Shown in pieces: positions 1 to 64,000 of a DNA stretch of 64,000 nt. This stretch comes from an uncultured Candidatus Babeliaceae bacterium (GTDB lineage: Bacteria; Babelota; Babeliae; Babelales; Babelaceae). The DNA is taken from NCBI GenBank assembly GCA_964549625.1, contig CAZJVA010000003.1, positions 12,967 to 76,966 on the forward strand. The letters are read 5' to 3'. The translations under genes were made by a program, and so were the position numbers. Numbering within the stretch: position 1 is the stretch's first letter; every line of letters begins with the position of its first letter. Under the pieces are notes generated by a model. The model was given only the letters and a program-made list of their open reading frames with translations. It was not told the origin of the DNA and searched no databases.

Positions 1-2025
1 CGTTTTGCTGAGCTTGGTCGCGCAAGTTCTTCGCCTTGGGCTTTGTTTACGATCTCAAGAATAGTAGCCGCCGTTTGATTGTCGAGTAATGCGGTATTAG
101 CAAGAGCATACGTAGCTTCGGCGAGAAGGATGAATGCGCGGCGTCTTGTTTTCTCATCACGTTCAGGTGTATTGATTATTTCTGTTGCTATTTTCAGGGC
201 TCTTTGCGCGATGGCTTCCTGTTCAAAACTTTCGTCTTCCAAGTTTTGTAGTTCTTTGGTTATTAGCTTATTTACCTCATTATCACTTAACAAGGTTGTT
301 ATTTCTTTATTGTATGTTTGGTGCTGTGGTTGAAGCGATTTTATTTGGGGTATGAAAGTTTTTTCATCATCATCTTCTTCTTCTTCTTGGATTTGGGCGC
401 TTGCAGCTTTTATTAGTGGCTCTGGCATCTGTTCGCGATTTTGAGCTTCTTTAATTCGTGCCTTTATTGGGGATGTTCCGATGTGTTTGTTTTCTGAAAA
501 GATATAGGTGAGCGCTTTTAGATTTTCATGTTCCTGGTTGATGTTGGGCAAGGAAATTATTTGTTCTGCGAGTGGTTTTATTTGCTTGTCAATTTTGGCA
601 AGCGTTTGAAGAGACAGTTGTTGGTCTTTGTGTAAGAGGTCGAAAAGAATGATGCTTGGTAATGTGAGCAAGATTTTTTTTGGGCGCATGTTTTTCTTGA
701 TCATTTCAACGCTTTGGTGAAGATATGTTTCAATTATTGGTAGGAGCGCCCGCGCAAAAAGTTCTTGGTTTTCTAGAATTAGTCGGCTTTTTTCATGTCT
801 GTTGTTTAAGAAAAACTCTTCTAATGGTGTGGGATCGAGGCTGATTGGTTGGGAAGCAAACAATATGGCAAGTTCGTTAAAAATGTTAGTAGTAAAAGCT
901 TTGGATAAATTTAAATTTTGTGCCAGTAATAGACGGGTAAGTATCAACTGGCGCCATAGCCACCAGTCAGCTTGTTGAGGCAATATGTCCATTCGTGCTT
1001 CTTCTTTATATTTTTTGTTAATAATCTTAAACAATTCTTCTACTACTAAATCGATGTTTGCAATCTTTTGTTCGGGGTTGTATTTGGCGGATTGAAGTTC
1101 GTATATGTGTATACGACCTAAAGATTCCCATACATTTGCAAGTGTTGATTTGGTTAGGTCTTGCAGAGGTATTCCTGCCAGCGCTATTTGGAAAAAATTG
1201 ATAATAGCTTGCCTGTTTGCTAGCTTGAGAAGTGGAAATTCTGCAAATTGATAGCTTGCAGTGATATTTTGTATGAGCTCTTGAAAGGCCTGAGAGCGCT
1301 CTTGTTTGTTTAAACCTTGGATTCGTTCTTCGATTTTTTCTAATTCTTCAATAAAAGCATCGCCTTTTAAATCATCTTGTTCGATAGTCGAAGCTTGTTT
1401 TAGGAGGCGGACGTAATCGTCCGCAATGTCCTCTATGATTTCTTGTATATCGGCCTTGGCCAATATTTCTTTTTGTTTTTTCGGGATAGAATAGACGGCT
1501 TGTGGTATTATTTCTTTTTTTGCTACATGGGCTTGTTTTTTGGGTTGTTTTTTTGTTGTGCCGCTGGTCTAATGGTTACAGAAGGCGCCTCTAGCTTTTC
1601 CTGAATTGTTGCGATTGCCAATTGCCACATCATGTGTTTTTTTACTTCGTCCTCATGATTGATTAGTAAGTTTTTGATTGCTTTGCCGATACGTTCTTTT
1701 TGGTCTTCTTGAATCTTGGGATTATTGATAATTTCTGTGAGAAGATCTAGTGCTTTGAGTGTGAAAATGCGAGCGAATTCTTCATTGTTAGCTAAAAAAA
1801 TCTTTTCGGCTAAGGTCATGCTGTGGTCAATTTCATGTTTTTTCATCTGTTGAGTTTCTGCAAGACCTATGGTCTCAAAGATTGTTTCCGCTAAAAATTG
1901 CTTCTCCTGCGGGCTCAAGACATTTTTTCTAGCATTCTAAGCGCAGGCTGGATATTGGCTGCTGTAGCTAAGTATGGAGCGAAAAAAATCCCTAACAGAG
2001 CAAGCAAAAATAACTGTTTTTTCAT
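1..2025 (-). pseudogene. Large secreted hypothetical protein whose reading frame is broken twice. Pieces are a signal-peptide mini-ORF (1915-2025), a middle ORF (1523-1918) and a long open frame from 1568 to position 1 that runs off the window. Either a frameshifted gene or homopolymer sequencing errors.
   Basis: AGGAAG Shine-Dalgarno lies 7 nt upstream of ATG 2025. MKKQLFLLALLGIFFAPYLATAAN is signal-like but stops after 36 codons just past an A6 run (T6 on + strand, 1923-1928). One extra A would read through into the 1523-1918 ORF. That ORF ends in an A-rich tract (runs at 1515-1521, 1536-1541, 1548-1554), where a third frame opens at 1568 and stays open to position 1. The first possible start in that frame is TTG 1463. 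Confidence 0.5.
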
Positions 2026-2167
2026 GGTACTACTTCCTTTTAAAACCTATATTTATATTATAAAATAAAAAGCTGTTTCTTGGAAAGTAAAGTTTTTGAT
2101 AGCAGGCGTGAACAGGTATGCGTTGTTATACAGGCAATTAGCATAATGCTTTACAGCGACGGTTGGT

Positions 2168-4567
2168 TTATGAGGGTTGGGTAAAGGACTTAAGAAGTGT
2201 TTGTGCTCGTTGCGTAATTTGTATGGGTAAGTTGGCTTGTCGTGCAACTTCGATACCAAAGCTTCCTTCGGCGCATCCTGGTTCTATTTTGTGTAAAAGT
2301 AATATGCCGTCTTCAGTTTGAATGCTGGCTGCGTGATAGGCTACAATGCCGGTATTTAATGTTGTTAGTGCTGTAAGTTCGTGAAAATGGGTGGCAAAAA
2401 GTACTTTGGCTTGTATCTGGGTATGGAGATACTCAAGGACTGCTTGCGCGATGGCGAGCCCATCGTATGTGCTCGTGCCACGTCCAACTTCATCAAGGAT
2501 AACAATACTTTGCGCTGTGCTGTGATTACAAATTGTTGCTGTTTCTTCCATTTCAACTAAGAAGGTGCTTTTGCCTTCTGTTACGTTGTCTGAAGCTCCA
2601 ATGCGTGTAAAGATGCGGTCCGTGAGGGGTATTTCTGCATAACTTGCGGGTACAAATGAACCTATGTGTGTGAGTAATACTATGAGGGCGACCTGGCGTA
2701 AATATGTTGATTTGCCCCCCATGTTGGGACCTGTAATTACCCAGGTTCGCGCATCGGGTGTAAGTGCGGTATTGTTCGGTACAAATTCTGAACCAAGGTA
2801 TGAAGCGACAACGGGATGCTTCCCTTGGCTGATATGTAATGGCCCTGATTCTCGAACTGTCGGTTTAACCCAATTATGATTCGCGGCACAACGCGTGAGA
2901 CCGATTAGCGCGTCAAGCAGTGCAAGCTGTTGACCCGTTCGCCTCAGGTGTGGACCAAATGAAATAACATACGCCATTAGTTCTTCAAATAGTTTTACAT
3001 CAAGCTTTTGTGCAGTTTCTTCTGCAGTTTTAATTTGATATTCAAGTTTTTGCAATTCAGGCGTGGTATAGCGTGTTGCGTTAACCAGGGTCTGGAGCTT
3101 GATGTAATGCTCGGGAGCACTTGGTGATTGTGCTTTGGTTAGCTCAATCGTGTAGCCTTGAATACGATTGAATTTAACTTTTAAAGAATTGATACCCGTT
3201 GAGCTTTTTTCAGCGTTTTCAAAATCGACGAGTGCATTAGTGCCATAGAGGGCTTGGTCTCGGGCTTGATCAAGTTCATGATTATAGCCGGAACGAATGT
3301 GCCAGGTTGCATCAGAATCTTCACAGAGAGCTTGCTCAAGGTATTTGTGAAGGGGGGAAAAATCAAAGAGACTCGTTTGAATTTGTTCGAGAATTTTGAT
3401 TTGAGTAAAATCTGAAAGTATTGCTTTAATTTTAGCTACCCCTGAAATAGCCTGTTTTAGGGAAACTAGGTCCTTGTGTTGACTGCGCTTTAAAAGAATG
3501 CGCCCGGTTATTCTTTCTAGGTCTCCAATTTGTTGCAGGCTCGAAAGTATTTCTTCGCGAACAAAAAGTTTGTCCTTGAGAATATCGATTGCTTCTTGTC
3601 GTTGGTTGATAATATGTTTTTTGCGTATCGGGCGTGCAAGCCATTTTTTGAGAAGGCGTGATCCCATGGCCGTTGCACATTGGTCTAGTAAGTAAAAAAG
3701 TGAACCTTCTTTTTTACCGGTATTACTTATAAATAGTTCGAGGTTGCGTTGCGTTGCGCCATCGATGATTACGTAATCTTCGGGGCTATAGATAAAAAGC
3801 TGCGAGCAAAACGGAAGCGCTCGTTCTTGGTTTTGTTTTAAAAATCCGACCAAGAGGTTAAGAGAATCACGCATAGCGGGTGAATATAAAACCATAGCTT
3901 GGGTTTCTTGTGGATGACTTTTTAACCAATCAAGGAAAATTTGTTCATATGAAGTAGGGTCAAACCATGAAAGGACGTAGCCGCTTTGGAGTAGCTTTTT
4001 TGCAAAGCTAGAAGCTTCAAGAGTGGGATGAAGGATTATTTCATCGGGGGAGAAGCGGGCGAGCTCTGCATCGAGGAGTACATCTTGCGTTCGATCAATG
4101 GTTGTTGCAAATATCTGGCCAGTCAAAAGTTCTGCAGCTGCAAGTCCAATGGTTTTGCCATCGGCCAGAGGTGCAAGTGCAATACAGTATGATGCCTTTT
4201 TATCATCAAGCATGCGCAGATCGGTTAGGGTGCCTGGAGTTAGTACTTGTGTTACCCCTCGTTCAACAACTTTTCCTGGGCGTGCTTCTTCCAATTGATC
4301 ACAAAGGGCGACCTTAAAACCGCCTTTGATTAACTTAAGTAAGTGGTGATCTACGGCGTGGACCGGAACGCCGCAAAGGGGGATGGGTTTGTTCTCAAAT
4401 GTTCCGCGCTTTGTCAGTGCGATACCCAAAAAAGCGGAAGCTCTTTGGGCGTCATCAAAAAAGAGTTCATAAAAATCACCCACCTGAAAAAGCAGAAGCG
4501 TTTCTGGGTGCTCCTCTTTGATTTTAAAGTATTGTTGCAGAAGTGGAGAAATTTTTTTTGTTGCCAC
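2168..4567 (-). CDS. mutS: DNA mismatch repair protein MutS
   Basis: 799-aa ORF. N-terminus is LLQQYFKIKEEHPETLLLFQVGDFYELFFDDA (MutS domain I). Also present are Walker A GPNMGGKSTYLRQ, DEVGRGTSTYDG and FATHFHELT. Confidence 0.95.
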   Translation of the reverse strand: MATKKISPLLQQYFKIKEEHPETLLLFQVGDFYELFFDDAQRASAFLGIALTKRGTFENKPIPLCGVPVHAVDHHLLKLIKGGFKVALCDQLEEARPGKVVERGVTQVLTPGTLTDLRMLDDKKASYCIALAPLADGKTIGLAAAELLTGQIFATTIDRTQDVLLDAELARFSPDEIILHPTLEASSFAKKLLQSGYVLSWFDPTSYEQIFLDWLKSHPQETQAMVLYSPAMRDSLNLLVGFLKQNQERALPFCSQLFIYSPEDYVIIDGATQRNLELFISNTGKKEGSLFYLLDQCATAMGSRLLKKWLARPIRKKHIINQRQEAIDILKDKLFVREEILSSLQQIGDLERITGRILLKRSQHKDLVSLKQAISGVAKIKAILSDFTQIKILEQIQTSLFDFSPLHKYLEQALCEDSDATWHIRSGYNHELDQARDQALYGTNALVDFENAEKSSTGINSLKVKFNRIQGYTIELTKAQSPSAPEHYIKLQTLVNATRYTTPELQKLEYQIKTAEETAQKLDVKLFEELMAYVISFGPHLRRTGQQLALLDALIGLTRCAANHNWVKPTVRESGPLHISQGKHPVVASYLGSEFVPNNTALTPDARTWVITGPNMGGKSTYLRQVALIVLLTHIGSFVPASYAEIPLTDRIFTRIGASDNVTEGKSTFLVEMEETATICNHSTAQSIVILDEVGRGTSTYDGLAIAQAVLEYLHTQIQAKVLFATHFHELTALTTLNTGIVAYHAASIQTEDGILLLHKIEPGCAEGSFGIEVARQANLPIQITQRAQTLLKSFTQPS

Positions 4568-4592
4568 GGATACAGATCATGTTTTTGTACAC

Positions 4593-4628
4593 CCTCAAGT
4601 CTTAGTTTAGTATAACAGAGACTTGAGG
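4593..4628 (-). terminator. Hairpin between the stop of the 1096-aa gene and the mutS start (possible terminator or processing hairpin)
   Basis: Perfect 10-bp stem CCTCAAGTCT (4593-4602) / AGACTTGAGG (4619-4628) with a 16-nt loop. No clean U-tract follows on the minus strand. Confidence 0.3.
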
Positions 4629-4642
4629 CTGCGTCATGGTTT

Positions 4643-7600
4643 TTAGGCTGTGGCCTTGGTTGGAGCGTTATACGATAGCTTGGCCATAAGGGGTACTGCG
4701 GTATTAGGGAGCGTAGCCAAGCGTCCTTGGGATAGATATTTTTGGTACCCGAAATAGGCTATTCCACCAAGTGCAATGGCTGCGCTTGTGTAGAAAATTT
4801 TGTTTTTATGGCGCTGAAAAAAACTAGGCTGAGTATTTTGATTTTTGATGCCATGTGTCGGGATTGTGACAGATTCGTCAAGGATAGCGTTTTTGAGTTC
4901 AGCACACGTATCAAAGCTTAAGCTTTGAGCGAGTGTAATAAAATCACTTGATTCAGGGTGCTGAGAGCTTTTGGCAAGTGTGGCAAGTTGCTTTTGTGCC
5001 TGAGGATCTTGTAACCATGTACTCTGTTCTAAAAGTGTTCTCTTTTTTTGCCACGCAAGAAAATCCATGAAGACTTGGTGACAGGCAGCTTTTTTGCTGG
5101 CGTCCCAGGTTATGTGTGCGTTAAGCTCATGTTCTAACTTGGCGATCTTGGTGTAAAGTTTGCGTCGGATGGCACGTGCTTCAGCAGGATTGCTAGCGGG
5201 AGTTTGTAGATTGCTTGTTTCAGCTTTGATATTCGTTATTTGCTGCATAAAGTATGAAGTAACGTAGTTTTCTTTTTTTAGGAAATTGCAGAGTCGATTA
5301 TCAATGGTGTGGGTGATTTTTTCAATTGGTGCTGCATCATCCGTATAGAGCAGATTCAATTCTATTTTTGCGTTTTCCCAGGATTGAAAAGTATGAAGCT
5401 CTTGAATTTGTTGTTTTAATAATTCCTCGAATTTTTGAAGGACTGGGCCAGACTCTTTTGTGTTCTTTGGGAGCTTATCTAGGACCAAAGTTTTTAAATT
5501 GATCTCAAGAGGGATTGGCGAACCATCTTCTTTGCGACCACCGAGCAGTGATGTGTAGGTACTTTGTGATGCGGATAATATAGGGCCGAAGATGTACTGT
5601 TCCAAATTTTTGACAATGCCGGAGTCGTTTTCATTGGTGCTCTTTTCTAAGCCGCGAATCTCCGAAACGCTGTTCACAATATCGCTACCAACTTGGTAGA
5701 CTCCCGCAGCTACCCCTCTAAATATGGCATAAATTGTGGGAGTATTGTCTAGTAACCAGGCGCGGTATTGCCATCCCCATGTCAACTGTTTTTTCTGGGC
5801 AAGTAGTAGTTTCATAGAGTTCGCTATTGCAGAGGTTATTTTGCCAGATGATACAACTGTTTTGAGAGCGGAGGTTATGGTTGATGTATTTGGTGCCTCG
5901 GTTATTTTTTTGCCTGAAAAGAGGTTTAAAAAAACTTCGTAGTCTTGTTTGGTGTGGGAAAAACCACTTTCTAGATTTACTATGTATATCGATATTTTGC
6001 GTAGTTGTTGCGCGTCAAAAGCCTTCTCCAGAGATTGCTCGATTGCTCGGCGACTCTGTTTGGAAAGCTTGAGAAATGATGGAATTATCTGTTCTGCGTT
6101 AGGGAAAAGTTGTGGATATGCTTTTAGCGTTTCCGTTATAATATCTGCGGCTTTTTGAGCCATGGGTGCTCCCCAGCGCTCTTCGCAGTCATTATAGTAA
6201 CTGAGTAGGATGTACCCGATAATATACGTTTGGTTTTGAGAAAAGAAGTTTCTGATAAATACCGCTTCACGCAACGTTGCAAGAATCTGAGTGGTGTTTT
6301 GGCCTAGAGAAGGGTATGTTGTGTTTTGTTCGGTCGTAAATTTGCCGGGAAAATTGTTAGAAGCAGGGATACTGATATCTCTTATTTTAAACATAACATG
6401 AGAATTGGTTTCTGAGGCGTCAGGACAGATTTTGTTGTAGCCTGGGTAGTGGGGGTTGGAAAATATTTTGATAAGGGCATTTTGTTGCACCTCTGTGGAA
6501 TTCGGGGCATTTATGATATCAGGATCAAAAACGATTTCTGCTGCATGTAAAATTGCATGAAACTCTTTTATAAAGTTTTCGATCGCTAGGTAGTTGGTGC
6601 CGAACAGTTCGCAGAGTGGTTCTTTTGCAGAGTATTTCGGGCCTTCTTTTTGATAATGCATTATCAGCGTCTTCAGGTCTTCTTTTTGATGCGGCAGTTT
6701 ACCAGAAGTTTTGTCCGTTTGACTTAGGTTCTCTGCTTCTAGAGTTTCTAAGAAGAGCATGGCCCGCGTGTTGAGTGTTTTGAGAAATTCTTTTTTTGTT
6801 TTCTGATCTTGAGAATCAATAGTTTCTAGTATTGTTGCGTCATTTGCAAGTGGATACTTTTGTGCTCGTTTGAATTTTTTTAATAAGTCTCTGAGCTTTA
6901 AAGTTTCCGTGACACTAGAAAAGGTATTGGGATTTTCCTTTAAACTCTTTATTTTGTCTAGAAGCTTTTTAAGCTCTGGGCAATTAGAGATTTTTAATTC
7001 ATCTGCTTCGTTAATAAAGCGACCTTTTTGGTTTAGTAATTGTTCTTCGGCGCTTTGAAATGTGCGGCGCGTGTTTGTGACTATTTCATCCGTTGCAGAC
7101 TTTGCAAATTCATCTAAATCAGCATTAGGCTTGAGATGTTCGGTTAGGTTTTTGCGGGTTTTTTGCAAAGATTTAAAGGCTTTTTTGGTTTCTTTAGAAA
7201 TTGTTCTTTTTGGTTCTAGTTCAGTTATCGCATTATCGATACCTTGGATTGTAGCAAATAGTTTTTGCCGCTGTTCTGACATTTTCTCAAATGTTTCTTC
7301 CGCATTGATACAATTGAATTGCTTAAGGAAAACATCTGTAAGCCTTTCAGGCGCTTGTAATGCATTTTTAAATTCTTTGCATTTTTTTAAAATTTTTTCT
7401 TCAGCTAGGGATGGATGTTGTTTTGCTTTATTTAACAGCTCTTTAAGTGATTGTTCTTGTTGGGGGAGTTTTTCTTGCAGTGTTTGCACCTGTGCTGATA
7501 GAGGATGGGGGTTGTTTGAGAGGTGCTGGGAAACGTTTTGTGCTAATTTTTTAATCTCAAGCCTTTGTTCTACAAAATCAGCTTTAGCAGGGGTTGCTTT

Positions 7601-7933
7601 TTTCCAAAAGCGCAGCGCGTTGAGAACTTTAGCGCCAAAGGAAGGAGGAGTAATTTGTTCTTTAATTCTTTTGATATCCGATGTATATAGGTCTGTTAGC
7701 CTAGTTTTTGAAACGATATCTTCTATGATTTCTATAGCTTCTTGAAGAGCTTGCTGTTCAAGTTCTTTTTCTGAGTATAACAAATAACTTGCCCAACCAG
7801 TTTTCGTATAGTCTGCGCTTAGATTGTTGAGTTTTACGATATATGGATCATATGCGTTGTATGTTGCGCTGGTGTAGGCAGAAAAGCTGAAAAGCAATAT
7901 GAGCGAACGTTTGAATATTTGGTGAAAATTCAT
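4643..7933 (-). CDS. Large hypothetical protein with a signal-like N-terminus and a C-terminal TM anchor
   Basis: Uninterrupted 1096-aa ORF. N-terminus is KRSLILLFSFSAYTSA, the body is K/E/Q-rich and helical-looking, and the C-terminal hydrophobic segment is FYTSAAIALGGIAYFGY. I recognise no catalytic motif. Confidence 0.75.
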   Translation of the reverse strand: MNFHQIFKRSLILLFSFSAYTSATYNAYDPYIVKLNNLSADYTKTGWASYLLYSEKELEQQALQEAIEIIEDIVSKTRLTDLYTSDIKRIKEQITPPSFGAKVLNALRFWKKATPAKADFVEQRLEIKKLAQNVSQHLSNNPHPLSAQVQTLQEKLPQQEQSLKELLNKAKQHPSLAEEKILKKCKEFKNALQAPERLTDVFLKQFNCINAEETFEKMSEQRQKLFATIQGIDNAITELEPKRTISKETKKAFKSLQKTRKNLTEHLKPNADLDEFAKSATDEIVTNTRRTFQSAEEQLLNQKGRFINEADELKISNCPELKKLLDKIKSLKENPNTFSSVTETLKLRDLLKKFKRAQKYPLANDATILETIDSQDQKTKKEFLKTLNTRAMLFLETLEAENLSQTDKTSGKLPHQKEDLKTLIMHYQKEGPKYSAKEPLCELFGTNYLAIENFIKEFHAILHAAEIVFDPDIINAPNSTEVQQNALIKIFSNPHYPGYNKICPDASETNSHVMFKIRDISIPASNNFPGKFTTEQNTTYPSLGQNTTQILATLREAVFIRNFFSQNQTYIIGYILLSYYNDCEERWGAPMAQKAADIITETLKAYPQLFPNAEQIIPSFLKLSKQSRRAIEQSLEKAFDAQQLRKISIYIVNLESGFSHTKQDYEVFLNLFSGKKITEAPNTSTITSALKTVVSSGKITSAIANSMKLLLAQKKQLTWGWQYRAWLLDNTPTIYAIFRGVAAGVYQVGSDIVNSVSEIRGLEKSTNENDSGIVKNLEQYIFGPILSASQSTYTSLLGGRKEDGSPIPLEINLKTLVLDKLPKNTKESGPVLQKFEELLKQQIQELHTFQSWENAKIELNLLYTDDAAPIEKITHTIDNRLCNFLKKENYVTSYFMQQITNIKAETSNLQTPASNPAEARAIRRKLYTKIAKLEHELNAHITWDASKKAACHQVFMDFLAWQKKRTLLEQSTWLQDPQAQKQLATLAKSSQHPESSDFITLAQSLSFDTCAELKNAILDESVTIPTHGIKNQNTQPSFFQRHKNKIFYTSAAIALGGIAYFGYQKYLSQGRLATLPNTAVPLMAKLSYNAPTKATA

Positions 7934-8085
7934 ACTTTTAAACTCCGGCTATTTGTTTTTTAAAAGCTATACGCCTTCCTATTTTTATTCTCTTGTCAGT
8001 ATACAGAGAATTTTATTTTTGAAAAGTTTAATTTCTTTTAGAAAGTTTAGTTTTGGGCTAGGTTGAGTGAGTGGTGGTTGTTTGT

Positions 8086-9072
8086 CTAAAAGAGCTGCGG
8101 AAGAAGATTATTTCGTTTTTGTGTGCGTAGTTGTATTTCTTCGATAATATTCTGGATGGTTTGTATCTCTTCTTGTGCTGCTTGAGTGGCGGTGATGTTT
8201 GGTTGCCGCAAGGTTGCGTTCATTTTTTTGCTGAACAAGTTTCCTGTTTTAAACAGCATTCCAGCAAGAATGCTTAGTTTTTGTTTTTGGTGTTGGTTTG
8301 TTGTTTCATCGATTTCAAATGCCAAAAAGCCTAGGATTTTTTCGAGGTCATGTATTAGCGATTGTGCGTGATACCAAAGGTATTGATGTTGGAGCTCTTG
8401 TTCTTCAACCATCTGCACATTGAGATCTTTTAATATGTAGAGGCAGCTTCTCGTGTTAACGGCATAATTTGTGTGATTTTGCAAAAGCCATTCAAGGGAC
8501 GGTTTGCGGGCAAGTAATTCGTTTAGGGGGAGTCGTTTTGTAATAGCGTTTGTTACGCTTCCTGTAACGGTATCAACCACCAAGGTGCTGATAAGTCCAT
8601 CGACAATAAGGCTTCCTGCGTGTGATCCTAGGGCTTTTGTTTCTTGAATAAGCCAGTTTTGGGTAGATGGTGTGTGTGGCGTTGGTGGTGCGAGTTCAAG
8701 GCGATCTTCCAGGGCCTGTACCCGTGCAGTAAGTGATTCGATTTGCTCAGTAGTAGATAGCTGTTTGTTCTTTTTACCAAAGAGTTTCCATGCGATAAAT
8801 CCTATGCCGCCGATGAATGCGCCGGTGCGGATTAGTAAAAAGAGCCGCTTGCGTTTTTTGCATAGCTGGGAGATTTGCTTTATTTCTGTTTTATTGAGCT
8901 GGGGAATTTCCAGGAGCGCTGTTTCGGGCGCTTTTTCTAGTTCTTTTTCCTCCGTTAGCTCTCTAACAAGATCTTGTTGATTTGTTTGATAGGTAATTTT
9001 ATTGCGTGATTGAGTTGGCCAGTTAAATATGGCGCAGCAGCAAAAGATTCCAAATACAATGTTTCGATTCAT
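8086..9072 (-). CDS. Hypothetical membrane protein
   Basis: 328-aa ORF with a hydrophobic N-terminus (NIVFGIFCCCAIF) and an internal TM (LFLLIRTGAFIGGIGFIAWKLF) flanked by basic residues. Confidence 0.65.
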   Translation of the reverse strand: MNRNIVFGIFCCCAIFNWPTQSRNKITYQTNQQDLVRELTEEKELEKAPETALLEIPQLNKTEIKQISQLCKKRKRLFLLIRTGAFIGGIGFIAWKLFGKKNKQLSTTEQIESLTARVQALEDRLELAPPTPHTPSTQNWLIQETKALGSHAGSLIVDGLISTLVVDTVTGSVTNAITKRLPLNELLARKPSLEWLLQNHTNYAVNTRSCLYILKDLNVQMVEEQELQHQYLWYHAQSLIHDLEKILGFLAFEIDETTNQHQKQKLSILAGMLFKTGNLFSKKMNATLRQPNITATQAAQEEIQTIQNIIEEIQLRTQKRNNLLPQLF

Positions 9073-9100
9073 AATTTATAATCCCCCATCAGATTTTTAT

Positions 9101-11617
9101 TTAATTTAGCAGCTGTTTTAGATACTTACCGGTGTAGCTATTTGGCATTTGAGTAACATGCTCAGGAGTTCCTTGTGCTACAATATAGCCGCCAGCGTCG
9201 CCGCCCTCGGGCCCCATGTCTATAAGATAGTCTGAATATTTTAAAACATCTAGGTTGTGTTCGATCACTAAAAGTGAATTGCCTTTTTCAATAAGGCGAT
9301 CAAACACATGCAATAATTTTTCTACATCGCATGCATGTAAACCCGTGGTTGGTTCATCAAGAACATACATTGTTTTGTTTCCACGCTTGGCAAGTTCGTT
9401 GACGAGTTTAATCCGCTGTGCTTCGCCGCCAGAGAGCGTTGTTGCAGGTTGTCCGAGTTTGAGGTAGTCGAGGCCGACATCGCAAAGTAGTTGAAGTCGT
9501 TTGTGGATATTGCGGTGGTGTTTAAAGAAATCGTGTGCTTCGAGTACTGTCATATCAAGGATATCTGCAATATTTTTGCCTCGATAGGTAATTTCTAATG
9601 TTTGTCGATTAAATCGTTTTCCTTGGCAGCTTCGACATTCTACGGTTACATCGGGTAAAAAGTGCATGGCGATGGTTTTGGTGCCTTCTCCATTGCACTC
9701 TTGGCAGCGGCCTTCTTTTACATTAAAGCTAAAGCGACCTGAGCGATAACCGCGGGCAACACTTTCGGGGAGTTGGGCAAACAGGTTACGTATTTCATCG
9801 AAAAAACCAACATAGGTTGCAGGGTTTGAGCGCGGTGTTCGTCCAATCGGGCTTTGATCGATGATAACCGTTGAGAGGAGTTGCTCTGCTCCAGAGATCT
9901 CTGCTGTATGAGTTTTCCAACTCTGTGTTTTGAGTTGCATTGAAAGAGCGGGTACGATTTCGTCCATTACCAGAGAGCTTTTGCCTGAACCAGAAACCCC
10001 TGAAACGGCACATAGGACACCAAGTGGTATGGATACACTAATGTCGTGAAGGTTGTTGGCCTGTGCGTGAATAACTTCTAAAAAGCCTTGGGGTGTTCTG
10101 CGTCGAGGAGGGGTTGGTATTGCTCGAATACCGGCAAGGTACTGCCCTGTGGGTGAGTGTGGGTTCTGCTTTATTTCTTCTGGAGTTCCTGTTGCTACGA
10201 TTGAACCACCGTGTATACCAGCGGCTGGTCCCATATCGATAATAAAATCTGCATTTTCCATTGTGTCGAAATCATGTTCAACCACAATTACGGTATTGCC
10301 TTGGTCCCGAAGTTTTTTTAATGTTGCAATTAATCGATCATTATCGCGTTGATGTAGTCCAATGCTGGGCTCATCGAGCAGATATAAAATACCGCTTAAT
10401 GCAGAACCAAGCTGGCGTGCTAGGCGGATTCGTTGTCCTTCACCACCTGAGAGTGAGCGTGCATCGCGATTAATCGAAAGATAGCCTAGTCCAACGTCAA
10501 CAAGAAAACTTAGTCGATGGGTAATTTCGCCGATGAGTCGTTCGGCAATATGCTGTTCTGTTTGGGTGAGCACAAGCTGGTGAAAGAAATTTTTTAGGTC
10601 TGCTATGGCGTATTCACCTAATTGAAAGATGTTTTGTTCTCCGATGGTCACAGAAAGAGCCAGATCATTCAGACGTTTTCCTTGGCACGTGGAGCAGGTA
10701 AGGCTGATTGCCCCAAAAAATGCTTCGTGCGGCAGGGTAATGCCAAGTCCGTGGCAGGCTGAACATGCGCCAAGCGGCGAATTAAAAGAAAAATGGCGGG
10801 GCTCAAGATCTGGAAATGAGATTCCACAAATGGTACAGCCTTGTGCTGTCGAAAAGAGTTGTTCTTCTGTTCCGATATTGATGCGGCACAAACCTTTTGT
10901 GAGTGCACAACTTTTTTCGACCGCTTCGCTTAGTCGCGCGCATTCTTCGGGGTTGTTGGGTTGTACTTCAATGGTATCAATGCGTGCACTAATGGTGTGG
11001 GGCACTGTTTTTTTTAAGTCGAGTTGAGCAATATCTTCTGTTGTTCGAAGTCGGTGCGTTTGTCCATCAATAACAAAGGTCGTAGCGCCCTGGTTGATCC
11101 ATTCGGAGAGTTCTTTGACAAAGGTGCCTTTGCGGCGCTCAACAAGTGGTGCATAGATGCCGATCGTTTTTCCTTTGTGCTGTTCTAAGATCTTTTTAAT
11201 AATTTCTTGGGGTGACGTTGGTTGTACTTTTTGTCCACAGCTAGGACAGGCTAATATGCCTATGCGAGCGAACAGTATGCGAAGGTAGTCGGATACTTCT
11301 GTTATGGTGCCGACCGTGGAGCGGGGGTTTGAGCCAACTGTTTTTTGATCGATTGCAATAGCCGGGCATAGTCCGTCGATTGAGTCGCAGTCAGGTTTTT
11401 GGGGCATTCCAAGAAATTGTCTGGCATATGAGGAGAGCGATTCAAGGTAGCGTCGTTGGCCCTCTGCATGTAAAACATCGAAGGCAAGAGAGCTTTTTCC
11501 TGAGCCTGATGGGCCAGTGATTACGGTGAGTGTATCTTTGGGCAAACTAACAGAGATGTTTTTGAGATTATGTTCGCGTGCACCTTGAACACGGATAACA
11601 TTTTCTTTTTTGCTCAT
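9101..11617 (-). CDS. uvrA: Excinuclease ABC subunit A (UvrA), short form lacking the insertion domain
   Basis: Motifs present: [69 protein letters not shown] prefer ATG 11617 (MSKKEN), which has GGAGG 11 nt upstream. The track ORF starts at 11635. Confidence 0.95.
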
Positions 11618-11637
11618 GATGTATAACGCCTCCATAA

Positions 11638-14600
11638 TCAGGTTGTTTTTTCTAAGCCAAATGCATTAGCCCAAAGTTCTTCAACTTGGTTTTTTGGGGA
11701 AAACTGCTTAGTATTTTGCCCCAAGAACTCTGCTGTTGCAAGGTGCAGGTCAACGATGCCTAGGTGATACATAAGCCTTGGTAAAAGTTGTTTTACTTTA
11801 GTGTGTGTTGCAATGACGGTGAAGATGTCTTCCTGTTTAGCTTTTTCTTTTAGATTAAAAAACGGTTCATTCATAGTGAGTTTTTTAATTTCTTGCATGT
11901 GTCCACTAAGAAACTGATCTTCTTCAAACAAAGGTATAGAAAGTTTGCGTGCGCGTTTTACTATTTTGTGTATGCCGCGAAGATCTTGGCGCATTTGATC
12001 TACTATTTTCTTCTGAGATCCTGACCAAATTTCGTCTCCTTCTGCGCATGCATGTGCTACTTTGATTGTTGAGCCTGCAGCACAGGCTGAGTAAGCAAGG
12101 CCAGTGGCAGTAGCAATTGTTCCACCGATAGCGATTCCGCCCATAAGAGGGATTATGCGAGTTGGCATGCCCAATAGGCCGCCCCATGCTAATGGTTTTG
12201 GCAGCGTATAGGTGTAGGTTCGTGTTTTCGGTGTTGTTTTGCTTATATTCCGCGTGGTTAAAAAGCCGTTAAGGAGCCAAAGCCGGACGCGCATTATTTG
12301 GTCGACAAATGAGCGTGGTTGGTACAGGTGCTCGGTGATAGAAAATAGTTCGCCTGATGTTGTTTTTTGTAAAAGCGTTTGTTTGTAGCGATTATTGGAT
12401 AGCATAAATGGCGCAAAGGTTCGTTTCAAAAACGTTGGTATCGCATTCAACGTGATAAGCGAATGGGCAAATTTGTTTGAAGCATTTAGAATAAAGGCTT
12501 TTTTGTCGGGGCTTTCAAGCCATACTTGGCGGCCTTCTTGAAATAGGGTGTTGGCTATTGGAACGGCCAGGGCTAGAGGTATAAGGCGTAGCCCCCAGTA
12601 TGTTGCATTATTAAAAGTTTCCATTTTTTTTGCGGTTTCAGGGTCTGTGTCAATCTCTTGGAATTTTTTTTCTAGGGGCTCTGTGATCTTTTCTCCAAGA
12701 TGTTCAGCGTAAGAAAGTGTTTCGTTGACATATCCGTAGGTCACATGGTCGGGCCCGTATTTTTCTTTTATTTTTTGAGTCTGTTGCGCAAAGTACGGAT
12801 GCGTTTTTTGGGAGATATATGATGGTATATTTCCGACCGATTTGGCAGTGTCCCAGATTCCGTGTTCTACGCTACCTAGGATGGAGTCTTTATTAGCAAG
12901 GTTGTTTTCTATGAGTAGAGCAGTAGAACTTTTTAGGTCATTGAGTACTTTAAAGATAGGTTTTACAGCGGTATTCACTGTTTTTGCTGATGTTTGAATA
13001 AATTTTGTTTGAGTTCCGATTCTTGGAAGCATGCGTATAAATGAACTTGCTTCTGGTTGAAGAACTTGTTGAAAGGCATTGCTAAAACGTTGACGCGAAA
13101 ATGAGGGTTTGCCAAATTCAGAGATTACGAGGTTTTCTAGAAAGGCTATTTCTTCCAAAAGTTTTTGTGCCGTTTGTAGGTCCGAACTGTTGCCAGGATT
13201 GGATAGGGTTGACAGTGAAGTTCTTTGTAGTTTTGAGTCTTCTTCAGTGCTTTTACGGTAGAGGACGGCATCAGCTTGAAGAATGCGGCCGACGCCTGTG
13301 CGAGGCTCGATGGAGTCAAAAAGGTTGGTTTGGGTTTTTAGCTTGTTTTTGGCAACCTCAAGTAATTTGTCGAAATCCTTGAAAACGGTTTGTAGTGTTT
13401 CTCGTATGGTGCTCATAGCTAATATTAGGTTTTTGCTATTTTTTTCAGCCAGTTCTTGTCCGCCAATGAAAAAAGAGAGCGCAATAATCGGTTCGGACGA
13501 GAGTGCGGTGTATAGATTTCCGTAGCTATGCAAGTAAGCGGTTTTGAGCTTTTTGATGCTTGAGAGCTCGGCGGTTTTTGATGACATTAGGTTTTCCACA
13601 AGTGATCGTTGTTCTTTTGGAATCCTATTCAGAATGAGTTTGATTATTTGATTTTCAAGAGAACGATTAAGGCTTTTTCCTTTGTTGACCAGAGAGCGAA
13701 GAAGCGAGTTTTTAAACTCTGGATCTTCATTTTGTTCGGAAAAAATAAATGCGTTTGCAATAAGAAGCGGTGCAAAAGGGTTGAAGAAAACTACCTGTTT
13801 GTTTGTTCCGGCTTCTTCAAAAAATTTCATGAAGCAGTCAATCAGGTCTCCAGTAAAGTTGATTACCGTTTTATATGTTGAATCGGTGTTTTTTTTACGT
13901 TCATTTGCAGGTTTTTTTTGGGACTTGCTTTTATTTTTTGGGTCCAAGGAATCAAGGTAATCATTAATTTCTTCTGCGTATTTAGCGAGTGTTAGGTGCT
14001 CAAAAAACGCAAGAATGTCTTGAGTGAGGCTTTGTAAAAGATGTAGAAGCTCTTTGCTTTCTTTGTACGTTGGTTTTTGTAGGCCAAGAAGTTCAAGTAC
14101 GCGTTGGCGTTTTAGTTTTGTCTTGTTTTCTAGTTCCAAAAACACATAGTTGAGTGAGGATGTTTCTGCCAAAGCTTTTTTTTCGATAGCCAAGCTTCCA
14201 AGAGCCTGGATGCGTTGTATTTCTTGATGGTTAGAGAATCGAGATGAGCCTGATTTGATCCCTAAAAAAAGACGGTCACTTTGATTGTTTGGTTTAGCCA
14301 AGGTTGTTTTATAGTATTCTTCAAGAGTGGGGGTGTCGAGATGTTTTTTTTGTGCATACAGATCGATTTCATGGAATAGACCGGCTATAGAGTTGCAGAT
14401 ATAATGGATGTTTTCTGGGTCGCCCGGCCGTTCTGGTGGAGCGAATAATCCGTGTGCAATGGAAAAGATTCCTTGGGTGAGGGAGGTATTGTCTTCTGGT
14501 AAGATTTTGAAGTCTTCAAGTTGAGGCGCGTTTTCCGATGTGCCCGTTTGTGTTTCGACTGGGGCTGTAAGGAGTGCGAGAAAGCTGCCAAATAACCAAT

Positions 14601-14640
14601 AATATAGAGCTTTTCTTGCTATTTTCTGATTGCGCTGCAT
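11638..14640 (-). CDS. Large hypothetical membrane-associated protein
   Basis: About 1000-aa ORF. I prefer ATG 14640 (MQRNQKIARKALYYWLFGSFLALLTAPVETQ, signal-like); the track ORF starts at 14709. A Gly/Ala-rich hydrophobic segment (LMGGIAIGGTIATATGLAYSACAAG) lies near the C-terminal quarter. Confidence 0.75.
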   Translation of the reverse strand: MQRNQKIARKALYYWLFGSFLALLTAPVETQTGTSENAPQLEDFKILPEDNTSLTQGIFSIAHGLFAPPERPGDPENIHYICNSIAGLFHEIDLYAQKKHLDTPTLEEYYKTTLAKPNNQSDRLFLGIKSGSSRFSNHQEIQRIQALGSLAIEKKALAETSSLNYVFLELENKTKLKRQRVLELLGLQKPTYKESKELLHLLQSLTQDILAFFEHLTLAKYAEEINDYLDSLDPKNKSKSQKKPANERKKNTDSTYKTVINFTGDLIDCFMKFFEEAGTNKQVVFFNPFAPLLIANAFIFSEQNEDPEFKNSLLRSLVNKGKSLNRSLENQIIKLILNRIPKEQRSLVENLMSSKTAELSSIKKLKTAYLHSYGNLYTALSSEPIIALSFFIGGQELAEKNSKNLILAMSTIRETLQTVFKDFDKLLEVAKNKLKTQTNLFDSIEPRTGVGRILQADAVLYRKSTEEDSKLQRTSLSTLSNPGNSSDLQTAQKLLEEIAFLENLVISEFGKPSFSRQRFSNAFQQVLQPEASSFIRMLPRIGTQTKFIQTSAKTVNTAVKPIFKVLNDLKSSTALLIENNLANKDSILGSVEHGIWDTAKSVGNIPSYISQKTHPYFAQQTQKIKEKYGPDHVTYGYVNETLSYAEHLGEKITEPLEKKFQEIDTDPETAKKMETFNNATYWGLRLIPLALAVPIANTLFQEGRQVWLESPDKKAFILNASNKFAHSLITLNAIPTFLKRTFAPFMLSNNRYKQTLLQKTTSGELFSITEHLYQPRSFVDQIMRVRLWLLNGFLTTRNISKTTPKTRTYTYTLPKPLAWGGLLGMPTRIIPLMGGIAIGGTIATATGLAYSACAAGSTIKVAHACAEGDEIWSGSQKKIVDQMRQDLRGIHKIVKRARKLSIPLFEEDQFLSGHMQEIKKLTMNEPFFNLKEKAKQEDIFTVIATHTKVKQLLPRLMYHLGIVDLHLATAEFLGQNTKQFSPKNQVEELWANAFGLEKTT

Positions 14641-14872
14641 TTTATAACCTTTGGCCAAAAGTCTTATTTTTATTCTATTTGAGTTTACAGTTGTGATTGG
14701 CTTTGTCAAGTGTGGTGCGCGGGGTTGTATGGTTTTTTATTGATTGTTTTGACGCTTGTTTTAGCTGGCCAGGAGATGTTTTAGAAAAAACTTGTTAGTT
14801 GTCCGTGCAGTAATGCGGTGAAAAAGAACAAGGGTGATGGGATTAGTAAGAATAGATGAGGTGTATTGAAAA

Positions 14873-14949
14873 TGGTCGGGGCGGCCAGACTCGAACTGGC
14901 AACCCCTCGCTCCCAAAGCGAGTGCGCTACCAAATTGCGCCACGCCCCG
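14873..14949 (-). tRNA. tRNA-Pro (anticodon UGG)
   Basis: Reverse complement is CGGGGCG-TG-GCGC-AATTTGGTA-GCGC-A-CTCGC-TTTGGGA-GCGAG-GGGTT-GCCAG-TTCGAGT-CTGGC-CGCCCCG-A-CCA. Full cloverleaf with encoded CCA. Confidence 0.95.
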
Positions 14950-15031
14950 ACAGGCGATTTACATTATGTATTTCTATAGCAGCTATTCTAACAGCTTGAT
15001 ATAAAAAGGGAAGTTGATTTTCAAAGTTTTT

Positions 15032-15108
15032 TGGGGTGAGCGGTGGGGCTCGAACCCACGACCCCCAGAACCACAATCTGATGCTCTGCCAACTGAGCTA
15101 CGCTCACC
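15032..15108 (-). tRNA. tRNA-His (anticodon GUG) with genomically encoded G-1
   Basis: Reverse complement is G-GTGAGCG-TA-GCTC-AGTTGGCA-GAGC-A-TCAGA-TTGTGGT-TCTGG-GGGTC-GTGGG-TTCGAGC-CCCAC-CGCTCAC-C-CCA. The extra 5' G faces discriminator C. Confidence 0.95.
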
Positions 15109-15119
15109 ATACCCCGTTT

Positions 15120-15147
15120 AGTATACGGCCTTGGGCGTGCTTTGCAA
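15120..15147 (-). promoter_or_regulatory. Putative sigma70-type promoter for tRNA-His
   Basis: Minus strand reads TTGCAA-N16-TATACT, ending about 10 nt before the mature 5' end. The -35 lies in the 12-mer CTTGCAAAGCAC, which also occurs upstream of tRNA-Leu(CAG). Confidence 0.4.
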
Positions 15148-15259
15148 GATTTTCTTCAAAGTGGCTAGTTGCAGGGGGCAAGGGTTTGTTTGGGGGGGGG
15201 GCGGAGTATTTTTGAGTTTAGGACGCGGCGGAGCGCGGTGTGTTAATAACCTTGTGATA

Positions 15260-15346
15260 TGGTGCCGGAGACTGGACTCGAACCAGCACAGGATTGCTCC
15301 CACAGGCGCCTGAAGCCTGCGCGTCTACCAATTTCGCCACCCCGGC
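15260..15346 (-). tRNA. tRNA-Leu (anticodon CAG), class II with long variable arm
   Basis: Reverse complement is GCCGGGG...CAGGC-TTCAGGC-GCCTG-TGGGAGCAATCCTGT-GCTGG-TTCGAGT-CCAGT-CTCCGGC-A-CCA. Confidence 0.95.
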
Positions 15347-15364
15347 ATAGACTCTATTTACTGC

Positions 15365-15393
15365 AGAATAACATGCCTATAGGTGCTTTGCAA
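15365..15393 (-). promoter_or_regulatory. Putative promoter for tRNA-Leu(CAG)
   Basis: Minus strand reads TTGCAA (15388-15393)-N17-TATTCT (15365-15370). It shares the CTTGCAAAGCAC 12-mer with the tRNA-His promoter. Confidence 0.4.
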
Positions 15394-15419
15394 GTTGGTC
15401 TTGGGGGGCGTTGAGTCTT

Positions 15420-16622
15420 TTATTTTATTGCCGTGAGCGTGTGGTTGATCTTTTGTACGTCCACTTTGGGAGGCTGTGGGGTTGTGGTCGGCAAGTTTTT
15501 GGGTTGGCCTCTGTTTGATTTGTTGTTGTGCAAAAAGTAGTAGGTCAACAGCATGCCGCCGCATGCAAGGCCCCAAGCATTTACTGTTAGAAGGGTTACC
15601 GGTTTGTTGGTTTTGGGCTCTACAGGTGTGGGGGCAGGTTGATCGTCGTTTTCTTGTTCGATGTTCGTCGTTTTGTTAATTGTTGGGGTAGGCGGATTGT
15701 TTTGGGTAGTTTCAGTGCGTAATGCTGCAAGGTCTTTCTCAAAATAGGTCTGTTTACCTGGTATAGAGAGACATGTGAGATTTTTATGTTTTTTAGCCAA
15801 TTGCTTTGCCAAGGTTGGAGTATCAAGATCTTTTGGGGCGTTGTTGATTGTTAGGTCGGTTATATTCAGAGGTACATGTTGCAAATACGTTTCTTGATAT
15901 AGGATGGAGAGGTCCTTGATGTTGGGGAATGCCGTTATTATTGCCTTGAAGTGTTCCGCAGGAATAAGTTCTTCTTGCTCTGGATTATTTGTGGTGAGAG
16001 CCTTTAGTTCCCATAAGTTGAGTTTGGTTACTTTTTCAAGCTTTGTATCTGTTATGTCCTGGCAAAAATGCTCCCAGTCTTCATTGTTTAATGAGATATC
16101 TTTGAGCTCTAGGTGGGTTAGTGTTTGGGGAATGTTGTTAAATATGGTGAATAAGTGGTCTTTGTTATTAACCCCAAAAAGTTCGAGATGGGTGAGTTGT
16201 GTCTGTTTGAGATCAGTCCAGTTAATTACTGTGTCGTAGTTTTTTGGGTAGATTAAGGAGAGATTTTTTAGGTTTTTTTTTGCAATGATTTGTTCCCACA
16301 GTTGTTGTGTAAAAGATACCCCGTTTAGGCAAAGGGTTGTTGTGATCGGGGTTTTTTGGAGTAGGGTGCAAATGTTGTCGGCACTAACTTTGCTTGCCCA
16401 TGCGATTTCAAGCTTGGTAATTTTTTCAAGGTTTTCATTTTGCTGGTCAAGGTCGTCCCAATTAGGATTTTCATCCCATTGTATCCGGCAAGTGTATTGG
16501 CCGAAGCTATTTTTGAAAAAGTTTTGCCAGGGCGTGTACGTCGTGTCTGTCGTGTCCGCGGCGCACAGAGAGCCGTTGGCTAGCAATATGGTGAATAGGG
16601 GGAGAATACGTTTCAAGTTCAT
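15420..16622 (-). CDS. Leucine-rich-repeat (RNI-like) surface protein with signal peptide, Pro/Thr-rich stalk and C-terminal TM anchor
   Basis: N-terminus is MNLKRILPLFTILLANGSLCA. Repeated L-x-x-L-x-L segments include LKNLSLIY, LTHLELFGV, LTHLELKDISL, VTKLNLWEL, IKDLSILY and ITDLTINN. The stalk is NNPPTPTINKTT...PAPTPVEPKTNKP and the TM is VNAWGLACGGMLLTYYFL. Confidence 0.7.
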   Translation of the reverse strand: MNLKRILPLFTILLANGSLCAADTTDTTYTPWQNFFKNSFGQYTCRIQWDENPNWDDLDQQNENLEKITKLEIAWASKVSADNICTLLQKTPITTTLCLNGVSFTQQLWEQIIAKKNLKNLSLIYPKNYDTVINWTDLKQTQLTHLELFGVNNKDHLFTIFNNIPQTLTHLELKDISLNNEDWEHFCQDITDTKLEKVTKLNLWELKALTTNNPEQEELIPAEHFKAIITAFPNIKDLSILYQETYLQHVPLNITDLTINNAPKDLDTPTLAKQLAKKHKNLTCLSIPGKQTYFEKDLAALRTETTQNNPPTPTINKTTNIEQENDDQPAPTPVEPKTNKPVTLLTVNAWGLACGGMLLTYYFLHNNKSNRGQPKNLPTTTPQPPKVDVQKINHTLTAIK

Positions 16623-16729
16623 GGTCGCGCCTCATACTCGTTTTTAATTTTTCTTATTAGGATAATTTTTTTTAGCTTTTTTTCAAGTCTTTTTTAAAAG
16701 TCGGCTATGGCTTAAGGTAGAGACTCGGA

Positions 16730-17779
16730 TTATGAGAGCTCTGACGGCGTTGTTTGTTTGTGCGGGCTAGGGGTTGTTTGCATAGGCAGCTTGATTTTTA
16801 ATGGAATGGATTGGCCTGGCAGGGTAAAGATGCATTGTTCGGGTGTTAGGTTTTGTTGGTTGTTCCACCAGTGTCGAAGTAGGTCGATGGGTGCGTTGGG
16901 GCAGTCGGTGCCGAGAGGGTATGTTCCCCAGTGGCAAGGAATCATGATTTGGGCGTTGAGTGTTTGGAACGCTTCTGCTGCTTCGATTGGATCGAGGTGT
17001 GCTTGACGGTTTTCTTTTTCGGGTTGGCATGGGCCAATTGGTATGAGCGCATGGGTAATGGGGGGGACGTTTGTTTGAATCTCACGGAAATGGTCGCCTT
17101 TGGCAGTGTCTCCAGCAAAGTAGATACACGCGTCTTTTGTGCTTATTATCCAGCCGCCCCACAGTGACTTGTTGCAGTCGAAAAATGAGCGTCGAGACCA
17201 GTGTTTTGCTGGTACAAACGTTATGTTAATATTGTTTTTTACTAACTCCTCATCCCACCACGATTTTTCAGAGACCTGCTTGCAGCCCCAGTGGGTACAG
17301 AGCTGCTTATCGCCTTCGGGCACCAAGAGTTGTATTTTTGGATTTTGTGCCGCGAGTTCTTTGATGCTCTGTTTATCTAGATGATCATAGTGATTGTGCG
17401 AAATGAGTACAATATCGATAGGGGGCAGGATTTCAGATATTTTTATCGGATCAAAAAGCCTTGGAAAGAGGGAAGAGAGATTGGAAAATGCTGGGTCTGT
17501 AATGATAAAGGTGCCATTTATGTACAATAAAAAGGTTGCATGGCCAAGCCACCAAAGATGATTTTCTTTGTTTTGCAGTGCGGTTTGGATGCTGGTACGA
17601 AGTTGTTGGGTCCACGAGTAGTCGAGAGCGAGTTGCTCATATTTTTGTCGAGCAAAATAAACTTTGAAGGCGCGCCAAAAAAGGGCGGCAATGTCTATCC
17701 AGTCATGTTTTTTTTCGCCTGGATAATTTTTGAAGATACCGTCTTCACGTGTTGGACCTGTTTTGCGCGACTTTGCCAC
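16730..17779 (-). CDS. NAPE-PLD-like metallo-beta-lactamase-fold hydrolase
   Basis: WWLGHATFLLYINGTFIITDPAFS and EILPPIDIVLISHNHYDHLD (HxHxDH zinc motif) match, from memory, the mammalian NAPE-PLD segments WLGHATV...LTDPIFS and ELPPIDAVLISHNHYDHLD. Also present are FAGDT and HWGT. Confidence 0.85.
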   Translation of the reverse strand: MAKSRKTGPTREDGIFKNYPGEKKHDWIDIAALFWRAFKVYFARQKYEQLALDYSWTQQLRTSIQTALQNKENHLWWLGHATFLLYINGTFIITDPAFSNLSSLFPRLFDPIKISEILPPIDIVLISHNHYDHLDKQSIKELAAQNPKIQLLVPEGDKQLCTHWGCKQVSEKSWWDEELVKNNINITFVPAKHWSRRSFFDCNKSLWGGWIISTKDACIYFAGDTAKGDHFREIQTNVPPITHALIPIGPCQPEKENRQAHLDPIEAAEAFQTLNAQIMIPCHWGTYPLGTDCPNAPIDLLRHWWNNQQNLTPEQCIFTLPGQSIPLKIKLPMQTTPSPHKQTTPSELS

Positions 17780-17951
17780 ACAATCTCCACGATAATAAAG
17801 AAACCCCCGCCCGGACCGAGCGGTCCAAGACAGGGGAAATGGAGGTCAAATCATAGTTTTTTAGAATGGCCCCTGTGTTGTAAGCCATCCGTCACTCTCC
17901 ATTTAAAGATACAAAAGGTAGGGTAAATTGCAAGGGAAATCTTGTGGTTTT

Positions 17952-18743
17952 TTAGGTAGGCAGTTGTTTGCGAAGGTTCGTGATAGTTTGCGCTGTATTG
18001 CTAAAGTGGATCGTTATAAAAGCATGAGCACTTTGTTTTTGTGCCCGTTTAATGTTGCGTTTGTTGTTGTCGATAAAAATGATTTTTTTGATATGTGGGT
18101 ATTGGTGCATAAAAGCATGCGCGAACTTTTTGAAAAAATTGTGCGCATTTTTTGGATACCAGGGCGTGAGTCGAATAGTGTTGCTATCAGGCGAGTTTGG
18201 ATAATACGTTTGGGTGAAAAGCGGTTTGCCTTTTTTGGTAAATGTTTTTGGGTAGCGATTTTTGAGAATATCAAAGGCCTCGGGGCCGATGTCTGAAAGT
18301 AGGATAAGCTGGTAGCCGGCGGCTTGTAATTTCCAGCAGAGTGCAACAAGCGAAGCGCGTGGATAAAAAAAATTGCTGACCCAGAGCCAGTATTTTTTTA
18401 TGAGGGGGATAGGAGGTGTTTTTGAAGAAAGAATATGATGTTCGACGATGGGGCGGTATCCGTGGCTGAGTGCAAAATAGCCGCTAGCAAGCGTTACAAA
18501 TACTGCCGGTGCTAGCATCGCAGCGCAAAGGATTATGGCAAGGGTGGTTGATGTGTAGTGATAGGTAAGTAAGGCGAGAAGCCCTATGGAGAGTGCTAGC
18601 GCTCCTAGTTTGGCGTAATTAAAGGTGAATAGTACACCATGTAGATCGATTGCAATAACGATCTGATCGGGTAGAAGTAGTTCTTTTTTTTGTGTCATGA
18701 CCGACTCGTGTTTTTGTTGGAAACTTAGTACTATGGGTAGCAT
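17952..18743 (-). CDS. Hypothetical membrane protein, possibly a degenerate HAD-like fold
   Basis: 263-aa ORF. IAIDLHGVLF resembles HAD motif I but with DLH instead of DxD. Two TM segments follow, then LILLSDIG and IIFIDNNKRN (motif IV-like). The assignment is weak. Confidence 0.5.
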   Translation of the reverse strand: MLPIVLSFQQKHESVMTQKKELLLPDQIVIAIDLHGVLFTFNYAKLGALALSIGLLALLTYHYTSTTLAIILCAAMLAPAVFVTLASGYFALSHGYRPIVEHHILSSKTPPIPLIKKYWLWVSNFFYPRASLVALCWKLQAAGYQLILLSDIGPEAFDILKNRYPKTFTKKGKPLFTQTYYPNSPDSNTIRLTPWYPKNAHNFFKKFAHAFMHQYPHIKKIIFIDNNKRNIKRAQKQSAHAFITIHFSNTAQTITNLRKQLPT

Positions 18744-18772
18744 AGGAGCGGATAAAAAAACAAGGAGTTTTT

Positions 18773-19420
18773 ATGAACCGGTGCCGCAATGCGGTTAGCT
18801 TATTACTAGTAATTATGCTTAATATTTGTATAAGTTCTAGTTCCTTGTTTTCATTTTCACTGCTTGGGTCTTACCAGCTTTCTTTAGCTGGATCCGCATT
18901 GGCGCTATTGGCAATTGGCGGTTTTTCAGGGTTTTCATCAGCCATATCTTTTTGGTTAGGACGAGGTCTTTTACGTATAGCTTTGCATGGGGCAGGTTCT
19001 GCATTCGGTTTTTTGAATGGCTTGCCTACATTGGTGGGAGTTGCCGCTATGAATTATCCTCGATTGGTCGTTGTGCTGGTTGTAGGCGGTAGTGTGGCTT
19101 TTTGGTTACATCCGGTCGGTTTGCAGGCTGCAGCGTATCCACTTTTGTGGGTGATTCCTCTTTTGGCTCTTTTTGGCAAAGGTGTTGCTGCGCGCATGAT
19201 TATAGGCAGCTTTTGTGCTCATATTGTTGGTTCTCTAATTTGGTTGTATGCGGGTTTTTTAGTTTCTCCGGCTGCATGGATATTGTTGATACCGCGGGTA
19301 CTTGTTGAACGCGTAAGTCTTGCAGCGGTAGCTTTGCTGGTTAGTGTTATTAGTAGCGGTTTTTCGAGAAGTTTTTATAATCAAAAGATTGAGAAACAGC
19401 CTGTTTGTGATGTGCCTTGA
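18773..19420 (+). CDS. Hypothetical polytopic membrane protein, coupled to uppS
   Basis: AAGGAG lies 6 nt upstream of ATG 18773. The 215-aa product has 5-6 hydrophobic segments, and its stop overlaps the uppS start (TGATG). Confidence 0.65.
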   Translation: MNRCRNAVSLLLVIMLNICISSSSLFSFSLLGSYQLSLAGSALALLAIGGFSGFSSAISFWLGRGLLRIALHGAGSAFGFLNGLPTLVGVAAMNYPRLVVVLVVGGSVAFWLHPVGLQAAAYPLLWVIPLLALFGKGVAARMIIGSFCAHIVGSLIWLYAGFLVSPAAWILLIPRVLVERVSLAAVALLVSVISSGFSRSFYNQKIEKQPVCDVP

Positions 19421-20262
19421 TGTTGAGAAGTGGTATGAAACGATTTTTTCATGGAGTTGTAGTCGTATTGTGTGCAATAGGGGCCATTCAGCTTGGTGTG
19501 CTCGGGTATAATAGTGTTTTTTCTTTACTGCACGCGCAACCTCGCTCGCCGGTGATCGATGGCAATGCGGGGGTAAGACATATTGCTTTTATTATGGATG
19601 GTAACCGTAGATGGGCTAAAGACCGTAAGCTTATGCCATGGGATGGACATAGAAGCGGTGTGGGGCCGGTGAAGGAAGCTGTGTTGTTTTGTTTGGCGCA
19701 TGGTATAGAATTTTTATCGTTGTATGCCTTTTCTCTAGAAAATTTTAAGCGAAGCCGTGATGAGTTACTTCATCTTTTTGATGTGGTTGAAACAGGCTTG
19801 TCTCCTCGAGATATTCAAGAGCTTGCCCAGCATGGGGTAAAGATTTGTTTTGTTGGTGATCGGAGTCTTTTTCCACCGCGATTGGTAAAAACAATAACGG
19901 CTATTGAAGATGCAACAAAAGAGGGCACCAAGCTCGTTGTTAATATACTTTTTTGTTATGGAGGGCATCAGGAGTTGCGTAATGCTGCACAGCGATTGGC
20001 TGCCGCAGTTGCTAATGGTGCATTGCGGCCCTCAGAGATCACGGAAGACCACTTTGCAAAACATTTGTGGACGGGAAATTGCCCACCGCCAGATATGGTT
20101 GTTCGTTCTGGGGGAGAGCGGCGTCTAAGTAACTTTATGCCATGGCAGACAGCGTATAGTGAGCTTTTCTTTGTTGATACTTATTGGCCAGCAATTACAA
20201 GAGCTGATTTTGAGGCGCTTTTGGTGGCCTTTGATCGCAGAAAGCGCAATTTTGGGGCATAA
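19420..20262 (+). CDS. uppS: Undecaprenyl-diphosphate synthase (cis-prenyltransferase) with an extra N-terminal hydrophobic helix
   Basis: Motifs present: HIAFIMDGNRRWAK, FSLENFKRS, VRSGGERRLSNFMPWQTAYSELFF. The start could also be ATG 19435; the track starts at TTG 19417. Confidence 0.9.
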   Translation: MLRSGMKRFFHGVVVVLCAIGAIQLGVLGYNSVFSLLHAQPRSPVIDGNAGVRHIAFIMDGNRRWAKDRKLMPWDGHRSGVGPVKEAVLFCLAHGIEFLSLYAFSLENFKRSRDELLHLFDVVETGLSPRDIQELAQHGVKICFVGDRSLFPPRLVKTITAIEDATKEGTKLVVNILFCYGGHQELRNAAQRLAAAVANGALRPSEITEDHFAKHLWTGNCPPPDMVVRSGGERRLSNFMPWQTAYSELFFVDTYWPAITRADFEALLVAFDRRKRNFGA

Positions 20263-20264
20263 GC

Positions 20265-20963
20265 TTAGCCAACCTCTAGTTGAAATGTTGGGGGTGAGGT
20301 TTGGGTGATAATTGTTCCTGCGATTGGGCGTTGCTTCTTGATTTTTTCTATTGTTTTATTTTTTGCTCTAATTATTTGGTAGGGGATGTTTTTTGCTTCC
20401 AAAATATTTTTGGCTTCGTCAGGGTGAAGCATTTGAAGGTCAGGTGTTACCAGATGGCTTTCCTGTTGTCCTGTTGATACATAGAGGATAAGGCCTTCTG
20501 TTGGGATGGGTTCGCCCGCATGTGGAAATTGTGCGATGATAGTTCCTTTAGGATGAATGTGTTCGATTGCGAAGGTTTTTATGAGCGTGTGTTCGGAGAA
20601 GGCTATTTTTTTTGCTTGCTCTAGTGATAGTCCGACAAGGTTTGGTGACTTGGGTGGGATAATGGCCTTTGAAACGACCAGGAAAATTGGCTGTTTCTCT
20701 TTGATCTGCTGTCCGGGTCTAGGATTTTGTTCAATAATAGTTCCTGGAGTGCAGGTGGCGTCTTCGCGCTGTTCAAGTATGTGTGGATGTAGATTGTGTT
20801 GAGAGAGGGTGATAATGCCGTCTGCAATTGAACAGCCGATGATAGAAGGGGCGGAAAATGTTTCCTTTTTGCCTAGATGAGAAAGAAGGAGGAAGGTTGC
20901 AAGACAAGCAATAAATGGCGTACTAAAGTAAAGGGTGCTTTTTAGCATTGCTATTCCAATCAT
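20265..20963 (-). CDS. Membrane-anchored protein with three PASTA-like repeats and no kinase or PBP domain
   Basis: N-terminal TM is FSTPFIACLATFLLLSHL. Three units of about 65 aa follow, each ending in G(T)II.Q.P..G: PSIIGCSIADGI...PGTIIEQNPRPGQQI, PNLVGLSLEQAKKI...KGTIIAQFPHAGEPI and TPDLQMLHPDEAKNIL...AGTIITQTSP. Confidence 0.7.
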   Translation of the reverse strand: MIGIAMLKSTLYFSTPFIACLATFLLLSHLGKKETFSAPSIIGCSIADGIITLSQHNLHPHILEQREDATCTPGTIIEQNPRPGQQIKEKQPIFLVVSKAIIPPKSPNLVGLSLEQAKKIAFSEHTLIKTFAIEHIHPKGTIIAQFPHAGEPIPTEGLILYVSTGQQESHLVTPDLQMLHPDEAKNILEAKNIPYQIIRAKNKTIEKIKKQRPIAGTIITQTSPPTFQLEVG

Positions 20964-20967
20964 GTAA

Positions 20968-21343
20968 GCTCTGGTTTGCGGTAGTCAATAAGCCGGATTC
21001 TGTATCAGAAGATCTGATGGCAATCATGTATCTAGGCGGCCTACCCGTGTATTTATCTCAAGATGTCTCCATCCTGACAGAACGAAAAAACTGTATACAC
21101 TGTTTGGCCTTGCTCCGAGCGGGGTTTGCCCCCATATACTATTACTAGCATATGTCGTGTGCTCTTACCACACGTTTTCACCCTTACCTTACTAACAATA
21201 TGTTGGTCGGGCGGTTGTTTTCTGTGGCACTTTCCATAGGCTTACGCCTTCCGAGCTTGCGCTCGGCGCTCTTTTCGTTAGGAGTCCGGACTTTCCTCAA
21301 GAGTTTCCTCCTGCGATTGTCTTTCGTACCGTATTCCAAAGCA
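20968..21343 (-). ncRNA. rnpB: RNase P RNA, bacterial type A (ends approximate)
   Basis: The minus strand contains these elements in canonical order: GAGGAAAGTCCGGACTCC, GAAAGTGCCACAGAAAACAACCGCC, GGTAAGGGTGAAAACGTGTGGTAAGAGCAC, CGGAGCAAGGCCAAAC, GGGTAGGCCGCCTAGAT and ACAGAATCCGGCTTAT. A P1-like pairing joins 21321-21341 to 20970-20990. Confidence 0.93.
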
Positions 21344-21746
21344 ATGCTACTAAAAGCACTGTCGTCAGTATACCAAACCAGGATATTTTTGTCGATGCGT
21401 TACAATTGATGGCGAAAAAGGCGATATTGGCGGCGAGCAGAACAGGTATGAAAAGATAAAGTCGCGGTAGAAAGAGTGCACGAAACCAGGGAGCTATGAA
21501 TAATAGGGTGAACAGCAAAATTAGGGTGCCGGTTGTGTTGATGTTGTATATAGCGCTATTTGCGCTTGCGAGAAATATGATGGGCAGAGTGCAGGACCAG
21601 GAATAAGGGACAAAGAGTAGCGCGCCCATTGTAAAGGTTTGTAGTGGGTAAAATGTCGAAAGTGGTGAGTTTACATATATAAGTTCTATGAGGAAAAGCA
21701 GGGTGCTTAGGAGAAGCGTGTAAAGACATAGGTTTTTATGCGACAT
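21297..21746 (-). CDS. Hypothetical small polytopic membrane protein (MreD-like size and topology; unassigned)
   Basis: About 150 aa with 4-5 hydrophobic segments, divergent from the PBP gene. The last ~45 nt overlap the 5' end of rnpB. The start is ATG 21746 or 21767. Confidence 0.5.
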   Translation of the reverse strand: MSHKNLCLYTLLLSTLLFLIELIYVNSPLSTFYPLQTFTMGALLFVPYSWSCTLPIIFLASANSAIYNINTTGTLILLFTLLFIAPWFRALFLPRLYLFIPVLLAANIAFFAINCNASTKISWFGILTTVLLVALLWNTVRKTIAGGNS

Positions 21747-21799
21747 TGTGCTACTATTATGGGGCAAAACGTACCACTCTCATCTTCATTGTAAAAACG

Positions 21800-23707
21800 A
21801 TGCCATCGTATGTAAAGAAACTTTTTAGTATAAGTTTGCTTGGTTTTTTGGGTCTGCTAAGTGGGCTTTTTTTTTATGGAAAAATACACTTTTTCCCTGA
21901 TTTTGAAGCGTTATCATATCATGGCTATGATAAACCAAGTGTAGTGTTGGACGTGCAAGGCAAAGAGATTTTTCGCTTTGAATTGGAGCATCGCCAGCCT
22001 GTTCAATTGTCTGATGTTTCTCCTCATTTAATTAATGCTTTTGTTGCCGCAGAAGATCGGCAATTTTTTGCTCACAAAGGCATTTCTTGGCGCGGAATAT
22101 TGCGCGCACTGTGGATTAATCTGCGCTCTCGGCGCGTTGCTCAGGGGGCGAGCACGATTACCCAGCAGTTGGTAAAAATGCGTTTTTTTTCAAATCAACG
22201 GACTTTTGAGCGAAAAGTTCGAGAGCAGCTCGTTTCGTGGATTGTTGAGGGGTTGTATTCAAAAGAGCAGATTCTAGAGTCATATATTAATCATGTCTAT
22301 TTTGGCGCGGGTTTGTATGGAGTAGAAGCGGCGGCTAAGCGTTTTTGGGGTATTTCTGCGCATGAGCTTTCTCCGGCGCAGGCAGCTTTGCTTGCTGGTA
22401 TTGTAAAATCACCGCAGGCTTATTGTCCGCTATATAGCGCCGATCGTGCCCAAAAGCGCCGCAATATTGTTTTATCGAGCATGCACATTTGCGGCTATCT
22501 AAGGGAAGAAGAATATTTGGCTGCCTCAAAAGAGTTAGTTTTGAGTAGTAATGCTGATCTGTCAAGCCGAAAGGCGGGCGGTCATCTGCGCGAAATGCTT
22601 CGACAATTTTTGGAGGAACGTTTTGGTCGTGAGCGTTTATATAGAGATGGTCTGCTGATTCAAACAACTATTGATTCTTCTATGCAAGAGTGTGCAGAGG
22701 AGACTTTTAGAAGTCATATTAAGGCTTTGCGTAATAAAAAGTCTTCGGTAGACGGCGCATTGATTGTGCTTGATGGCGAAAGTGGCGCATTACGGGCATT
22801 AGTTGGGGGGTATGATTTTTCGGAGTCTCAGTTTAACCGGGCGATACAAGCTAAACGGCAGTTGGGATCGTTGATTAAGCCAATTGTGTATTCTGCGGCT
22901 ATATCTTCGCTCGGTGTTTCTTTTGCAGATGTTCGTATCGATGAACCCTTAGATGAGTTGTATGGGTGGTCGCCGCGCAATGTAACTCGTCGACATGATG
23001 GGCCAATGTCTTTGGCTCATGCGCTTGTTGTTTCAAACAACATTATTCCCGTTAGGCTATTCTTTGAAGTCGGTCCCAAACCTATTATTGCATTGGCTGA
23101 GAGGCTGGGGTTGCCGGGTCCAATGGAGCCGTATCCTTCTTTGGCCCTTGGTTGTGTTGAGTGTGCGCCTCTTGAGGTTGCAAAGATGTTTAATGCGTTT
23201 GCGCAACAAGGGTTGGTCAAGCCGGTCTATTATGTTGAATGGGTAAAGGATGCGGGGGGCAAGAAGATTTTTAGGCGCTATGGCCAAGATATGCCTGGGG
23301 TGCCCTGGACAATAAGTAGTCAGGTATTGTGGATTTTACGTGCAATTGGCAAGAGGTTATCTCGTTTGCGTCCTAACAAGTGGGTTGCTGGCGATTTTGC
23401 ATGCAAGACAGGGACAACAAACCAGCAGCGTAGCTGTTGGTTTGCAGGAGCGACTCCTCGGTATACTGGGGTTGTTTATCTGGGCTGTGATAACAACGAT
23501 TCTTTGGAAGGCGTGGTATATTCTGGTCGGCATGCAATGCCTATTTTAGTTGATGTATTGCGACGGTATTCTGCTCCTGGCGATCGTTTTTATTATGCGC
23601 CGGGTTTGTCGCCTGAGCATATAGATCCTCAAACAGGACGGATGCTTGATGCAAGTGATCCTTCTGCGTACGAGATTCTCAAAGAGAAATTCGTAGTGTG
23701 CGGCTAA
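21800..23707 (+). CDS. mrcA: Class A penicillin-binding protein (GT51 transglycosylase plus transpeptidase)
   Basis: N-terminal TM is LFSISLLGFLGLLSGLFFY. GT51 motifs are AAEDRQFFAHKGISWRGILRA and GASTITQQLVK. Transpeptidase motifs are SLIKP (SxxK), SNN and KTGT. I prefer ATG 21800 (MPSYVKK). Confidence 0.9.
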   Translation: MPSYVKKLFSISLLGFLGLLSGLFFYGKIHFFPDFEALSYHGYDKPSVVLDVQGKEIFRFELEHRQPVQLSDVSPHLINAFVAAEDRQFFAHKGISWRGILRALWINLRSRRVAQGASTITQQLVKMRFFSNQRTFERKVREQLVSWIVEGLYSKEQILESYINHVYFGAGLYGVEAAAKRFWGISAHELSPAQAALLAGIVKSPQAYCPLYSADRAQKRRNIVLSSMHICGYLREEEYLAASKELVLSSNADLSSRKAGGHLREMLRQFLEERFGRERLYRDGLLIQTTIDSSMQECAEETFRSHIKALRNKKSSVDGALIVLDGESGALRALVGGYDFSESQFNRAIQAKRQLGSLIKPIVYSAAISSLGVSFADVRIDEPLDELYGWSPRNVTRRHDGPMSLAHALVVSNNIIPVRLFFEVGPKPIIALAERLGLPGPMEPYPSLALGCVECAPLEVAKMFNAFAQQGLVKPVYYVEWVKDAGGKKIFRRYGQDMPGVPWTISSQVLWILRAIGKRLSRLRPNKWVAGDFACKTGTTNQQRSCWFAGATPRYTGVVYLGCDNNDSLEGVVYSGRHAMPILVDVLRRYSAPGDRFYYAPGLSPEHIDPQTGRMLDASDPSAYEILKEKFVVCG

Positions 23708-23716
23708 TGGTGTATC

Positions 23717-24409
23717 CTAGAAGAAAAGTCCGTAGAGGTTTTTATTGCTTGCGATAATGGGGATGAGTGATTGACCGATTGCGTTACTGAGCCTTCGGTT
23801 TTTTGCTAAGCAGACGCTGCCTAAAGCAGAAGAGACAAGTATGCTTTGATATAACATGATATTATTTTTGGTTCCGGTTAATTCAAGGGCATTTTCGCTT
23901 ACATGCTTTTCTAATAAATGCTTGAAGAATAATGCCGAAGAAAATGACGCACTTGTTGCTAATGGCATAGTAACGCTGTGCAAAAGCAAGCTGAGGGCTT
24001 GGTTTTGCGGATTCCAAAGACTAAGCGATATAAGACCTGCATGCGTGGCTAGTGCGGCGATTCCATGGGCAATATATTTTCTTGTTTTAGCGTCGGCTAA
24101 ATTTTGCTTTTTGTCTAACAGCGCTTCTATGGGTTGCGCAAGGTAACGATCTTGGTATTCGTATTTTTGATCGTCATAGTAGTATCTTTTCCAACAGCTA
24201 AGATATGCAGTTGATGCAAAGCTAGATGCTCCTGCTGCGCCCAAAAGCAGTTTACGTGTAATTGGTGATTTTAGTAGGTTTGAGACGGTAGTTGTTATAA
24301 GAAATCTTTTTGAAAATTTTGTTTCGATGTTGCTTGCGTCTACTGTTTGTAAAAAGAATAGCGCACCCAGACTAATCAAAACTACAAATAATACATGTAA
24401 GCTTTTCAC
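23717..24409 (-). CDS. Hypothetical secreted/membrane protein
   Basis: The track ORF starts at TTG 24499. An in-frame GTG at 24409, preceded by GAGG, would give M-KSLHVLFVVLISLGALFFLQTVDA, a clean signal peptide. Confidence 0.55.
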   Translation of the reverse strand: MKSLHVLFVVLISLGALFFLQTVDASNIETKFSKRFLITTTVSNLLKSPITRKLLLGAAGASSFASTAYLSCWKRYYYDDQKYEYQDRYLAQPIEALLDKKQNLADAKTRKYIAHGIAALATHAGLISLSLWNPQNQALSLLLHSVTMPLATSASFSSALFFKHLLEKHVSENALELTGTKNNIMLYQSILVSSALGSVCLAKNRRLSNAIGQSLIPIIASNKNLYGLFF

Positions 24410-24505
24410 GACAACCTCACAAGTTATGGAGTAAGGGGTTGTTGTGTTTAGTCTTTTTGATTTTTCACCCCCGTAGCTAAATGGTATCTTAAAACTCAAA
24501 AATTG

Positions 24506-25639
24506 TCAATTTTTGGCGAGGTGGCGAGCAATTATTGTTGTTAGTTGGCGGGGTTTTTTTTCGATATCGCTTTGTCGCAAGAGTGAAAATAGATTGGGAT
24601 GTTCAGCAACAAGAGCGCACGCATTGTCAAGTTGGTGATCATTAACGGCAGTTTCAAGCGGGATAACGATTGTTGGCCGTTTGAAAAATAAGAGTTCAAA
24701 GATGCTGCCGGCGCCCGCACGTGAGATGCAAATATCGGCAGCCTGGTAGATATATTCGATATCTGGGCGAAACGCAAATATTAGCGTAGGGATATTGAGC
24801 TTCTGATAGTGCAGCTTTACTGTGTCAACATCCGCAGCTCCCGTTTGTTGGATGATGAAAAGGTCGTTTTCTTTTTTTAATTTTTCAATTGCAGTGGGTA
24901 GATGTGTATTAAAAAAATGCGATCCTTGTGAACCGCCAATAATGGCAACAACATGCTTGGTATCATCGATGCCCAGGTGAGCACGTGCAGCGGCTTTGGG
25001 GTGCAGGTCGTGTGAGGTAAATCGAATAGGGTAGGGGGCGAACACTGTTTTTGAGGGGAAGATAAATCGTGTTTGTGCACTGGCAAAAGGACACTTGGTT
25101 GTTGTGGCGATGATGTGTACAAGCCGCGCAGCGCTACCAGGAGTGGCGTTGAGCTCGTATAGGGTTACGGGAATACCTGCTGCCCATGATGCGCTTGTTA
25201 CGGGAAGGGCGATATAGCCACCGGTTGTTATTGTTTCTCTGGCTTGGGCGCGCACAAGCTGTGTATAGGCGTGTCCCGCGGTCATGAGCATTTTAAGCAG
25301 GTACCAAACGAGGCCGACGTTGCGTGGTATGTTATCAAGCGGGTATGCAATGTGATAGTCAACTTCGTGTCGATTGGCGAGTAATTTTAGGTCTAATGGT
25401 GCGCTGGTTGAAAAAAAGAGCGTTTTGGTTTTAGGATTTTTATGCTTGTACTCTGTTGCAATTGTGCGTGCTGGTATGATGTGCCCCCCGGATCTTCCTG
25501 CTACAAATGCACAAGTTGTTGCTGGAGTACCTTGCCTGCTCTTGGCGAAAAAACAGAATGCCTGAAGTGCAAAGAATCCAGCTGCGGTAACGCTCAAAAG
25601 GAAGGTAAATTTGAGGAGGTGTTGGATTGTTTTGTTCAT
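24506..25639 (-). CDS. murG: UDP-N-acetylglucosamine--N-acetylmuramyl-(pentapeptide)-pyrophosphoryl-undecaprenol GlcNAc transferase
   Basis: 377 aa with GRSGGHIIPA (G-loop 1), IGGSQGS and a GT28 C-terminal region (ISRAGAGSIFEL...P). Confidence 0.9.
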   Translation of the reverse strand: MNKTIQHLLKFTFLLSVTAAGFFALQAFCFFAKSRQGTPATTCAFVAGRSGGHIIPARTIATEYKHKNPKTKTLFFSTSAPLDLKLLANRHEVDYHIAYPLDNIPRNVGLVWYLLKMLMTAGHAYTQLVRAQARETITTGGYIALPVTSASWAAGIPVTLYELNATPGSAARLVHIIATTTKCPFASAQTRFIFPSKTVFAPYPIRFTSHDLHPKAAARAHLGIDDTKHVVAIIGGSQGSHFFNTHLPTAIEKLKKENDLFIIQQTGAADVDTVKLHYQKLNIPTLIFAFRPDIEYIYQAADICISRAGAGSIFELLFFKRPTIVIPLETAVNDHQLDNACALVAEHPNLFSLLRQSDIEKKPRQLTTIIARHLAKN

Positions 25640-26061
25640 GTGACGCAGTTGGCAAAAAAGGTACGGAGTGCGCTTTTGAGTTCATCGCTTTGTACGCGGG
25701 TTAGCACCTGTTCGTGGTGAGGGGATAACTGCTTTTCTTCTTTTTTTTGCGGCACTTCGGTGGTCTTCGCCCGAGCGGTGTTTTCTTTTTTTTGAACACA
25801 AACGAACCGAAGTGTATTAATTGGTGTTTCTTTTAAGTTCTTTTTGATTGCTTCAAGAATTGTGGGCGCGAGCATAAAGAGCTCCTGCATCCAATGAGGA
25901 TCATATACTCCAATAACAAGGCAGTCTTGTTGTATTTTTTCAATGCGCATTTGTTCGTGTAGTGTACCCACGATATGAGGCCAGTTACTCAGAAGTTGCA
26001 TTTGCCAGCCTTGCGTCGGGAGTGCAGTGCGAAGTATTTTTCCAATTGTAGCGGCTGCCAT
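25636..26061 (-). CDS. DUF721/DciA-like protein
   Basis: SNWPHIVGTLHEQMRIEKIQQDCLVIGVYDPHWMQELFMLAPTILEAI fits the DUF721 pattern W..IVG....H......G.L.V.V.....QEL. AGGAAG lies before ATG 26061, and the stop overlaps the murG start (ATGA). Confidence 0.5.
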   Translation of the reverse strand: MAAATIGKILRTALPTQGWQMQLLSNWPHIVGTLHEQMRIEKIQQDCLVIGVYDPHWMQELFMLAPTILEAIKKNLKETPINTLRFVCVQKKENTARAKTTEVPQKKEEKQLSPHHEQVLTRVQSDELKSALRTFFANCVT

Positions 26062-26160
26062 GGTCTTCCTGTGCGTTTGCCATGTTAATACGATATGCCC
26101 GGTTCTAGTGTAGGAAAATTTTTTGTTGGCCGCTACCACTTAGCTGGACTAGATTTTTGG

Positions 26161-26742
26161 TTATTTTGCGTTAAAAAGTGGCCCAATAATAAATGCACTT
26201 ATCTGACTAGTAGCAGCAATAAATCGATAGTTTTTGCAAAGTTTTGTTGATGTCGCTGTAACGATCGTTTTGGTGGCTTGGCGTGCAATATTATTTTTTT
26301 TGGACAACAACCCTGAATTATTATACGTATTGGCGCCGGCCAGAAATGAAATAGGGACCAATGATCCTTGGATGAACGCGGATAGGTAGGGGTTGGTCTG
26401 TTTTTTATTACCCAGAGTAATCATAAGGCTATGAAAAATAAAAAAATTAGGGATGTCTTGGTAGCTTTTGAGATCGTATTTTTTGAGAATTTTTTTTGTG
26501 CTGCCCTTAATATACGCATCTGTAATTGAGGCAATGGTGCCTGCTCCTAGAAGTCCAGCGCAGCATGAGAGTGTTTGAAGTTCAGATGGGGTAGCTGCAG
26601 ATTGTAAAAAGCGCTTTGCGTTTTGAACAAGTTTAGTATTGCCTATTTTTTGGGCTGTTTGTTTTATTGTACTGATGATCGGTTCTCCCTTGAGGCCGCC
26701 GGCAATTGTCAAACAAAAAATCGTGTATTTTAGCTTATTCAT
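26161..26742 (-). CDS. Hypothetical secreted protein
   Basis: 193-aa ORF with a signal-like N-terminus (MNKLKYTIFCLTIAGGLKG). I recognise no motif. Confidence 0.55.
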   Translation of the reverse strand: MNKLKYTIFCLTIAGGLKGEPIISTIKQTAQKIGNTKLVQNAKRFLQSAATPSELQTLSCCAGLLGAGTIASITDAYIKGSTKKILKKYDLKSYQDIPNFFIFHSLMITLGNKKQTNPYLSAFIQGSLVPISFLAGANTYNNSGLLSKKNNIARQATKTIVTATSTKLCKNYRFIAATSQISAFIIGPLFNAK

Positions 26743-26805
26743 TTTTTAATCCGTTTAGATTTTTTATTTTGAATAGTATCAAAACAGCGCGAAATGTCAA
26801 GTTGT

Positions 26806-27513
26806 CTATTTCTTTTGGGCGGGTGTTTTGATACTCATATAAATGGTTCGCCAGAAGAGTTTGCTGCTACCTGGCATTGGTGGTTTTTGGGCAAAATAGA
26901 GGAGAATTTTTAGCATTTTTTTTGCATTGGGTTCTTGGTTTTTGTCTTGTTGGTGCCAGTAAGCAATAAGAGTATCAAGTGTTTTGAGGCTTTGGATATC
27001 GTCGATTTCTTGCTTGTTTAATAAGTTGTGAAGTTCTACGAATGACTTGATTGGCAAGGTGGTAAAGAGGTCGAATAAAGGAGACGTCTCTCGTGAAGAG
27101 TTCTCACTGTCTAGTTCGTGGCTTGTTAGGCGGGAGCGTATTGTAGGTAGAATTTGTTGTTCATTGCTCGTAGTTAGTATGAAGATGCTATTGTGAGGAG
27201 GCTCTTCTAGAATCTTAAGAAGGCTGTTTGCGGCTTGGTCTTGTAGGAGCTCGGCGTTGGTGATCACAAATATTAATGGTTTGAGCTGCTGTTGTTTGGT
27301 TTCAGCTAAAAGGGCTTCCAGTTCACTTTTCTTGTAAAATCTTTTTTCTGGAGAAATCCAGCGAACCTGGGGATGTAGTTGTTTTTCTACTAATTCTTTA
27401 TCGTTTGATTGATTTGGAATATTTAAAAGTTCAGCAATGATGGGTGTTAATAGCGATGCGATATTCGTGTCAGGTGGGACAATATACAAAAAAGAAGCGC
27501 GTTTATAATTCAT
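26806..27513 (-). CDS. holB: DNA polymerase III delta-prime subunit (short)
   Basis: ANSLLKILEEPPHNSIFILTTSNEQQILPTIRSRL is the clamp-loader sensor region. It follows tmk in the classical tmk-holB order. ATG 27513 overlaps the tmk stop (ATGA); the track start is 27528. Confidence 0.8.
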   Translation of the reverse strand: MNYKRASFLYIVPPDTNIASLLTPIIAELLNIPNQSNDKELVEKQLHPQVRWISPEKRFYKKSELEALLAETKQQQLKPLIFVITNAELLQDQAANSLLKILEEPPHNSIFILTTSNEQQILPTIRSRLTSHELDSENSSRETSPLFDLFTTLPIKSFVELHNLLNKQEIDDIQSLKTLDTLIAYWHQQDKNQEPNAKKMLKILLYFAQKPPMPGSSKLFWRTIYMSIKTPAQKK

Positions 27514-28160
27514 AGGTTTGGCTTGCACAGCTTTAGGTTGATTTTTTCGTAAATGCTTGAGGCTATTTCTTCTGGGGCTTTTGTTCCGTCGAGAGAAAGC
27601 CGTGTGGGCGTTTGCGTGGCAAATAACTCATCAAAGCCAGCTTGTACGTTGGAGAGGAAGGTCTGTTGTTCTTCAAATCGTGTTTTTTCTATGTTTCGTT
27701 TTTTGATGCGCGATAGAGCTTCTTCTAAAGGGATTTTGAGATAGATGCTAAGGTCTGGACGTGTTGAGCCAAGTGCCCAGGCGTTTACCAGTGCTATTTT
27801 TTCGATGCAAAGACCACGACCATAGCCTTGATAGGCGATTGAGGAGTCGGCCATGCGGTCAGAAATAACGATACAGCCTTGTTCTAGGGCGGGGCGAATT
27901 ATTTCTTGGACGTGTTGCGCGCGATCGGCCGCAAACAAAAGATACTCTGCTAATGGATCTAGGTTTTTTTTGGTTGTATTAACGATGGTGCGAATTGTTT
28001 CGCCAATGCAGGAATCGCCTGGTTCTTTGGTTTGTATAACGTTCCAGCCCTTTTGGCGAAGTTTTATTGTTAATATGTTGCTAACTGTTGTTTTGCCGGC
28101 GCCATCGAGTCCTTCGAGAACCAGTAAAAAACCTTTAGAAAATCTGTTCATAAACATCAC
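27510..28160 (-). CDS. tmk: Thymidylate kinase
   Basis: FLLVLEGLDGAGKTT P-loop, DRMADSSIAYQGYGRG (DR motif plus LID region), about 210 aa. Confidence 0.93.
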   Translation of the reverse strand: MMFMNRFSKGFLLVLEGLDGAGKTTVSNILTIKLRQKGWNVIQTKEPGDSCIGETIRTIVNTTKKNLDPLAEYLLFAADRAQHVQEIIRPALEQGCIVISDRMADSSIAYQGYGRGLCIEKIALVNAWALGSTRPDLSIYLKIPLEEALSRIKKRNIEKTRFEEQQTFLSNVQAGFDELFATQTPTRLSLDGTKAPEEIASSIYEKINLKLCKPNL

Positions 28161-28214
28161 TACGCTTTTTTAGACTAATCACAAATACCAGTACATTCTC
28201 TGCGTTAGGATATC

Positions 28215-29771
28215 ATGGAAGATAAGAAAAAGCGATTTGAGGCAATGCGACTGTCTCTGTTGGATGATGGAAAGATTATGCATCCACGAGGGCTTTTGAA
28301 GCGGGCGGCTATGATGTGGCCAGAGCGAGAAGCGCTTATTTGTGGTGAAGAGCGCGTGTCGTTTGAACAGCTATTTTGGCGTGCGTGTGTTGTTGCGACC
28401 GCTTTGCTTGATCGAGGCGTTACGCGTGGTGCCCGTGTTTTGATTTTTTATGAAAACAGTATTGATTTTTATGTTGCCTATCATGCCGCGTGGCTTGCTG
28501 GGGCGGTTGTTGTTCCGCTTAATTCATTTTTGCAAGAAGGTGAGTTGATGCATATTGTGCAGGATGCAAAGCCTGAATATGCTTTTGTTTCGGCTGGGTT
28601 ACACGAGCGTTTTGTTGAGGCAGCGCCAACGGTTAAGGTCTTAGCTGTTGAAGAACTGCTTACATTTGGTGTTTGTCATGAGGATGTCTTGGTTCAATAT
28701 GAAGATTCGGGCAATGCATTGGCAGCGTTGCTTTATACGTCTGGAACGACCGGGGTTCCAAAGGGTGTGATGCTAAGCGGGGAAGGACTTTTAACGAACG
28801 CGTTGCAGGCTGTTACTACGCTAAAGCTTGGTGATCATGAGCGTGTTTTGGCAGCACTTCCACTGTTTCATAGTTATATGCAGAATACCTGCGTGTGGTC
28901 CCCGTTGTTAGTTGGTGCTACTGTTATTATTGTGCCAAAAATTTCACGCAAAGCACTTGCAAAAGCTTTTTCTGAGCGTCCCTCTGCTGTGTTGGGAATT
29001 CCGCAGCTCTTTGGTCTTTTGTGCCGTATGCGCGATTTTGATTTTTCATCTGTTGCACTTTGTTTTTGTGGCGGTGATGCGCTTCATGCGCCTATTAAGA
29101 GGGCATTTGAGTTGGTGTATGGGCGTCGGCTTTCCAATGGCTATGGGCTTACTGAGATGGGACCTTTGATAGCGGTTAATTTGTTTGATGGTGAAACACC
29201 GGAATATTGCGTGGGGATGCCGGTATATGGGGTTGAGGTTCAGATTCGCTCTGAGGAAGGTTCTGTTGTTCCGTCCGGAGGGGTAGGCGAGGTTTGGGTC
29301 CGTGGCGATAATATGATGATGGGATATTATCAAGCGCCAGAGGTTACAAGCAAGATTATCAAGGATGGTTGGTTGAATACCGGTGATTTGGGCTGGTTGA
29401 CTGAGTATGGTGAATTGGTAATTAGTGGGCGCTCCAAGGATTTGATAATTAGCAAGGGTATAAATATTTATCCCCAAGAGATAGAGGCCGTTATATCTCG
29501 TTATCCTGGGGTATTACAGGTGGCGGTGGTGGGAGTGCTCCAGGAGGACGAGGAAGTTCCCGTTGCTTTTGTTATGAGCGAGGATGAGGCCTTATTATCT
29601 GATCAAGCATCATCATTGCTTTCTAGCCACTGCCAGAAACATCTTGCCTTTTACAAAACGCCGCGTTGGTTTATCATAAAAAGAGCGTTGCCGGTAACGT
29701 CAACGGGGAAGATAGATAAAAAAATATTACGGGTTGAGGCAGCGTCGATACAAGCGAAATACAAGGAATAG
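28215..29771 (+). CDS. AMP-dependent synthetase/ligase (long-chain acyl-CoA synthetase-like)
   Basis: Motifs present: LLYTSGTTGVPKGVML (AMP-binding motif), GYGLTE, TGDLGW, SGRSKDLIISKGINIYPQEIE, GKIDKK. Confidence 0.9.
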   Translation: MEDKKKRFEAMRLSLLDDGKIMHPRGLLKRAAMMWPEREALICGEERVSFEQLFWRACVVATALLDRGVTRGARVLIFYENSIDFYVAYHAAWLAGAVVVPLNSFLQEGELMHIVQDAKPEYAFVSAGLHERFVEAAPTVKVLAVEELLTFGVCHEDVLVQYEDSGNALAALLYTSGTTGVPKGVMLSGEGLLTNALQAVTTLKLGDHERVLAALPLFHSYMQNTCVWSPLLVGATVIIVPKISRKALAKAFSERPSAVLGIPQLFGLLCRMRDFDFSSVALCFCGGDALHAPIKRAFELVYGRRLSNGYGLTEMGPLIAVNLFDGETPEYCVGMPVYGVEVQIRSEEGSVVPSGGVGEVWVRGDNMMMGYYQAPEVTSKIIKDGWLNTGDLGWLTEYGELVISGRSKDLIISKGINIYPQEIEAVISRYPGVLQVAVVGVLQEDEEVPVAFVMSEDEALLSDQASSLLSSHCQKHLAFYKTPRWFIIKRALPVTSTGKIDKKILRVEAASIQAKYKE

Positions 29772-29773
29772 TC

Positions 29774-31618
29774 ATGCGTACCTTATTTCATCGTTGGGCG
29801 GGGTGGGCAACAAAAAACAATGCACACCATTATCCAATAGATTTTTCTAAGCCGTGGTGGGCTGTTTACGGCAACCATGTAGGAAAGATCTTTGTGGTTT
29901 GCCTTTCAATGACGGTTTTTCAAGCGCTTGATTCTTTGTTTCCTGTGATTTTGGGATGGGCAATTGAGCGGCAGAATATAGGGCTTCTTGTTTTGCTGAT
30001 GTCGCCTTACTTTGTTGAGGAAGTGTTCAGTTGGTTTGTTACGCGTCCTCTCTTTACTCGGCTCTATTCACAAGTGGTGGGGAGTTTTCGGTTTTCTGCG
30101 TATGAATTCTTTTTGTCGGTTGATCCAATTTTTCATGCGCGTCGTGCCAGTGGGATTACGATTGGTAAGGTACGTAGGACATCTGATGCCTTTTTTTATT
30201 TTACAAAAACCGTTTTAGATGATTTTTATCCATTTATCGTAGTCATGATTACTACCATGATTATGCTTTTTTGGAGCAGCCCTTTGCTGGGAGCGATCGT
30301 TGCCTCAATTTTTGTATTGTTAGGTTTAATGGTTGCCTTGATAACTACGCGTGTAACCTTTGCTCTTGAACAAACGTATAATCGAGAAGACGACCGGTTA
30401 AATAAAATTGGGGTAGAGATTGTCAATCGTGCGCCATTTATGCGCACGGTTTTCGCGAGTGATACTGTGCGCGGCAAATTGGAGCGCAGATCTCTTGGGC
30501 TAATTGCGGCTGAAGGGGTGTTTTTTATGTCGCATCGCTTGATGCGCGGTGTGCTAGTGTTTTTCTATTTGGTTTGTATTCTAGTTGTATCAGCTGTTTT
30601 GATTTATTTGATTAATACTGGTGTTTTTACTAAGGTCTATGCTCTTTCGCTTTTGGTTCTTGTATTGAGAAGTACGAAGTTTGTTTTGAAGTTGGATGGA
30701 TATGTGGCCGCGGTTGTCTCTGCGTATCGAAAAATTATCGATTTTTATGCGTATACACGCACCTACGGAACTCAGACATTTCCCGTTTTTAAGTCTGATC
30801 GTTACGCAGGATCAGAGCCTAATGCAACCTGTAAAACTGATGATATATCAATCGTTTTGGATCATGTGACGGTAGCCTATCTTGAAGGCGAGCCGTTATT
30901 GCACGATATTTCTTCCTATATTTCGATTGCGCGTTCAGAGTCAAATAAATTGTTCGGCGTTATAGGCCCATCTGGTGTTGGAAAGACGACGCTACTTTCT
31001 GCTTTGGGAGGACAGCTTCGGCCAGTAGTTGGACGTGTTTTGATAAACGGGTGTGACCTTTATCAACTTAACGATGCACAGCGGCAGCATTTAGTTGCTT
31101 TGCAGGGACAAACATCGATTAATTTGCTGGGTTCTCTGCGTTACAACCTTCTATTTGGTCTTCCTGCTTCGGTTGTTGTTGAAGATGCCTATCTTATTGA
31201 ACTTTTGCAAACTGTTGGTCTGTGGCATTTATTTGAAGAAGAAAAGGGCTTGCAGACTTTGGTGGGCGAGGGCGGAACTACGCTTTCGGGAGGTCAACGG
31301 CAACGTCTTAATTTTATTAACCTTTACTTGCGCGCAAAACACTTTAAGCCTTCAGTTATTTTGATTGATGAGCCTACGAGTAGCTTAGACGAGGTGAGCG
31401 AACAGCGCATTACACAAATGATCGCAGAGTTAGCTCAGGAGAGCTTAACGCTTGTGATTGCGCATAGAATTAAAACATTGGATGGGGCCAATAAGATTCT
31501 GGATTTCTGCTTGATCAACGAAACGAAGGAGTTGGTTTTTCATCTTCGCGAAGATTTAGAGCGAATATCCCCACATTATCGGCAACTTGTTTCTGGGTTG
31601 GTTGTTAGGGAAGATTGA
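29774..31618 (+). CDS. Fused TMD-NBD ABC exporter
   Basis: The N-terminal half has about 6 TM segments. NBD motifs are GPSGVGKTTLLSALGG (Walker A), LSGGQRQRLNF (signature), ILIDEPTSSLD (Walker B) and AHR (H-loop). It starts 3 nt after the ligase stop. Confidence 0.9.
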   Translation: MRTLFHRWAGWATKNNAHHYPIDFSKPWWAVYGNHVGKIFVVCLSMTVFQALDSLFPVILGWAIERQNIGLLVLLMSPYFVEEVFSWFVTRPLFTRLYSQVVGSFRFSAYEFFLSVDPIFHARRASGITIGKVRRTSDAFFYFTKTVLDDFYPFIVVMITTMIMLFWSSPLLGAIVASIFVLLGLMVALITTRVTFALEQTYNREDDRLNKIGVEIVNRAPFMRTVFASDTVRGKLERRSLGLIAAEGVFFMSHRLMRGVLVFFYLVCILVVSAVLIYLINTGVFTKVYALSLLVLVLRSTKFVLKLDGYVAAVVSAYRKIIDFYAYTRTYGTQTFPVFKSDRYAGSEPNATCKTDDISIVLDHVTVAYLEGEPLLHDISSYISIARSESNKLFGVIGPSGVGKTTLLSALGGQLRPVVGRVLINGCDLYQLNDAQRQHLVALQGQTSINLLGSLRYNLLFGLPASVVVEDAYLIELLQTVGLWHLFEEEKGLQTLVGEGGTTLSGGQRQRLNFINLYLRAKHFKPSVILIDEPTSSLDEVSEQRITQMIAELAQESLTLVIAHRIKTLDGANKILDFCLINETKELVFHLREDLERISPHYRQLVSGLVVRED

Positions 31619-31905
31619 AGACTTGTTTTATGTTCTACTTGTTTTTTAATTTTAGAGTAGTACAATTGGGTGCGAAGTATTTTTGTTTAGAGCCTGTACG
31701 GAAGATTGAATTCTATGTGTAAATGTAAATGTATCACGAGAAGTTATTCTTCGTACCGGGTTGTTCTTCTACGCTTTTTTTCACTCACAATGTATAAAGG
31801 TATCTTGCATAGACGGTAAAAACAGGAATACACTTCTCTTCATGCACCTTATATTATCGTATATAACCTTTTTTCTGCGCGGTCTCTATTTTATTAGGGA
31901 GTGCT

Positions 31906-32820
31906 ATGCGTTACGAAAATTTATTACATGCCATTGGTCATACGCCGTTGGTTCGTGTTCCTTTTGATGTTCCTCCGCGGGTCTATGCAAAGCTTGAATA
32001 TATTTCTCCTGGGGGAAGTATAAAAGATCGCTCAGCTTATTTTATGGTTCAGCAAGCTGAAAAGGAGGGGCTTTTGCGTCCAGGTGGAACGATAATCGAA
32101 GCTTCCTCGGGTAATCAGGGGATTGCTGCGGCCATGATCGGCGCTGTTAAGGGGTATAAGGTTATTATTACTACGACTGAAAAAGTGAGTAAGGAAAAGT
32201 GGGATACGCTGAAAGCGTATGGAGCTGAGATGGTGATGTGCAAGCAGACTCTTGATTTGGGTGACCCAGAGGGATATTTTGAGGTTGCACGACGTATTCA
32301 TGAACAGACGCCGAACTCTCTTTTTATGGCGCAATATTTTAATAAAAAGAATCCACAGGGACATTACTACTCTCTTGGTCCCGAGGTTTGGGATCAAACG
32401 GGAGGCCAGCTGACTCATTTTATTGCAGCGATGGGTAGTTGCGGGACTGTCGGTGGTGCAGGAAAGTATCTCAAGGAACTTAATCCAAATGTTACTGTTG
32501 TTGGTGTTGATTCAGCACTTTCGTATCGTTCTACGGGTGGAAATCCAAAGCCGAATAAATTAGAGGGGATTGGTGTTAGTTCCGATTCTCCGCTTTTGGA
32601 TGAGGCTCCTGTTGATGAGATTATTACTGTCCAAGATGATGATGCGTTATCTATTATGAAGCGTCTTGCAAGAGAATATGGTTTTTTGGTTGGGCTTTCA
32701 AGTGGTGCCGTTGCTCATGCGGTATATGAGTATGCCAAAAAGCTTTCGCCCGATGATTATGTAGTCGTAGTTTTTGCCGATTCTGGCCGTGCTTATTTGA
32801 CTAAAGGGTTCTATAATTAG
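31906..32820 (+). CDS. PLP-dependent cystathionine beta-synthase / cysteine synthase family enzyme, copy A
   Basis: GGSIKDRSA (PLP-lysine motif) and EASSGNQGIAAA are present. EKVSKEKWDTLKAYGAEMV, PNSLFMAQYFNKKNPQGHY and SGRAYLTKGF resemble the CBS catalytic core more than E. coli CysK (comparison from memory). Confidence 0.88.
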   Translation: MRYENLLHAIGHTPLVRVPFDVPPRVYAKLEYISPGGSIKDRSAYFMVQQAEKEGLLRPGGTIIEASSGNQGIAAAMIGAVKGYKVIITTTEKVSKEKWDTLKAYGAEMVMCKQTLDLGDPEGYFEVARRIHEQTPNSLFMAQYFNKKNPQGHYYSLGPEVWDQTGGQLTHFIAAMGSCGTVGGAGKYLKELNPNVTVVGVDSALSYRSTGGNPKPNKLEGIGVSSDSPLLDEAPVDEIITVQDDDALSIMKRLAREYGFLVGLSSGAVAHAVYEYAKKLSPDDYVVVVFADSGRAYLTKGFYN

Positions 32821-32887
32821 GATATAAATGTGCAAATGATCATTGCACGAATAGTGTTTCGTAGATGATTTAGTTGGTATAAGTATG

Positions 32888-32927
32888 GTATTCTGTAGCA
32901 AGGTTGTACGATCTTGCTGCAGAATAC
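32888..32927 (+). terminator. Hairpin downstream of CBS-like copy A
   Basis: GTATTCTGTAGCAAG (32888-32902) pairs with CTTGCTGCAGAATAC (32913-32927) in 15 pairs, one of them G-U. The loop is 10 nt and no T-tract follows. Confidence 0.35.
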
Positions 32928-33274
32928 ACTTGTAAAAAGGTTGGGTAATTTTGTGAGGAGCTTGTTTGGGCTTCTGAATGTCTGTTTGCTTGTTTTTTAT
33001 TTTGCAGGCGATTATACTCAGGGGCGTAATATTAGTATGTTTTGAGAGCCTGTGCGCAAGATTGGACTCTATGTGTAAATGTATCACTGAGAAGCTGTTC
33101 TTCGTACTGGTTTGTTGGACTCTGCGTTTAACATTGTGTATCGCGCGTTAGAGGTTTTTTCTCCGGTAGACTAAGTAGCGATAGAACTCTAAGAACATGC
33201 TGCTCTTTTTATACGTCTCACATTGTTAATTTTGGGTTTTTTTCGTACAGCCTCTAGCAAGCGCAGGGGATAAG

Positions 33275-34189
33275 ATGCGTTACGAAAGTCTGTTACATGC
33301 CATTGGTCATACGCCGTTAGTTCGTGTTCCTTTTGATGTACCTCCTCGGGTCTATGCAAAGCTTGAATATATTTCTCCTGGGGGAAGTATAAAAGATCGC
33401 TCAGCTTATTTTATGGTTCAGCAAGCTGAAAAGGAGGGGCTTTTGCGTCCAGGTGGAACGATCATCGAGGCTTCTTCGGGTAATCAGGGGATTGCTGCGG
33501 CCATGATTGGTGCAGTTAAGGGATATAAGGTTATTATTACGACAACTGAAAAGGTTAGTAAGGAGAAGTGGGATACGCTCACCGCGTATGGTGCCGAAGT
33601 TGTCATATGTAAGCCAACGCTAGATCTTCATGATCCTGAAGGCTACTTTGAGGTTGCGCGGCGTATTCATGAACAGACACCGAACTCTCTTTTTATGGCA
33701 CAATACTTTAACAAAAACAACCCGTTGGGTCACTACTATTCCCTGGGGCCTGAGATATGGGATCAAACTGGTGGTCAATTGACCCATTTTATTGGTGCTG
33801 TAGGTAGTACTGGAACTGTTGGCGGTGCGGGGCGCTATATTAAGGAGCGAAACCCGAATGTTGTTGTGGTTGGCGTTGATTCGGCTACATCGTATCGTTC
33901 TACGGGAGGAAATCCAAAGCCCTATAAATTAGAGGGGATTGGTGTTGATTCAGATTCGCCGCTTTTGGATGAGGCGCCAATTGATCAAATTATTGGGGTA
34001 CATGACGATGATGTATTTCCTCTTATGAAGAAGTTGGCTCGAGACTATGGTTTCTTGGTTGGGCCTTCAAGTGGTGCTGTTGCCTATGCCGCATATGAAT
34101 ATGCCAAACAGCTTACACCCGATGATTTTGTGGTGATTGTTTTTGGTGATTCTGGGCGTGCCTATTTGACCAAAGGATTTTATAGTTAA
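33275..34189 (+). CDS. PLP-dependent cystathionine beta-synthase / cysteine synthase family enzyme, copy B
   Basis: 304 aa, collinear with copy A and carrying the same motifs. The N-terminal third is nearly identical; the C-terminal two thirds have diverged. Confidence 0.88.
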   Translation: MRYESLLHAIGHTPLVRVPFDVPPRVYAKLEYISPGGSIKDRSAYFMVQQAEKEGLLRPGGTIIEASSGNQGIAAAMIGAVKGYKVIITTTEKVSKEKWDTLTAYGAEVVICKPTLDLHDPEGYFEVARRIHEQTPNSLFMAQYFNKNNPLGHYYSLGPEIWDQTGGQLTHFIGAVGSTGTVGGAGRYIKERNPNVVVVGVDSATSYRSTGGNPKPYKLEGIGVDSDSPLLDEAPIDQIIGVHDDDVFPLMKKLARDYGFLVGPSSGAVAYAAYEYAKQLTPDDFVVIVFGDSGRAYLTKGFYS

Positions 34190-34199
34190 ATGCTAAGGC

Positions 34200-34238
34200 G
34201 CGAAGGAGTGCCGTTAGGGTGGCGTACAACTCCTTCGC
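34200..34238. terminator. Hairpin between convergent genes (CBS-like B and alpha/beta hydrolase)
   Basis: Perfect 10-bp stem GCGAAGGAGT (34200-34209) / ACTCCTTCGC (34229-34238) with a 19-nt loop. There is no U-tract on either strand. Confidence 0.4.
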
Positions 34239-34244
34239 TATCGG

Positions 34245-35516
34245 TTAGCAGAGTAATGTTTTTAGGATGCCATTGCAGCGGATCTGTATGGCATCTTTTT
34301 CTGTTTCGCACATGTGATTATGCCAAAAATTCCACGCGTATGATTGGAGCGATGTCAGTAGTTCTGGTTCGATAAAATCAAAATAGCTTTTTTCGGTAGA
34401 AAAGCGCTGGCGTGTATGCGCATAACCCTCATCTGTTTTATAGCAAAAAACTTGATCATGTTCTTTGGTTGGGTGATCACGGTAATGAGCTATTATGGCA
34501 GGAGCAAGAATTGCTGCAGGAAGTGGTGATAGGGGAAAGTGCCGTCGACAAAAAATCGTGACATCGGGCCAGCCAAAAATCCACATTTCAAGATGACCTG
34601 GAGATTTTTCAATGGTGCGATTAGAGTTGTTTGGCCTTTGGAGGCAGTTCTTTGCGGTTAATGTTAGCTCGATTTCAATTTGTTTGAAGTTGCTTGGAAA
34701 GCTACCATTGCGTTTTTTGTGAAAGCGCCGTCGAGGAAAGGCTCCTCGCGTGGAGAAAAGATCGAGTATGCTTGCCATATCGTGTCGTGAGTAAAGGCTA
34801 TAAATATTTTTGAAGAGCGGGCTGTAGATAAAATGTTCATTTTCCACAATAACGGGTGTCCCGAGCATAATGAGTTCGTCAATCTGAAATGGTAACTCTT
34901 CGGTTGTTTTATCGCGCCAGTGTTCTAGATTTAGTGCGATGTTTGATCCATGGCTGTAGGTTACGAGGCGGACTTTTAGGTTCGGGTATTTACTCTTTTG
35001 TGTTTGAATGTATTGCGAAAGCGTGTCGAATAAAATTTTTGCGTCCTGAACACGCTGTAGTTGATTTATCATTCCTGACCAGCCAAAAGTAAGCCATTCT
35101 ATATTCCTTTGCTCTGGAAAGTAGCGATTTTGCATGATTTCGTATAAGCGCGCAAAAAGCTCTGCGGAGTTTTGCTCTTTTTTGTCTAGTTCAATTTTAC
35201 GCAAGCCGGGTAATTGGGCGGCTTGTGCCGCGTATGAATAGGGATGCTCACGAAGGGCTTCCATTAAGCGCGCATATCGGGAGCCTTCGATAGATTTTTT
35301 CATCAGGGTAATTATAGTTTCGAAGTTCATGAGTCGCTCGACTCCCAAGGTGCCATGGATAAATACCGTTACCCAAGGCTCAGTTGCTTGTGGCGTGGAG
35401 AGTTCTTTCTTGCTTGTATTTAGATTGTTTAGCTTCGAAGAAGCTTCTTTATGTAATGTGGTTACCCCTGTTGCGGTTGCTATTGCTATAATATGAAGAA
35501 TAATTTTTTTCTTCAT
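34245..35516 (-). CDS. Secreted alpha/beta-hydrolase-like protein (lipase/esterase-like)
   Basis: Signal-like N-terminus MKKKIILHIIAIATATGV. WVTVFIHGTLG has an oxyanion-region look, and VTYSHGSNIAL is a nucleophile-elbow variant of [GST]xSxG. No closer family is assigned. Confidence 0.6.
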   Translation of the reverse strand: MKKKIILHIIAIATATGVTTLHKEASSKLNNLNTSKKELSTPQATEPWVTVFIHGTLGVERLMNFETIITLMKKSIEGSRYARLMEALREHPYSYAAQAAQLPGLRKIELDKKEQNSAELFARLYEIMQNRYFPEQRNIEWLTFGWSGMINQLQRVQDAKILFDTLSQYIQTQKSKYPNLKVRLVTYSHGSNIALNLEHWRDKTTEELPFQIDELIMLGTPVIVENEHFIYSPLFKNIYSLYSRHDMASILDLFSTRGAFPRRRFHKKRNGSFPSNFKQIEIELTLTAKNCLQRPNNSNRTIEKSPGHLEMWIFGWPDVTIFCRRHFPLSPLPAAILAPAIIAHYRDHPTKEHDQVFCYKTDEGYAHTRQRFSTEKSYFDFIEPELLTSLQSYAWNFWHNHMCETEKDAIQIRCNGILKTLLC

Positions 35517-35600
35517 CTTTCAATCCTCCTCCCCATTTCCCCTTATTTGTAGTATAAGCAGAAGAGAGGATAAAAAAGAAAGAAAAAAAAGGAGAATCGT

Positions 35601-36296
35601 ATGAAGTTGTTTTTTGAGCGGGTTTGGGGTGTGATGCGTTCTTCTTGGGCATTGCTCAGGGTATTACCGCAGTGGGCTGTCGGGACTTGGAAAATTATGC
35701 GGCTTACACGCCCAATAGTTACGGTATTTGGTGGTAAACGGTTAGAAGACGAGAGCTTGTACGAAAAGCTTGCTTTTGAGATGGGAAAAAAGCTTGTTGA
35801 GGCAAACATCTCAGTGATAACAGGCGGTGGTCCGGGTGTTATGCGCGCCGCCAATTGTGGTGCTGCGTCTGCATCTGGTTCGTCAGTGTGCTCAATGGGC
35901 ATTGGTGTTGTTGGTCTAAATATTGATGAGCCTGTTAATGAATGTGTTCAGGAATATCAATTAACTGATTATTTTGCTGTGCGAAAGCATTTTTTAACGT
36001 TCTATTCGAGTGGTTTTATTATCTTTCCTGGCGGTTTTGGCACTCTTGATGAGTTATTTGAGATACTTGTTTTGATGCAGACCCAAAAGCGGCCCGTTGC
36101 ACCTGTTGTTCTTATTGGAAAGAGTTATTGGGAATCGCTCCTATTATGGGTTGAAAAATCGGTTAAAGAGGGGTTTGTTCCTCAGTTACATGCAGATTTT
36201 ATTACCATAACCGATGATCTTGATGAGGCTTTATCCAAAGTCGTTTCTACTTGTAAGAAGGTGAAGAGATTGCCGATGGGTGAAACAATCTCTTAG
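35601..36296 (+). CDS. LOG family / TIGR00730 Rossmann-fold nucleotide-binding protein
   Basis: AGGAG lies 7 nt upstream of ATG 35601. Motifs present: VTVFGG, ITGGGPGVMRAAN, PGGFGTLDELFE. Confidence 0.85.
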   Translation: MKLFFERVWGVMRSSWALLRVLPQWAVGTWKIMRLTRPIVTVFGGKRLEDESLYEKLAFEMGKKLVEANISVITGGGPGVMRAANCGAASASGSSVCSMGIGVVGLNIDEPVNECVQEYQLTDYFAVRKHFLTFYSSGFIIFPGGFGTLDELFEILVLMQTQKRPVAPVVLIGKSYWESLLLWVEKSVKEGFVPQLHADFITITDDLDEALSKVVSTCKKVKRLPMGETIS

Positions 36297-36299
36297 CTT

Positions 36300-37484
36300 T
36301 TATTGCCCGTAGTATATTTGAATGTCGCTAAAATCGTTGTTTTTGAAATTGGCGAAAATGTTATTCAGTTGTATTTTTTTATTTTTGAATTTTTGGTTGA
36401 AGGGTTTAAAAAGTAGAGGAAACCGAATAACCATTTGTGCAATTTTGGTCTTTACGAGACTTTTTTCTTGAAGATACTGAGCAAATGTTGATGGAGATTC
36501 CGGAAGTTCGGGGCCGAGGATTTCGACTAAGTGGGCGCAGGTTTTTTTAGAGTAAAATTTTTCAATGCGCCTTAAAAAATTTTTGAGCCATTTTTTACTG
36601 ACCCAATCTTCTATAAGGTTTGGGTTGTTGAATGACAGGTCATTGAGGCAGTGATAAATAACTTCTAAACTGTAATGCTGGCATTCAACTTGATTATCAT
36701 TTGATGGTAAATCTTTGATATATTTGCCGATGTGCTTCATGATACCAGGAAGGAGGCTGGCATGTTCTTCTGGTTCAAGCTGTGATAGGAGTTCAAAATA
36801 TTGTTTATGTGTTGCTTCTTCTAAAACGCAATTTGGGGCAGTTGTAAATCCTTTGATTAGAGATTTGATTAAGTAGAGGCGATGTTGCGTCATGAGCACT
36901 GTTTCATTAGATTCTGGGCAGCATGCTTTAATGACCGCCTCTAAAATTGCTTTTTCAATAATCTCGTTTTTTTGATAGTCCGATGTGATTGTGTGCTGTG
37001 TTACAAAGTTGTAGAGCATGCGCTCCCCGAACTCTTCTTCGAGGGAGTAAAAAAGTTCACGAAGCTCTTTGGATGGCAGCGTTTTGATGGCAAGGATTAT
37101 GTTTTCCAGCTTTTTTAGTGAAAGATCTTCTAGGTTTTTGTTGCTAAGTAGCGAAAAAATAGCGTCTTTTTTGTCACGAGCATTTTCTGTTTTTTTGATG
37201 GCAGAAACAAATTCTTGAGTACCATTTTTTTCACCAAAGAACATATTAAGAAAACTTTTTTCAAGAAGATCTATTTCGTGGTAAGGGTTGTTAAGTATTT
37301 CTGTTTCTTTGTGGGGATTGTATGGGTTTTGCGGCAAAAGTGGGGCTGTTCTCTGATGGCAAGTAATATTGAGACGGCGTTTTTTGTGCGGAGGTTTTTC
37401 CTGTTCGTTACTTCCAAATATAGGTGTTATAGCGGCATTTAGGAGTAGTAGGCACGATAAAATATCTATATAAATGTGTTTCAT
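36300..37484 (-). CDS. Secreted hypothetical protein, short PPxKKRR-motif paralog
   Basis: AAAGGAG lies 6 nt upstream of ATG 37484. The N-terminus is MKHIYIDILSCLLLLNAAITPIFG followed by EKPPHKKRRLN. The C-terminal domain is shared with the upstream 873-aa gene (CQHYSLEVIYHCL..., DFSDIQI). Confidence 0.75.
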   Translation of the reverse strand: MKHIYIDILSCLLLLNAAITPIFGSNEQEKPPHKKRRLNITCHQRTAPLLPQNPYNPHKETEILNNPYHEIDLLEKSFLNMFFGEKNGTQEFVSAIKKTENARDKKDAIFSLLSNKNLEDLSLKKLENIILAIKTLPSKELRELFYSLEEEFGERMLYNFVTQHTITSDYQKNEIIEKAILEAVIKACCPESNETVLMTQHRLYLIKSLIKGFTTAPNCVLEEATHKQYFELLSQLEPEEHASLLPGIMKHIGKYIKDLPSNDNQVECQHYSLEVIYHCLNDLSFNNPNLIEDWVSKKWLKNFLRRIEKFYSKKTCAHLVEILGPELPESPSTFAQYLQEKSLVKTKIAQMVIRFPLLFKPFNQKFKNKKIQLNNIFANFKNNDFSDIQIYYGQ

Positions 37485-37498
37485 GTTAGTCTCCTTTA

Positions 37499-40120
37499 TT
37501 ACTGCGTTTTTTTGAGACATATTTGAACGTCGCTAAATGGAGCGGTGATCTGGGTTTTTTTAGCGCGAAAATATGTGCGCAGATCTGTTTGATCACGCAT
37601 GTCCTGTTGTAATTTAATAAATTTATTTCCGCAAAGTGTAAGTACGTTTTGGGCCTTGGCTTCCAGCTTTTTAAGTTTTTTAAAGTTGTCATCATAGGTG
37701 TCGGTTAGGCCGAGCTCTTCGAGGATTTGCTTTGCTCCTCCATTGATAAAAGATGAGTCGTAGAACTGTGCAAGAGCCTCATTAATTGGTTGGAGCTGGC
37801 CTGTTAGCTTGAGTTTCGTTACTAAATCTTTTATTTCGTATTGATTTTTCTTCTGCTCCAGAAAGTCAAATATAGTGTTAAGTACGTAGTGCTGATGAAT
37901 CCATTCGTCAGTATCGGGGATATGCTCTTCACTAATGAGCTTGAGACTGTCGTACAAAAGGTTCTCTACAATAAGAGATTGCTTTTCGGTAGAAAGGTTG
38001 TCTGGTATTTGTGCATAAGAATAATACTCTTCTTCAGTGAGTTCTATTTGTGGTTTTTTCAGCAGAAGGCTGGTGAGGGAGTAAAAGATCTTCGAGTGTT
38101 GCTGCTTTTGCTTTTCTTTTAACTGCTTGGTTAAGGTTGTTTTTTTGAGTGATGTTAACAGGTGTTCAACTGAAGCTTTTTGTTCTGGGGTGTTCATGTA
38201 TTTAATAAGCCGATATAGCGTCTTGGGGTTGACGGAGAGCAGTGAAATTTTTGATTGCGGGGTTAATGTTGTGAGCATGTTTACTAATTGAAGAAACGCA
38301 CCTGTGCTCAGATTTCTTATTAAGGGAGAGCTTTCGGTCTCTGATTGGCTGGTGCATCGTGGTATGTCAACGTAGATTGAAACAAGTTTTTGTAAAAGCT
38401 TGTTTTTTGTCTTTGCAGGGAGAAGCTTAATTGTTTCTAGCAAATGCGAAGCGCTAATTTCATCAAGAAGGTAACCGCCCAAAAACGAATCATTCCGTAA
38501 AATGGCCCATTGTATTTGTGGCTCTAATTGTTGAAGGCTGTTGGCAAGGTTTGGCGCAACGGAAGAAGTTTGTCTGATGTGAGGGATGACATCTTGAAAA
38601 AGCTTGCTAGCAAAGAATCGTGCCTGGTTTTGTAAAGAGAATGTGCTGATATGCTTAGCGAACTTTTTCCAAAAGGTTGAACTGAGCTTTGATGCTGTGT
38701 AGTAGGGCTCAAAAATATTGCTATTGCAATCAGTTTCATCTTGCAATAGATATTCCATTTGGTCTTCTTCGGGCATCGTAGCAATTGTTTTTAAAAATTC
38801 TATGGCGACGGCGTCATCGATGATATGGTTCCATAATGTTGTTTTTTTCAAAAGGGCGTATTTAGCAAAGTTGGTTCGTTTTTGAAGTTCTTGCAAAAAG
38901 GTAATCTGTGTTTTGGGGGAAAATTTTTGTTGAAGGCGTGAGCCTTGAGAATAAAAAATTAGATCAGAGTATGTTTTCTGCAAGCCGTTTTCTATGTGAA
39001 AGTGTGCCCCTAGTTCCATAATAAGGGGGCGCATGAGGGGTTGCTGAAGTTGTGAGATAAATGTTATCTCATTGGCTTCTTGAGTCGTATTTAATAATTC
39101 TAGCAAGTTTTTTTCATTTTTTTCCTGCTCTGCTTGATGCTGTGATGCAGGTAGCTCTTTTTGCCAGTATGTGTTGCAATCCAGGCCACGGATAAGTTCA
39201 TCAATATAGTCGGCAATTACGATACGTTTCTCAGTTTTTAGCTCATTATTTAGAAGATTTTTGTGTTGTTTGTTTGCGAGCGCGCAGAGGGTTTGGCGGC
39301 TTGTTTGATCATAGCCCGCAAGTGTTATACGTCCTATTATTTTCATAATATGAAGGTTGGTAATTTTATTATCTGTTTGAAGGACGAGGCTTTTTAGGTG
39401 GAGGAGCAGTTGGCGGCAAAATTTTTGTTTTTCCTTGATTTCTGTTCGCAAAAGGAGCAGAAATGTTTCGTTCAAAAATTGTGCTTGTTTGCGTGGCGGT
39501 AAATTTGATATTTCGGCTAAAATCAGTGCAAATTCTTCGGGTTGGCTTATTTGATTTAGGCGTGTTGCCAGCTCACTAAGTTTGTTTATTTCTATTTGAT
39601 GTGCATGAATCTTGTTTGGGTTGGTCTGCGCAGCTCTTACTTGGCATATTTGGTTTATTTCTTTTGGAAATAACGCGTAGGTAGCAGGTTGTACGAGAGA
39701 TTCATATAGTGGTTGCCATGCCGTTTGATGACTAAAATCTTCGAATATTGGTTCTAGAGCGAGCATCATAAAGACGCGTTCTTTCGGCGTGCTCTGTAGT
39801 AATTGGTTGGCAAGCCAGTTGAATATTGCGGTGTGCTTGCTCAGGGGAACGAGTTCTCTAAATTCGGCAGCAATTTCTGCAGCAAGGGTGTTGGCTTTTT
39901 TAGCGTTGTTTAATTTTTCAGTAAGCAACGCGATTTGTTGCATAGGAAGGAGTGTGCGATATTGGTTCGTTGCTGTGTCTCTTGATTTAAATTCTTCGAT
40001 AGCGTTTTCAGTGTTTTCAATTCGACGTTTTTTCTGGGGTGGTTGATTGCCGGCTGGTAAAAACGAAAAATGAGTAAAACCTATTAGGATCAGCAAAAAA
40101 AAGTTACAAAAGTTTTTCAT
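37499..40120 (-). CDS. Secreted hypothetical protein, long PPxKKRR-motif paralog
   Basis: I prefer ATG 40120 (MKNFCNFFLLILIGFTHFSFLPAG followed by NQPPQKKRRIEN); the track starts at 40252. The body is helical and repeat-like. The C-terminus carries HQHYVLNTIFDFL... and PFSDVQI. Confidence 0.75.
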   Translation of the reverse strand: MKNFCNFFLLILIGFTHFSFLPAGNQPPQKKRRIENTENAIEEFKSRDTATNQYRTLLPMQQIALLTEKLNNAKKANTLAAEIAAEFRELVPLSKHTAIFNWLANQLLQSTPKERVFMMLALEPIFEDFSHQTAWQPLYESLVQPATYALFPKEINQICQVRAAQTNPNKIHAHQIEINKLSELATRLNQISQPEEFALILAEISNLPPRKQAQFLNETFLLLLRTEIKEKQKFCRQLLLHLKSLVLQTDNKITNLHIMKIIGRITLAGYDQTSRQTLCALANKQHKNLLNNELKTEKRIVIADYIDELIRGLDCNTYWQKELPASQHQAEQEKNEKNLLELLNTTQEANEITFISQLQQPLMRPLIMELGAHFHIENGLQKTYSDLIFYSQGSRLQQKFSPKTQITFLQELQKRTNFAKYALLKKTTLWNHIIDDAVAIEFLKTIATMPEEDQMEYLLQDETDCNSNIFEPYYTASKLSSTFWKKFAKHISTFSLQNQARFFASKLFQDVIPHIRQTSSVAPNLANSLQQLEPQIQWAILRNDSFLGGYLLDEISASHLLETIKLLPAKTKNKLLQKLVSIYVDIPRCTSQSETESSPLIRNLSTGAFLQLVNMLTTLTPQSKISLLSVNPKTLYRLIKYMNTPEQKASVEHLLTSLKKTTLTKQLKEKQKQQHSKIFYSLTSLLLKKPQIELTEEEYYSYAQIPDNLSTEKQSLIVENLLYDSLKLISEEHIPDTDEWIHQHYVLNTIFDFLEQKKNQYEIKDLVTKLKLTGQLQPINEALAQFYDSSFINGGAKQILEELGLTDTYDDNFKKLKKLEAKAQNVLTLCGNKFIKLQQDMRDQTDLRTYFRAKKTQITAPFSDVQICLKKTQ

Positions 40121-40203
40121 AAAAAAGGGGGCCTTGCGACTAGTGTTTATTGATAATATAGGTAAAAGCATACAATTTTTATTACGTTTGGTAAATATTG
40201 GGC

Positions 40204-41280
40204 CTACAGAAGGGGGCGCTGCTTTTGTATTTGCTTTTTCGAATAACGCCAAAGAGTATTGTGGTTGGAAAGTTTTTGTAAGACAAATTGACGGTCGTAT
40301 TCTCTTATTACTGCTTGTTCGTGGGCTTCTGCGAGAGCTATGGGATAGCCTTTTCCTTTACTCATTTGATCAGTAATCCATTGCATGCAGGCGTGTAGAG
40401 TTGATGGTTCTTTTGCGATCCATGATGGCACTTCGATTCGTCCGATTTCTTCGTTGTGATTGAGATAAACAAAATACGGGTGCAGCCTTTCGGGATATAG
40501 CCTGCTTATTGGTGCAGAAGTTTTGAATACGGGGGTGTAGTTCATATTAGGGAGCGTCTTTTGTAGCACTTCTAAATCGGTGTAGCCGTAGCAGGTTGTT
40601 TTTAGATTTGGGTTTTTGGCGACGATAAGGTCGATAAGGTCTCGACTTTTAGGTGCACTGATATAACTGCAATAGAAAGTCATATGATGCGAAATTTCTT
40701 GAAGGGCATGTAGATATTCGTAGAGAAAGTAGTCGGCATGTGGTGCGGGATTTTCTGGGGTTCCCAGGTGCCAAAATATTAGGGAACCATCAAAGACAAT
40801 AAGGTTGGGTTTTTGTTCTGCAATGGTGCGGGCGTATTTAAATTCATGGAGTGATCGCAGGGCGTCTGTAGCGCTTTCGCTGAGTGCCTCTTTTTGTAGG
40901 TGGGGCGGTAGGTCTTGCCGGGTGTAAATAATCGGATGGGATCCTAGCAAAGCAGTGCTTTTGGTTTCGCCATATGCAAATCCTGCATAACCAATATTAA
41001 TCAGTGCGGCGTGAACGCCAAAGTGACGGTCTGGATAGATTTGTGATCCATCAATAGCATAGATAGTGTACGGCTTGCTGGCTGGCGCGCAGGTGGTAAA
41101 TCCGTTGAGTGGTCCGTCCCACGTGGCAATAGGTTGTTTGGTCTCTGAAAAATTTTTATAGGTTGCGGTTTGGATGGAGCGCCAAGCGGTTAATACTTCG
41201 TTACATGTTTCTTGAAACCAAGCGTCTTCGTTTTTAAGGGCTTGAGATATTTTTTGTTCTAGCGCAAGGCGGTCAAGCAT
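40204..41280 (-). CDS. NurA-domain-like nuclease (candidate)
   Basis: YAIDGSQIYPD, LIVFDGSLIFW and the C-terminal KGKGYPIALAEAHEQAVI match my memory of the NurA (PF09376) pattern: DGS, DGsL and GYPy.L..A...A. The start is ATG 41280 or 41307, and it overlaps the stop of the upstream SufU-like gene. Confidence 0.5.
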   Translation of the reverse strand: MLDRLALEQKISQALKNEDAWFQETCNEVLTAWRSIQTATYKNFSETKQPIATWDGPLNGFTTCAPASKPYTIYAIDGSQIYPDRHFGVHAALINIGYAGFAYGETKSTALLGSHPIIYTRQDLPPHLQKEALSESATDALRSLHEFKYARTIAEQKPNLIVFDGSLIFWHLGTPENPAPHADYFLYEYLHALQEISHHMTFYCSYISAPKSRDLIDLIVAKNPNLKTTCYGYTDLEVLQKTLPNMNYTPVFKTSAPISRLYPERLHPYFVYLNHNEEIGRIEVPSWIAKEPSTLHACMQWITDQMSKGKGYPIALAEAHEQAVIREYDRQFVLQKLSNHNTLWRYSKKQIQKQRPLL

Positions 41281-41653
41281 GGGCAGATAACCCTTCTTTA
41301 AGGCCATTGAGAATGAAAACTAAAAGCGCAAATCGGCTTGGGCCAACTTCTAAAGGAAGAATCGTTTGGATCTCTTTGTCAGTTAATTGGAGGATATCCG
41401 CTATGTTTTTTCCTTCAGTATATTGGCAGAGAAGCTCTGCAAAAATCTGCCCTAACATTGAGCCATTTCCGCTAAAGGCGAGCTCCTTGATCATTCCATC
41501 TTCGATGACGCCACTAAAAGTTACCTGATCCCCGCATGCAGGGCTTTTGGCTTCTGCGGTCATGTTGGCATTTGAAATTGATTTTCGATGGGGTGCGTTT
41601 TTGTAGAGTTCTGCATATGTATCGCCATATAGCTTGGCATTTGCTTCAGGCAT
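41273..41653 (-). CDS. SufU/IscU-like protein lacking two of the three cluster-ligand cysteines
   Basis: YKNAPHRKSI...SPACGDQVTF...IKELAFSGNGSMLG...EGKNIADI aligns to SufU (YKNPRN...NPTCGD...FEGEGCSIS...). The GCSIS Cys is replaced (GNGSMLG), and the C-terminal R.KC..L Cys is replaced (SRFALLV). Confidence 0.6.
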   Translation of the reverse strand: MPEANAKLYGDTYAELYKNAPHRKSISNANMTAEAKSPACGDQVTFSGVIEDGMIKELAFSGNGSMLGQIFAELLCQYTEGKNIADILQLTDKEIQTILPLEVGPSRFALLVFILNGLKEGLSAHA

Positions 41654-42098
41654 AAAAACCTCTTGTTTTGGCGGGTGAGATAGCGTGTTTTATCTTAACG
41701 TATTTTTTGCGAAAGAAGGAAGCTACCTACGTTTTGTTAATTAGGTTTTGTGCCCTTACTTTATTATGTAAGAGGGTATTGGTTGTAGTAAGTTTTTTGA
41801 TTATTGAATTGCCGGCATAGACATGGGCGTGTAATTATTGTTCTTTGCTCGATACTGTTTTGCAAAAAACACCACTTAATGGAGCATAAACAAATATTGC
41901 TTGGAGCTCTGGTTGACATTAGGAGTTTGTTGCTACTTGTTGGTTGGCTTTTTCCTGCTTTTGAACTTTTGTTATTGAGAAGAGGTCTTGTTGTTTCATA
42001 TTGAGATCGAGGTGGCTTAATCTATCAGATTTTTTCTGCTTTTCTTCTTGTGAAATAATATTTACTTCTTTTAAATTGATTGGTTTTTTGAGTCGATT

Positions 42099-42962
42099 TT
42101 ATTCTTGGATGGTCTTTGTTAGGGTTGTTTTGAACTTATCAATATCGAGGAAGTTCATCGCATAGGGGTTATGGGTACGCAGCTCTGCGTCGTTTTTGGT
42201 GAAGGCCTCGAGTATTTTTTTGCAAAAAGCATGGAATGAAGCCTGTGTTAGCGAAAAAAATGGTTCATTGGGAACATCCGTATTAAAAAAGTTTTCTTTG
42301 CGTGGCGCGGTGCAAAAGATATTCATATTTACATCGACTAGCATGTAGCGATTGGCAAGTTCGCAATGATCCATGTATTCGTAATATTCTTGTGCATTAT
42401 TTTCGTTGCATTCAGCTCCAAATGAAAATCCAACTTCTTTTATTTGGTTTGGATCTTTTATATGTAGTTTTTCAACGAGATACTTCTTTATTTTTTTTAT
42501 CGATTTTATTTGGTTCATTTTTATTCTTTGGGCCCATTCGGGGGCTACGGTTGTGTTGGCAAATATTATGCCTGAGATTGGGGAGTTAGTAGCAGAATTT
42601 TTTATTTTTAGGACTTCTCGAGCTATTTTGTTAAGTTGTTCTATTTTATTGGCAAGACTGTAGTGAAATATTATTGTTTTTTGACCATTGGTAAGGGCAA
42701 TGAGATGGCATGGATAAAGTGGGCCGACGAGAGCTTTTTTTGTTGATCCTTTTTCTAGCACCATATATCGGGATTCTAAGAGTAGTGTTGTATCTTTTTT
42801 TTCTTGTTCGTCTAATCCTTTGTAGGGAAATGGCAGGACGATAGTTTTTTCTGTGCCGGGCTTTAGAATTGAGGGGAATGTATGGGTATAAAATTGCCCA
42901 GAAAATACCGCTAATGGACAAAGTGAAAAATAAAATACTACGGCGAGTTTAAAAGTTGACAT
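42099..42962 (-). CDS. Secreted Cys/His-motif ORFan family, paralog 1 of 4
   Basis: Signal-like N-terminus MSTFKLAVVFYFSLCPLAVFSG. Family motifs are VLPFPYKGLDEQEKK, YMVLEKG, ALVGPLYPCHLIAL, IIFH and CTAPRKENFF. Confidence 0.8.
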   Translation of the reverse strand: MSTFKLAVVFYFSLCPLAVFSGQFYTHTFPSILKPGTEKTIVLPFPYKGLDEQEKKDTTLLLESRYMVLEKGSTKKALVGPLYPCHLIALTNGQKTIIFHYSLANKIEQLNKIAREVLKIKNSATNSPISGIIFANTTVAPEWAQRIKMNQIKSIKKIKKYLVEKLHIKDPNQIKEVGFSFGAECNENNAQEYYEYMDHCELANRYMLVDVNMNIFCTAPRKENFFNTDVPNEPFFSLTQASFHAFCKKILEAFTKNDAELRTHNPYAMNFLDIDKFKTTLTKTIQE

Positions 42963-43123
42963 AACTGCTCCCAGCGTGAGGACTTTTTAATTTATATAGT
43001 CTTATAATATTTTTAATTTTCAACTTGCCAAGTTTTTTCAGCATAGATAAAGATTTCTTCGAGAATTTTTATGTACAACCAGCTCTCGACTAAGGCGAGT
43101 CAAGGGCTATTTGTTTTGCGCGT

Positions 43124-43636
43124 TTAGTTGGCAGGTTTCTCAAGTACGCAAAGGTTTCCGAAGCATTGTTTTTCTTTAAAGCCATGTTTTTTATAGAGCG
43201 CATATGCACCTGTATTTTCAACCTTGTTTGTATTTAGTCGGACTGTGGAATTTTTTAGGGAGGAGTTTAGCACATGGTTCAGGAGCTGGGTGCCAATACC
43301 TTGTGTTCGACAATTGTTCCGTACGAAAAGGGTCTCAATATAAGCATTTACTGGGGTTAGTTTGATAAATGCAATCATACCCACAACAATGGAGTCTTTG
43401 ATTGCAACGATTATTTGATATTTCTCAAACAGAGCTTCTATGTAGCGCGCTATTCGCTCGTTGCAAATAGTTGGGTCTTTGAAAAGGCTTTCCTTGGCTT
43501 CGGCCGTTTGGTGTAATGTGATACATTGAGGTAAATGGGTGTCTGTGTTCGCTGGAGTAGTTTTTACTGCAGTATGGATTATGTTTTTTGTACCCAATAA
43601 TAGAATGAACGCGGTTAATAAAAGGTTTTTTTTCAT
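43124..43636 (-). CDS. GNAT-family N-acetyltransferase with an N-terminal signal peptide
   Basis: N-terminus is MKKNLLLTAFILLLGTKNIIHTA. GNAT motif A is VRNNCRTQGIGTQLLNHVL, and the C-terminal motif is GAYALYKKHGFK. Confidence 0.85.
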   Translation of the reverse strand: MKKNLLLTAFILLLGTKNIIHTAVKTTPANTDTHLPQCITLHQTAEAKESLFKDPTICNERIARYIEALFEKYQIIVAIKDSIVVGMIAFIKLTPVNAYIETLFVRNNCRTQGIGTQLLNHVLNSSLKNSTVRLNTNKVENTGAYALYKKHGFKEKQCFGNLCVLEKPAN

Positions 43637-43645
43637 GTTTTTTTC

Positions 43646-44458
43646 TTATGCTAACTCGATAAAGTCGTCATGGTTATAGTGAGTAAAAGGTGAGGTGAAT
43701 TTGCTTTTTATTTCGGCTTTTTTGTAATTGCCCATAGCATCTTGAGTTTTCCTGCGGCGTTCTTCTATGTGCAGCTCGTTAAAAGTAGTCTTATTGAAGA
43801 TGTTTTCATGCATAAAACATATGCTCATTGGTTTAAATTCAGTGTTGAAGAAGACGCCAAGTTCAGCATATTCGTATTCGCCGAGTTCGTAATCTTGGTA
43901 CGGCGAGTGATATATTTTTGCGGCGATTTGTTTGCGATCGGCAATTTTGAAAAACGAAACGATGCAGTCTTTGATAGCTTTAACCTTTTCTGATTGTTTT
44001 TGACCTGTATAGGCTTTTGGGAAGATCCATTCAAACCGTGGGTCACATGCATTAGTGAAGATGAGGCCTGTAATATCCTTAGAATTTTGTATCTTGAGCT
44101 TTGCTTGTGCGTGTTCGCATAGCTTCTTAATGCTATTTGAGTCATGCAGGTGAAAAAAAACAGCGGTCCCTGTTTGGGTGTTTTTAAGTGCAACAAGTTT
44201 GCATGGTTGCAATGGACCAATAGCAACGGTTTTCTGAGAGTCTTTGCTTAAAGAGGTGAAGTGATATTCGGGTATAATAACGATGTTTTTTCGTTCTTCA
44301 TTAGATAAGTGTTTGTATTGAAATGGCAAAACAACGATTTTTTTCGATTGGTTGGGGAATAAGGTGAGTTTGTTCTGGCAAGTATAGAGCCTTGTTGCTG
44401 TGCAGGTTATTAATAAACAGCTGCTTGCGATTTTAAAGAAAGGGTGTTTGGTATTCAT
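43646..44458 (-). CDS. Secreted Cys/His-motif ORFan family, paralog 2 of 4
   Basis: Family motifs are VLPFQYKHLSNEERK, VAIGPLQPCKLVAL, VFFH, ITGLIF and ICFMHENIF. The N-terminus is hydrophobic. Confidence 0.8.
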   Translation of the reverse strand: MNTKHPFFKIASSCLLITCTATRLYTCQNKLTLFPNQSKKIVVLPFQYKHLSNEERKNIVIIPEYHFTSLSKDSQKTVAIGPLQPCKLVALKNTQTGTAVFFHLHDSNSIKKLCEHAQAKLKIQNSKDITGLIFTNACDPRFEWIFPKAYTGQKQSEKVKAIKDCIVSFFKIADRKQIAAKIYHSPYQDYELGEYEYAELGVFFNTEFKPMSICFMHENIFNKTTFNELHIEERRRKTQDAMGNYKKAEIKSKFTSPFTHYNHDDFIELA

Positions 44459-44494
44459 GATAATTTTCTCTTTATGATGTAAAATTGTTTGTTT

Positions 44495-45361
44495 TTATTT
44501 GATTTCTACGAATCCTGAGTATTCGTAATATTCGTACGCATAAGGATATTCTTGTTGAACTTTTTTAATGTTTTCTCGCTTGTTTAGTTCTTCTCGAAAT
44601 TTGCGTAGGCGTTTCTTTCGCGGTAATTTTTCAAGTCCAGGAATTTGAAATGCATTTTCATGCATAGGGCAGCAGCATGTTTTGTTTAAGTCTTTGTCTA
44701 CGATTATGAACGATTGGGCAAATGCATAATCTTTCAAGCTGGCATTATTGATGACTGGCATTATTTCGCCGACAATTTGGTCATGATCTTTTTCTGTAGC
44801 TGTTTGTTGAATTCCAAAAAATTTAACTATTTTGTTCCCAATGAATTTTAGTTTATCTCGCTGTGTTGCGTGCGTGCTTTGGTAGGGAAAGGGTCTTTCG
44901 GAGAGTTCTTTGTTAATAGCCTCGATATACCGGGAGGTTGCGGCGTAAAGAAAGCATTCTATATTGCTTGGACTTTTGATAGGGGCGAGTGCTTTTTCTG
45001 CTGTTTGACACAATTTAGTTGTATTGTTGCCATCGCTTTTATGAAAGATAGCAACTTTGCCATTCTCCTTGTTTTTGATAATAACAAGCTTGCAGGGACT
45101 GAGTGGGCCGACCAGTGCTTTTTTTGTGCAATTTTTTTCTAGAACGGTGTAATGGCATTCGGGAATGAAAATGAGATTGCCTTTTTCGTTTTCTGTTAAA
45201 GTCTGGTATTTGAAGGGTAAGCGAACCTCGGTTGGCGCCGTCCCTGGTTTTAGGACGAGGTGCTCGCTTATTCCTGCAAAAATTGACGCACCAACAAGTG
45301 CGGCCGATGCGCCGATAATAAGGCGAATGCTGATAATCGGTTGTTTCATAATCATACTCAT
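44495..45361 (-). CDS. Secreted Cys/His-motif ORFan family, paralog 3 of 4
   Basis: Family motifs are RLPFKYQTLTENEKG, YTVLEKN, ALVGPLSPCKLVII, AIFH and CCCPMHENAF, plus a basic PRKKRLRK stretch. I prefer ATG 45361/45349 over the track start 45433, which would overlap paralog 4. Confidence 0.8.
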   Translation of the reverse strand: MSMIMKQPIISIRLIIGASAALVGASIFAGISEHLVLKPGTAPTEVRLPFKYQTLTENEKGNLIFIPECHYTVLEKNCTKKALVGPLSPCKLVIIKNKENGKVAIFHKSDGNNTTKLCQTAEKALAPIKSPSNIECFLYAATSRYIEAINKELSERPFPYQSTHATQRDKLKFIGNKIVKFFGIQQTATEKDHDQIVGEIMPVINNASLKDYAFAQSFIIVDKDLNKTCCCPMHENAFQIPGLEKLPRKKRLRKFREELNKRENIKKVQQEYPYAYEYYEYSGFVEIK

Positions 45362-45392
45362 GGTCTTTGAGTGTACTTTACGTGTTTTCTTG

Positions 45393-46214
45393 TCATGTAT
45401 TGTTTTCAGCAGGAAAGAAACCGAGTTCTTCATAAGTCGGTCCTTTTATTTTGAAGTGTCTTAGTATTTTTTCGGGGGAACATTTTTTGAAGTATTTATT
45501 CATATAAATTTCTTGTTGCTTTTCGGGGGAAGATGTTTCTAGATGTGGGATATTAAAAATGTTTTCTTGAATCGGGCAGATACTGTTTTTGTTGAGTTTA
45601 TTGTCAATAAGAACATAGAGATGTCCCAGGAAAGCGTAAGGATCAAAAAGTTCATTCTTTGTGTGAAATATTTGTGCTTGAATTTGTTCATGGTCCTTAA
45701 TTTTGAACCAATTAACTAGCACATTTTTTATGTAGTTAATTTTTAGTTTTTGCGTTGGATGAAAGCCTAGAATTTTATGCCAGGCATATTTTTTATCCAC
45801 CTCAGGCGATGATACGCTGAATATAAAGCCACGAATGTCTTCTGGTTTAATGTTTTTTCGGAAATTATCCTGCGCTATTGCGCAAAGTTTTTCTGAACTG
45901 TTTCCATCATTTTTGTGGAAAATGATGGCCTTATTAGTTTTGCTATCTTGAAGTGCAACAAGCTTGCAGGGCTGTAGGGGACCGACAATCGCGCACTCTG
46001 TTTTTCCTTCCTCGAGGACCATATAGCGTAGTTCAGGAACATACATTAATTTGCTTTTTTCTTGCGCTGTTAATGAACGATAGGCAAACGGCAATAAGAT
46101 TTCTTTTGTGCTTGTATTTTCGGGTGGGATTGATAGGTGATATGGGACGCCGCTATGACTTTGCTTGCACCATACTATACTGAGCAATAGAAAGAGTGTT
46201 CGGGCATTTTTCAT
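45393..46214 (-). CDS. Secreted Cys/His-motif ORFan family, paralog 4 of 4
   Basis: N-terminus is MKNARTLFLLLSIVWC. Family motifs are LLPFAYRSLTAQEKS, YMVLEEG, AIVGPLQPCKLVAL, IIFH, IRGFIF and ICPIQENIF. Confidence 0.8.
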   Translation of the reverse strand: MKNARTLFLLLSIVWCKQSHSGVPYHLSIPPENTSTKEILLPFAYRSLTAQEKSKLMYVPELRYMVLEEGKTECAIVGPLQPCKLVALQDSKTNKAIIFHKNDGNSSEKLCAIAQDNFRKNIKPEDIRGFIFSVSSPEVDKKYAWHKILGFHPTQKLKINYIKNVLVNWFKIKDHEQIQAQIFHTKNELFDPYAFLGHLYVLIDNKLNKNSICPIQENIFNIPHLETSSPEKQQEIYMNKYFKKCSPEKILRHFKIKGPTYEELGFFPAENNT

Positions 46215-46403
46215 CGTATATTTTTCTTTGGTGGTTTTTGTATGTTGGTATTTTAGGATAGTGATCTTTCTTGGTTTTGTCGATTTTGAAGCAGGCTTTT
46301 GCCCAGGTTCCTGATGTGGGGTGTCCTTGAGTTTTAGAGTCTATGTTGCTAGGGTAAGTTTTCCCCCTGTAGCAGGTTGCATTGAGTTTATGGTAGGTGT
46401 GGT

Positions 46404-47348
46404 ATGTTTTTGATTGTCTTGTTATATGCACTATTTGGCTTTACCTTTACTTTGGGCAAGGTGTTAGTCTACCATGCTACGCCGTTTTTTGCCGTTGGTT
46501 TGCGTATGGCTATTGGCGGCATTTTATTATTAATTTGGAGTTGGTGGAATCGGTATAAACGTCCATCGTGTGCGGTTCCGTTACACTCATATTGGGTTGG
46601 TTATTTAAAACTTACCGTTTTTGCAATTTTTGTTCCCTATGTTGCGCGTTTATGGGCTTTACAGGAACTTACGACAGGTAAGGCTGCTCTTTTATTTAAT
46701 ACGGCGCCTTTCTTCTCGGCCTTGTTGGGATTTATCTTGCTTCATGAGCGCCTGTCTAAGTTACAACTTTGGGCTTTGGTGCTGGGCTTCTTAGGAACAA
46801 TACCTATTTTGTTAACAAGCTCTCCTGCTGAGGACCTTTTTTCGGTTGGGATTTTTTCGCTTCATGAGGTTGCGGTTATGGTTGCTGCTGCTTCCATGAG
46901 TTATGGGTTTATTGTTATGCGGGAGTTGGTAAAAGAGCGCGGCTGTCCTCCGTACGTCGCCAACGGTGTTTCAACTTTCTTGGGTGGCGCACTGGCGCTT
47001 AGTTGTTCTGTTGTCTTTGAACCGAGTCCCATAAGGACTAGTTTTTGGTCATTATTGGGGGTGATGTTGCTGCAGGTGGTTATTAGCAATTTGTTATGTT
47101 CTAATCTTCAGGCTCATCTATTACATTCGTATAGTCCGACATTTATGTCTTTTGCTGGGTTTTTAAGTCCTTTGTTTGCTCTCATATATGGGTTTTTACT
47201 CTTTGGTGAAACAGTTTCCTGGCACTTCTTTGCGTCACTTGCTGTTATTGGCTTGGCTTTGTATCTTTATCTTTTGGGCGATCGCTCGACAAAGAAAAAG
47301 ATGTTAGAAGTTGAAGAAGCTGTTGAGGCTGGGGGGCGTTTGCCTTAG
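46404..47348 (+). CDS. EamA/DMT-superfamily transporter (10 TM)
   Basis: 314 aa built from two ~140-aa hydrophobic halves typical of EamA repeats. Each half ends in an LxERL/LFGE-type segment (LLHERLSKLQLWALVLGFLG; LLFGETVSWHFFASLAVIGLALYLY). Confidence 0.8.
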   Translation: MFLIVLLYALFGFTFTLGKVLVYHATPFFAVGLRMAIGGILLLIWSWWNRYKRPSCAVPLHSYWVGYLKLTVFAIFVPYVARLWALQELTTGKAALLFNTAPFFSALLGFILLHERLSKLQLWALVLGFLGTIPILLTSSPAEDLFSVGIFSLHEVAVMVAAASMSYGFIVMRELVKERGCPPYVANGVSTFLGGALALSCSVVFEPSPIRTSFWSLLGVMLLQVVISNLLCSNLQAHLLHSYSPTFMSFAGFLSPLFALIYGFLLFGETVSWHFFASLAVIGLALYLYLLGDRSTKKKMLEVEEAVEAGGRLP

Positions 47349-47370
47349 GTCTGTGGGTTTAGCGTAGGTT

Positions 47371-48087
47371 GTGCGGTGCTGCTTGTTTTCGATTACTCGT
47401 GTTTTTTGGCTTTTTGCTGCTCGCGTCTTTTTTAGGCGCATCTGGTTTTGGTTGGTGTTCGGCTTTGTGCAAGCGTATTTCTTTGCTTTGTGGCTGCTTT
47501 TTTTTGGCTCGGCCAGTATGCAATTGATGGGGGGCACATGGGATGCTCTTTTTGTTTCTTTTGCGTATCGCATCCATGCTTTTTATCTTTGGTCATACCT
47601 TGCAAGCTTGAGCAATTTTTTTATTTTTTTTGTAGGGCTGTTTCTGTTGAGTTGTGCGTTTTGGTTGCATTTTTGTGTTTCACAGATGGCTGCGTGCGTA
47701 TACCAGGGGCGGAAAATTGTTGTTATGAAGGCCCTTATTCCCAAATCATGGCTTCAGCTTTTTCAGGTGGTCGGGATTTCTTTTATCATAAGTTTTGTGA
47801 TGGCCCTTGGGCTTTTTTTTGGTCTTTTTCCTGCTATCTTAGCCCATTTTTGTTTTTTTGCTGTTTTTCCAATTTTGGTTGATAACCCCTCTTTTTCTCT
47901 TTTCCAGGTTGTTAGGAAAAGCTGTAAGATAGCTCGAAGGTCTTGGAGCTCGATTGCATGGTTTTCGATTGAAGCATTTATGCTTTATATTGCCCTGATG
48001 TATCTGGTTGCTTATATTTTTCTAGTGGTGATTGTTCCTTTGGCTCGTTATGCTTTGTGCCGTATGTTGGTAAAAAATTTGCCCTAA
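47371..48087 (+). CDS. Hypothetical polytopic membrane protein
   Basis: 238-aa ORF with 5-6 hydrophobic segments. The start is uncertain, with MQLMGG at about 47521 as an alternative. I recognise no motif. Confidence 0.5.
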   Translation: MRCCLFSITRVFWLFAARVFFRRIWFWLVFGFVQAYFFALWLLFFGSASMQLMGGTWDALFVSFAYRIHAFYLWSYLASLSNFFIFFVGLFLLSCAFWLHFCVSQMAACVYQGRKIVVMKALIPKSWLQLFQVVGISFIISFVMALGLFFGLFPAILAHFCFFAVFPILVDNPSFSLFQVVRKSCKIARRSWSSIAWFSIEAFMLYIALMYLVAYIFLVVIVPLARYALCRMLVKNLP

Positions 48088-48203
48088 GGTACTGCGTTTT
48101 TTGTTTTTTTATTGACCTCGATCTTTTTTAAAGTTGCATCTTGTATTTTATAGGGGTAATCCGAGAGGGTATTTTAGTTCAATCTGAAAAGCAAGGTGCG
48201 ATT

Positions 48204-48545
48204 ATGAAAAAGCGTACATGTCGTATGGTATTAGTTGGTGTTTGTTCATTGTTGGCAACGGCTCCTGTTGCAGCGCGGCGTGTTCAGCGTTCATGTCCGC
48301 TTGCTAAGGAAGATCCAACGACTTGCCCTAATTATGATAAAGATAAAGGGCCAGGCTTAGGTATTGGCCGTAAAGATGGCCATGGGCAAAATGAAGGTCG
48401 CGGTAGCGGTCCTCGCGATGGTCGTGGACAAGGTTGTGGCTTAAATAAAGGACGACGCCGCGGAAAAGGTTCAGGTCCTCGTGACGGTCGCGGCCAAGGA
48501 CGTGGCCTAGGGCGTCGTGATGGAAGCGGTGCAGGACGTAACTAG
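48204..48545 (+). CDS. Small secreted Arg/Gly-rich repeat protein
   Basis: AAGGTG lies upstream of ATG 48204. The signal is MKKRTCRMVLVGVCSLLATAPVAA. GSGPRDGRGQG[CR]GL occurs twice within an RG-rich tail. A strong terminator follows. Confidence 0.6.
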   Translation: MKKRTCRMVLVGVCSLLATAPVAARRVQRSCPLAKEDPTTCPNYDKDKGPGLGIGRKDGHGQNEGRGSGPRDGRGQGCGLNKGRRRGKGSGPRDGRGQGRGLGRRDGSGAGRN

Positions 48546-48576
48546 GCATAATACCTTATAGTCTGATGTAATTTGT

Positions 48577-48615
48577 ACCGGTGGCCAATTTAAAGCATTG
48601 GCCACCGGTTTTTTG
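48577..48615 (+). terminator. Rho-independent terminator between convergent genes
   Basis: Perfect 13-bp stem ACCGGTGGCCAAT (48577-48589) / ATTGGCCACCGGT (48597-48609) with a 7-nt loop, followed by TTTTT. Confidence 0.8.
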
Positions 48616-48621
48616 TGCACG

Positions 48622-50388
48622 TTATCCGAGTTTTTGAACTTTTTTGCGTGTAATGACTGCTTTTATTGCATCAATTATGGTTGGTGCAAGTTCGTGGGCT
48701 GCACGTTCCGTTAGCCCCGTTAAACGATCGATCTGTGCAGGGGTATAGGCAAAGTTTCCTGTGTTAATAAATCCGCCGCCGTTGCGTAGAAGTTCCTGGG
48801 GGTCAAAGGTCGGATCGTAATCATCATTTTTAGCAAGCGGCACGTAGATGATGATAGGTGCGGAAGAATCAGGTCCGTCATAAAAAATGGAGTATTTTTC
48901 TGTTATTGCTTGGTAATAGTCTATGGTTGGGAATAATTTGTTGGCTGCTCGGGCACTATCTTCTAATTTATGTAGGTTTGGCGCATTGAAACAATCGGCG
49001 CTTGCTTCAACAATAATGATTATATCGATGGTTCTTTCATCTCTTAAAACAGGTTCGATTGGTATATTTTGTGCGGCACCGGCATCAATATGAATATGGA
49101 ATTGAGAGTGTGGATCGCCGCCGGCTTGAAGGTTGCGTACTGGATTGCGGATGAACGCTGGAAAAAGTTGAAATTCTCCGAGCGGTGTTTGCATGATTGC
49201 GGTCTGAAGTGGTTTGAACAGAAAGCTTGGCCTGAGCTCTTGGGCAATTAATGGAAAAATTTGTTTGAGTGCAAGGGTGAACGCTGATCCCCAAATGCCC
49301 ATGAGATACCCTAGTGAAAGTGATGGATGCTTGGTAGTTGATTTGCCACACTTGAATTTGCGCCCAAAACCAAACGTTGGACAGGCGCCATTAATGCCAT
49401 AATGCATAACTTCAAACGGGGTGAATTCTACCTCATGAAATTTAGTATTTGCCTCGTAGGGGTGCACAGACATTCCGATAGGAAGCGGGACGGTGCCCTG
49501 GCTTACATAGTCGGCAAATGAGGCAAGCGTTGTTTGGGCATAGTGTCCCTTGGTGTGATCCTCAAAAAGTTCCAGGCCAATGAGTAAGCCGTAAAGATCA
49601 ATGATAGTAGGTATTTCGTGGTAAGCAAGTCTTCGGATAAATGTCTCAGCAATGGTACCCATAAATGCGGCGAGATTTTGTCCGCCTTTAGTGAGGGCTT
49701 CATCAAGGAGTGTTGAAGCGACGCGTTTTTTAAATCCTGGGTAAAAATCAAGGTACGGTTTTTTTGAGGCGAGCCATGAGCCAATAAGCCAGGTTGATCC
49801 AGATACGCCACCAAGGTAGTGGACGGTGTCAAGGAGTGAGGTGTCGGCTAGGCCTTGGCAGAAGCCTGCAGTTGACAGCATGGCACGAAAACCTCCGCCG
49901 CTTCCAATAACCGCAATGCGTGGAATAAGGTCTTCGTCAACTTCTTCTTGTAGGTATTCTTCGATGACTTTTTTTGCATATTTGTTGCGTGCTTCTAAAT
50001 ATTTTTGTTCCGCTTGTGGAAGTGGTCGATTACCTTCCCATACGCGTCGAATGCGGGCCTCGGACCATTTGGTAGGTTCGCTATTGAGGAGCAGATGGTA
50101 TAAAAATGCAAGGAAAAAACGAGGCACCGGATATTGTGCGCCGTCGATGGTGAGGTTACCTTCGAGTGATGATGATGTTCCAGAGCGTGTTCCTGGGGTA
50201 AAGGAAAATGAGATATCATCGTAGTGTCGGGAGAGCGTCTCTACGATTTCTTGGTCGCTTACTTCGGGCACCTGGATAAAGTTTTCAATTTCTTGGTCGG
50301 TTATTGCGCGTGAGGTATTGGAAATAGAGAGGGCTAACGCCATGATTATGATCAGGGGTGTTAGTGAAAGTGCTTCTTTAAAAGACAT
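48622..50388 (-). CDS. Secreted cPLA2-type (PLA2_B, group IV-like) phospholipase/lysophospholipase, copy A
   Basis: Signal-like N-terminus LTPLIIIMALALSISNTSRA. VIGSGGGFRAMLSTAG...YLGGVSGSTW matches cPLA2-alpha GSGGGFRAM...GLSGSTW (Arg200/Ser228 region, from memory). IIDLYGLLIG, VPLPIGMSVH, EVEFTPFEV, LGYLMGIWGSAF and HIDAGAAQNIP (catalytic Asp region) are also present. Confidence 0.9.
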   Translation of the reverse strand: MSFKEALSLTPLIIIMALALSISNTSRAITDQEIENFIQVPEVSDQEIVETLSRHYDDISFSFTPGTRSGTSSSLEGNLTIDGAQYPVPRFFLAFLYHLLLNSEPTKWSEARIRRVWEGNRPLPQAEQKYLEARNKYAKKVIEEYLQEEVDEDLIPRIAVIGSGGGFRAMLSTAGFCQGLADTSLLDTVHYLGGVSGSTWLIGSWLASKKPYLDFYPGFKKRVASTLLDEALTKGGQNLAAFMGTIAETFIRRLAYHEIPTIIDLYGLLIGLELFEDHTKGHYAQTTLASFADYVSQGTVPLPIGMSVHPYEANTKFHEVEFTPFEVMHYGINGACPTFGFGRKFKCGKSTTKHPSLSLGYLMGIWGSAFTLALKQIFPLIAQELRPSFLFKPLQTAIMQTPLGEFQLFPAFIRNPVRNLQAGGDPHSQFHIHIDAGAAQNIPIEPVLRDERTIDIIIIVEASADCFNAPNLHKLEDSARAANKLFPTIDYYQAITEKYSIFYDGPDSSAPIIIYVPLAKNDDYDPTFDPQELLRNGGGFINTGNFAYTPAQIDRLTGLTERAAHELAPTIIDAIKAVITRKKVQKLG

Positions 50389-50400
50389 ACTGTTTCCTTT

Positions 50401-52107
50401 TTAGCTGTTTTGTGGGCGGATGCCTCGTTCCTTTTTATCAATAGCTGCTAATAGCTTCTGTATAAGATCATGGTGCATTTGTGTTGCCGCTGTTTCGAAT
50501 AAGCCTGCTAATAGGTTGTATTGTTCCCTTGTGTAGAAAAAGTTCATCATGTGCAAAAAGTTGTTTTGGTAGGGATAGATCAGCGGCCATGGATCAAATT
50601 CTTCAGAGTAGCTTGGGTTTTTAACGAGAGGAACATAAAATACGATTGGGGCTGCGGAGTCTGGACCATCATCGAATACAGAAAAGGGGTTGCTGCGCGC
50701 GCGTTCGTAGTCGATGCGGGGGAATGGTCTATTGTTGGCGCGTGCCACATTTTCAAGTATTTGAAGGCTTCCAGACCAATTAACATTACTTCCGCTTTCG
50801 ACCAGTATAATAACATCAATGTTGCGATCAGGGTTGAGTGTTGGAAGCATCGGCGCATCGTAATCAATTCCAGCATCGATGTAGGCATGGAATCGAGTGT
50901 TTTTGTCTGGCGAAGTATTCATGCCTCGTGTGTAATTGCGGACAAATGCAGGGAAGAGGCGACTTTCGCCTAAGCAAGATTTTTCGATCAAATCAAAAAT
51001 CGGCATGAAGAATGGTTTAGGTTTTAGAAAATCTTTAATCGTTGGAATGTAAGTCTTTACCTTTTGAGAAAATGCAGAACCACATATGCCCATAAGGTAT
51101 CCAATAGTTTGTGCCGGATGCCTGCTTAGTGATTTTCCATTATAAAAGTCTCGACCAAACCCAAATCCTGGGCAGCCAGCATCGAGTCCGTAGTTGATAA
51201 CTTCGAAAGGGTTGAATTCAACTTCGTCGCCTTTACGGTTTTCGTGTTGAACAATTGCGGTTCCTATTGGCAGGGGTACGGTTCCTGTTGCTACGTGGGG
51301 TTTTATGCTTGATAAGGTGGTCCACGCATAATTCTTTTTTGATTTGGTTTCGAATAGGTGGAGCCCGAGCATGAGCCCATAGAGATCAATACTTGTTGGT
51401 ATTTCGTGAAAGGCCAGGCGTCGGAGAAATGCTTCGGCAATTGAGCCTGAGAAAGAGGCAATATTGAGCGCAAATTCTTTGGTCTCAACACCAAGTATTC
51501 CCTTGAGTACGCGTTCTACAAATTCGGGATAAAATTCTGTATAAGATTTTTTAGATACCATCCAGGGATAGAGAAGCCATGTTGAACCGGATACTCCGCC
51601 AATCATATGGACGGCGTCCAGGAGGCCTAGCTGGTTGAGTTTGTTAGTAAAGCCAGCGAAGGATATCATTGCGCGAAAACCACCGCCACTGCTGATGAGC
51701 GCTACTCGTGGTGTGTTTTTGGTCGCAACGGGTTTTCCGAGAACTTTTTCGAGCGCCTGGGCAGTGAATATATCTCGTTTGTTCCAAAACTCTTTTTCTT
51801 CTGTGCTGATACTATGGTTTTTTCCAAAGTGCCGTACGCGAGCGGTTTGGTGCTTATTGGGGTCTTTATCAAGGATGATGTTATATAGGATACCAAGCAA
51901 AAATCGGTTCAGAGGAAGTGCTAGGTCACATTCAGGAATGGGGAGGGTGGCTTGTAGTTCTGGTGTTCGATGGGTATTTTCTTCAAAAACAATTTCAGGA
52001 AAATGTCTTTGAATAGTATTTTTTAATTCTTCATCAGACGGTGTTTGTGCAATGAGATAGGGAAAGAAGAAAAATAGTCCAAGAATTAGCCTGGATGAAT
52101 GCTTCAT
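50401..52107 (-). CDS. Secreted cPLA2-type phospholipase/lysophospholipase, copy B
   Basis: N-terminus is MKHSSRLILGLFFFFPYLIAQ. It is collinear with copy A: LISSGGGFRAMISFAG, MIGGVSGSTW, IDLYGLMLG, VPLPIGTAIV, EVEFNPFEV, IGYLMGICGSAF and YIDAGIDYDAP. Confidence 0.9.
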   Translation of the reverse strand: MKHSSRLILGLFFFFPYLIAQTPSDEELKNTIQRHFPEIVFEENTHRTPELQATLPIPECDLALPLNRFLLGILYNIILDKDPNKHQTARVRHFGKNHSISTEEKEFWNKRDIFTAQALEKVLGKPVATKNTPRVALISSGGGFRAMISFAGFTNKLNQLGLLDAVHMIGGVSGSTWLLYPWMVSKKSYTEFYPEFVERVLKGILGVETKEFALNIASFSGSIAEAFLRRLAFHEIPTSIDLYGLMLGLHLFETKSKKNYAWTTLSSIKPHVATGTVPLPIGTAIVQHENRKGDEVEFNPFEVINYGLDAGCPGFGFGRDFYNGKSLSRHPAQTIGYLMGICGSAFSQKVKTYIPTIKDFLKPKPFFMPIFDLIEKSCLGESRLFPAFVRNYTRGMNTSPDKNTRFHAYIDAGIDYDAPMLPTLNPDRNIDVIILVESGSNVNWSGSLQILENVARANNRPFPRIDYERARSNPFSVFDDGPDSAAPIVFYVPLVKNPSYSEEFDPWPLIYPYQNNFLHMMNFFYTREQYNLLAGLFETAATQMHHDLIQKLLAAIDKKERGIRPQNS

Positions 52108-52256
52108 ACAGTCTCCTTGAGAAATAGAGCGATAGTGGAGAGCAAGATACGTAAATAGAGCTTAGTCATATGTTACATGGTTACCCCCAGACGTTGCACC
52201 GCGCAGCATTCTGGATGTGAGCTTAGGCAAAATTGCAATGATTGGGCAAGAAAATA

Positions 52257-53075
52257 TTAGCGTAGTCTATTGAAAAGGCAGCGGGCATTCTTGGTGGTCT
52301 TTTGCCCAATTTCCTCTATGGAGAGGCTTTTGAAAACTTGTTCCGAGAGGAATGCTGCAATAAGAGCAATGTTGCGCGGGTGGTTTCTTGAGCCGCGTAC
52401 TTTTTGAGGCGCTAAAAAGGGGGCGTCAGTTTCCAAAAGGACGTTTTCGATGCCGCAAAACTGTATGGCTTCTCGCAATATATGATTTTTGGGGTATGAG
52501 ACATGGCCATCTATTCCAATAAAAAAGCCTCGCTCGAGAGCTTGGCGTGCGGCAGCTTTGTCTTCAGAAAAACAGTGAAATACACCGCGTGGTTGTTCTG
52601 TTTTGTATTCATCAATAATGTTGATTGTTTCGGTGAATGCGCTTCGCGAGTGAATTACCAGGGGAAGCTTGTGCGTCAGAGCGAGCTCGATTTGGGCGCG
52701 AAAATAGTTTTTTTGTTGTGGTATGTCAAAACCGGGATGATAGAAATCAAGTCCGGTTTCGCCAATTCCAACAATCTGCTTATTGTTGTCGGAAAGGATA
52801 AGCTTTTTTAATTCATTCATTGATGTCGTTAATTCTTGCTGGCTTTCGCACGGATGTATTCCAATAGTGGCATATACTGAGGCTATTTTAGATGCTAGTG
52901 CTATTGATTTCTTGCTAGAATCGAGATTTGTGCCTATAGTAATAACCGTTGTCACCTTTTCATCGTGAGATTCGTCTATTATTGTTTTGATATTCTGGAA
53001 GTCCTTTTGTTCAAGAGGTCTTTTTTCGGGACATTCAGCGATGAGGTCAAGATGGCAATGGGTATCGATAAACAT
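52257..53075 (-). CDS. tatD: TatD-family metal-dependent hydrolase/DNase
   Basis: MFIDTHCHLD start, GETGLDFY, PLVIHSR, VFHCFSE, LLETDAPFLAP. Confidence 0.9.
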   Translation of the reverse strand: MFIDTHCHLDLIAECPEKRPLEQKDFQNIKTIIDESHDEKVTTVITIGTNLDSSKKSIALASKIASVYATIGIHPCESQQELTTSMNELKKLILSDNNKQIVGIGETGLDFYHPGFDIPQQKNYFRAQIELALTHKLPLVIHSRSAFTETINIIDEYKTEQPRGVFHCFSEDKAAARQALERGFFIGIDGHVSYPKNHILREAIQFCGIENVLLETDAPFLAPQKVRGSRNHPRNIALIAAFLSEQVFKSLSIEEIGQKTTKNARCLFNRLR

Positions 53076-53112
53076 TGATGCTCCTTGGTAGAAAGCTCTT
53101 TTGAAAGAGTAT

Positions 53113-53140
53113 TTGACAAAAAAATGGGTATGTCTAGTAT
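53113..53140 (+). promoter_or_regulatory. Putative sigma70 promoter of the HU gene
   Basis: TTGACA (53113-53118)-N16-TAGTAT (53135-53140), about 65 nt upstream of the start codon. Confidence 0.45.
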
Positions 53141-53206
53141 TATGACCGTGCCGCTAGTGAAATGGACGGCCAAGTCGTGCGTTTTAGGTTTTATAAGGGG
53201 ATATGT

Positions 53207-53491
53207 ATGAATAAGTCAGAGCTAATTGAGGCTCTTAGTGCAGAGACTGGTTTCAATAAAAAAGATATTGCAACCGTACTTGATGTCCTACGGCAAAAAA
53301 TTATTACGGCGCTGAGCGCTGGTGAGCGTGTACAGTGGGCTAAGTTTGGAACCTTTACTTTGGCTCGTCGTGGCGCACGCAAAGGTATAAATCCTCAAAC
53401 CAAAGAGCCAATGGATCTGCCTGAGGTTTTGGTTCCAAAGTTTAAAGCGGGTAAGAGCTTGCGTGGTGTTTTAAACACTGAAGGTAAATAG
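53207..53491 (+). CDS. hup: Nucleoid-associated DNA-binding protein HU
   Basis: MNKSELIEALSAETGFNKKDIATVLDVL...FGTFTLARRGARKGINPQTKEPMDLPEVLVPKFKAGKSL is the canonical HU/IHF fold sequence. AAGGGGA lies upstream of ATG 53207. Confidence 0.92.
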   Translation: MNKSELIEALSAETGFNKKDIATVLDVLRQKIITALSAGERVQWAKFGTFTLARRGARKGINPQTKEPMDLPEVLVPKFKAGKSLRGVLNTEGK

Positions 53492-53516
53492 CTCTACGCT
53501 TCTTAATTGCACTTTG

Positions 53517-53541
53517 AAAAGCCGCTCCGGCGGCTTTTTTT
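53517..53541 (+). terminator. Rho-independent terminator after the HU gene
   Basis: AAAAGCCGC-TCCG-GCGGCTTTTTTT: a GC stem with a tetraloop and a T7 tract. Confidence 0.75.
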
Positions 53542-53660
53542 ATTGTTTTTAGGTGAGCTTGTGTTTTTGACGGATAAGTCTTGGGTTGTTATTTTATATT
53601 TGGGGTGTTTTGCTCCAAAGAGCGTGTTTATATAAAGATGATGTAAGCTCGGGGTACTCC

Positions 53661-54794
53661 GTGAATAAGGTTAGTTTCATTTTATTAGTGCTTTTTGTTT
53701 TTCCGATTTTGGCGCAAGAAACAAAAATAACTTGTTTGGTGGTCCCAAAGGTCGTAGGTGAGACGCTTAAAAGGGCTGATATCAAACAGCTTGATGTTGA
53801 AGCGCTCTGCAAGAATGTTGATCCGGGTGTTTTTTCATTTAATGAGCTTTTGCCCGAGGGCGTTTTTGGTGCTAATGAGTTTCAGCGATTGCGCGAATGG
53901 TCTAAGCGGCAGAAAAACAGTGTTGTTGAGCAGAATATTTCAGTTGCGATAACAATTCTTTCTGGGAAGAAGGCCGGTGATGTTTCGTGTCTTGAATCTG
54001 ATCCCGAGAACAATGGCGCAGCGTTTATGGTGGCATCAAACGCTAATGCGCTCTGTTCGGTGTATGGTGTGTTGATTTCTCCAGAAAAATTATATACCGA
54101 TATTTGTACGCAAGAGGCAAATGCTGTTTTGCCGACATTGGCAGCATATAAAGATAGATATGAAAAGTTTGGTTTGCCTAGTGTTCATAAAGGCTGGGTT
54201 TCTGATTCCGACAAGCAAAAAAGCCTTATGGTTTTTAGTTCAGCATTGAAACAAGCGGATGTGTTTAGGTATAAGAATGGGTATATTGCTTTTAAGAAAG
54301 ATGCACTGTCTGATATCCAAAAAAATTTTGAAAATGAATCAATTGTCCAGATGGTCGCATATCATAAGGATGCGTCGGTTATTTTGAACAAAAAACTTGT
54401 TCAGGGCTGCGGTAGGTGGTTCTATGCCCCAAAAGAATCAAAACAAAAAATAGATCATATTATTGCTGCAGCGGTTAACATTGGGGAAAATGTTTCTAAT
54501 CTACCTGGTGGGTATCTTTGTGGAGAACTCCTCAACGCTACCAATCCTAGTGCTGCTGAAGCGATAGCAAAAAAAGCACTAAAAACCTCATATGAACACG
54601 CTATTTTGTTAGCAGCCTACCATAAAAAGCAGAAGCTGTTTCTGACGCTTTTAGGTGCGGGTGTTTTTGGAAATAGGGTTAAGTGGGTAAAAGAAGCGAT
54701 TATTCAGGCGATTAAGGAGCATCGACATCTTTTGGGTGCTATGAAAATCTATGTAATTGACTACTCGGGTGGTTTAACATGGAGTCAAGATTGA
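53661..54794 (+). CDS. Secreted protein with a diverged macro/PARG-like (DUF2263-like) domain (candidate)
   Basis: An in-frame GTG at 53661 gives M-NKVSFILLVLFVFPILAQ, a signal peptide; the track starts at TTG 53586. FMVASNANAL...CTQEANAV and LFLTLLGAGVFGNRVKW resemble bacterial PARG NFAS..NPGGG...AQEE and LGAWGCGVFxN (from memory), but the GGG loop is absent. Confidence 0.4.
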   Translation: MNKVSFILLVLFVFPILAQETKITCLVVPKVVGETLKRADIKQLDVEALCKNVDPGVFSFNELLPEGVFGANEFQRLREWSKRQKNSVVEQNISVAITILSGKKAGDVSCLESDPENNGAAFMVASNANALCSVYGVLISPEKLYTDICTQEANAVLPTLAAYKDRYEKFGLPSVHKGWVSDSDKQKSLMVFSSALKQADVFRYKNGYIAFKKDALSDIQKNFENESIVQMVAYHKDASVILNKKLVQGCGRWFYAPKESKQKIDHIIAAAVNIGENVSNLPGGYLCGELLNATNPSAAEAIAKKALKTSYEHAILLAAYHKKQKLFLTLLGAGVFGNRVKWVKEAIIQAIKEHRHLLGAMKIYVIDYSGGLTWSQD

Positions 54795-55042
54795 TCATCT
54801 AATTGCTTGTTGTAAATAGGGGTGGTTTTTTGGGTGTTGAATTTTAAAAACCTAATTTGTTGGGGGGATGCTTTATTTGTTTGTGAGTCCTGGTAACAAT
54901 GGTTTTTGAAAGCACGTCGTCTAGGGTTTGCGCAAAGGGTGTCGGGCTTTTGATATTTTGATGTGGGTGTCTTATTCTCTTTTTTTTCCTTAGCGGTACC
55001 CTAAATGCATACGATTACTAATGGTCTAACGGGATACCTAAT

Positions 55043-56284
55043 ATGATAGATTTAGCCTTTTTGCGCAATGAACCGGCGCGTGTTTTTGATTTGGTTGCAC
55101 GCAAAGATCCTAATTTTCCGATTCGAAGATTATCTGAGCTTGATGGTCAGGTGCGATCCTTGCAGCAAGAAGTTGAAGCATTGCGCTCCGAGCGCAATGA
55201 ATTGGCACGAGCTGGTAAGTCGGGGGTAACTGATACCTTACGTGAGCAGGCTAAGTTGCTTGGGGAGAAGATTAAAACAAAAGAAGCCTTGCTTGCAACA
55301 ATTGAAAGTGAGTTTCGTGACCTTTATTTGCGTTGTCCTAATTTGCCTTACGAAGATTTGCCGCTTGGGGGAAAAGAAGCTAATTTTGAGGCTCGGAGTT
55401 TTGGCGAAAAAGCACAATTTAATTTTGAACCAAAAACACATGTTGAGTTGGCGGCTCAATTAGGTTGGATAGATTTTGAAGCTGCTGCGCGTATGACTGC
55501 CTCTAATTTTGCATTGTATCGCAATGGGGGTGTCCTGTTACAATATGCACTTTCTATGTTCATGTTAAATACGGCCCGTTCTCATGGATATTCTCCGGTT
55601 TTGCCACCTTTCCTTATTAATGAGAAGGCTTTGGAGGGGGCGAGTAATTTTCCACGATTCAAAGAAGAGGTTTTTGCGGTTGAAAAGGATGGGCTCTATT
55701 TAACACCGACTGCAGAGGTCAATTTGGCAAACCTATATCGCGACACTATTTTTGCACCAGATGAGCTTCCTGTTAGGCTTACGGCCCTTACGAGCTGTTT
55801 TCGGCGCGAAGCGGGTGGTTATGGAGCCTCAGAGCGCGGACTTATTCGTATTCATCAGTTTGATAAGGTTGAACTGTTTGCTCTTTGTACACCAGAAAAT
55901 TCGTCAGATGAGCAAGAGCGAATGCTTGCATGTGCCGAAAGCATTTTGCAGCGCCTGGGCTTGCATTATCGGGTTATGTTGTTAGCCGCCCAAGATTGTT
56001 CTTTTGCTTCGGCAAAGACCTACGATCTTGAGGTTTGGATGCCTGGTCAAAAAGAGTATAAAGAAGTCTCTTCGATCAGTAATTGCACGGATTTTCAGGC
56101 ACGTCGTTGTATGATGCGCTATCGTCAAGAGCAGGGGAAAAATCAATTAATTCATACGCTTAATGGCTCTTCGTTGGCGTTGCCGCGACTTTTCGTTGCG
56201 CTATTGGAAACATATCAACAGTCTGACGGGTCCGTCGCATTGCCTGAAATTTTGCGCTCGGTTTGTGTCGGCATAGGCGAGTAG
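55043..56284 (+). CDS. serS: Seryl-tRNA synthetase
   Basis: MIDLAFLRNEP start with an N-terminal coiled-coil arm. Class II motifs present: TSCFRREAG, IRIHQFDKVE, SSISNCTDFQARR, TLNGSSLALPR. Confidence 0.95.
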   Translation: MIDLAFLRNEPARVFDLVARKDPNFPIRRLSELDGQVRSLQQEVEALRSERNELARAGKSGVTDTLREQAKLLGEKIKTKEALLATIESEFRDLYLRCPNLPYEDLPLGGKEANFEARSFGEKAQFNFEPKTHVELAAQLGWIDFEAAARMTASNFALYRNGGVLLQYALSMFMLNTARSHGYSPVLPPFLINEKALEGASNFPRFKEEVFAVEKDGLYLTPTAEVNLANLYRDTIFAPDELPVRLTALTSCFRREAGGYGASERGLIRIHQFDKVELFALCTPENSSDEQERMLACAESILQRLGLHYRVMLLAAQDCSFASAKTYDLEVWMPGQKEYKEVSSISNCTDFQARRCMMRYRQEQGKNQLIHTLNGSSLALPRLFVALLETYQQSDGSVALPEILRSVCVGIGE

Positions 56285-56297
56285 TCGACAATAAAAC

Positions 56298-56371
56298 CTT
56301 CTGGTATACTAAAAACTTACCATTAAAGATTTGTGTCAGGCTCGAGCAGGGCTTGACACTTCTGGTATACT
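56298..56371 (+). promoter_or_regulatory. Two copies of CTTCTGGTATACT flanking the serS-distal hairpin (candidate extended -10 elements)
   Basis: An identical 13-mer occurs at 56298-56310 and 56359-56371. Each contains TGgTATACT (TGn plus a -10-like hexamer). TATACT is also the -10 I infer for tRNA-His. Confidence 0.3.
56333..56359 (+). terminator. Hairpin downstream of serS
   Basis: GTGTCAGGC (56333-56341) pairs with GCTTGACAC (56351-56359) in 9 pairs, one of them G-U. The loop is 9 nt and TTCT follows. Confidence 0.4.
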
Positions 56372-56497
56372 TAATAAACCAGACACCCAGCCATTTTTAC
56401 ACCAAAATTCTTGTTTAAGGCGGTAGTGGAGATGGTTTTTTGTTTATAAGCGGGTTTTTTATTTTTTGGGTTGCATTTTATTTGATTGAGGAGCTCT

Positions 56498-56956
56498 ATG
56501 GCAAAGCATGTAGGGGTTAAACTACCCGACGATTTATTCGCCTTGTTGCAAAAGGGAACAACTGGTATTCTTGCGACATTTTCTGAAAAATCTCTGCCGC
56601 ACACGACGCCGGTTAATACGTTGTTTCCTAAGGGCAGAGAGAGTATTTTGCTTTCGATTAATAAAGAGCATACGGGATACCATAACTTAGTTTGGCAAAA
56701 AAAAGTTATGTTGTGTTTTCTTGATGAAAACAATGTCGCCTACAGTGTTTTGGGGCGTGCGGGTGTGGTGCGTGCGCCATCGATTGTGCATCCTCTTATG
56801 AATATTGTTCGTATCGATATTATTGATATTAAGTGTGATCGTTCAAGTCTTTGCTCGGTTGATACTGGTGTTCGATGGAGTTATACATCTCCCGAGGCCG
56901 AGGAGTTGGTTACTGCATTGATTGGTGAGTTGAAAGATCTTTCAAAAACCTTGTAG
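56498..56956 (+). CDS. Pyridoxamine-5'-phosphate-oxidase-like FMN-binding split-barrel protein
   Basis: GAGGAG lies 5 nt upstream of ATG 56498. LLQKGTTGILATFSEKSLPHTTPV..., about 150 aa, fits the PNPOx-like family pattern. The assignment is moderate. Confidence 0.6.
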   Translation: MAKHVGVKLPDDLFALLQKGTTGILATFSEKSLPHTTPVNTLFPKGRESILLSINKEHTGYHNLVWQKKVMLCFLDENNVAYSVLGRAGVVRAPSIVHPLMNIVRIDIIDIKCDRSSLCSVDTGVRWSYTSPEAEELVTALIGELKDLSKTL

Positions 56957-56969
56957 TAGCGGAGTATTA

Positions 56970-58454
56970 ATGAAGCACATATGCATGCGAGTTTTGTTGG
57001 TGGCGTCTTTTGCTGTCTTTTTTGTTGGTGCGGGTTTTGGACCGTCGCAGAAAGGGGATGAGTCAGCCGTCAAACAGCCAGCCGTTTCGGCGGAAGCATT
57101 TGCAGGTGAAGAATTCTCTTTTGATGATGAATTTAAGTCAGATGAGCCTGCTAAGGAGGTTTTGCCGGGAGAAAAAGGTCTTGTTGGCCCTGAAGTAAAG
57201 GCTGTTGAGGCTTCGGCGATACAGGCACCCAATGCAGAGTCAGTTGATGTGGTAGAAGATTCGGCTAAAAAGGTTGAGCCATCTCAAGATATGTTAGAGG
57301 GCGGGGCGGATTCTGTTGAATCGATTCAAACAGAAGAGGATGATGTTGTGGCTACAGAACCTAAAGAAGGCGAACGTGCAGCAGAAGACTCGTTGTCCCA
57401 TGTCGCGTCTGTTCAAGTTGTAGCTCAGCAGACTGAACCAATGGCAGAGGGTGTGGTTGCACCTGTAGCTCAGGATGCTGTTGAAACTCCTGTTTGGGAT
57501 ACTCATTCAGATGACAGCTTGGTTGATCAGGACCCAGCTCTTGTTGAGCCCGTTTTAAGCTATCATCAGCTAGATAGTGTTGAAGATGGGCCGGGTAATT
57601 GGTTTTTTAAGGCTCAGATAATGAAGCGCGCGCGTGTAGAGATTAATGAGATTCGAAAAATTATGGAGCGTGTTCAAGCTCTAAGAGAGCCAAATCAGAA
57701 ACTGGCAGATGCTCTTGATGCTCGCTTTGATGCATTTTACACTGAGTGTGGTTTTCAAAAAGGTGAAATAGCTGTTAGTCTTAAGTATATCGAAGAGCAA
57801 TTAGCTCTGCTTAAGCCTGAAGGGCATTCTGGCGCGTTTGCACGGGAAGCACCAGCGGTCTCAGTTACCATGAAAGATCTTGAGGTAAAGCGTGATTTGC
57901 TCAGGATGATGCAGCAAAACTTTGACGAAATTGTAGAGGATGATAAGGTTTCGCGGGAGCTTTTTGCTCTGTTTGGCAATGAGTTAGGGCGTGTTAATCA
58001 GTATCTTGATGTTGCACTGGAAAAGTACGAAGATATAGAAAATACACTCAATGATGAGGCCGCTGAGTTTAATTTACATGCAATTGAAGCTGCAAAAACT
58101 AATATTGAAAATATTGAGCGTTACCTAACAGGGGATTTTGCGGGATTTTACTCGAAGCTTTCTGCTCGTGTTGATGAGTTAATGGCCCAGGTTCGAAGTG
58201 ATTTGCAAAAGCTTCGGGATATGGGTGTCGAATTAAATCGTAAAATTCGTGAAGAACGAGCACGTCAGGAAGCGGAGCGTTTAGAAGCAGAAAAACGGCG
58301 CAAGCAAGAAGAATTACAGCGCATTGAGGACGCTAAGCTCTGGAATCGAGTAAAACGTTGGGGGCGTAGCGCATGGGATTGGATGATCAATAAGATCTCT
58401 GCTGTGGGCAAAATGTTTACTGGTGATTCAAAGCCTAAGGCGGCAACGGCCTAA
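56970..58454 (+). CDS. Secreted acidic / coiled-coil hypothetical protein
   Basis: Signal is MKHICMRVLLVASFAVFFVGAGFG. The N-terminal half is E/D/V/A-rich and low-complexity. The C-terminus is a charged helix (REERARQEAERLEAEKRRKQEELQRIE). Confidence 0.65.
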   Translation: MKHICMRVLLVASFAVFFVGAGFGPSQKGDESAVKQPAVSAEAFAGEEFSFDDEFKSDEPAKEVLPGEKGLVGPEVKAVEASAIQAPNAESVDVVEDSAKKVEPSQDMLEGGADSVESIQTEEDDVVATEPKEGERAAEDSLSHVASVQVVAQQTEPMAEGVVAPVAQDAVETPVWDTHSDDSLVDQDPALVEPVLSYHQLDSVEDGPGNWFFKAQIMKRARVEINEIRKIMERVQALREPNQKLADALDARFDAFYTECGFQKGEIAVSLKYIEEQLALLKPEGHSGAFAREAPAVSVTMKDLEVKRDLLRMMQQNFDEIVEDDKVSRELFALFGNELGRVNQYLDVALEKYEDIENTLNDEAAEFNLHAIEAAKTNIENIERYLTGDFAGFYSKLSARVDELMAQVRSDLQKLRDMGVELNRKIREERARQEAERLEAEKRRKQEELQRIEDAKLWNRVKRWGRSAWDWMINKISAVGKMFTGDSKPKAATA

Positions 58455-58463
58455 TGAAAAAAG

Positions 58464-58492
58464 TTGCAGAGGATTATTTCTTCTGATAGAGT
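58464..58492 (+). promoter_or_regulatory. Putative promoter for tRNA-Leu(GAG)
   Basis: TTGCAG (58464-58469)-N17-TAGAGT (58487-58492), 22 nt before the tRNA 5' end. Confidence 0.35.
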
Positions 58493-58514
58493 ATCAGCAT
58501 GATCTTTGATGTGT

Positions 58515-58601
58515 GCGGAAGTGGTGAAATTGGTAGACACGCAGCTTTGAGGGGGCTGTGGGAGAAATCCCGTGGGGGTTCGAGTCCCTTCTTCCGCACC
58601 A
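58515..58601 (+). tRNA. tRNA-Leu (anticodon GAG), class II
   Basis: GCGGAAG-TG-GTG-AAATTGGTAG-ACAC-G-CAGCT-TTGAGGG-GGCTG-TGGGAGAAATCCCGT-GGGGG-TTCGAGT-CCCTT-CTTCCGC-A-CCA. Confidence 0.95.
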
Positions 58602-58652
58602 TATATTCTCGAAATCTTTTCTGTTTATAACCGTCAATATGAGGGATGAAGC

Positions 58653-60203
58653 ATGACCGTGACATTGAGGCGACTGGTATTTTCGCGCCTATCCATATTG
58701 GTTCTCCTAACGGGTCTTGGTGGATGGTTTCTGTATAATCTTAATTCTTACGTTAAATTTGGTATCGACCTAGTTGGCGGAACCTATATTACGTTGGACG
58801 TACAGATCGAAAAAGCATATGAAAATGCTCTTGTAGACCTCCTTAATAACATTGATGACATTGTTCCCGCTAGTGCTAAAGCACAGTTGATTTCAAAAGA
58901 AATTCGTGACAATTCGGTCCGGGTTACTTTTGGGTCGGTTGCTGCGCGTAACCAGGCAGCAGATCTTGTTGCGCAGCGCATGCAAGGGACCGCCGCCATT
59001 GAAACTGTTAATGATACCTTGGTTCTAAGATTGCCTCGTGCTCGTATGGACAGAATTGCGCGCGATGCGGTTGCAAGCAATGTCAATGCACTGACGACCA
59101 GGCTTAATCGTTTTGGAGTTAGTGAGATTCTTGTTGCTCAACATGGAAGCCGTCGTATTGTTGTTGAATTGCCTAACGTGCATGATATTCAGCAAGCAAA
59201 GTCCCTGATTGGTCGTGTTGCAGAGCTAGATTTTAAATTGGTTGAAGATAGTGCGGCAACCGAAGAAGCTCTTTTAGAGCGATATGGTGGTACAGTTCCT
59301 GAGGGCATGATTATTCTTCCGGGTGAGGGACATCGTGGTTCTGAGTATTACTTGGTTGCACAATATGGAACTCTTTCTGGGCGGGATCTGGAAATGGCTC
59401 GTGGAGAGTTAGACCACTCCAAGGGATTGCCTGTTGTAGCATTTAAATTTAAGTCTGATGCAGCACGCAGATTTTATGAGTTGACGTCGAATGTTGGACG
59501 GCAAATAGCGATAGTTTTGGATGGAGTTGTTATCTCGGCTCCTGTTGCTAATGAACCGATTTCTGGTGGCTCTGGTGTTATTTCGGGTAATTTTACTACG
59601 CAAAGCGCCAATGAATTAGCACTACTTTTGAGTTCCGGGGCGTTTGTTGCCCCAGTTACTTTTGAGGAAGAGCGCCACATTGGTCCTTCTTTGGGGCAAG
59701 AGGCTGTTTATCAGGGTATGTTAGCGTGTGCAGTAGGTGGATTGCTCCTGTTGCTGTTCTGCTTGCTTGTGTATAAAATGGGCGGACTGATTGCTTTTGT
59801 TGTTTTGTTGTATAACATCTTGTTGTCGCTTGTTTTGCTTGCTGGGTTAGGGGCAACATTAACATTGCCTGGTATTGCAGGACTCTTGTTAACTATTGGT
59901 GTTGCTGTTGATGCTTCTATTTTGATTTATGAGCGTATCAAAGAAGAGTTACGTAACGGGGCTCCTTTGAGGCGCGCCATTGATGCAGGTTTTTCAGGCT
60001 CTCTGGCTGTTATTTTAGATTCCAATATTACTGCGTTCTTAGGCGCCTTGGTTTTGTATATTTATGCAAGTGGTCCTGTTCGTGGTTTTGCGGCTACTCA
60101 GATGGTCGGTATCCTCGCTACTTTGATTACCGGTTTATGGTTGCTTAAATCAGCGCTGACGTACTTGACGGATGTGCTTGGTGTCGGCAAACTAAAGATA
60201 TAG
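58653..60203 (+). CDS. secD: Protein translocase subunit SecD
   Basis: N-terminal TM followed by FGIDLVGGTYITLDV, a periplasmic domain, and a C-terminal 5-6 TM bundle (GPSLGQEAV...LTLPGIAGLLLTIGVAVDASILIYERIKEE). Confidence 0.9.
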   Translation: MTVTLRRLVFSRLSILVLLTGLGGWFLYNLNSYVKFGIDLVGGTYITLDVQIEKAYENALVDLLNNIDDIVPASAKAQLISKEIRDNSVRVTFGSVAARNQAADLVAQRMQGTAAIETVNDTLVLRLPRARMDRIARDAVASNVNALTTRLNRFGVSEILVAQHGSRRIVVELPNVHDIQQAKSLIGRVAELDFKLVEDSAATEEALLERYGGTVPEGMIILPGEGHRGSEYYLVAQYGTLSGRDLEMARGELDHSKGLPVVAFKFKSDAARRFYELTSNVGRQIAIVLDGVVISAPVANEPISGGSGVISGNFTTQSANELALLLSSGAFVAPVTFEEERHIGPSLGQEAVYQGMLACAVGGLLLLLFCLLVYKMGGLIAFVVLLYNILLSLVLLAGLGATLTLPGIAGLLLTIGVAVDASILIYERIKEELRNGAPLRRAIDAGFSGSLAVILDSNITAFLGALVLYIYASGPVRGFAATQMVGILATLITGLWLLKSALTYLTDVLGVGKLKI

Positions 60204-60227
60204 TGGGGGCTTAATTAGTAATCTTTA

Positions 60228-60304
60228 GGCGACGTAGCTCAGCTGGTTAGAGCGGCGGAATCATAATCCGTAGGTCCGGGGTTCGAGTCCCTGCGTCGCC
60301 ACCA
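60228..60304 (+). tRNA. tRNA with CAU anticodon, elongator type (Met; Ile2-lysidine not excluded)
   Basis: GGCGACG-TA-GCTC-AGCTGGTTA-GAGC-G-GCGGA-ATCATAA-TCCGT-AGGTC-CGGGG-TTCGAGT-CCCTG-CGTCGCC-A-CCA. G1:C72 is paired and there is no GGG:CCC anticodon stem, so it is not an initiator. The 5' half resembles E. coli elongator tRNA-Met. Confidence 0.88.
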
Positions 60305-60311
60305 GAGTTGT

Positions 60312-60352
60312 ATTGGGCGGGTATCATCTGTATGGTACTCGCCCAATTTTTG
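60312..60352 (+). terminator. Strong Rho-independent terminator after tRNA-Met
   Basis: A 36-nt hairpin spans 60312-60347 (16 pairs including 2 G-U, loop CTGT) and is followed by TTTT. Confidence 0.8.
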
Positions 60353-60365
60353 TGGGGAGTGTTTA

Positions 60366-62114
60366 ATGTTGTTTGCTGAGTTGGCGCAGCGGTTTTGCGC
60401 TATTGAGCGTGAGTCCTCTCGACTTACGATTACTAAGATGCTTGCTGATCTCTTTCTCAATCTGACGCCCGAAGAGGCCCGTGTTGTCGCCTATATGTGT
60501 TTGGGAGAAATGCGACCAGCTTTTTTGGGTACAAAGTTTAATTTTGCCGCCAAGGGTATGGAGTATGTCGCTGCTCGGCTGTTACATGTTTCTTTAGAGG
60601 AGGTTGCCGACCGCATGGCCACGGCTGGTGATTGGGGTGATCTTCTTGAGCTGGGAGATTGGGAATCGGCTGGTAGCGCCTCGATTATGTCGTTATATGA
60701 ATCTTTGGAGCGCTTTGAGGCGATATCTGGTGTTGGTTCGTTTGATGAAAAGATTAGCTTTTTGGTTCAGCTTTTAAAATCGGTACCGCCATCTTCTGCG
60801 CGATATGTAGTGCGCATTGTGATGCAAAATTTACGCTTAGGTTTTTCCGATATGACCCTGCTAGACGCATTTTCTTGGATGGTGCAGCAGGATAAAAAGG
60901 CAAAGCCTTCTATTGAATCGGCATATAACCTTGTTGCAGATATTGGGCGTATCGCGTACTTAGTGGTGCATGGCGGTCTTGCTACACTCAAAGACATTGA
61001 GCTTGAGGTTGGGGTTCCCGTTCGTCCTGCTGCGGCGGAGCGAATGATGACGGCACAGGATATCATTCAAAAGATAGGTCCTTGTAGCGCTCAGCCTAAG
61101 TATGATGGATTTCGTCTGCAGGTGCACATGATTACATGTGAGGATGGAACCAAGAAGATCTGGTTTTTTTCGCGTAACTTGTTGGATATGTCTCATATGT
61201 TTCCAGATTTACACCAAGCAATTTTGTGTTTGCCCTTTAAGTCGCTGGTTTGTGAAGGAGAGGCTTTAGCTTTTGATGAGGTGAACGGAACGTATTTGCC
61301 ATTTCAAGAGACCGTAAAACGTCGTCGGAAGCATCAGATTGATTTGTTTGCGCAGGATAAGCCTTTGCGTCTTGTACTGTTTGACCTACTGTATAAAGAT
61401 GGAGATTCGTATCTAGATATGCCTTTGAGGGAGCGTTATGCGGCTCTTAAGGAGTGCATTATTTCGTGTGAAAGTTCTGTTCTGCAAGTAGCTGAGCAGG
61501 TTTCTTGCGAAACGCCGGCGTCACTGGAAAGTTATTTCCTCTCGTGTATCGGCGATGGCCTTGAAGGAATTATGGCCAAGCGACCAGAAGGAAGGTATCA
61601 GCCGGGGAAGCGGAATTTTAACTGGATAAAGTTGAAGCGCATTGAGCGGGGTATTCTTGATGATACTATTGATGCGGTGATACTGGGGTATTATTATGGC
61701 GCAGGTCGGCGTTCTGGGTTTGGGATAGGGGCCTTATTGGTGGGAGTATACAATCAAGAGCAAGATCGGTTTGAATCTATTGCAAAAATAGGTACGGGGT
61801 TAAGTGATTTGGAATGGGTTGCAATACGAGAAGCGTGTGATCAAGAGCGAATTGGAAGTCAGCCAGTTGATGTTGTGGTTATGCCGGCGCTCGCCCCCGA
61901 TGTTTGGGTTGCTCCGCGAATTGTTGTTGTTGTTCGAGCTGATGAGATTACTAAATCGCCTGTTCATGCAGCAGGTCGTACAGAAGAGACGGCTGGCTTA
62001 GCGCTAAGATTTCCTCGGTTTATGTCTTTGCGTCGGGATAAGTCTCCGGTTGATGCGACAACGGTTGAAGAGGTCGTGGGCATGTATGAACAGCAAAAGC
62101 GTGTTTTATTCTAA
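60366..62114 (+). CDS. lig: ATP-dependent DNA ligase, archaeal/eukaryotic Lig1-like three-domain type
   Basis: The N-terminal DNA-binding domain starts FAELAQRFCAIERESSRLTITKMLADLF. Motif I is KYDGFRLQVH. Also present are FSRN, CEGEALAF, LFDLLY, EGIMAKR, NWIKLK and an OB-domain tail. Confidence 0.9.
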   Translation: MLFAELAQRFCAIERESSRLTITKMLADLFLNLTPEEARVVAYMCLGEMRPAFLGTKFNFAAKGMEYVAARLLHVSLEEVADRMATAGDWGDLLELGDWESAGSASIMSLYESLERFEAISGVGSFDEKISFLVQLLKSVPPSSARYVVRIVMQNLRLGFSDMTLLDAFSWMVQQDKKAKPSIESAYNLVADIGRIAYLVVHGGLATLKDIELEVGVPVRPAAAERMMTAQDIIQKIGPCSAQPKYDGFRLQVHMITCEDGTKKIWFFSRNLLDMSHMFPDLHQAILCLPFKSLVCEGEALAFDEVNGTYLPFQETVKRRRKHQIDLFAQDKPLRLVLFDLLYKDGDSYLDMPLRERYAALKECIISCESSVLQVAEQVSCETPASLESYFLSCIGDGLEGIMAKRPEGRYQPGKRNFNWIKLKRIERGILDDTIDAVILGYYYGAGRRSGFGIGALLVGVYNQEQDRFESIAKIGTGLSDLEWVAIREACDQERIGSQPVDVVVMPALAPDVWVAPRIVVVVRADEITKSPVHAAGRTEETAGLALRFPRFMSLRRDKSPVDATTVEEVVGMYEQQKRVLF

Positions 62115-62737
62115 GCTGCGTGGACCTTGTTATAGAAAAATTCTGCTTCGCTTTTGGGTGAAATTTGGTCAGTAATAGAGCCGCCAATAATGATTCCAGT
62201 GGGTTTGAGTTTGATTGCTGCATCAATGGTGTTTCTGTTGATGCCGGTTGAAATATAGATGGGCAATCGGGTGTTGTTTTTGAGAAGTTCCCATTGTTCT
62301 TGGACGGATTCTTGTTGTGAAAATGATAGCAGGTAGTGCACCTGAAGTGCGTCGACACCTAGTTCTGCTGCATCAAGGGCATTTTGGCTTAAGGTTTGGC
62401 TTCCAATAAGATCAAGAAAGCAGGAAACGCCTAGTGAATGGGCGTACAGGACTGCTGAGCGAATTATGTTACGGTGGGTGCTGCAGAGTATAGAAACAGC
62501 TTGGCCACCAGCCTTGTAGATTGTATCAATTATTTCTTTTTCGTGGTCGCTGATTTTGGTTTCGCAGATAAGCTCTTTTTGTGGAAATGCGTTTTTAAAT
62601 GCTAGGACTGCACTCATTCCACGCGAAAATAATAGAACGGGCCCAAGGCGAAACGCGTCGCACCACGGTGCAACTTGTTCGGCGCATTCCAGAGCTTTGT
62701 GCAGTGATGTTTGATTAAATGAGATATGAAGTTTCAT
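62111..62737 (-). CDS. OMP-decarboxylase-suprafamily protein of the 3-hexulose-6-phosphate synthase / KGPDC type (diverged)
   Basis: MKLHISFNQTSLHKALECAEQVAPWCDAFRLGPVLL...AFKNAFPQKELICETKISD aligns to HxlA MELQLALDL...VDIVEIGTP...AFPHLQVLADMKTMD (from memory). IIIGGSI lies near the C-terminus. Several catalytic positions are substituted. Confidence 0.55.
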   Translation of the reverse strand: MKLHISFNQTSLHKALECAEQVAPWCDAFRLGPVLLFSRGMSAVLAFKNAFPQKELICETKISDHEKEIIDTIYKAGGQAVSILCSTHRNIIRSAVLYAHSLGVSCFLDLIGSQTLSQNALDAAELGVDALQVHYLLSFSQQESVQEQWELLKNNTRLPIYISTGINRNTIDAAIKLKPTGIIIGGSITDQISPKSEAEFFYNKVHAA

Positions 62738-62749
62738 AAGGTTCCTTTC

Positions 62750-63493
62750 TTATGGCCGCATAAGGCTGCTGTAACGATCGCCAGATCTTTTAATTTCGGT
62801 TCGTGCTTCAACCGGGGAGAAATATTTTTTGATTTTCAAAAAATTTAACGAACCGTACGATCGGGCAAGTTCTTTGGTTGGGTAAATTATAGGGAGGATG
62901 AGGTGTTCACCGCCAATGGTTTTAGATATACCTTCCGGGATGTAGAGTTCATTTGGTTTTGCATGAAGAATAATTGCATCGACAGGAATTTGAGCACTCT
63001 TTGGTGCTTTAATTTCTTGGGTTTGCCAAAAGTATTTATCAGTTTTTGAATCTTTGATTCTTTTGAATTCGTAAAATGCGGCGTCAAGTTCGGGGCGTCG
63101 GATAAAATAGTTAACGGTGCGCCCGCGGGTAATAATTGGATAGATTTGTTTGGTTACAATAAGCAGGACGGTGTCGCTGTTGCTTTTTCGTGGGAATATG
63201 ATTTGGCTGTTGGCGTTTAGATAGGATGAAAAACCGTAATAGGTGGCATATAAACCGGCAGGAAATGGTTGTATTGCCTGGGTAAGAAGAGCACCGAGTA
63301 TTTTTTCTGCTGCGCTTGCTGCATATGGTGCATGTTCTTTTTTAAATGGTGACGCAATGTGGTTAGCAAGGGTAAGGGTAATAATGTATGGAGAGCTACG
63401 TTGGATTCGAAATTCCTTTTCTTCTTGGCTTTGTATTAGGCGTGCTGGTGCCAAAAACGGCAAAATACATAATATAAAAAAGATGTTTTTCAT
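62750..63493 (-). CDS. Hypothetical secreted protein
   Basis: 247-aa ORF starting MKNIFFILCILPFLAPA, a signal peptide. It ends 12 nt upstream of the HPS-like gene start, so the two are likely co-transcribed. Confidence 0.55.
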   Translation of the reverse strand: MKNIFFILCILPFLAPARLIQSQEEKEFRIQRSSPYIITLTLANHIASPFKKEHAPYAASAAEKILGALLTQAIQPFPAGLYATYYGFSSYLNANSQIIFPRKSNSDTVLLIVTKQIYPIITRGRTVNYFIRRPELDAAFYEFKRIKDSKTDKYFWQTQEIKAPKSAQIPVDAIILHAKPNELYIPEGISKTIGGEHLILPIIYPTKELARSYGSLNFLKIKKYFSPVEARTEIKRSGDRYSSLMRP

Positions 63494-63602
63494 GCTGATC
63501 TCCAGCGCTTTTTCTCTTTTTCAGAACTTGTCTTATCCTGATTTTACTGTAGCATAAGGATGTTCGCAGATTCCAGTGTTTTCTACGTGTATAGGGTAGC
63601 TC

Positions 63603-64000
63603 ATGAATAATGAGTGGGGAGATTTCTCTCGAATTTTTTCTTGTTCTTCAGGACAAGTTGAGCAATTTGAACTTTACTACAAGATCTTGCTGGACTGGAA
63701 TACGCGTATGAATCTTACTGCGTTAACGACGCGTGCGGATGTGCAGGATTATCATTTTGCTGATTCGTTGTATTTGGGAACGGCATTGGAAATTTCTCGC
63801 CATACTGGACTTGTGGATATAGGAACGGGTGCTGGTTTTCCAGGTATTCCCCTGAAAATAATGAATCCCGAGTTGCCGGTTATCTTGATCGAAGTTATCG
63901 AAAAACGGCGTCGTTTTTTGCATGAAATTATCTCGTTGCTTGGGTTGCGTGGCATTGAGGTTGTTCCATTAGATTGGCATTCGTTTGTTTATACGACTGA
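63603..64000 (+). CDS. rsmG: 16S rRNA (guanine527-N7)-methyltransferase RsmG/GidB, 3' end beyond the window
   Basis: The frame is open from ATG 63603 to the window edge. Translation includes QFELYYKILLDWNTRMNLTALT...VDIGTGAGFPGIPLKI...LIEVIEKRRRFL, the SAM-binding GxGxG of GidB. The track omits it because no stop codon lies inside the window. Confidence 0.85.
   Translation, partial: MNNEWGDFSRIFSCSSGQVEQFELYYKILLDWNTRMNLTALTTRADVQDYHFADSLYLGTALEISRHTGLVDIGTGAGFPGIPLKIMNPELPVILIEVIEKRRRFLHEIISLLGLRGIEVVPLDWHSFVYTT

Follow-up and report, generated by a model that had tools for sequence, protein, structure and literature searches.

Bacterial nucleomodulins are proteins of intracellular bacteria that bear a terminal basic motif resembling a nuclear localization signal (NLS); the delivery routes quoted for them are T1SS, T3SS and T4SS, and some are built on ankyrin-repeat scaffolds (PMC7819608). 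The classical NLS consensus reads K-K/R-X-K/R (PMC7819608). PKKKRKV is an example of an NLS (PMC13311002), the bare tetrapeptide KKRR has been validated by experiment in human MSH5 as a monopartite NLS, albeit a weak one (PMC2887964), and the putative NLS KKRRKK of yeast Swi4 has been fused to four copies of GFP (PMC2904269). Proteins above roughly 40-60 kDa require an NLS, and in bacterial proteomes false-positive basic clusters of NLS type are common, NLStradamus flagging about 90-200 proteins per genome (PMC13311002). An export signal and basic "NLS" motifs occur together in the MmpE protein of M. tuberculosis (Rv2577), whose supposed "NLS1" is part of the Tat signal peptide and required for secretion (PMC12999176). 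In the Dependentiae, a phylum of protist parasites, type II is the sole secretion system detected (PMC4378268, PMC4776705), and proteins with signal peptides are predicted to be active in the host cytoplasm (PMC4378268, PMC4776705, PMC6561590). The signal-peptide-bearing ankyrin-repeat effectors of Babela and Chromulinavorax are predicted to be secreted into that compartment (PMC4378268, PMC6561590), and the literature consulted on them reports no conserved NLS-like motif.

The window analyzed here, a whole stretch of 64 kb from a Dependentiae (TM6) bacterium, contains two adjacent genes whose products, hereafter the long and the short protein, combine a hydrophobic leader, a PPxKKRR motif and a predicted helical-repeat body (Table 1). 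Both ORFs are present on the minus strand at the coordinates given in the original prediction, and the closest relatives of their products come from Dependentiae/TM6 genomes. Judging by their sequences, the two are good candidates for proteins that a bacterium delivers to the nucleus of its host.

Table 1. Positions of the two genes and their features within the 64 kb window; hyphens in LPA-G, AG-N and IFG-S mark candidate cleavage sites
Feature	Position	Strand	Description
Long gene, 873 aa	37499..40120	-	Leader, disordered linker with motif, then HEAT/ARM-like alpha-solenoid of about 830 aa (predicted)
Long protein, residues 1-24	40049..40120	-	Putative Sec signal peptide; MK, hydrophobic core F4-F18, LPA-G or AG-N
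Long protein, residues 27-34	40019..40042	-	PPQKKRRI; K30, K31, R32 and R33 invariant in six-sequence alignment
Long protein, residues ~681-869	37514..38080	-	C-terminal domain in common with the short protein (hhalign); includes EWIHQHYVLN..FDFLE
AAAGGAG	37491..37497	-	Shine-Dalgarno-like, read directly from the sequence
Short gene, 394 aa	36300..37484	-	Leader, motif within a disordered linker of about 45 aa, then helical-repeat core (predicted)
Short protein, residues 1-24	37413..37484	-	Putative Sec signal peptide; MK..., IFG-S; heuristic n/h/c analysis
Short protein, residues 31-38	37371..37394	-	PPHKKRRL; P31, P32, K34, K35, R36 and R37 invariant in short-family alignment
Short protein, residues ~208-392	36309..36863	-	C-terminal domain homologous to the long C-terminus (hhalign); ECQHYSLEVIY...

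The motif PP[QH]KKRR[IL], claimed to stand just after the leader of both proteins, is indeed found there: the long protein begins with MKNFCNFFLLILIGFTHFSFLPAGNQPPQKKRRIEN, where KKRR occupies residues 30-33, and the short one with MKHIYIDILSCLLLLNAAITPIFGSNEQEKPPHKKRRLN, where it occupies residues 34-37. Among all ORFs of 80 aa or more, scanned in six frames, the tetrapeptide KKRR occurred only twice in the window, both times as PPxKKRR after the leaders of these adjacent genes, and it was absent from every other ORF of that size in the window and about 5 kb of extra flank, including at least five other proteins with hydrophobic leaders. Loss of the motif from orthologs had been fixed beforehand as a possible refutation; P-x-K-K-R-R-[ILVF] proved to be invariant in all nine distinct family members, drawn from four or more genomes, whereas the N-terminal region around it can hardly be aligned. 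The variants are NQPPQKKRRIEN, NEPPQKKRRIEN, NEPPQKKRRIES, NEPPHKKRRVLP, NEPAQKKRRIES, ESPQKKRRLTE, EKPPHKKRRLN, EKPPRKKRRFN and EEPPHKKRRIA. Across the 873-residue alignment of six sequences (25-65% identity), KKRR is the sole run of four consecutive invariant columns, and between L10 and Y54 no other column is invariant. Codons for Pro (CCA/CCC/CCT/CCG) and Arg (CGT/CGA/CGG/CGC) vary at third positions among seven genes, and the constraint is therefore on the peptide rather than on DNA or RNA. Elsewhere, PP[QHR]KKRR was encountered 17 times in viral contigs and 121 times in metagenomes, in no case within an N-terminal signal-peptide context; the pairing of leader and motif is therefore specific to this family. 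The motif lies only a few residues past the leader in eight members and about 33 residues past it in the ninth (P0009), and in all members the basic cluster is set off from the putative cleavage site by acidic or polar residues (E/N/Q/D).

The leaders were judged by our own n/h/c heuristic, and on this basis the hydrophobic signal or anchor segment attributed to both window proteins is supported. All nine members have a signal-peptide-like N-terminus: the n-region has a charge of +1, the hydrophobic core measures 15-23 aa, and small residues occupy -1/-3 of candidate A/G/S sites at about residues 19-26. Such leaders would thus qualify as Sec type I signal peptides. A Tat signal peptide was rejected, as the n-regions (MK, MKN or MYRPFFQ) lack the twin-arginine motif S/T-R-R-x-F-L-K and the RR pair lies 6-33 residues past the core, and so was a lipoprotein signal (lipobox L-[AS]-[GA]-C), there being no conserved Cys after the leader and none at +1. 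A Cys near the leader occurs in P0006 alone (FLVCASS), in a poor lipobox context. The same segments could also act as uncleaved N-terminal membrane anchors, with the basic cluster as a positive-inside topology determinant, and the solenoid would then stay on the bacterial inner membrane, on its cytoplasmic or periplasmic side, and never reach the host. The cores are long enough to span a membrane, and the 18 residues that follow them carry a net charge of 0 to +4, as against only +1 in the n-region, which is compatible with an N-out/C-in anchor. We nonetheless consider this reading unlikely: charge suffices for a topology determinant, which does not call for a fixed P-x-K-K-R-R-hydrophobic sequence, each of the nine leaders combines the small -1/-3 residues with polar or helix-breaking core ends like those of cleavable signal peptides, and the E/N/Q/D residues always intervene before the basic cluster.

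In the AlphaFold2 (AF2) model, the long protein (mean pLDDT 78.4, pTM 0.64) is almost entirely helical with two small beta hairpins, and its leader forms a helix at residues 2-18 followed by a disordered stretch. The model of the short protein has a mean pLDDT of 58, with a core at residues 70-320 reaching about 70-80. The motif falls in regions with pLDDT below 50 in both (long protein, residues 14-36; short protein, residues 1-68), and is therefore predicted to sit in a disordered, accessible linker ahead of an all-alpha, HEAT/ARM-like solenoid. The top Foldseek matches were HEAT/ARM-type solenoids (E = 2e-4 to 6e-3, TM-scores 0.1-0.3, identity 9-15%), those of the short protein being weak, and they offered no functional clue beyond a generic solenoid. 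The predicted long array of paired helices resembles that of HEAT/ARM scaffolds (PP2A PR65, CAND1, karyopherin-beta, SF3B1, importin-alpha), whereas the repeats here are irregular, the TM-scores are low and no Pfam or NCBIfam match, including the HEAT/ARM repeat families, was found.

When set beside described signals, the motif has the register of the SV40 large T sequence PKKKRKV, i.e., P-x-K-K-R-[KR]-[VI]; in both, a Pro leads four clustered basic residues, an aliphatic residue comes next, and the segment is disordered, here by prediction. Where SV40 has its first basic residue, the family described here has Q/H/R, and its putative NLS belongs to a bacterial protein and directly follows a putative secretion leader. 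The KKRR of all nine members fits the classical consensus (PMC7819608), and the mature long protein, at about 98 kDa, exceeds the size above which an NLS is required (PMC13311002). The window proteins share with nucleomodulins the terminal NLS-like basic motif and, with the ankyrin-repeat ones (PMC7819608), the repeat-scaffold body. They were found to be related to no known nucleomodulin in sequence or in specific fold, and the only plausible delivery route here is Sec plus type II (PMC4378268), in contrast to the T1SS, T3SS and T4SS routes quoted for nucleomodulins (PMC7819608). Unlike the supposed NLS1 of MmpE, which is an enzyme and not a solenoid, the motif comes after the hydrophobic core of a leader devoid of a twin-arginine n-region. 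The ankyrin-repeat effectors of the same phylum likewise join a Sec leader to a eukaryote-facing repeat scaffold (PMC4378268, PMC6561590), while the family described here is an orphan solenoid, not ankyrin, and tiny rather than expanded.

In the mechanism that we propose, a Dependentiae parasite of protists would export alpha-solenoid effectors of about 98 and 43 kDa via Sec, with release from the bacterium probably by type II secretion. Removal of the signal peptide would leave a flexible N-terminal tail with [NE]-[EK]-P-P-[QH]-K-K-R-R-[ILV] inside its first 5-15 residues; in the host cytosol this basic element would act as a classical monopartite NLS bound by importin-alpha, which would carry the solenoid, a putative protein-protein interaction scaffold, into the host nucleus. 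Signal-peptide cleavage, secretion, access to the host cytosol, importin binding, nuclear import and any nuclear target are inferred for both proteins. We give an even chance to the reading of the two as Sec/type II-secreted effectors with an SV40-like classical NLS. Against it weigh the frequency of false-positive NLS-like clusters in bacteria (PMC13311002) and the case of MmpE, in which such a motif serves secretion (PMC12999176). The nucleomodulin interpretation of the original prediction holds in part: motif conservation, fit to the NLS consensus, predicted disorder, the size of the mature long protein and the parasitic phylum speak for it. The paralogy is seen at profile level only.

The order K-K-R-R is absolute, with no K/R swaps across about six independent lineages, and is stricter than the NLS consensus requires. 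Importin-alpha binding is expected to tolerate a looser sequence, and such rigidity hints at a more specific partner, e.g., a protease. KKRR plus the hydrophobic residue may accordingly be a dibasic processing site for a kexin/furin- or omptin-type protease of the host or the bacterium, where a cut would remove a short pro-segment or free the protein from an uncleaved leader. An invariant K-K-R-R order followed by a hydrophobic residue is more typical of protease subsites than of an NLS, the position is fixed close to the leader in eight of the nine members, and the stretch is predicted to be disordered and accessible. Kexin sites read K/R-R and the dibasic RR is present, but P4 is Lys, whereas the furin consensus R-X-K/R-R has Arg. 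Moreover, a cut would take only about 6-12 residues off the mature N-terminus, with no obvious purpose, a bacterial effector in the host cytosol would not encounter Golgi convertases, the motif of P0009 is displaced, and no protease gene was found adjoining the locus. Processing at this site appears quite unlikely.

A short basic cluster that lies exposed next to a hydrophobic residue where a flexible tail ends, on mature proteins that are both mildly basic (pI 8.0-8.7), would also suit a patch binding polyanions such as acidic lipids, glycans, nucleic acid or the bacterium's own envelope; the secreted solenoid would be tethered to a membrane or surface, e.g., as an adhesin or for targeting to the vacuole membrane, and no nuclear import would occur. 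As a rule, electrostatic patches accept K/R shuffling and variable length, whereas here four positions, the flanking Pro and the hydrophobic residue are fixed, and four charges by themselves anchor weakly to lipid; such a role is very unlikely. An equally slim chance is given to the motif as a dedicated host-targeting or processing signal of the Dependentiae clade, a bacterial counterpart of PEXEL/TEXEL/RxLR serving a specific protease or translocation step and possibly also a ligand of importin-alpha; the rigidity beyond the need of importin would then be due to a second reader. Least probable is a lineage-specific export or host-targeting signal read by a bacterial machine after the signal peptide, in concept like Plasmodium PEXEL, Toxoplasma TEXEL, oomycete RxLR or the Bacteroidota lipoprotein export signal: the near-constant position beside the leader, strict conservation, acidic flanks and an RRL resembling the TEXEL form RRLxx in two members would suit it, but a general signal should recur in unrelated cargo while KKRR is confined to these two among the window and flank ORFs of 80 aa or more, the aspartyl proteases on which PEXEL and TEXEL depend belong to the eukaryotic ER/Golgi, and the lack of Cys at +1 argues against a lipoprotein signal. 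A PEXEL/TEXEL-type motif proper, which stands some 20 residues past a signal peptide in many unrelated exported proteins, was rejected: RRL is found in only two of the nine members and RxLx[EQD] in none, and no other window or flank ORF of 80 aa or more carries the motif.

Dependentiae are widespread and almost entirely uncultured, and their manipulation of the host is known from gene inventories only (ankyrin repeats, signal peptides). A conserved SV40-like tag on a putative secreted solenoid offers a concrete and cheaply testable hypothesis of delivery to the host nucleus through a Sec/type II route. If true, it would add an orphan effector family and, as far as the literature searched shows, the first nucleomodulin of the Dependentiae; should the motif serve processing or export instead, the outcome would be the more unusual one. 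The long and short proteins represent a new orphan family within a known kind, as nucleomodulin candidates.

The family is tiny: when 1.84 billion representative proteins were searched exhaustively with a profile, five clusters of the long form were recovered, and a word-indexed search recovered three proteins of the short form. The two window proteins had been described as paralogs sharing a C-terminal domain of about 130 aa. Pairwise BLASTP gave no significant match between them, the best being the motif itself (E = 0.32), while hhalign aligned the C-terminal profiles with a score of 38.8 (E = 2.7e-4 to 5.4e-4), as compared to 21.2 ± 5.0 (maximum 34.7) for block-shuffled controls. Kinship is hence retained only at the profile level, and the shared domain extends over about 180 aa instead. 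The near-terminal FSD[IV]QI is common to both window proteins, but decays in relatives (PFCDIDI, AFADTQI, LNDVEF) and is missing in three long members.

The start of the long gene at 40120 is consistent with the start sites of its orthologs. Its TAA stop (37499-37501) is separated from the ATG of the short gene (37484) by 14 nt, with AAAGGAG inside this gap and 6 nt upstream of the ATG; the ribosome-binding sequence reported as perfect and 15 nt after the stop is thus present, with the spacing corrected. The short gap, the lack of any terminator-like site found between the genes and their adjacency in three other genomes suggest that the two are co-transcribed. Other eukaryote-type or secreted genes lie nearby, namely two PLA2_B genes and an array of four genes for signal-peptide proteins.

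A six-frame scan of the window found KKRR in only two open reading frames (ORFs) of at least 80 aa, those of the long and the short protein, and in both the site reads PPxKKRR and lies shortly after the hydrophobic N-terminus, which confirms, with minor corrections, the two motif-bearing genes described in the original prediction. Longer ORF calls from upstream starts (TTG 40252 and ATG 37520) find no support in the orthologs, whose N-termini are the MK... leaders. The AAAGGAG reported ahead of the short gene is present, 6 nt before its ATG, although the gap that contains it measures 14 nt from the TAA of the long gene rather than 15 nt. A promoter and terminator scan, which returned fewer matches overall than shuffled controls, revealed no terminator-like site between the two genes and, given the short gap, their co-transcription is plausible. 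The gene order is kept in relatives: NifU-like, NurA, long, short, a convergent LOG-family gene, a 422-aa signal-peptide protein and a PALP enzyme. In a more distant member of the Dependentiae (GCA_964598055.1) three motif-bearing genes of 879, 421 and 857 aa occupy the locus, and the second long copy shows duplication of the family in place. The 879-aa and 421-aa genes share a 4-nt overlap, which suggests translational coupling.

Locations of the two genes, their neighbors and other features (window positions unless a contig locus is named)
Feature	Location	Strand	Evidence or remark
Long gene, 873 aa	37499-40120	-	ORF
Short gene, 394 aa	36300-37484	-	ORF, adjoins long gene
423-aa protein with signal-peptide-like leader	34245-35516	-	synteny kept in relatives' loci L001 (422 aa) and L002 (429 aa)
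NurA-domain nuclease	40204-41307	-	domain match, E=7.5e-25; directly upstream of long gene
NifU-like	41273-41653	-	overlaps NurA-domain gene
Four tandem paralogs, 287, 270, 312 and 273 aa	42099-46214; also L001:7333-8148	- (window)	
LPRKKRLRKF, C-terminal basic cluster	44609-44623, in ORF 44495-45433	-	in one member of the four-paralog array
First PLA2_B gene	48622-50388	-	PF01735, E=7e-27
Second PLA2_B gene	50401-52107	-	PF01735, E=3e-21
582-aa protein with all three ATP-dependent DNA ligase domains	60366-62114	+	PF04675, PF01068, PF04679
Three-gene locus of the distant relative	L003:1051-7631 and L004:98-6678		

The motif was present in every one of the nine distinct family members. The long forms carry it as NQPPQKKRRIEN, NEPPQKKRRIEN, NEPPQKKRRIES, NEPPHKKRRVLP, NEPAQKKRRIES and ESPQKKRRLTE, the short forms as EKPPHKKRRLN, EKPPRKKRRFN and EEPPHKKRRIA, giving the consensus [NE]-[EK]-P-P-[QH]-K-K-R-R-[ILV]. 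When six long forms (25-65% identity) were aligned, K30-K31-R32-R33 was the sole run of four invariant columns, with no further invariant column between L10 and Y54. In the seven genes compared, codons for the motif's Pro and Arg residues end in all four bases between them, so that the constraint lies on the peptide rather than on the DNA or RNA. This free variation at synonymous positions also led to the rejection of a nucleic-acid-level element, for example an RNA structure or a slippery A-run. The motif starts 6-11 residues past the hydrophobic core in 8/9 proteins and 33 residues past it in the long-form cluster P0009.

In a heuristic n/h/c analysis all nine N-termini combined an n-region of charge +1 with a hydrophobic core spanning 15-23 residues, and had small residues at -1/-3 around residues 19-26 (e.g., IFG|S, TAG|N, IVA|S, TSA|F), a pattern that fits a putative cleavable Sec signal peptide. 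A Tat signal was rejected because the RR comes after the hydrophobic core, a lipobox for want of a conserved Cys after the leader, and a PEXEL/TEXEL motif was likewise rejected on sequence. The flank that follows the core has a net charge of 0 to +4, which would also suit an uncleaved N-out/C-in anchor whose basic cluster acts as a topology determinant; we consider this alternative unlikely.

We give about an even chance to the reading in which both proteins are Sec-exported, released by type II secretion and targeted to the host nucleus. The leader would be cleaved upon export, release would occur through the type II system or possibly vesicles, the proteins would then enter the host cytosol, and there the N-terminal P-x-KKRR-[ILV] would be recognized by importin-alpha as a classical monopartite nuclear localization signal (NLS). 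Cultured Dependentiae live as obligate intracellular parasites in amoebae and flagellates, and the host cytoplasm is the predicted site of action of their signal-peptide-bearing proteins (PMC4378268, PMC4776705, PMC6561590). The motif fits the NLS consensus K-K/R-X-K/R (PMC7819608) and can be aligned residue by residue with PKKKRKV (PMC13311002); KKRR was validated as the NLS core of hMSH5 (PMC2887964) and is part of the putative NLS KKRRKK of Swi4 (PMC2904269). Proteins above ~40-60 kDa require an NLS (PMC13311002), a range that the mature long protein exceeds with ~98 kDa (pI 8.7); the mature short protein has ~43 kDa (pI 8.0). Nonetheless, NLS predictions in bacteria are notoriously non-specific (PMC13311002), a supposed NLS of MmpE really belongs to a Tat signal (PMC12999176), and the K-K-R-R order is unusually rigid, all of which weaken the NLS reading. 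The nucleomodulin interpretation put forward in the original prediction is thus partly supported, the motif having proved to be conserved in the relatives.

Among the other explanations of the basic cluster, a dibasic processing site appears quite unlikely, and a tether that binds polyanions is one we hold to be improbable. A clade-specific post-leader signal for export or host targeting is very improbable, since KKRR is absent from every other ORF of 80 aa or more in the window and its flanks, at least five of which encode proteins with a hydrophobic leader. Nuclear import is a clear hypothesis and cheap to test. The candidate family falls within the established concept of nucleomodulins that bear an NLS and would be no surprise in kind; what is unusual with respect to the known ones is the proposed Sec/type II route and the placement of the motif directly after the leader. 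A literature search found no paper tying Dependentiae to nuclear-targeted effectors, nor any on the exact peptides (PPQKKRR and relatives).

The AlphaFold2 model of the long protein, built from a six-sequence alignment, is nearly all helix (mean pLDDT 78.4, pTM 0.64), with pLDDT <50 at residues 14-36, motif included. Its Foldseek matches in the PDB are mainly generic HEAT/ARM-type solenoids (SF3B1, CRM1, VPS35L, MMS19, CAND1, importins and PR65), with E-values of 2e-4 to 6e-3 and TM-scores of only 0.1-0.2. The short-protein model is weaker (mean pLDDT 58; ~70-80 in the core 70-320, <50 at residues 1-68) and matched designed armadillo repeats, importin-alpha and the PP2A B56 subunit at E >=4e-3. 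Both proteins are therefore predicted to consist of an alpha-solenoid scaffold behind an N-terminal tail that is flexible. A TALE-like repeat, considered for the recurring L-[TP]-P-x-x-Q helix starts, was rejected, as these starts are irregularly spaced (25-52 aa), the model has the form of a HEAT/ARM-like solenoid and none of the 50 Foldseek matches is a TALE.

The paralogy proposed for the two proteins was not visible to pairwise BLASTP, which gave no significant match, but emerged in profile-profile comparison of the C-terminal ~180 residues (long 681-869, short 208-392; score 38.8, E=2.7e-4 to 5.4e-4), against 15.1 ± 2.2 for column-shuffled and 21.2 ± 5.0 (maximum 34.7) for block-shuffled controls. 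The N-terminal 150-180 residues align too (score 50.9, E=1.5e-5) with leader and motif included, while without them the alignment is marginal (20.5 vs. 13.4 ± 2.1). By these profiles, the short form looks like the long form without the central solenoid. The tail [DP]FSD[IV]QI, noted in both window proteins, is not retained in distant members.

The family has very few members. When 1.84 billion representative proteins were searched exhaustively with an HMMER profile, five clusters of the long form were returned (P0002, P0006, P0007, P0008 and P0009); a word-indexed search gave three proteins of the short form, the window's own included. The closest named relative of the latter comes from candidate division TM6 bacterium GW2011_GWF2_43_17. 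A contig scan located the long gene in one species-representative genome only, at one locus of Candidatus Dependentiae bacterium UBA12474, probably of the same lineage as L001. These two relatives assign the window to a bacterium of the Dependentiae (TM6). Among the 8000 candidates covered by a homolog search with a four-sequence alignment, the matches listed were two proteins, both already known. Neither the long nor the short protein belongs to a family in Pfam or NCBIfam scans. Sequences in the PDB showed no significant match to the family profile; the best (E=0.3) was 6gum_B residues 156-192, a chain named SAE2, where the motif region aligned with SSGSEPASKKRRLSETE and the matched tail was SEPASKKRRLSETE, an illustration of nearly the same peptide in another protein. 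These proteins constitute an orphan family of effector candidates in a poorly known phylum.

As a null control, DNA-pattern scans for PP[QHR]KKRR found the motif with a leader in 0/17 occurrences in viral contigs, all noise, and in none of the matches listed for metagenome contigs (at least 121 occurrences, at least 120 loci listed), and further families may carry the motif; the listed matches were noise and, in many cases, ORFs resembling ribosomal protein uL23 (PPRKKRRVGKF). Where the coding context of PPRKKRRV in these matches was genuine, it was most often a conserved ORF of ~110 aa (...VNT..PPRKKRRVGKF.G[YF]K..), found at L026, L027, L031, L032, L043 and about 15 other loci, which looks like uL23. 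LPRKKRLRKF is the only other match to P-x(0-2)-[KR]4 within window ORFs of 150 aa or longer.

Among the neighboring genes, the NurA-domain nuclease has no HerA partner among the Pfam-annotated genes within ~10 kb on each side. The 423-aa leader protein, without a match in Pfam or NCBIfam, carries a FIHGTLG...YSHGSNIAL pattern that suggests an alpha/beta-hydrolase or lipase. The four tandem paralogs (27-31% identity, hydrophobic leaders in most) have no Pfam or NCBIfam family either and share the invariant features LPFxY, GPLxPCxL and FH...N, whose Cys and His could be a catalytic pair; they form a putative second orphan family of secreted proteins beside the locus. PLA2_B is a lysophospholipase catalytic domain known mainly from eukaryotic cytosolic PLA2/PLB enzymes, and its tandem pair is kept in L001. 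The ligase domains were taken from the precomputed annotation of an identical gene in contig L143. In run SRR5011273 (Logan), contigs L144 and L145 encode proteins identical to those at both window ends and the divergent three-gene locus L004 comes from the same run; two related Dependentiae therefore co-occur in this sample. Across the whole window (1-64000) the GC skew, (G-C)/(G+C), is very strong and uniform (~+0.21 on the + strand), similar for + genes (0.214, n=15) and - genes (0.219, n=29), with an AT skew of ~-0.18 and ~2/3 of coding bases on the C-rich strand; the skew is unusually large and follows the strand, not the gene.

Follow-up and report, generated by a model that had tools for sequence, protein, structure and literature searches.

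Four tandem signal-bearing paralogs with a predicted NTAN1/CheD-like fold and a conserved Cys-His pair in a Babeliaceae bacterium

Gene content and organization of the array

The initial annotation proposed four same-strand ORFs at this locus, and all four are present on the minus strand of the window, the 64-kb stretch of DNA that was analysed. W4 (45393-46214; 273 aa), the first gene after a divergent EamA gene, has the signal-like N-terminus MKNARTLFLLLSIVWCKQSHS followed by G, and its Cys83, His100 and Glu217 are encoded at 45966-45968, 45915-45917 and 45564-45566. In W3 (44495-45361; 288 aa) the corresponding codons are those of Cys90 (45092-45094), His107 (45041-45043) and Glu235 (44657-44659). 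The W3 ORF is extensible to 45433 (312 aa); a start at 45361 or nearby appears the better choice, since it agrees better with the signal-like segment and with the L001 orthologue. W2 (43646-44458; 270 aa) carries Cys86 at 44201-44203, His103 at 44150-44152 and Glu218 at 43805-43807, and W1 (42099-42962; 287 aa), the most divergent of the four, carries Cys85 at 42708-42710, His100 at 42663-42665 and Glu223 at 42294-42296. A six-frame HMM scan found exactly four copies of the family in the window. A GNAT acetyltransferase gene (43124-43636, minus strand; 170 aa) lies within the array, as had been described, and begins 9 nt past the W2 stop. Gaps of 31 and 36 nt separate W4, W3 and W2, and the W1-GNAT gap measures 161 nt. 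Two promoter-like sites on the minus strand, TCGACA-17-TATCCT upstream of W4 (46255-46283) and TTGGCA-16-TATTAT in the W1-GNAT gap (43004-43031; 10/12), are consensus matches only, of a kind not enriched relative to shuffles. The former may mark the start of a transcription unit comprising W4, W3, W2 and the GNAT gene.

Pairwise BLASTP E values from 3e-21 (W1 and W2, the most divergent pair) to 1e-46 (W3 and W4) indicate that the four genes are true paralogs rather than chance-alike, at a global identity of 28-30%. The motifs attributed to them were confirmed apart from one Cys, and L43, P44, F45, Y47, L50, E54, G80, P81, L82, P84, C85, F99, H100, E223, N224 and F226 (W1 numbering) are invariant. 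Y[MT]VLE is degenerate in W2, reading HFTSLS, and the Cys-His spacing of 15-17 holds, being 15 in W1 and 17 in W2-W4. The exception concerns the Cys of C-x(2,3)-[KHQ]EN, in place of which W1 has Ala at the aligned column. Family-wide composition of this column (C59/S25/D13, n=102) indicates that it is not a conserved Cys. The basic stretch PRKKRLRK was located in W3 as expected (residues 247-254; 44600-44623), and the W3 orthologue in L001 (65% identity) retains it as PRKKRVPK.

The assignment of the embedded gene to GNAT acetyltransferases is borne out by Pfam Acetyltransf_7/1/10 matches above threshold. As in GCN5-related N-acetyltransferases, an R-x-x-G-x-G acetyl-CoA motif is present (RTQGIG, 43292-43309, minus strand), and the best PDB sequence matches were KAT2A/GCN5, PCAF and Naa50 (E 1e-5 to 3e-4). 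The protein falls below every NCBIfam equivalog cutoff, RimI being the best (45 vs 86 bits). Unlike those enzymes it bears a signal-like N-terminus, MKKNLLLTAFILLLG, and L002 contains a syntenic signal-bearing GNAT of 55% identity. Judged by a hydrophobicity heuristic, all five proteins have signal-like N-termini, as had been noted. The secreted GNAT was, however, wrongly called unusual: 18/40 other ORFs in the window (~45%) pass the same heuristic, so its signal peptide is unremarkable in this genome. In one cultured member of the Dependentiae, 44% of CDS are signal-bearing (PMC6561590). A Sec signal guarantees delivery to the periplasm only; the four paralogs may be exported beyond it.

The position of the array, flanked by genes for an EamA transporter and a NifU-like protein, is conserved, with one copy there in L011, two in L002 and four in the window. 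One of the related genomes with a syntenic site is, by its title, a Dependentiae MAG (Candidatus Dependentiae bacterium UBA12474). The W1 orthologue in L002 is 65% identical, and the W4 orthologue in L001 carries a 2-bp frameshift. Orthologues of the array genes share 65-80% identity, within the 46-91% of neighbouring genes, and this comparison gives no sign of accelerated evolution. Among the neighbours are two PLA2_B lipases of eukaryote type, both signal-bearing, and a protein that combines a signal with a conserved KKRR motif.

Fold, catalytic register and family conservation

A CheD/CNF1-like Cys-His deamidase fold had been suggested for the paralogs. AlphaFold (AF2) models of W4 (pLDDT 89.3, pTM 0.87) and W1 (pLDDT 84.6, pTM 0.83) support such a fold, with NTAN1 rather than CheD or CNF1 as the nearest relative. 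For both models the top Foldseek match was NTAN1 (E 6.1e-8 for W4 and 6.4e-6 for W1; probability 1.00, ~187 columns), followed by CheD (E 4.5e-5 and 1.4e-3; TM 0.63 and 0.54 normalised to CheD) and, more weakly, by YfiH/DUF152 and then CNFy/CNF1 and BLF1; Foldseek returned no other significant PDB folds for the two models. A query-normalised TM of 0.32-0.40 and an rmsd of 4-5 Å indicate that only the fold core is shared with these relatives. The expected hairpin geometry was recovered in both models by DSSP, with the Cys immediately ahead of one strand and the His ending the next. Matches in BFVD were giant-virus proteins, the top one source-named CheD.

Profile alignment by hhalign placed C83, H100, G78 and E61 against C75, H92, G68 and Q51 of NTAN1 (E 0.006), and C83 and H100 against C27 and H44 of CheD (E 0.01). 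A second, co-linear NTAN1 alignment pairs SICPIQE217 with STSPLAE260 (E 0.18). With hhalign probabilities of 4-6%, likeness to NTAN1 and CheD by sequence is not significant alone. For one family member the best Pfam match over the Cys-His region was N_Asn_amidohyd (E 0.0035; 17 bits vs a cutoff of 24), and 2/102 members matched this model. The third member of the NTAN1/CheD triad is absent, Cys-6 being Val/Ile, or Pro in the hhalign register.

In NTAN1, C75 and H92 are catalytic and E260 salt-bridges the N-terminal amine of the substrate; this pair and CheD C27/H44 adopt a hairpin arrangement with a spacing of 17 residues (PMC7022378). W2-W4 share this spacing with human NTAN1 (PDB 6A0E, PF14736) and with CheD of T. 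maritima (PDB 2F9Z chain C, PF03975), and the Cys and His of the family are in register with those of CheD. The array proteins are similar to NTAN1 in size (~250 aa mature, vs 310 aa) and resemble it in a C-terminal extension past the CheD-sized core, where S-x-[CS]-P-x-x-E aligns with S254-T-S-P-L-A-E260. Identity to NTAN1 is ~10-12%, and a eukaryotic, cytosolic NTAN1 contrasts with an array family that is bacterial and signal-bearing. There is also no Ser equivalent to Ser69 at Cys-6, x-Pro occupies the position of the Asn-binding Thr73-Thr74, an additional N-terminal LPFxY module is present, and some members have a MYND fusion. CheD is a 157-aa cytoplasmic protein partnered by CheC and MCPs, whereas the array family is ~100 aa longer, bears a signal peptide and does not keep Thr21. 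Family members gave no Pfam match to CheD, and chemotaxis genes were absent from the neighbours scanned.

CNF1, CNFy and BLF1, which are exported bacterial proteins deamidating host proteins, have the superfamily fold in common with the array family (Foldseek E 0.02-0.3), although they are structurally much less similar to it than NTAN1 or CheD, and no sequence similarity to them was detected. Cys and His are spaced by 15 residues in CNF1 and by 12 in BLF1. The CNFs, as large AB toxins, bring their own translocation domains, and CNF1 likewise has no Ser/Thr third residue. The YfiH/PgeF/YlmD proteins (DUF152, PF02578) share the fold too (Foldseek E 1.8e-4 to 0.1), at a lower TM of 0.2-0.3; they are cytoplasmic, with an active-site zinc and non-protein substrates, and Pfam DUF152 was not matched by the array family.

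As in the initial annotation, no named domain was recognised: the four paralogs have no sequence match in Pfam, NCBIfam or the PDB, and the searches gave no match to a non-enzymatic domain. Exhaustive HMMER search yielded 194 homolog cluster representatives at E<=1e-3 and 112 at E<=1e-10, and the family seems confined to rare uncultured genomes. The Cys is retained in 140/149 homologs (~93%), the Pro preceding it in 144/149 and the His in 144/150 (~96%), while the C-terminal Glu is ~90% conserved. Y45, G78, P82, C83, H100 and E217 (W4 numbering) each reach at least 90% (n=102). A signal-like N-terminus was found in 115/140 Met-starting homologs, and four homologs combine signal, domain and a C-terminal zf-MYND, a eukaryote-type finger.

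Proposed activity and alternative explanations

The four genes are read here as members of a previously undescribed, exported Cys-His amidohydrolase family, and the predicted fold and conserved Cys-His pair make it probable that their products take amide groups off the proteins they target. The nearly invariant Cys of GPLxPC would act as nucleophile and the nearly invariant His, 15-17 residues on in the neighbouring hairpin strand, as general base. In a peptide or protein substrate, they would together hydrolyse a side-chain carboxamide (Asn/Gln to Asp/Glu plus ammonia) or a C-N amide bond of a very similar kind. The family-specific C-terminal region would aid substrate recognition via the Glu of [SN]-[IT]-[CS]-P-x-x-E-[ND]-x-F. 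The array probably grew by tandem duplication at the EamA/NifU-like site, and its old, divergent copies (~30% identity) probably recognise different substrates. These would most likely be proteins of a protist host, given the relationship of the organism to the Dependentiae MAG and the MYND-finger fusions among homologs; the source bacterium probably infects protists. The exported GNAT would be a second protein-modifying enzyme. A host-directed effector role is plausible, being strengthened by the MYND-finger fusions and the eukaryote-like neighbours and weakened by the commonness of signal peptides in the genome. As a whole, an exported family of NTAN1/CheD-like fold performing Cys-His amide hydrolysis on host proteins is considered a fairly probable explanation.

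It is rather unlikely that the proteins stay in the periplasm as periplasmic or envelope housekeeping amidohydrolases, which would deamidate envelope proteins and the stem peptides of peptidoglycan or cleave amides in them. In a nutritional version of this reading, Asn/Gln imported in free form or at the N-terminus of peptides would yield Asp/Glu and ammonia. The Sec-type signal, carried by 45% of window ORFs, is the sole evidence for export, and the organism makes peptidoglycan (a class A PBP lies at 21746-23707). The fold-sharing YfiH/PgeF edits peptidoglycan precursors (PDB titles), yet YfiH matches are far weaker than those to NTAN1 and CheD. The conserved Glu, a possible partner of a free alpha-amine, would suit free amino-acid amides as well, and adjacency to the EamA metabolite transporter is conserved. 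Nevertheless, ~30% identity among paralogs, copy numbers of 1, 2 and 4 and a frameshifted orthologue are atypical for housekeeping genes, and zf-MYND fusions are hard to explain in the periplasm. Absence from Pfam and NCBIfam and the seemingly narrow distribution also count against this reading.

That the same fold supports another chemistry, as a protease/isopeptidase, a transglutaminase or a YlmD/FAMIN-like nucleoside enzyme, is less probable still. Several reactions take place on the CNF1/YfiH-like fold, among them those of the YfiH amidase and of YlmD with inosine (PDB titles), and the CNF-related dermonecrotic toxin is a transglutaminase. Moreover, neither the Ser/Thr that completes the triad in NTAN1 and CheD nor the substrate-binding Thr-Thr of NTAN1 is conserved. 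However, CNF1 too has no such Ser/Thr, a backbone carbonyl serving instead (PMC7022378), and the active-site zinc of the YfiH family (PMC7022378) has no obvious counterpart here, as there is only one near-invariant His. Two protein deamidases, NTAN1 and CheD, are the best matches and the sole strongly significant ones.

Finally, loss of activity, leaving exported binding proteins or decoys on an ancestral scaffold, would accord with the absent third triad residue and with the Asn, Ser, Thr or Phe that replaces the Cys in a few homologs, but is very improbable, since retention of Cys, His and Glu in 90-97% of ~150 sequences, at a mean column identity of only ~12% elsewhere, is the pattern that purifying selection on catalytic residues leaves.

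The tandem array and its protein family

Four open reading frames on the minus strand make up the array, all lying where the initial annotation had placed them: W1 (42099-42962, 287 aa), W2 (43646-44458, 270 aa), W3 (44495-45361, 288 aa, in an ORF extendable to 45433) and W4 (45393-46214, 273 aa). That the genes are paralogs is borne out by 28-30% identity in a four-way alignment with 33 invariant columns and by significant pairwise BLASTP matches (E = 3e-21 for the most divergent pair, 1e-46 for W3/W4), and a six-frame HMM scan of the window recovered exactly these four copies. The sequence motifs previously attributed to the paralogs all fall within the invariant columns, but the Cys of the last motif is not conserved, being replaced by Ala at the aligned W1 position and belonging to a mixed column in the family (C59/S25/D13 of 102). 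The proposed spacing of 15-17 residues between an invariant Cys and His holds as well, with 17 in W2, W3 and W4 and 15 in W1, because the hairpin loop of W1 is two residues shorter. The basic stretch PRKKRLRK reported for W3 is present. Promoter and terminator scans revealed nothing exceeding shuffled background.

Hydrophobic, signal-like N-termini had been noticed on the four paralogs and on the acetyltransferase (GNAT) encoded inside the array. They were judged here by a heuristic combining K/R, a 10-residue Kyte-Doolittle window and small residues, and all five proteins carry 1-2 K/R followed by a 10-residue window with mean hydropathy of 2.1-3.1. In three of the paralogs small residues precede a conserved Gly (VFS-G, SHS-G and IFA-G). 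By the same heuristic, 115 of 140 Met-starting homologs possess a signal-like N-terminus. A lipoprotein reading was ruled out on inspection of the sequences, none of the paralogs having a canonical lipobox before a Cys.

The initial annotation recognised no named domain, and searches of Pfam, NCBIfam and PDB sequences (phmmer/hmmsearch) likewise gave no meaningful match for any paralog. Weak matches to DUF3337, Cdc13_OB2, Potempin C and IgG hybrid were dismissed because they were inconsistent from paralog to paralog. Word-indexed homolog searches returned only 2, 4 and 7 proteins, those of the first two being just the queries themselves and near-orthologues, and a metagenome scan with the four-paralog alignment found no contig beyond one already known. 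Exhaustive HMMER searching of 1.84 billion cluster representatives yielded 194 proteins at E<=1e-3 and 112 at E<=1e-10, mostly 260-300 aa in length. The clusters looked up contain 1-3 members each, without names and without a UniRef source; the family is rare and unannotated.

Across the family sequences mean column identity is about 12%, and six positions are kept in at least 90%: Tyr45, Gly78, Pro82, Cys83, His100 and Glu217 (W4 numbering, used throughout). The weight given earlier to the Cys-His pair is upheld in the homologs, which retain the Cys in 140 of 149 and the His in 144 of 150 cases. One homolog, P0048 (contig L012, 6576-8774), carries the domain twice in tandem within a single polypeptide of 732 aa, each copy with its own PC...FH pair, on a contig of 50% GC. 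On contigs L009, L010 and L012 (GC 40-50%), members occur together with RelA/SpoT, BolA, DksA and TCA-cycle enzymes; more than one lineage must accordingly possess the family, and these contexts suggest that it reaches bacteria outside the clade of the window.

Predicted fold and the Cys-His site

[quoted passage not shown] Its catalytic Cys and His are strictly conserved on adjacent strands, 12-17 residues apart, and in BLF1 the third residue, which orients the His, is Thr. An AlphaFold2 model of W4 was built from the 102-sequence alignment (pLDDT 89.3, pTM 0.87), and a second, independent model was obtained for W1, the most divergent paralog (pLDDT 84.6). Foldseek comparison of the W4 model with PDB placed human NTAN1 first (6A0E, E 6.1e-8, probability 1.00, 187 columns) and Thermotoga maritima CheD second (2F9Z_C, E 4.5e-5, TM 0.63 normalised to CheD), followed by many YfiH/DUF152 entries and, weakly, by CNFy and CNF1, with nothing else significant. 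The W1 model gave the same order (NTAN1 6.4e-6, CheD 1.4e-3, then YfiH, CNFy, BLF1 and CNF1). At E<1e-3 both models retrieved from PDB only proteins of this superfamily, with probability 1.00. The CheD/CNF1-like fold proposed from the Cys-His spacing is thus supported by the predicted models, which match NTAN1, CheD, YfiH and CNF proteins. Among predicted viral structures, the significant matches came from giant viruses (proteins of 250-300 aa) and were led by a Moumouvirus protein called CheD by its source.

DSSP assignment of both models places the Cys directly before one strand of a beta-hairpin and the His at the penultimate position of the return strand (strands 84-90 and 95-101 in the W4 model). 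Given this topology, the two side chains are predicted to be neighbours across the hairpin. Profile alignment by hhalign was also carried out, with an NTAN1 sequence that agrees with 6A0E_A at all 310 residues and a CheD sequence checked against 2F9Z_C. Against NTAN1 the family profile aligned C83/H100 with C75/H92, G78 with G68 and E61 with Q51 (E 0.006), and against CheD it aligned C83/H100 with C27/H44 (E 0.01); both alignments are statistically weak (probability 4-6%), yet they are in the register predicted by the fold. Direct phmmer comparison of NTAN1 or CheD with the family was not significant, and its best alignments were in register.

The catalytic triads are Cys75/His92/Ser69 in NTAN1 and Cys27/His44/Thr21 in CheD, both with a Cys-His spacing of 17 and with the third residue six positions N-terminal to the Cys; CNF1 lacks a Ser/Thr third residue and uses a backbone carbonyl instead (PMC7022378). 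In the family alignment no Ser/Thr takes this place, position Cys-6 being V56/I27/L10 of 102, and in the gapped hhalign register NTAN1 Ser69 falls on Pro79. By analogy, a backbone solution like that of CNF1 is possible in the family.

Similarity to NTAN1 may also extend to the C-terminal part. Both NTAN1 and the family extend about 100 residues past the core, whereas CheD ends after it. [quoted passage not shown] The hhalign alignment ranked second, which is co-linear with the first, set W4 S211-I-C-P-I-Q-E217 on NTAN1 S254-T-S-P-L-A-E260, with E 0.18 over only 7 columns. Together with the family motif [S57/N19]-[I37/T36]-[C59/S25]-[P57]-x-x-[E92]-[N/D]-x-[F72] (of 102), this is suggestive of an NTAN1-like C-terminal motif. 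The Pfam profile for NTAN1, PF14736 (N_Asn_amidohyd), had no match at E<=1 in the window paralogs and matched only 2 of 102 members at all. The best-scoring family member stayed below threshold (17 bits, where the cutoff is 24; E 0.0035), with residues 46-121 aligned to profile positions 9-90, which is the Cys-His region, and this was its best Pfam match. CheD (PF03975) had no match across the 102 members even at E<=10. The chemotaxis context of CheD (CheC, MCPs) was not found beside the array, and no che genes occurred among the scanned neighbours (EamA, NifU, NurA, PLA2_B, LOG).

Array history and genomic neighbours

Among GTDB species representatives a single match was obtained, the syntenic contig L002, labelled Candidatus Dependentiae bacterium UBA12474. 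The genes on it run in the order PLA2_B, PLA2_B, a Gly/Arg-rich protein, a membrane protein, EamA, an orthologue of W1 (65% identical), a signal-bearing GNAT (55% identical), a second family member, a NifU-like protein, NurA and an 866-aa protein. L011, which is more distantly related, shares this frame, a single family member lying between EamA and NifU. The conserved site thus carries 1 copy in L011, 2 in L002 and 4 in the window. In a fourth genome (GCA_964598055.1, contig L001, 1409-2306), a 2-bp deletion (GAT--TAA) immediately behind FHKND, just past the His at the catalytic position, interrupts the W4 orthologue (76-80% identical), making it a pseudogene unless the deletion is an error of assembly. 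The history of the array looks like birth-and-death evolution. Accelerated evolution was unsupported, since orthologue identity of 65-80% lies within the 46-91% of neighbouring genes.

The GNAT (43124-43636, minus strand, 170 aa) starts 9 nt after the W2 stop, and its identity as an acetyltransferase is confirmed by Pfam Acetyltransf_7, Acetyltransf_1 and Acetyltransf_10, all above threshold (53 bits against a cutoff of 27 for the first, 51.4 against 20.7 for the second). Residues 110-115 (RTQGIG) fit the acetyl-CoA-binding motif R/Q-x-x-G-x-G/A. The signal-like segment that had been considered unusual for a GNAT is present, but such segments are common here, occurring in 18 of 40 other ORFs. 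In sequence comparison with PDB, three eukaryotic protein acetyltransferases come closest, namely KAT2A/GCN5, PCAF and Naa50 (E 1e-5 to 3e-4); the nearest solved structures are thus eukaryotic, despite the many bacterial GNATs in PDB. A different signal-bearing GNAT is found in L011, beyond EamA from the family member. General linkage of the family to a GNAT was rejected, no adjacent GNAT accompanying the homologs in L004-L007, L009, L010 and L012, MYND-type and others.

The zf-MYND domain is a eukaryote-type protein-interaction finger. Four homologs from other bacterial genomes (P0155, P0156, P0157 and P0067 on L004-L007; 364-434 aa) join a signal-like N-terminus and the deamidase-like domain to a C-terminal zf-MYND. 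Each is single-copy on its contig, with housekeeping genes (ClpB, UvrB, TonB/ExbBD) as neighbours.

Eukaryote-like proteins predicted to be exported are plentiful around the array. Two adjacent, signal-bearing PLA2_B proteins on the minus strand (48622-50388 and 50401-52107; 588 and 568 aa; E 7e-27 and 2.5e-21) have the eukaryote-type cytosolic-PLA2 (cPLA2)/lysophospholipase domain and are syntenic in L002 and L011. A 917-aa ORF without Pfam match (37499-40252, minus strand) has a signal-like segment, MKNFCNFFLLILIGFTHFSFLPAG, directly followed by PPQKKRRIEN (40013-40042), a stretch similar to a classical monopartite nuclear localisation signal. The same PPQKKRRIEN occurs in the L002 protein (65% identical) and PAQKKRRIES in that of L011 (only 29%), and the protein is a candidate for export and nuclear targeting. 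On the plus strand, a small signal-bearing protein (48141-48545) consists for the most part of Gly/Arg-rich repeats (GRGSGPRDGRGQG...); it lacks a Pfam match, and its conservation in L002 is 87%.

Probable reaction and possible targets

The paralogs are probably amidohydrolases of the Cys-His type that are exported and work on peptides or proteins, the simplest reading being Asn/Gln deamidases; each of the divergent tandem copies would prefer other substrates. The targets would most likely be host proteins, as suggested by how the nearest named relative lives, by the fusions to MYND, by neighbours of eukaryotic character and by the turnover in copy number. Dependentiae grown in culture live as obligate intracellular parasites of protists, and Chromulinavorax destructans has signal peptides on 44% of its proteins, with Sec export and possibly outer-membrane vesicles suggested by the authors as ways of delivering putative effectors (PMC6561590).

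The main rival, a periplasmic or housekeeping role, appears unlikely. A narrower proposal, quite unlikely in our estimate, draws on the NTAN1-like C-terminal Glu motif: the proteins would be exported N-terminal amidohydrolases, analogous to NTAN1, whose C-terminal Glu grips the free alpha-amine of the substrate as NTAN1 does. In a protist host they would convert N-terminal Asn/Gln to Asp/Glu and, with the GCN5/Naa50-like exported GNAT, rewrite the N-termini of host proteins and thereby redirect N-degron-dependent degradation, divergent paralogs and MYND-fused forms each selecting other substrates. The Asn-binding Thr73-Thr74 before the Cys of NTAN1 counts against this proposal, since the family has x-Pro-Cys instead (Pro in 97 of 102). 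A different chemistry on the same fold is improbable; YfiH (DUF152, PF02578), which matched neither the window paralogs nor the 102 members, has an active-site zinc, whereas the family has only one near-invariant His. Loss of catalysis, set beside the conserved Cys-His pair, is very improbable.

Bacterial pathogens have repeatedly armed themselves with deamidases, as in CNF1, BLF1, Cif, OspI and PMT, and the fold, the reaction class and deamidase effectors are well known. To our knowledge, the CNF1-fold toxins all target internal Gln. What is new is a family of about 190 clusters in rare uncultured bacteria, unmatched by Pfam, NCBIfam or PDB sequence. Also new, as judged from sequence, is that it combines a putative Sec signal, a C-terminal motif like that of NTAN1, the lack of a Ser/Thr triad residue, fusions to MYND and a tandem expansion beside an apparently exported GNAT. 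In predicted structure the family comes closest to NTAN1, a eukaryotic enzyme of the N-degron pathway, whose N-terminal-amine clamp the motif resembles. At the least, the family gains a predicted fold, candidate catalytic residues and a testable reaction, and a domain-database model of its own is feasible. If exported amidohydrolases of this kind act on host proteins, they would form a new effector class for Dependentiae-like protist parasites, of which the host-manipulation machinery is, as far as we know, essentially uncharacterised. A bacterial NTAN1-like effector was not described in the literature searched; if the proteins are N-terminal amidases, they would be the first bacterial effectors in that literature to enter the host N-degron pathway at deamidation.

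Elsewhere in the window, two PALP (PLP-dependent) enzyme paralogs of 304 aa each lie side by side on the plus strand (31906-32820 and 33275-34189; E 3e-69 and 2e-67). Ordinary housekeeping RNAs are represented by the bacterial class A RNase P RNA (20974-21332, minus strand, 217 bits) and by five tRNA genes (14876-15346, minus; 58515-58598 and 60228-60301, plus). Strand asymmetry is strong and does not depend on gene orientation: over the whole window the plus strand has a GC skew of +0.21 and an AT skew of -0.17, identical for genes of either strand, and the C/A-rich minus strand holds most genes and two thirds of the coding bases.
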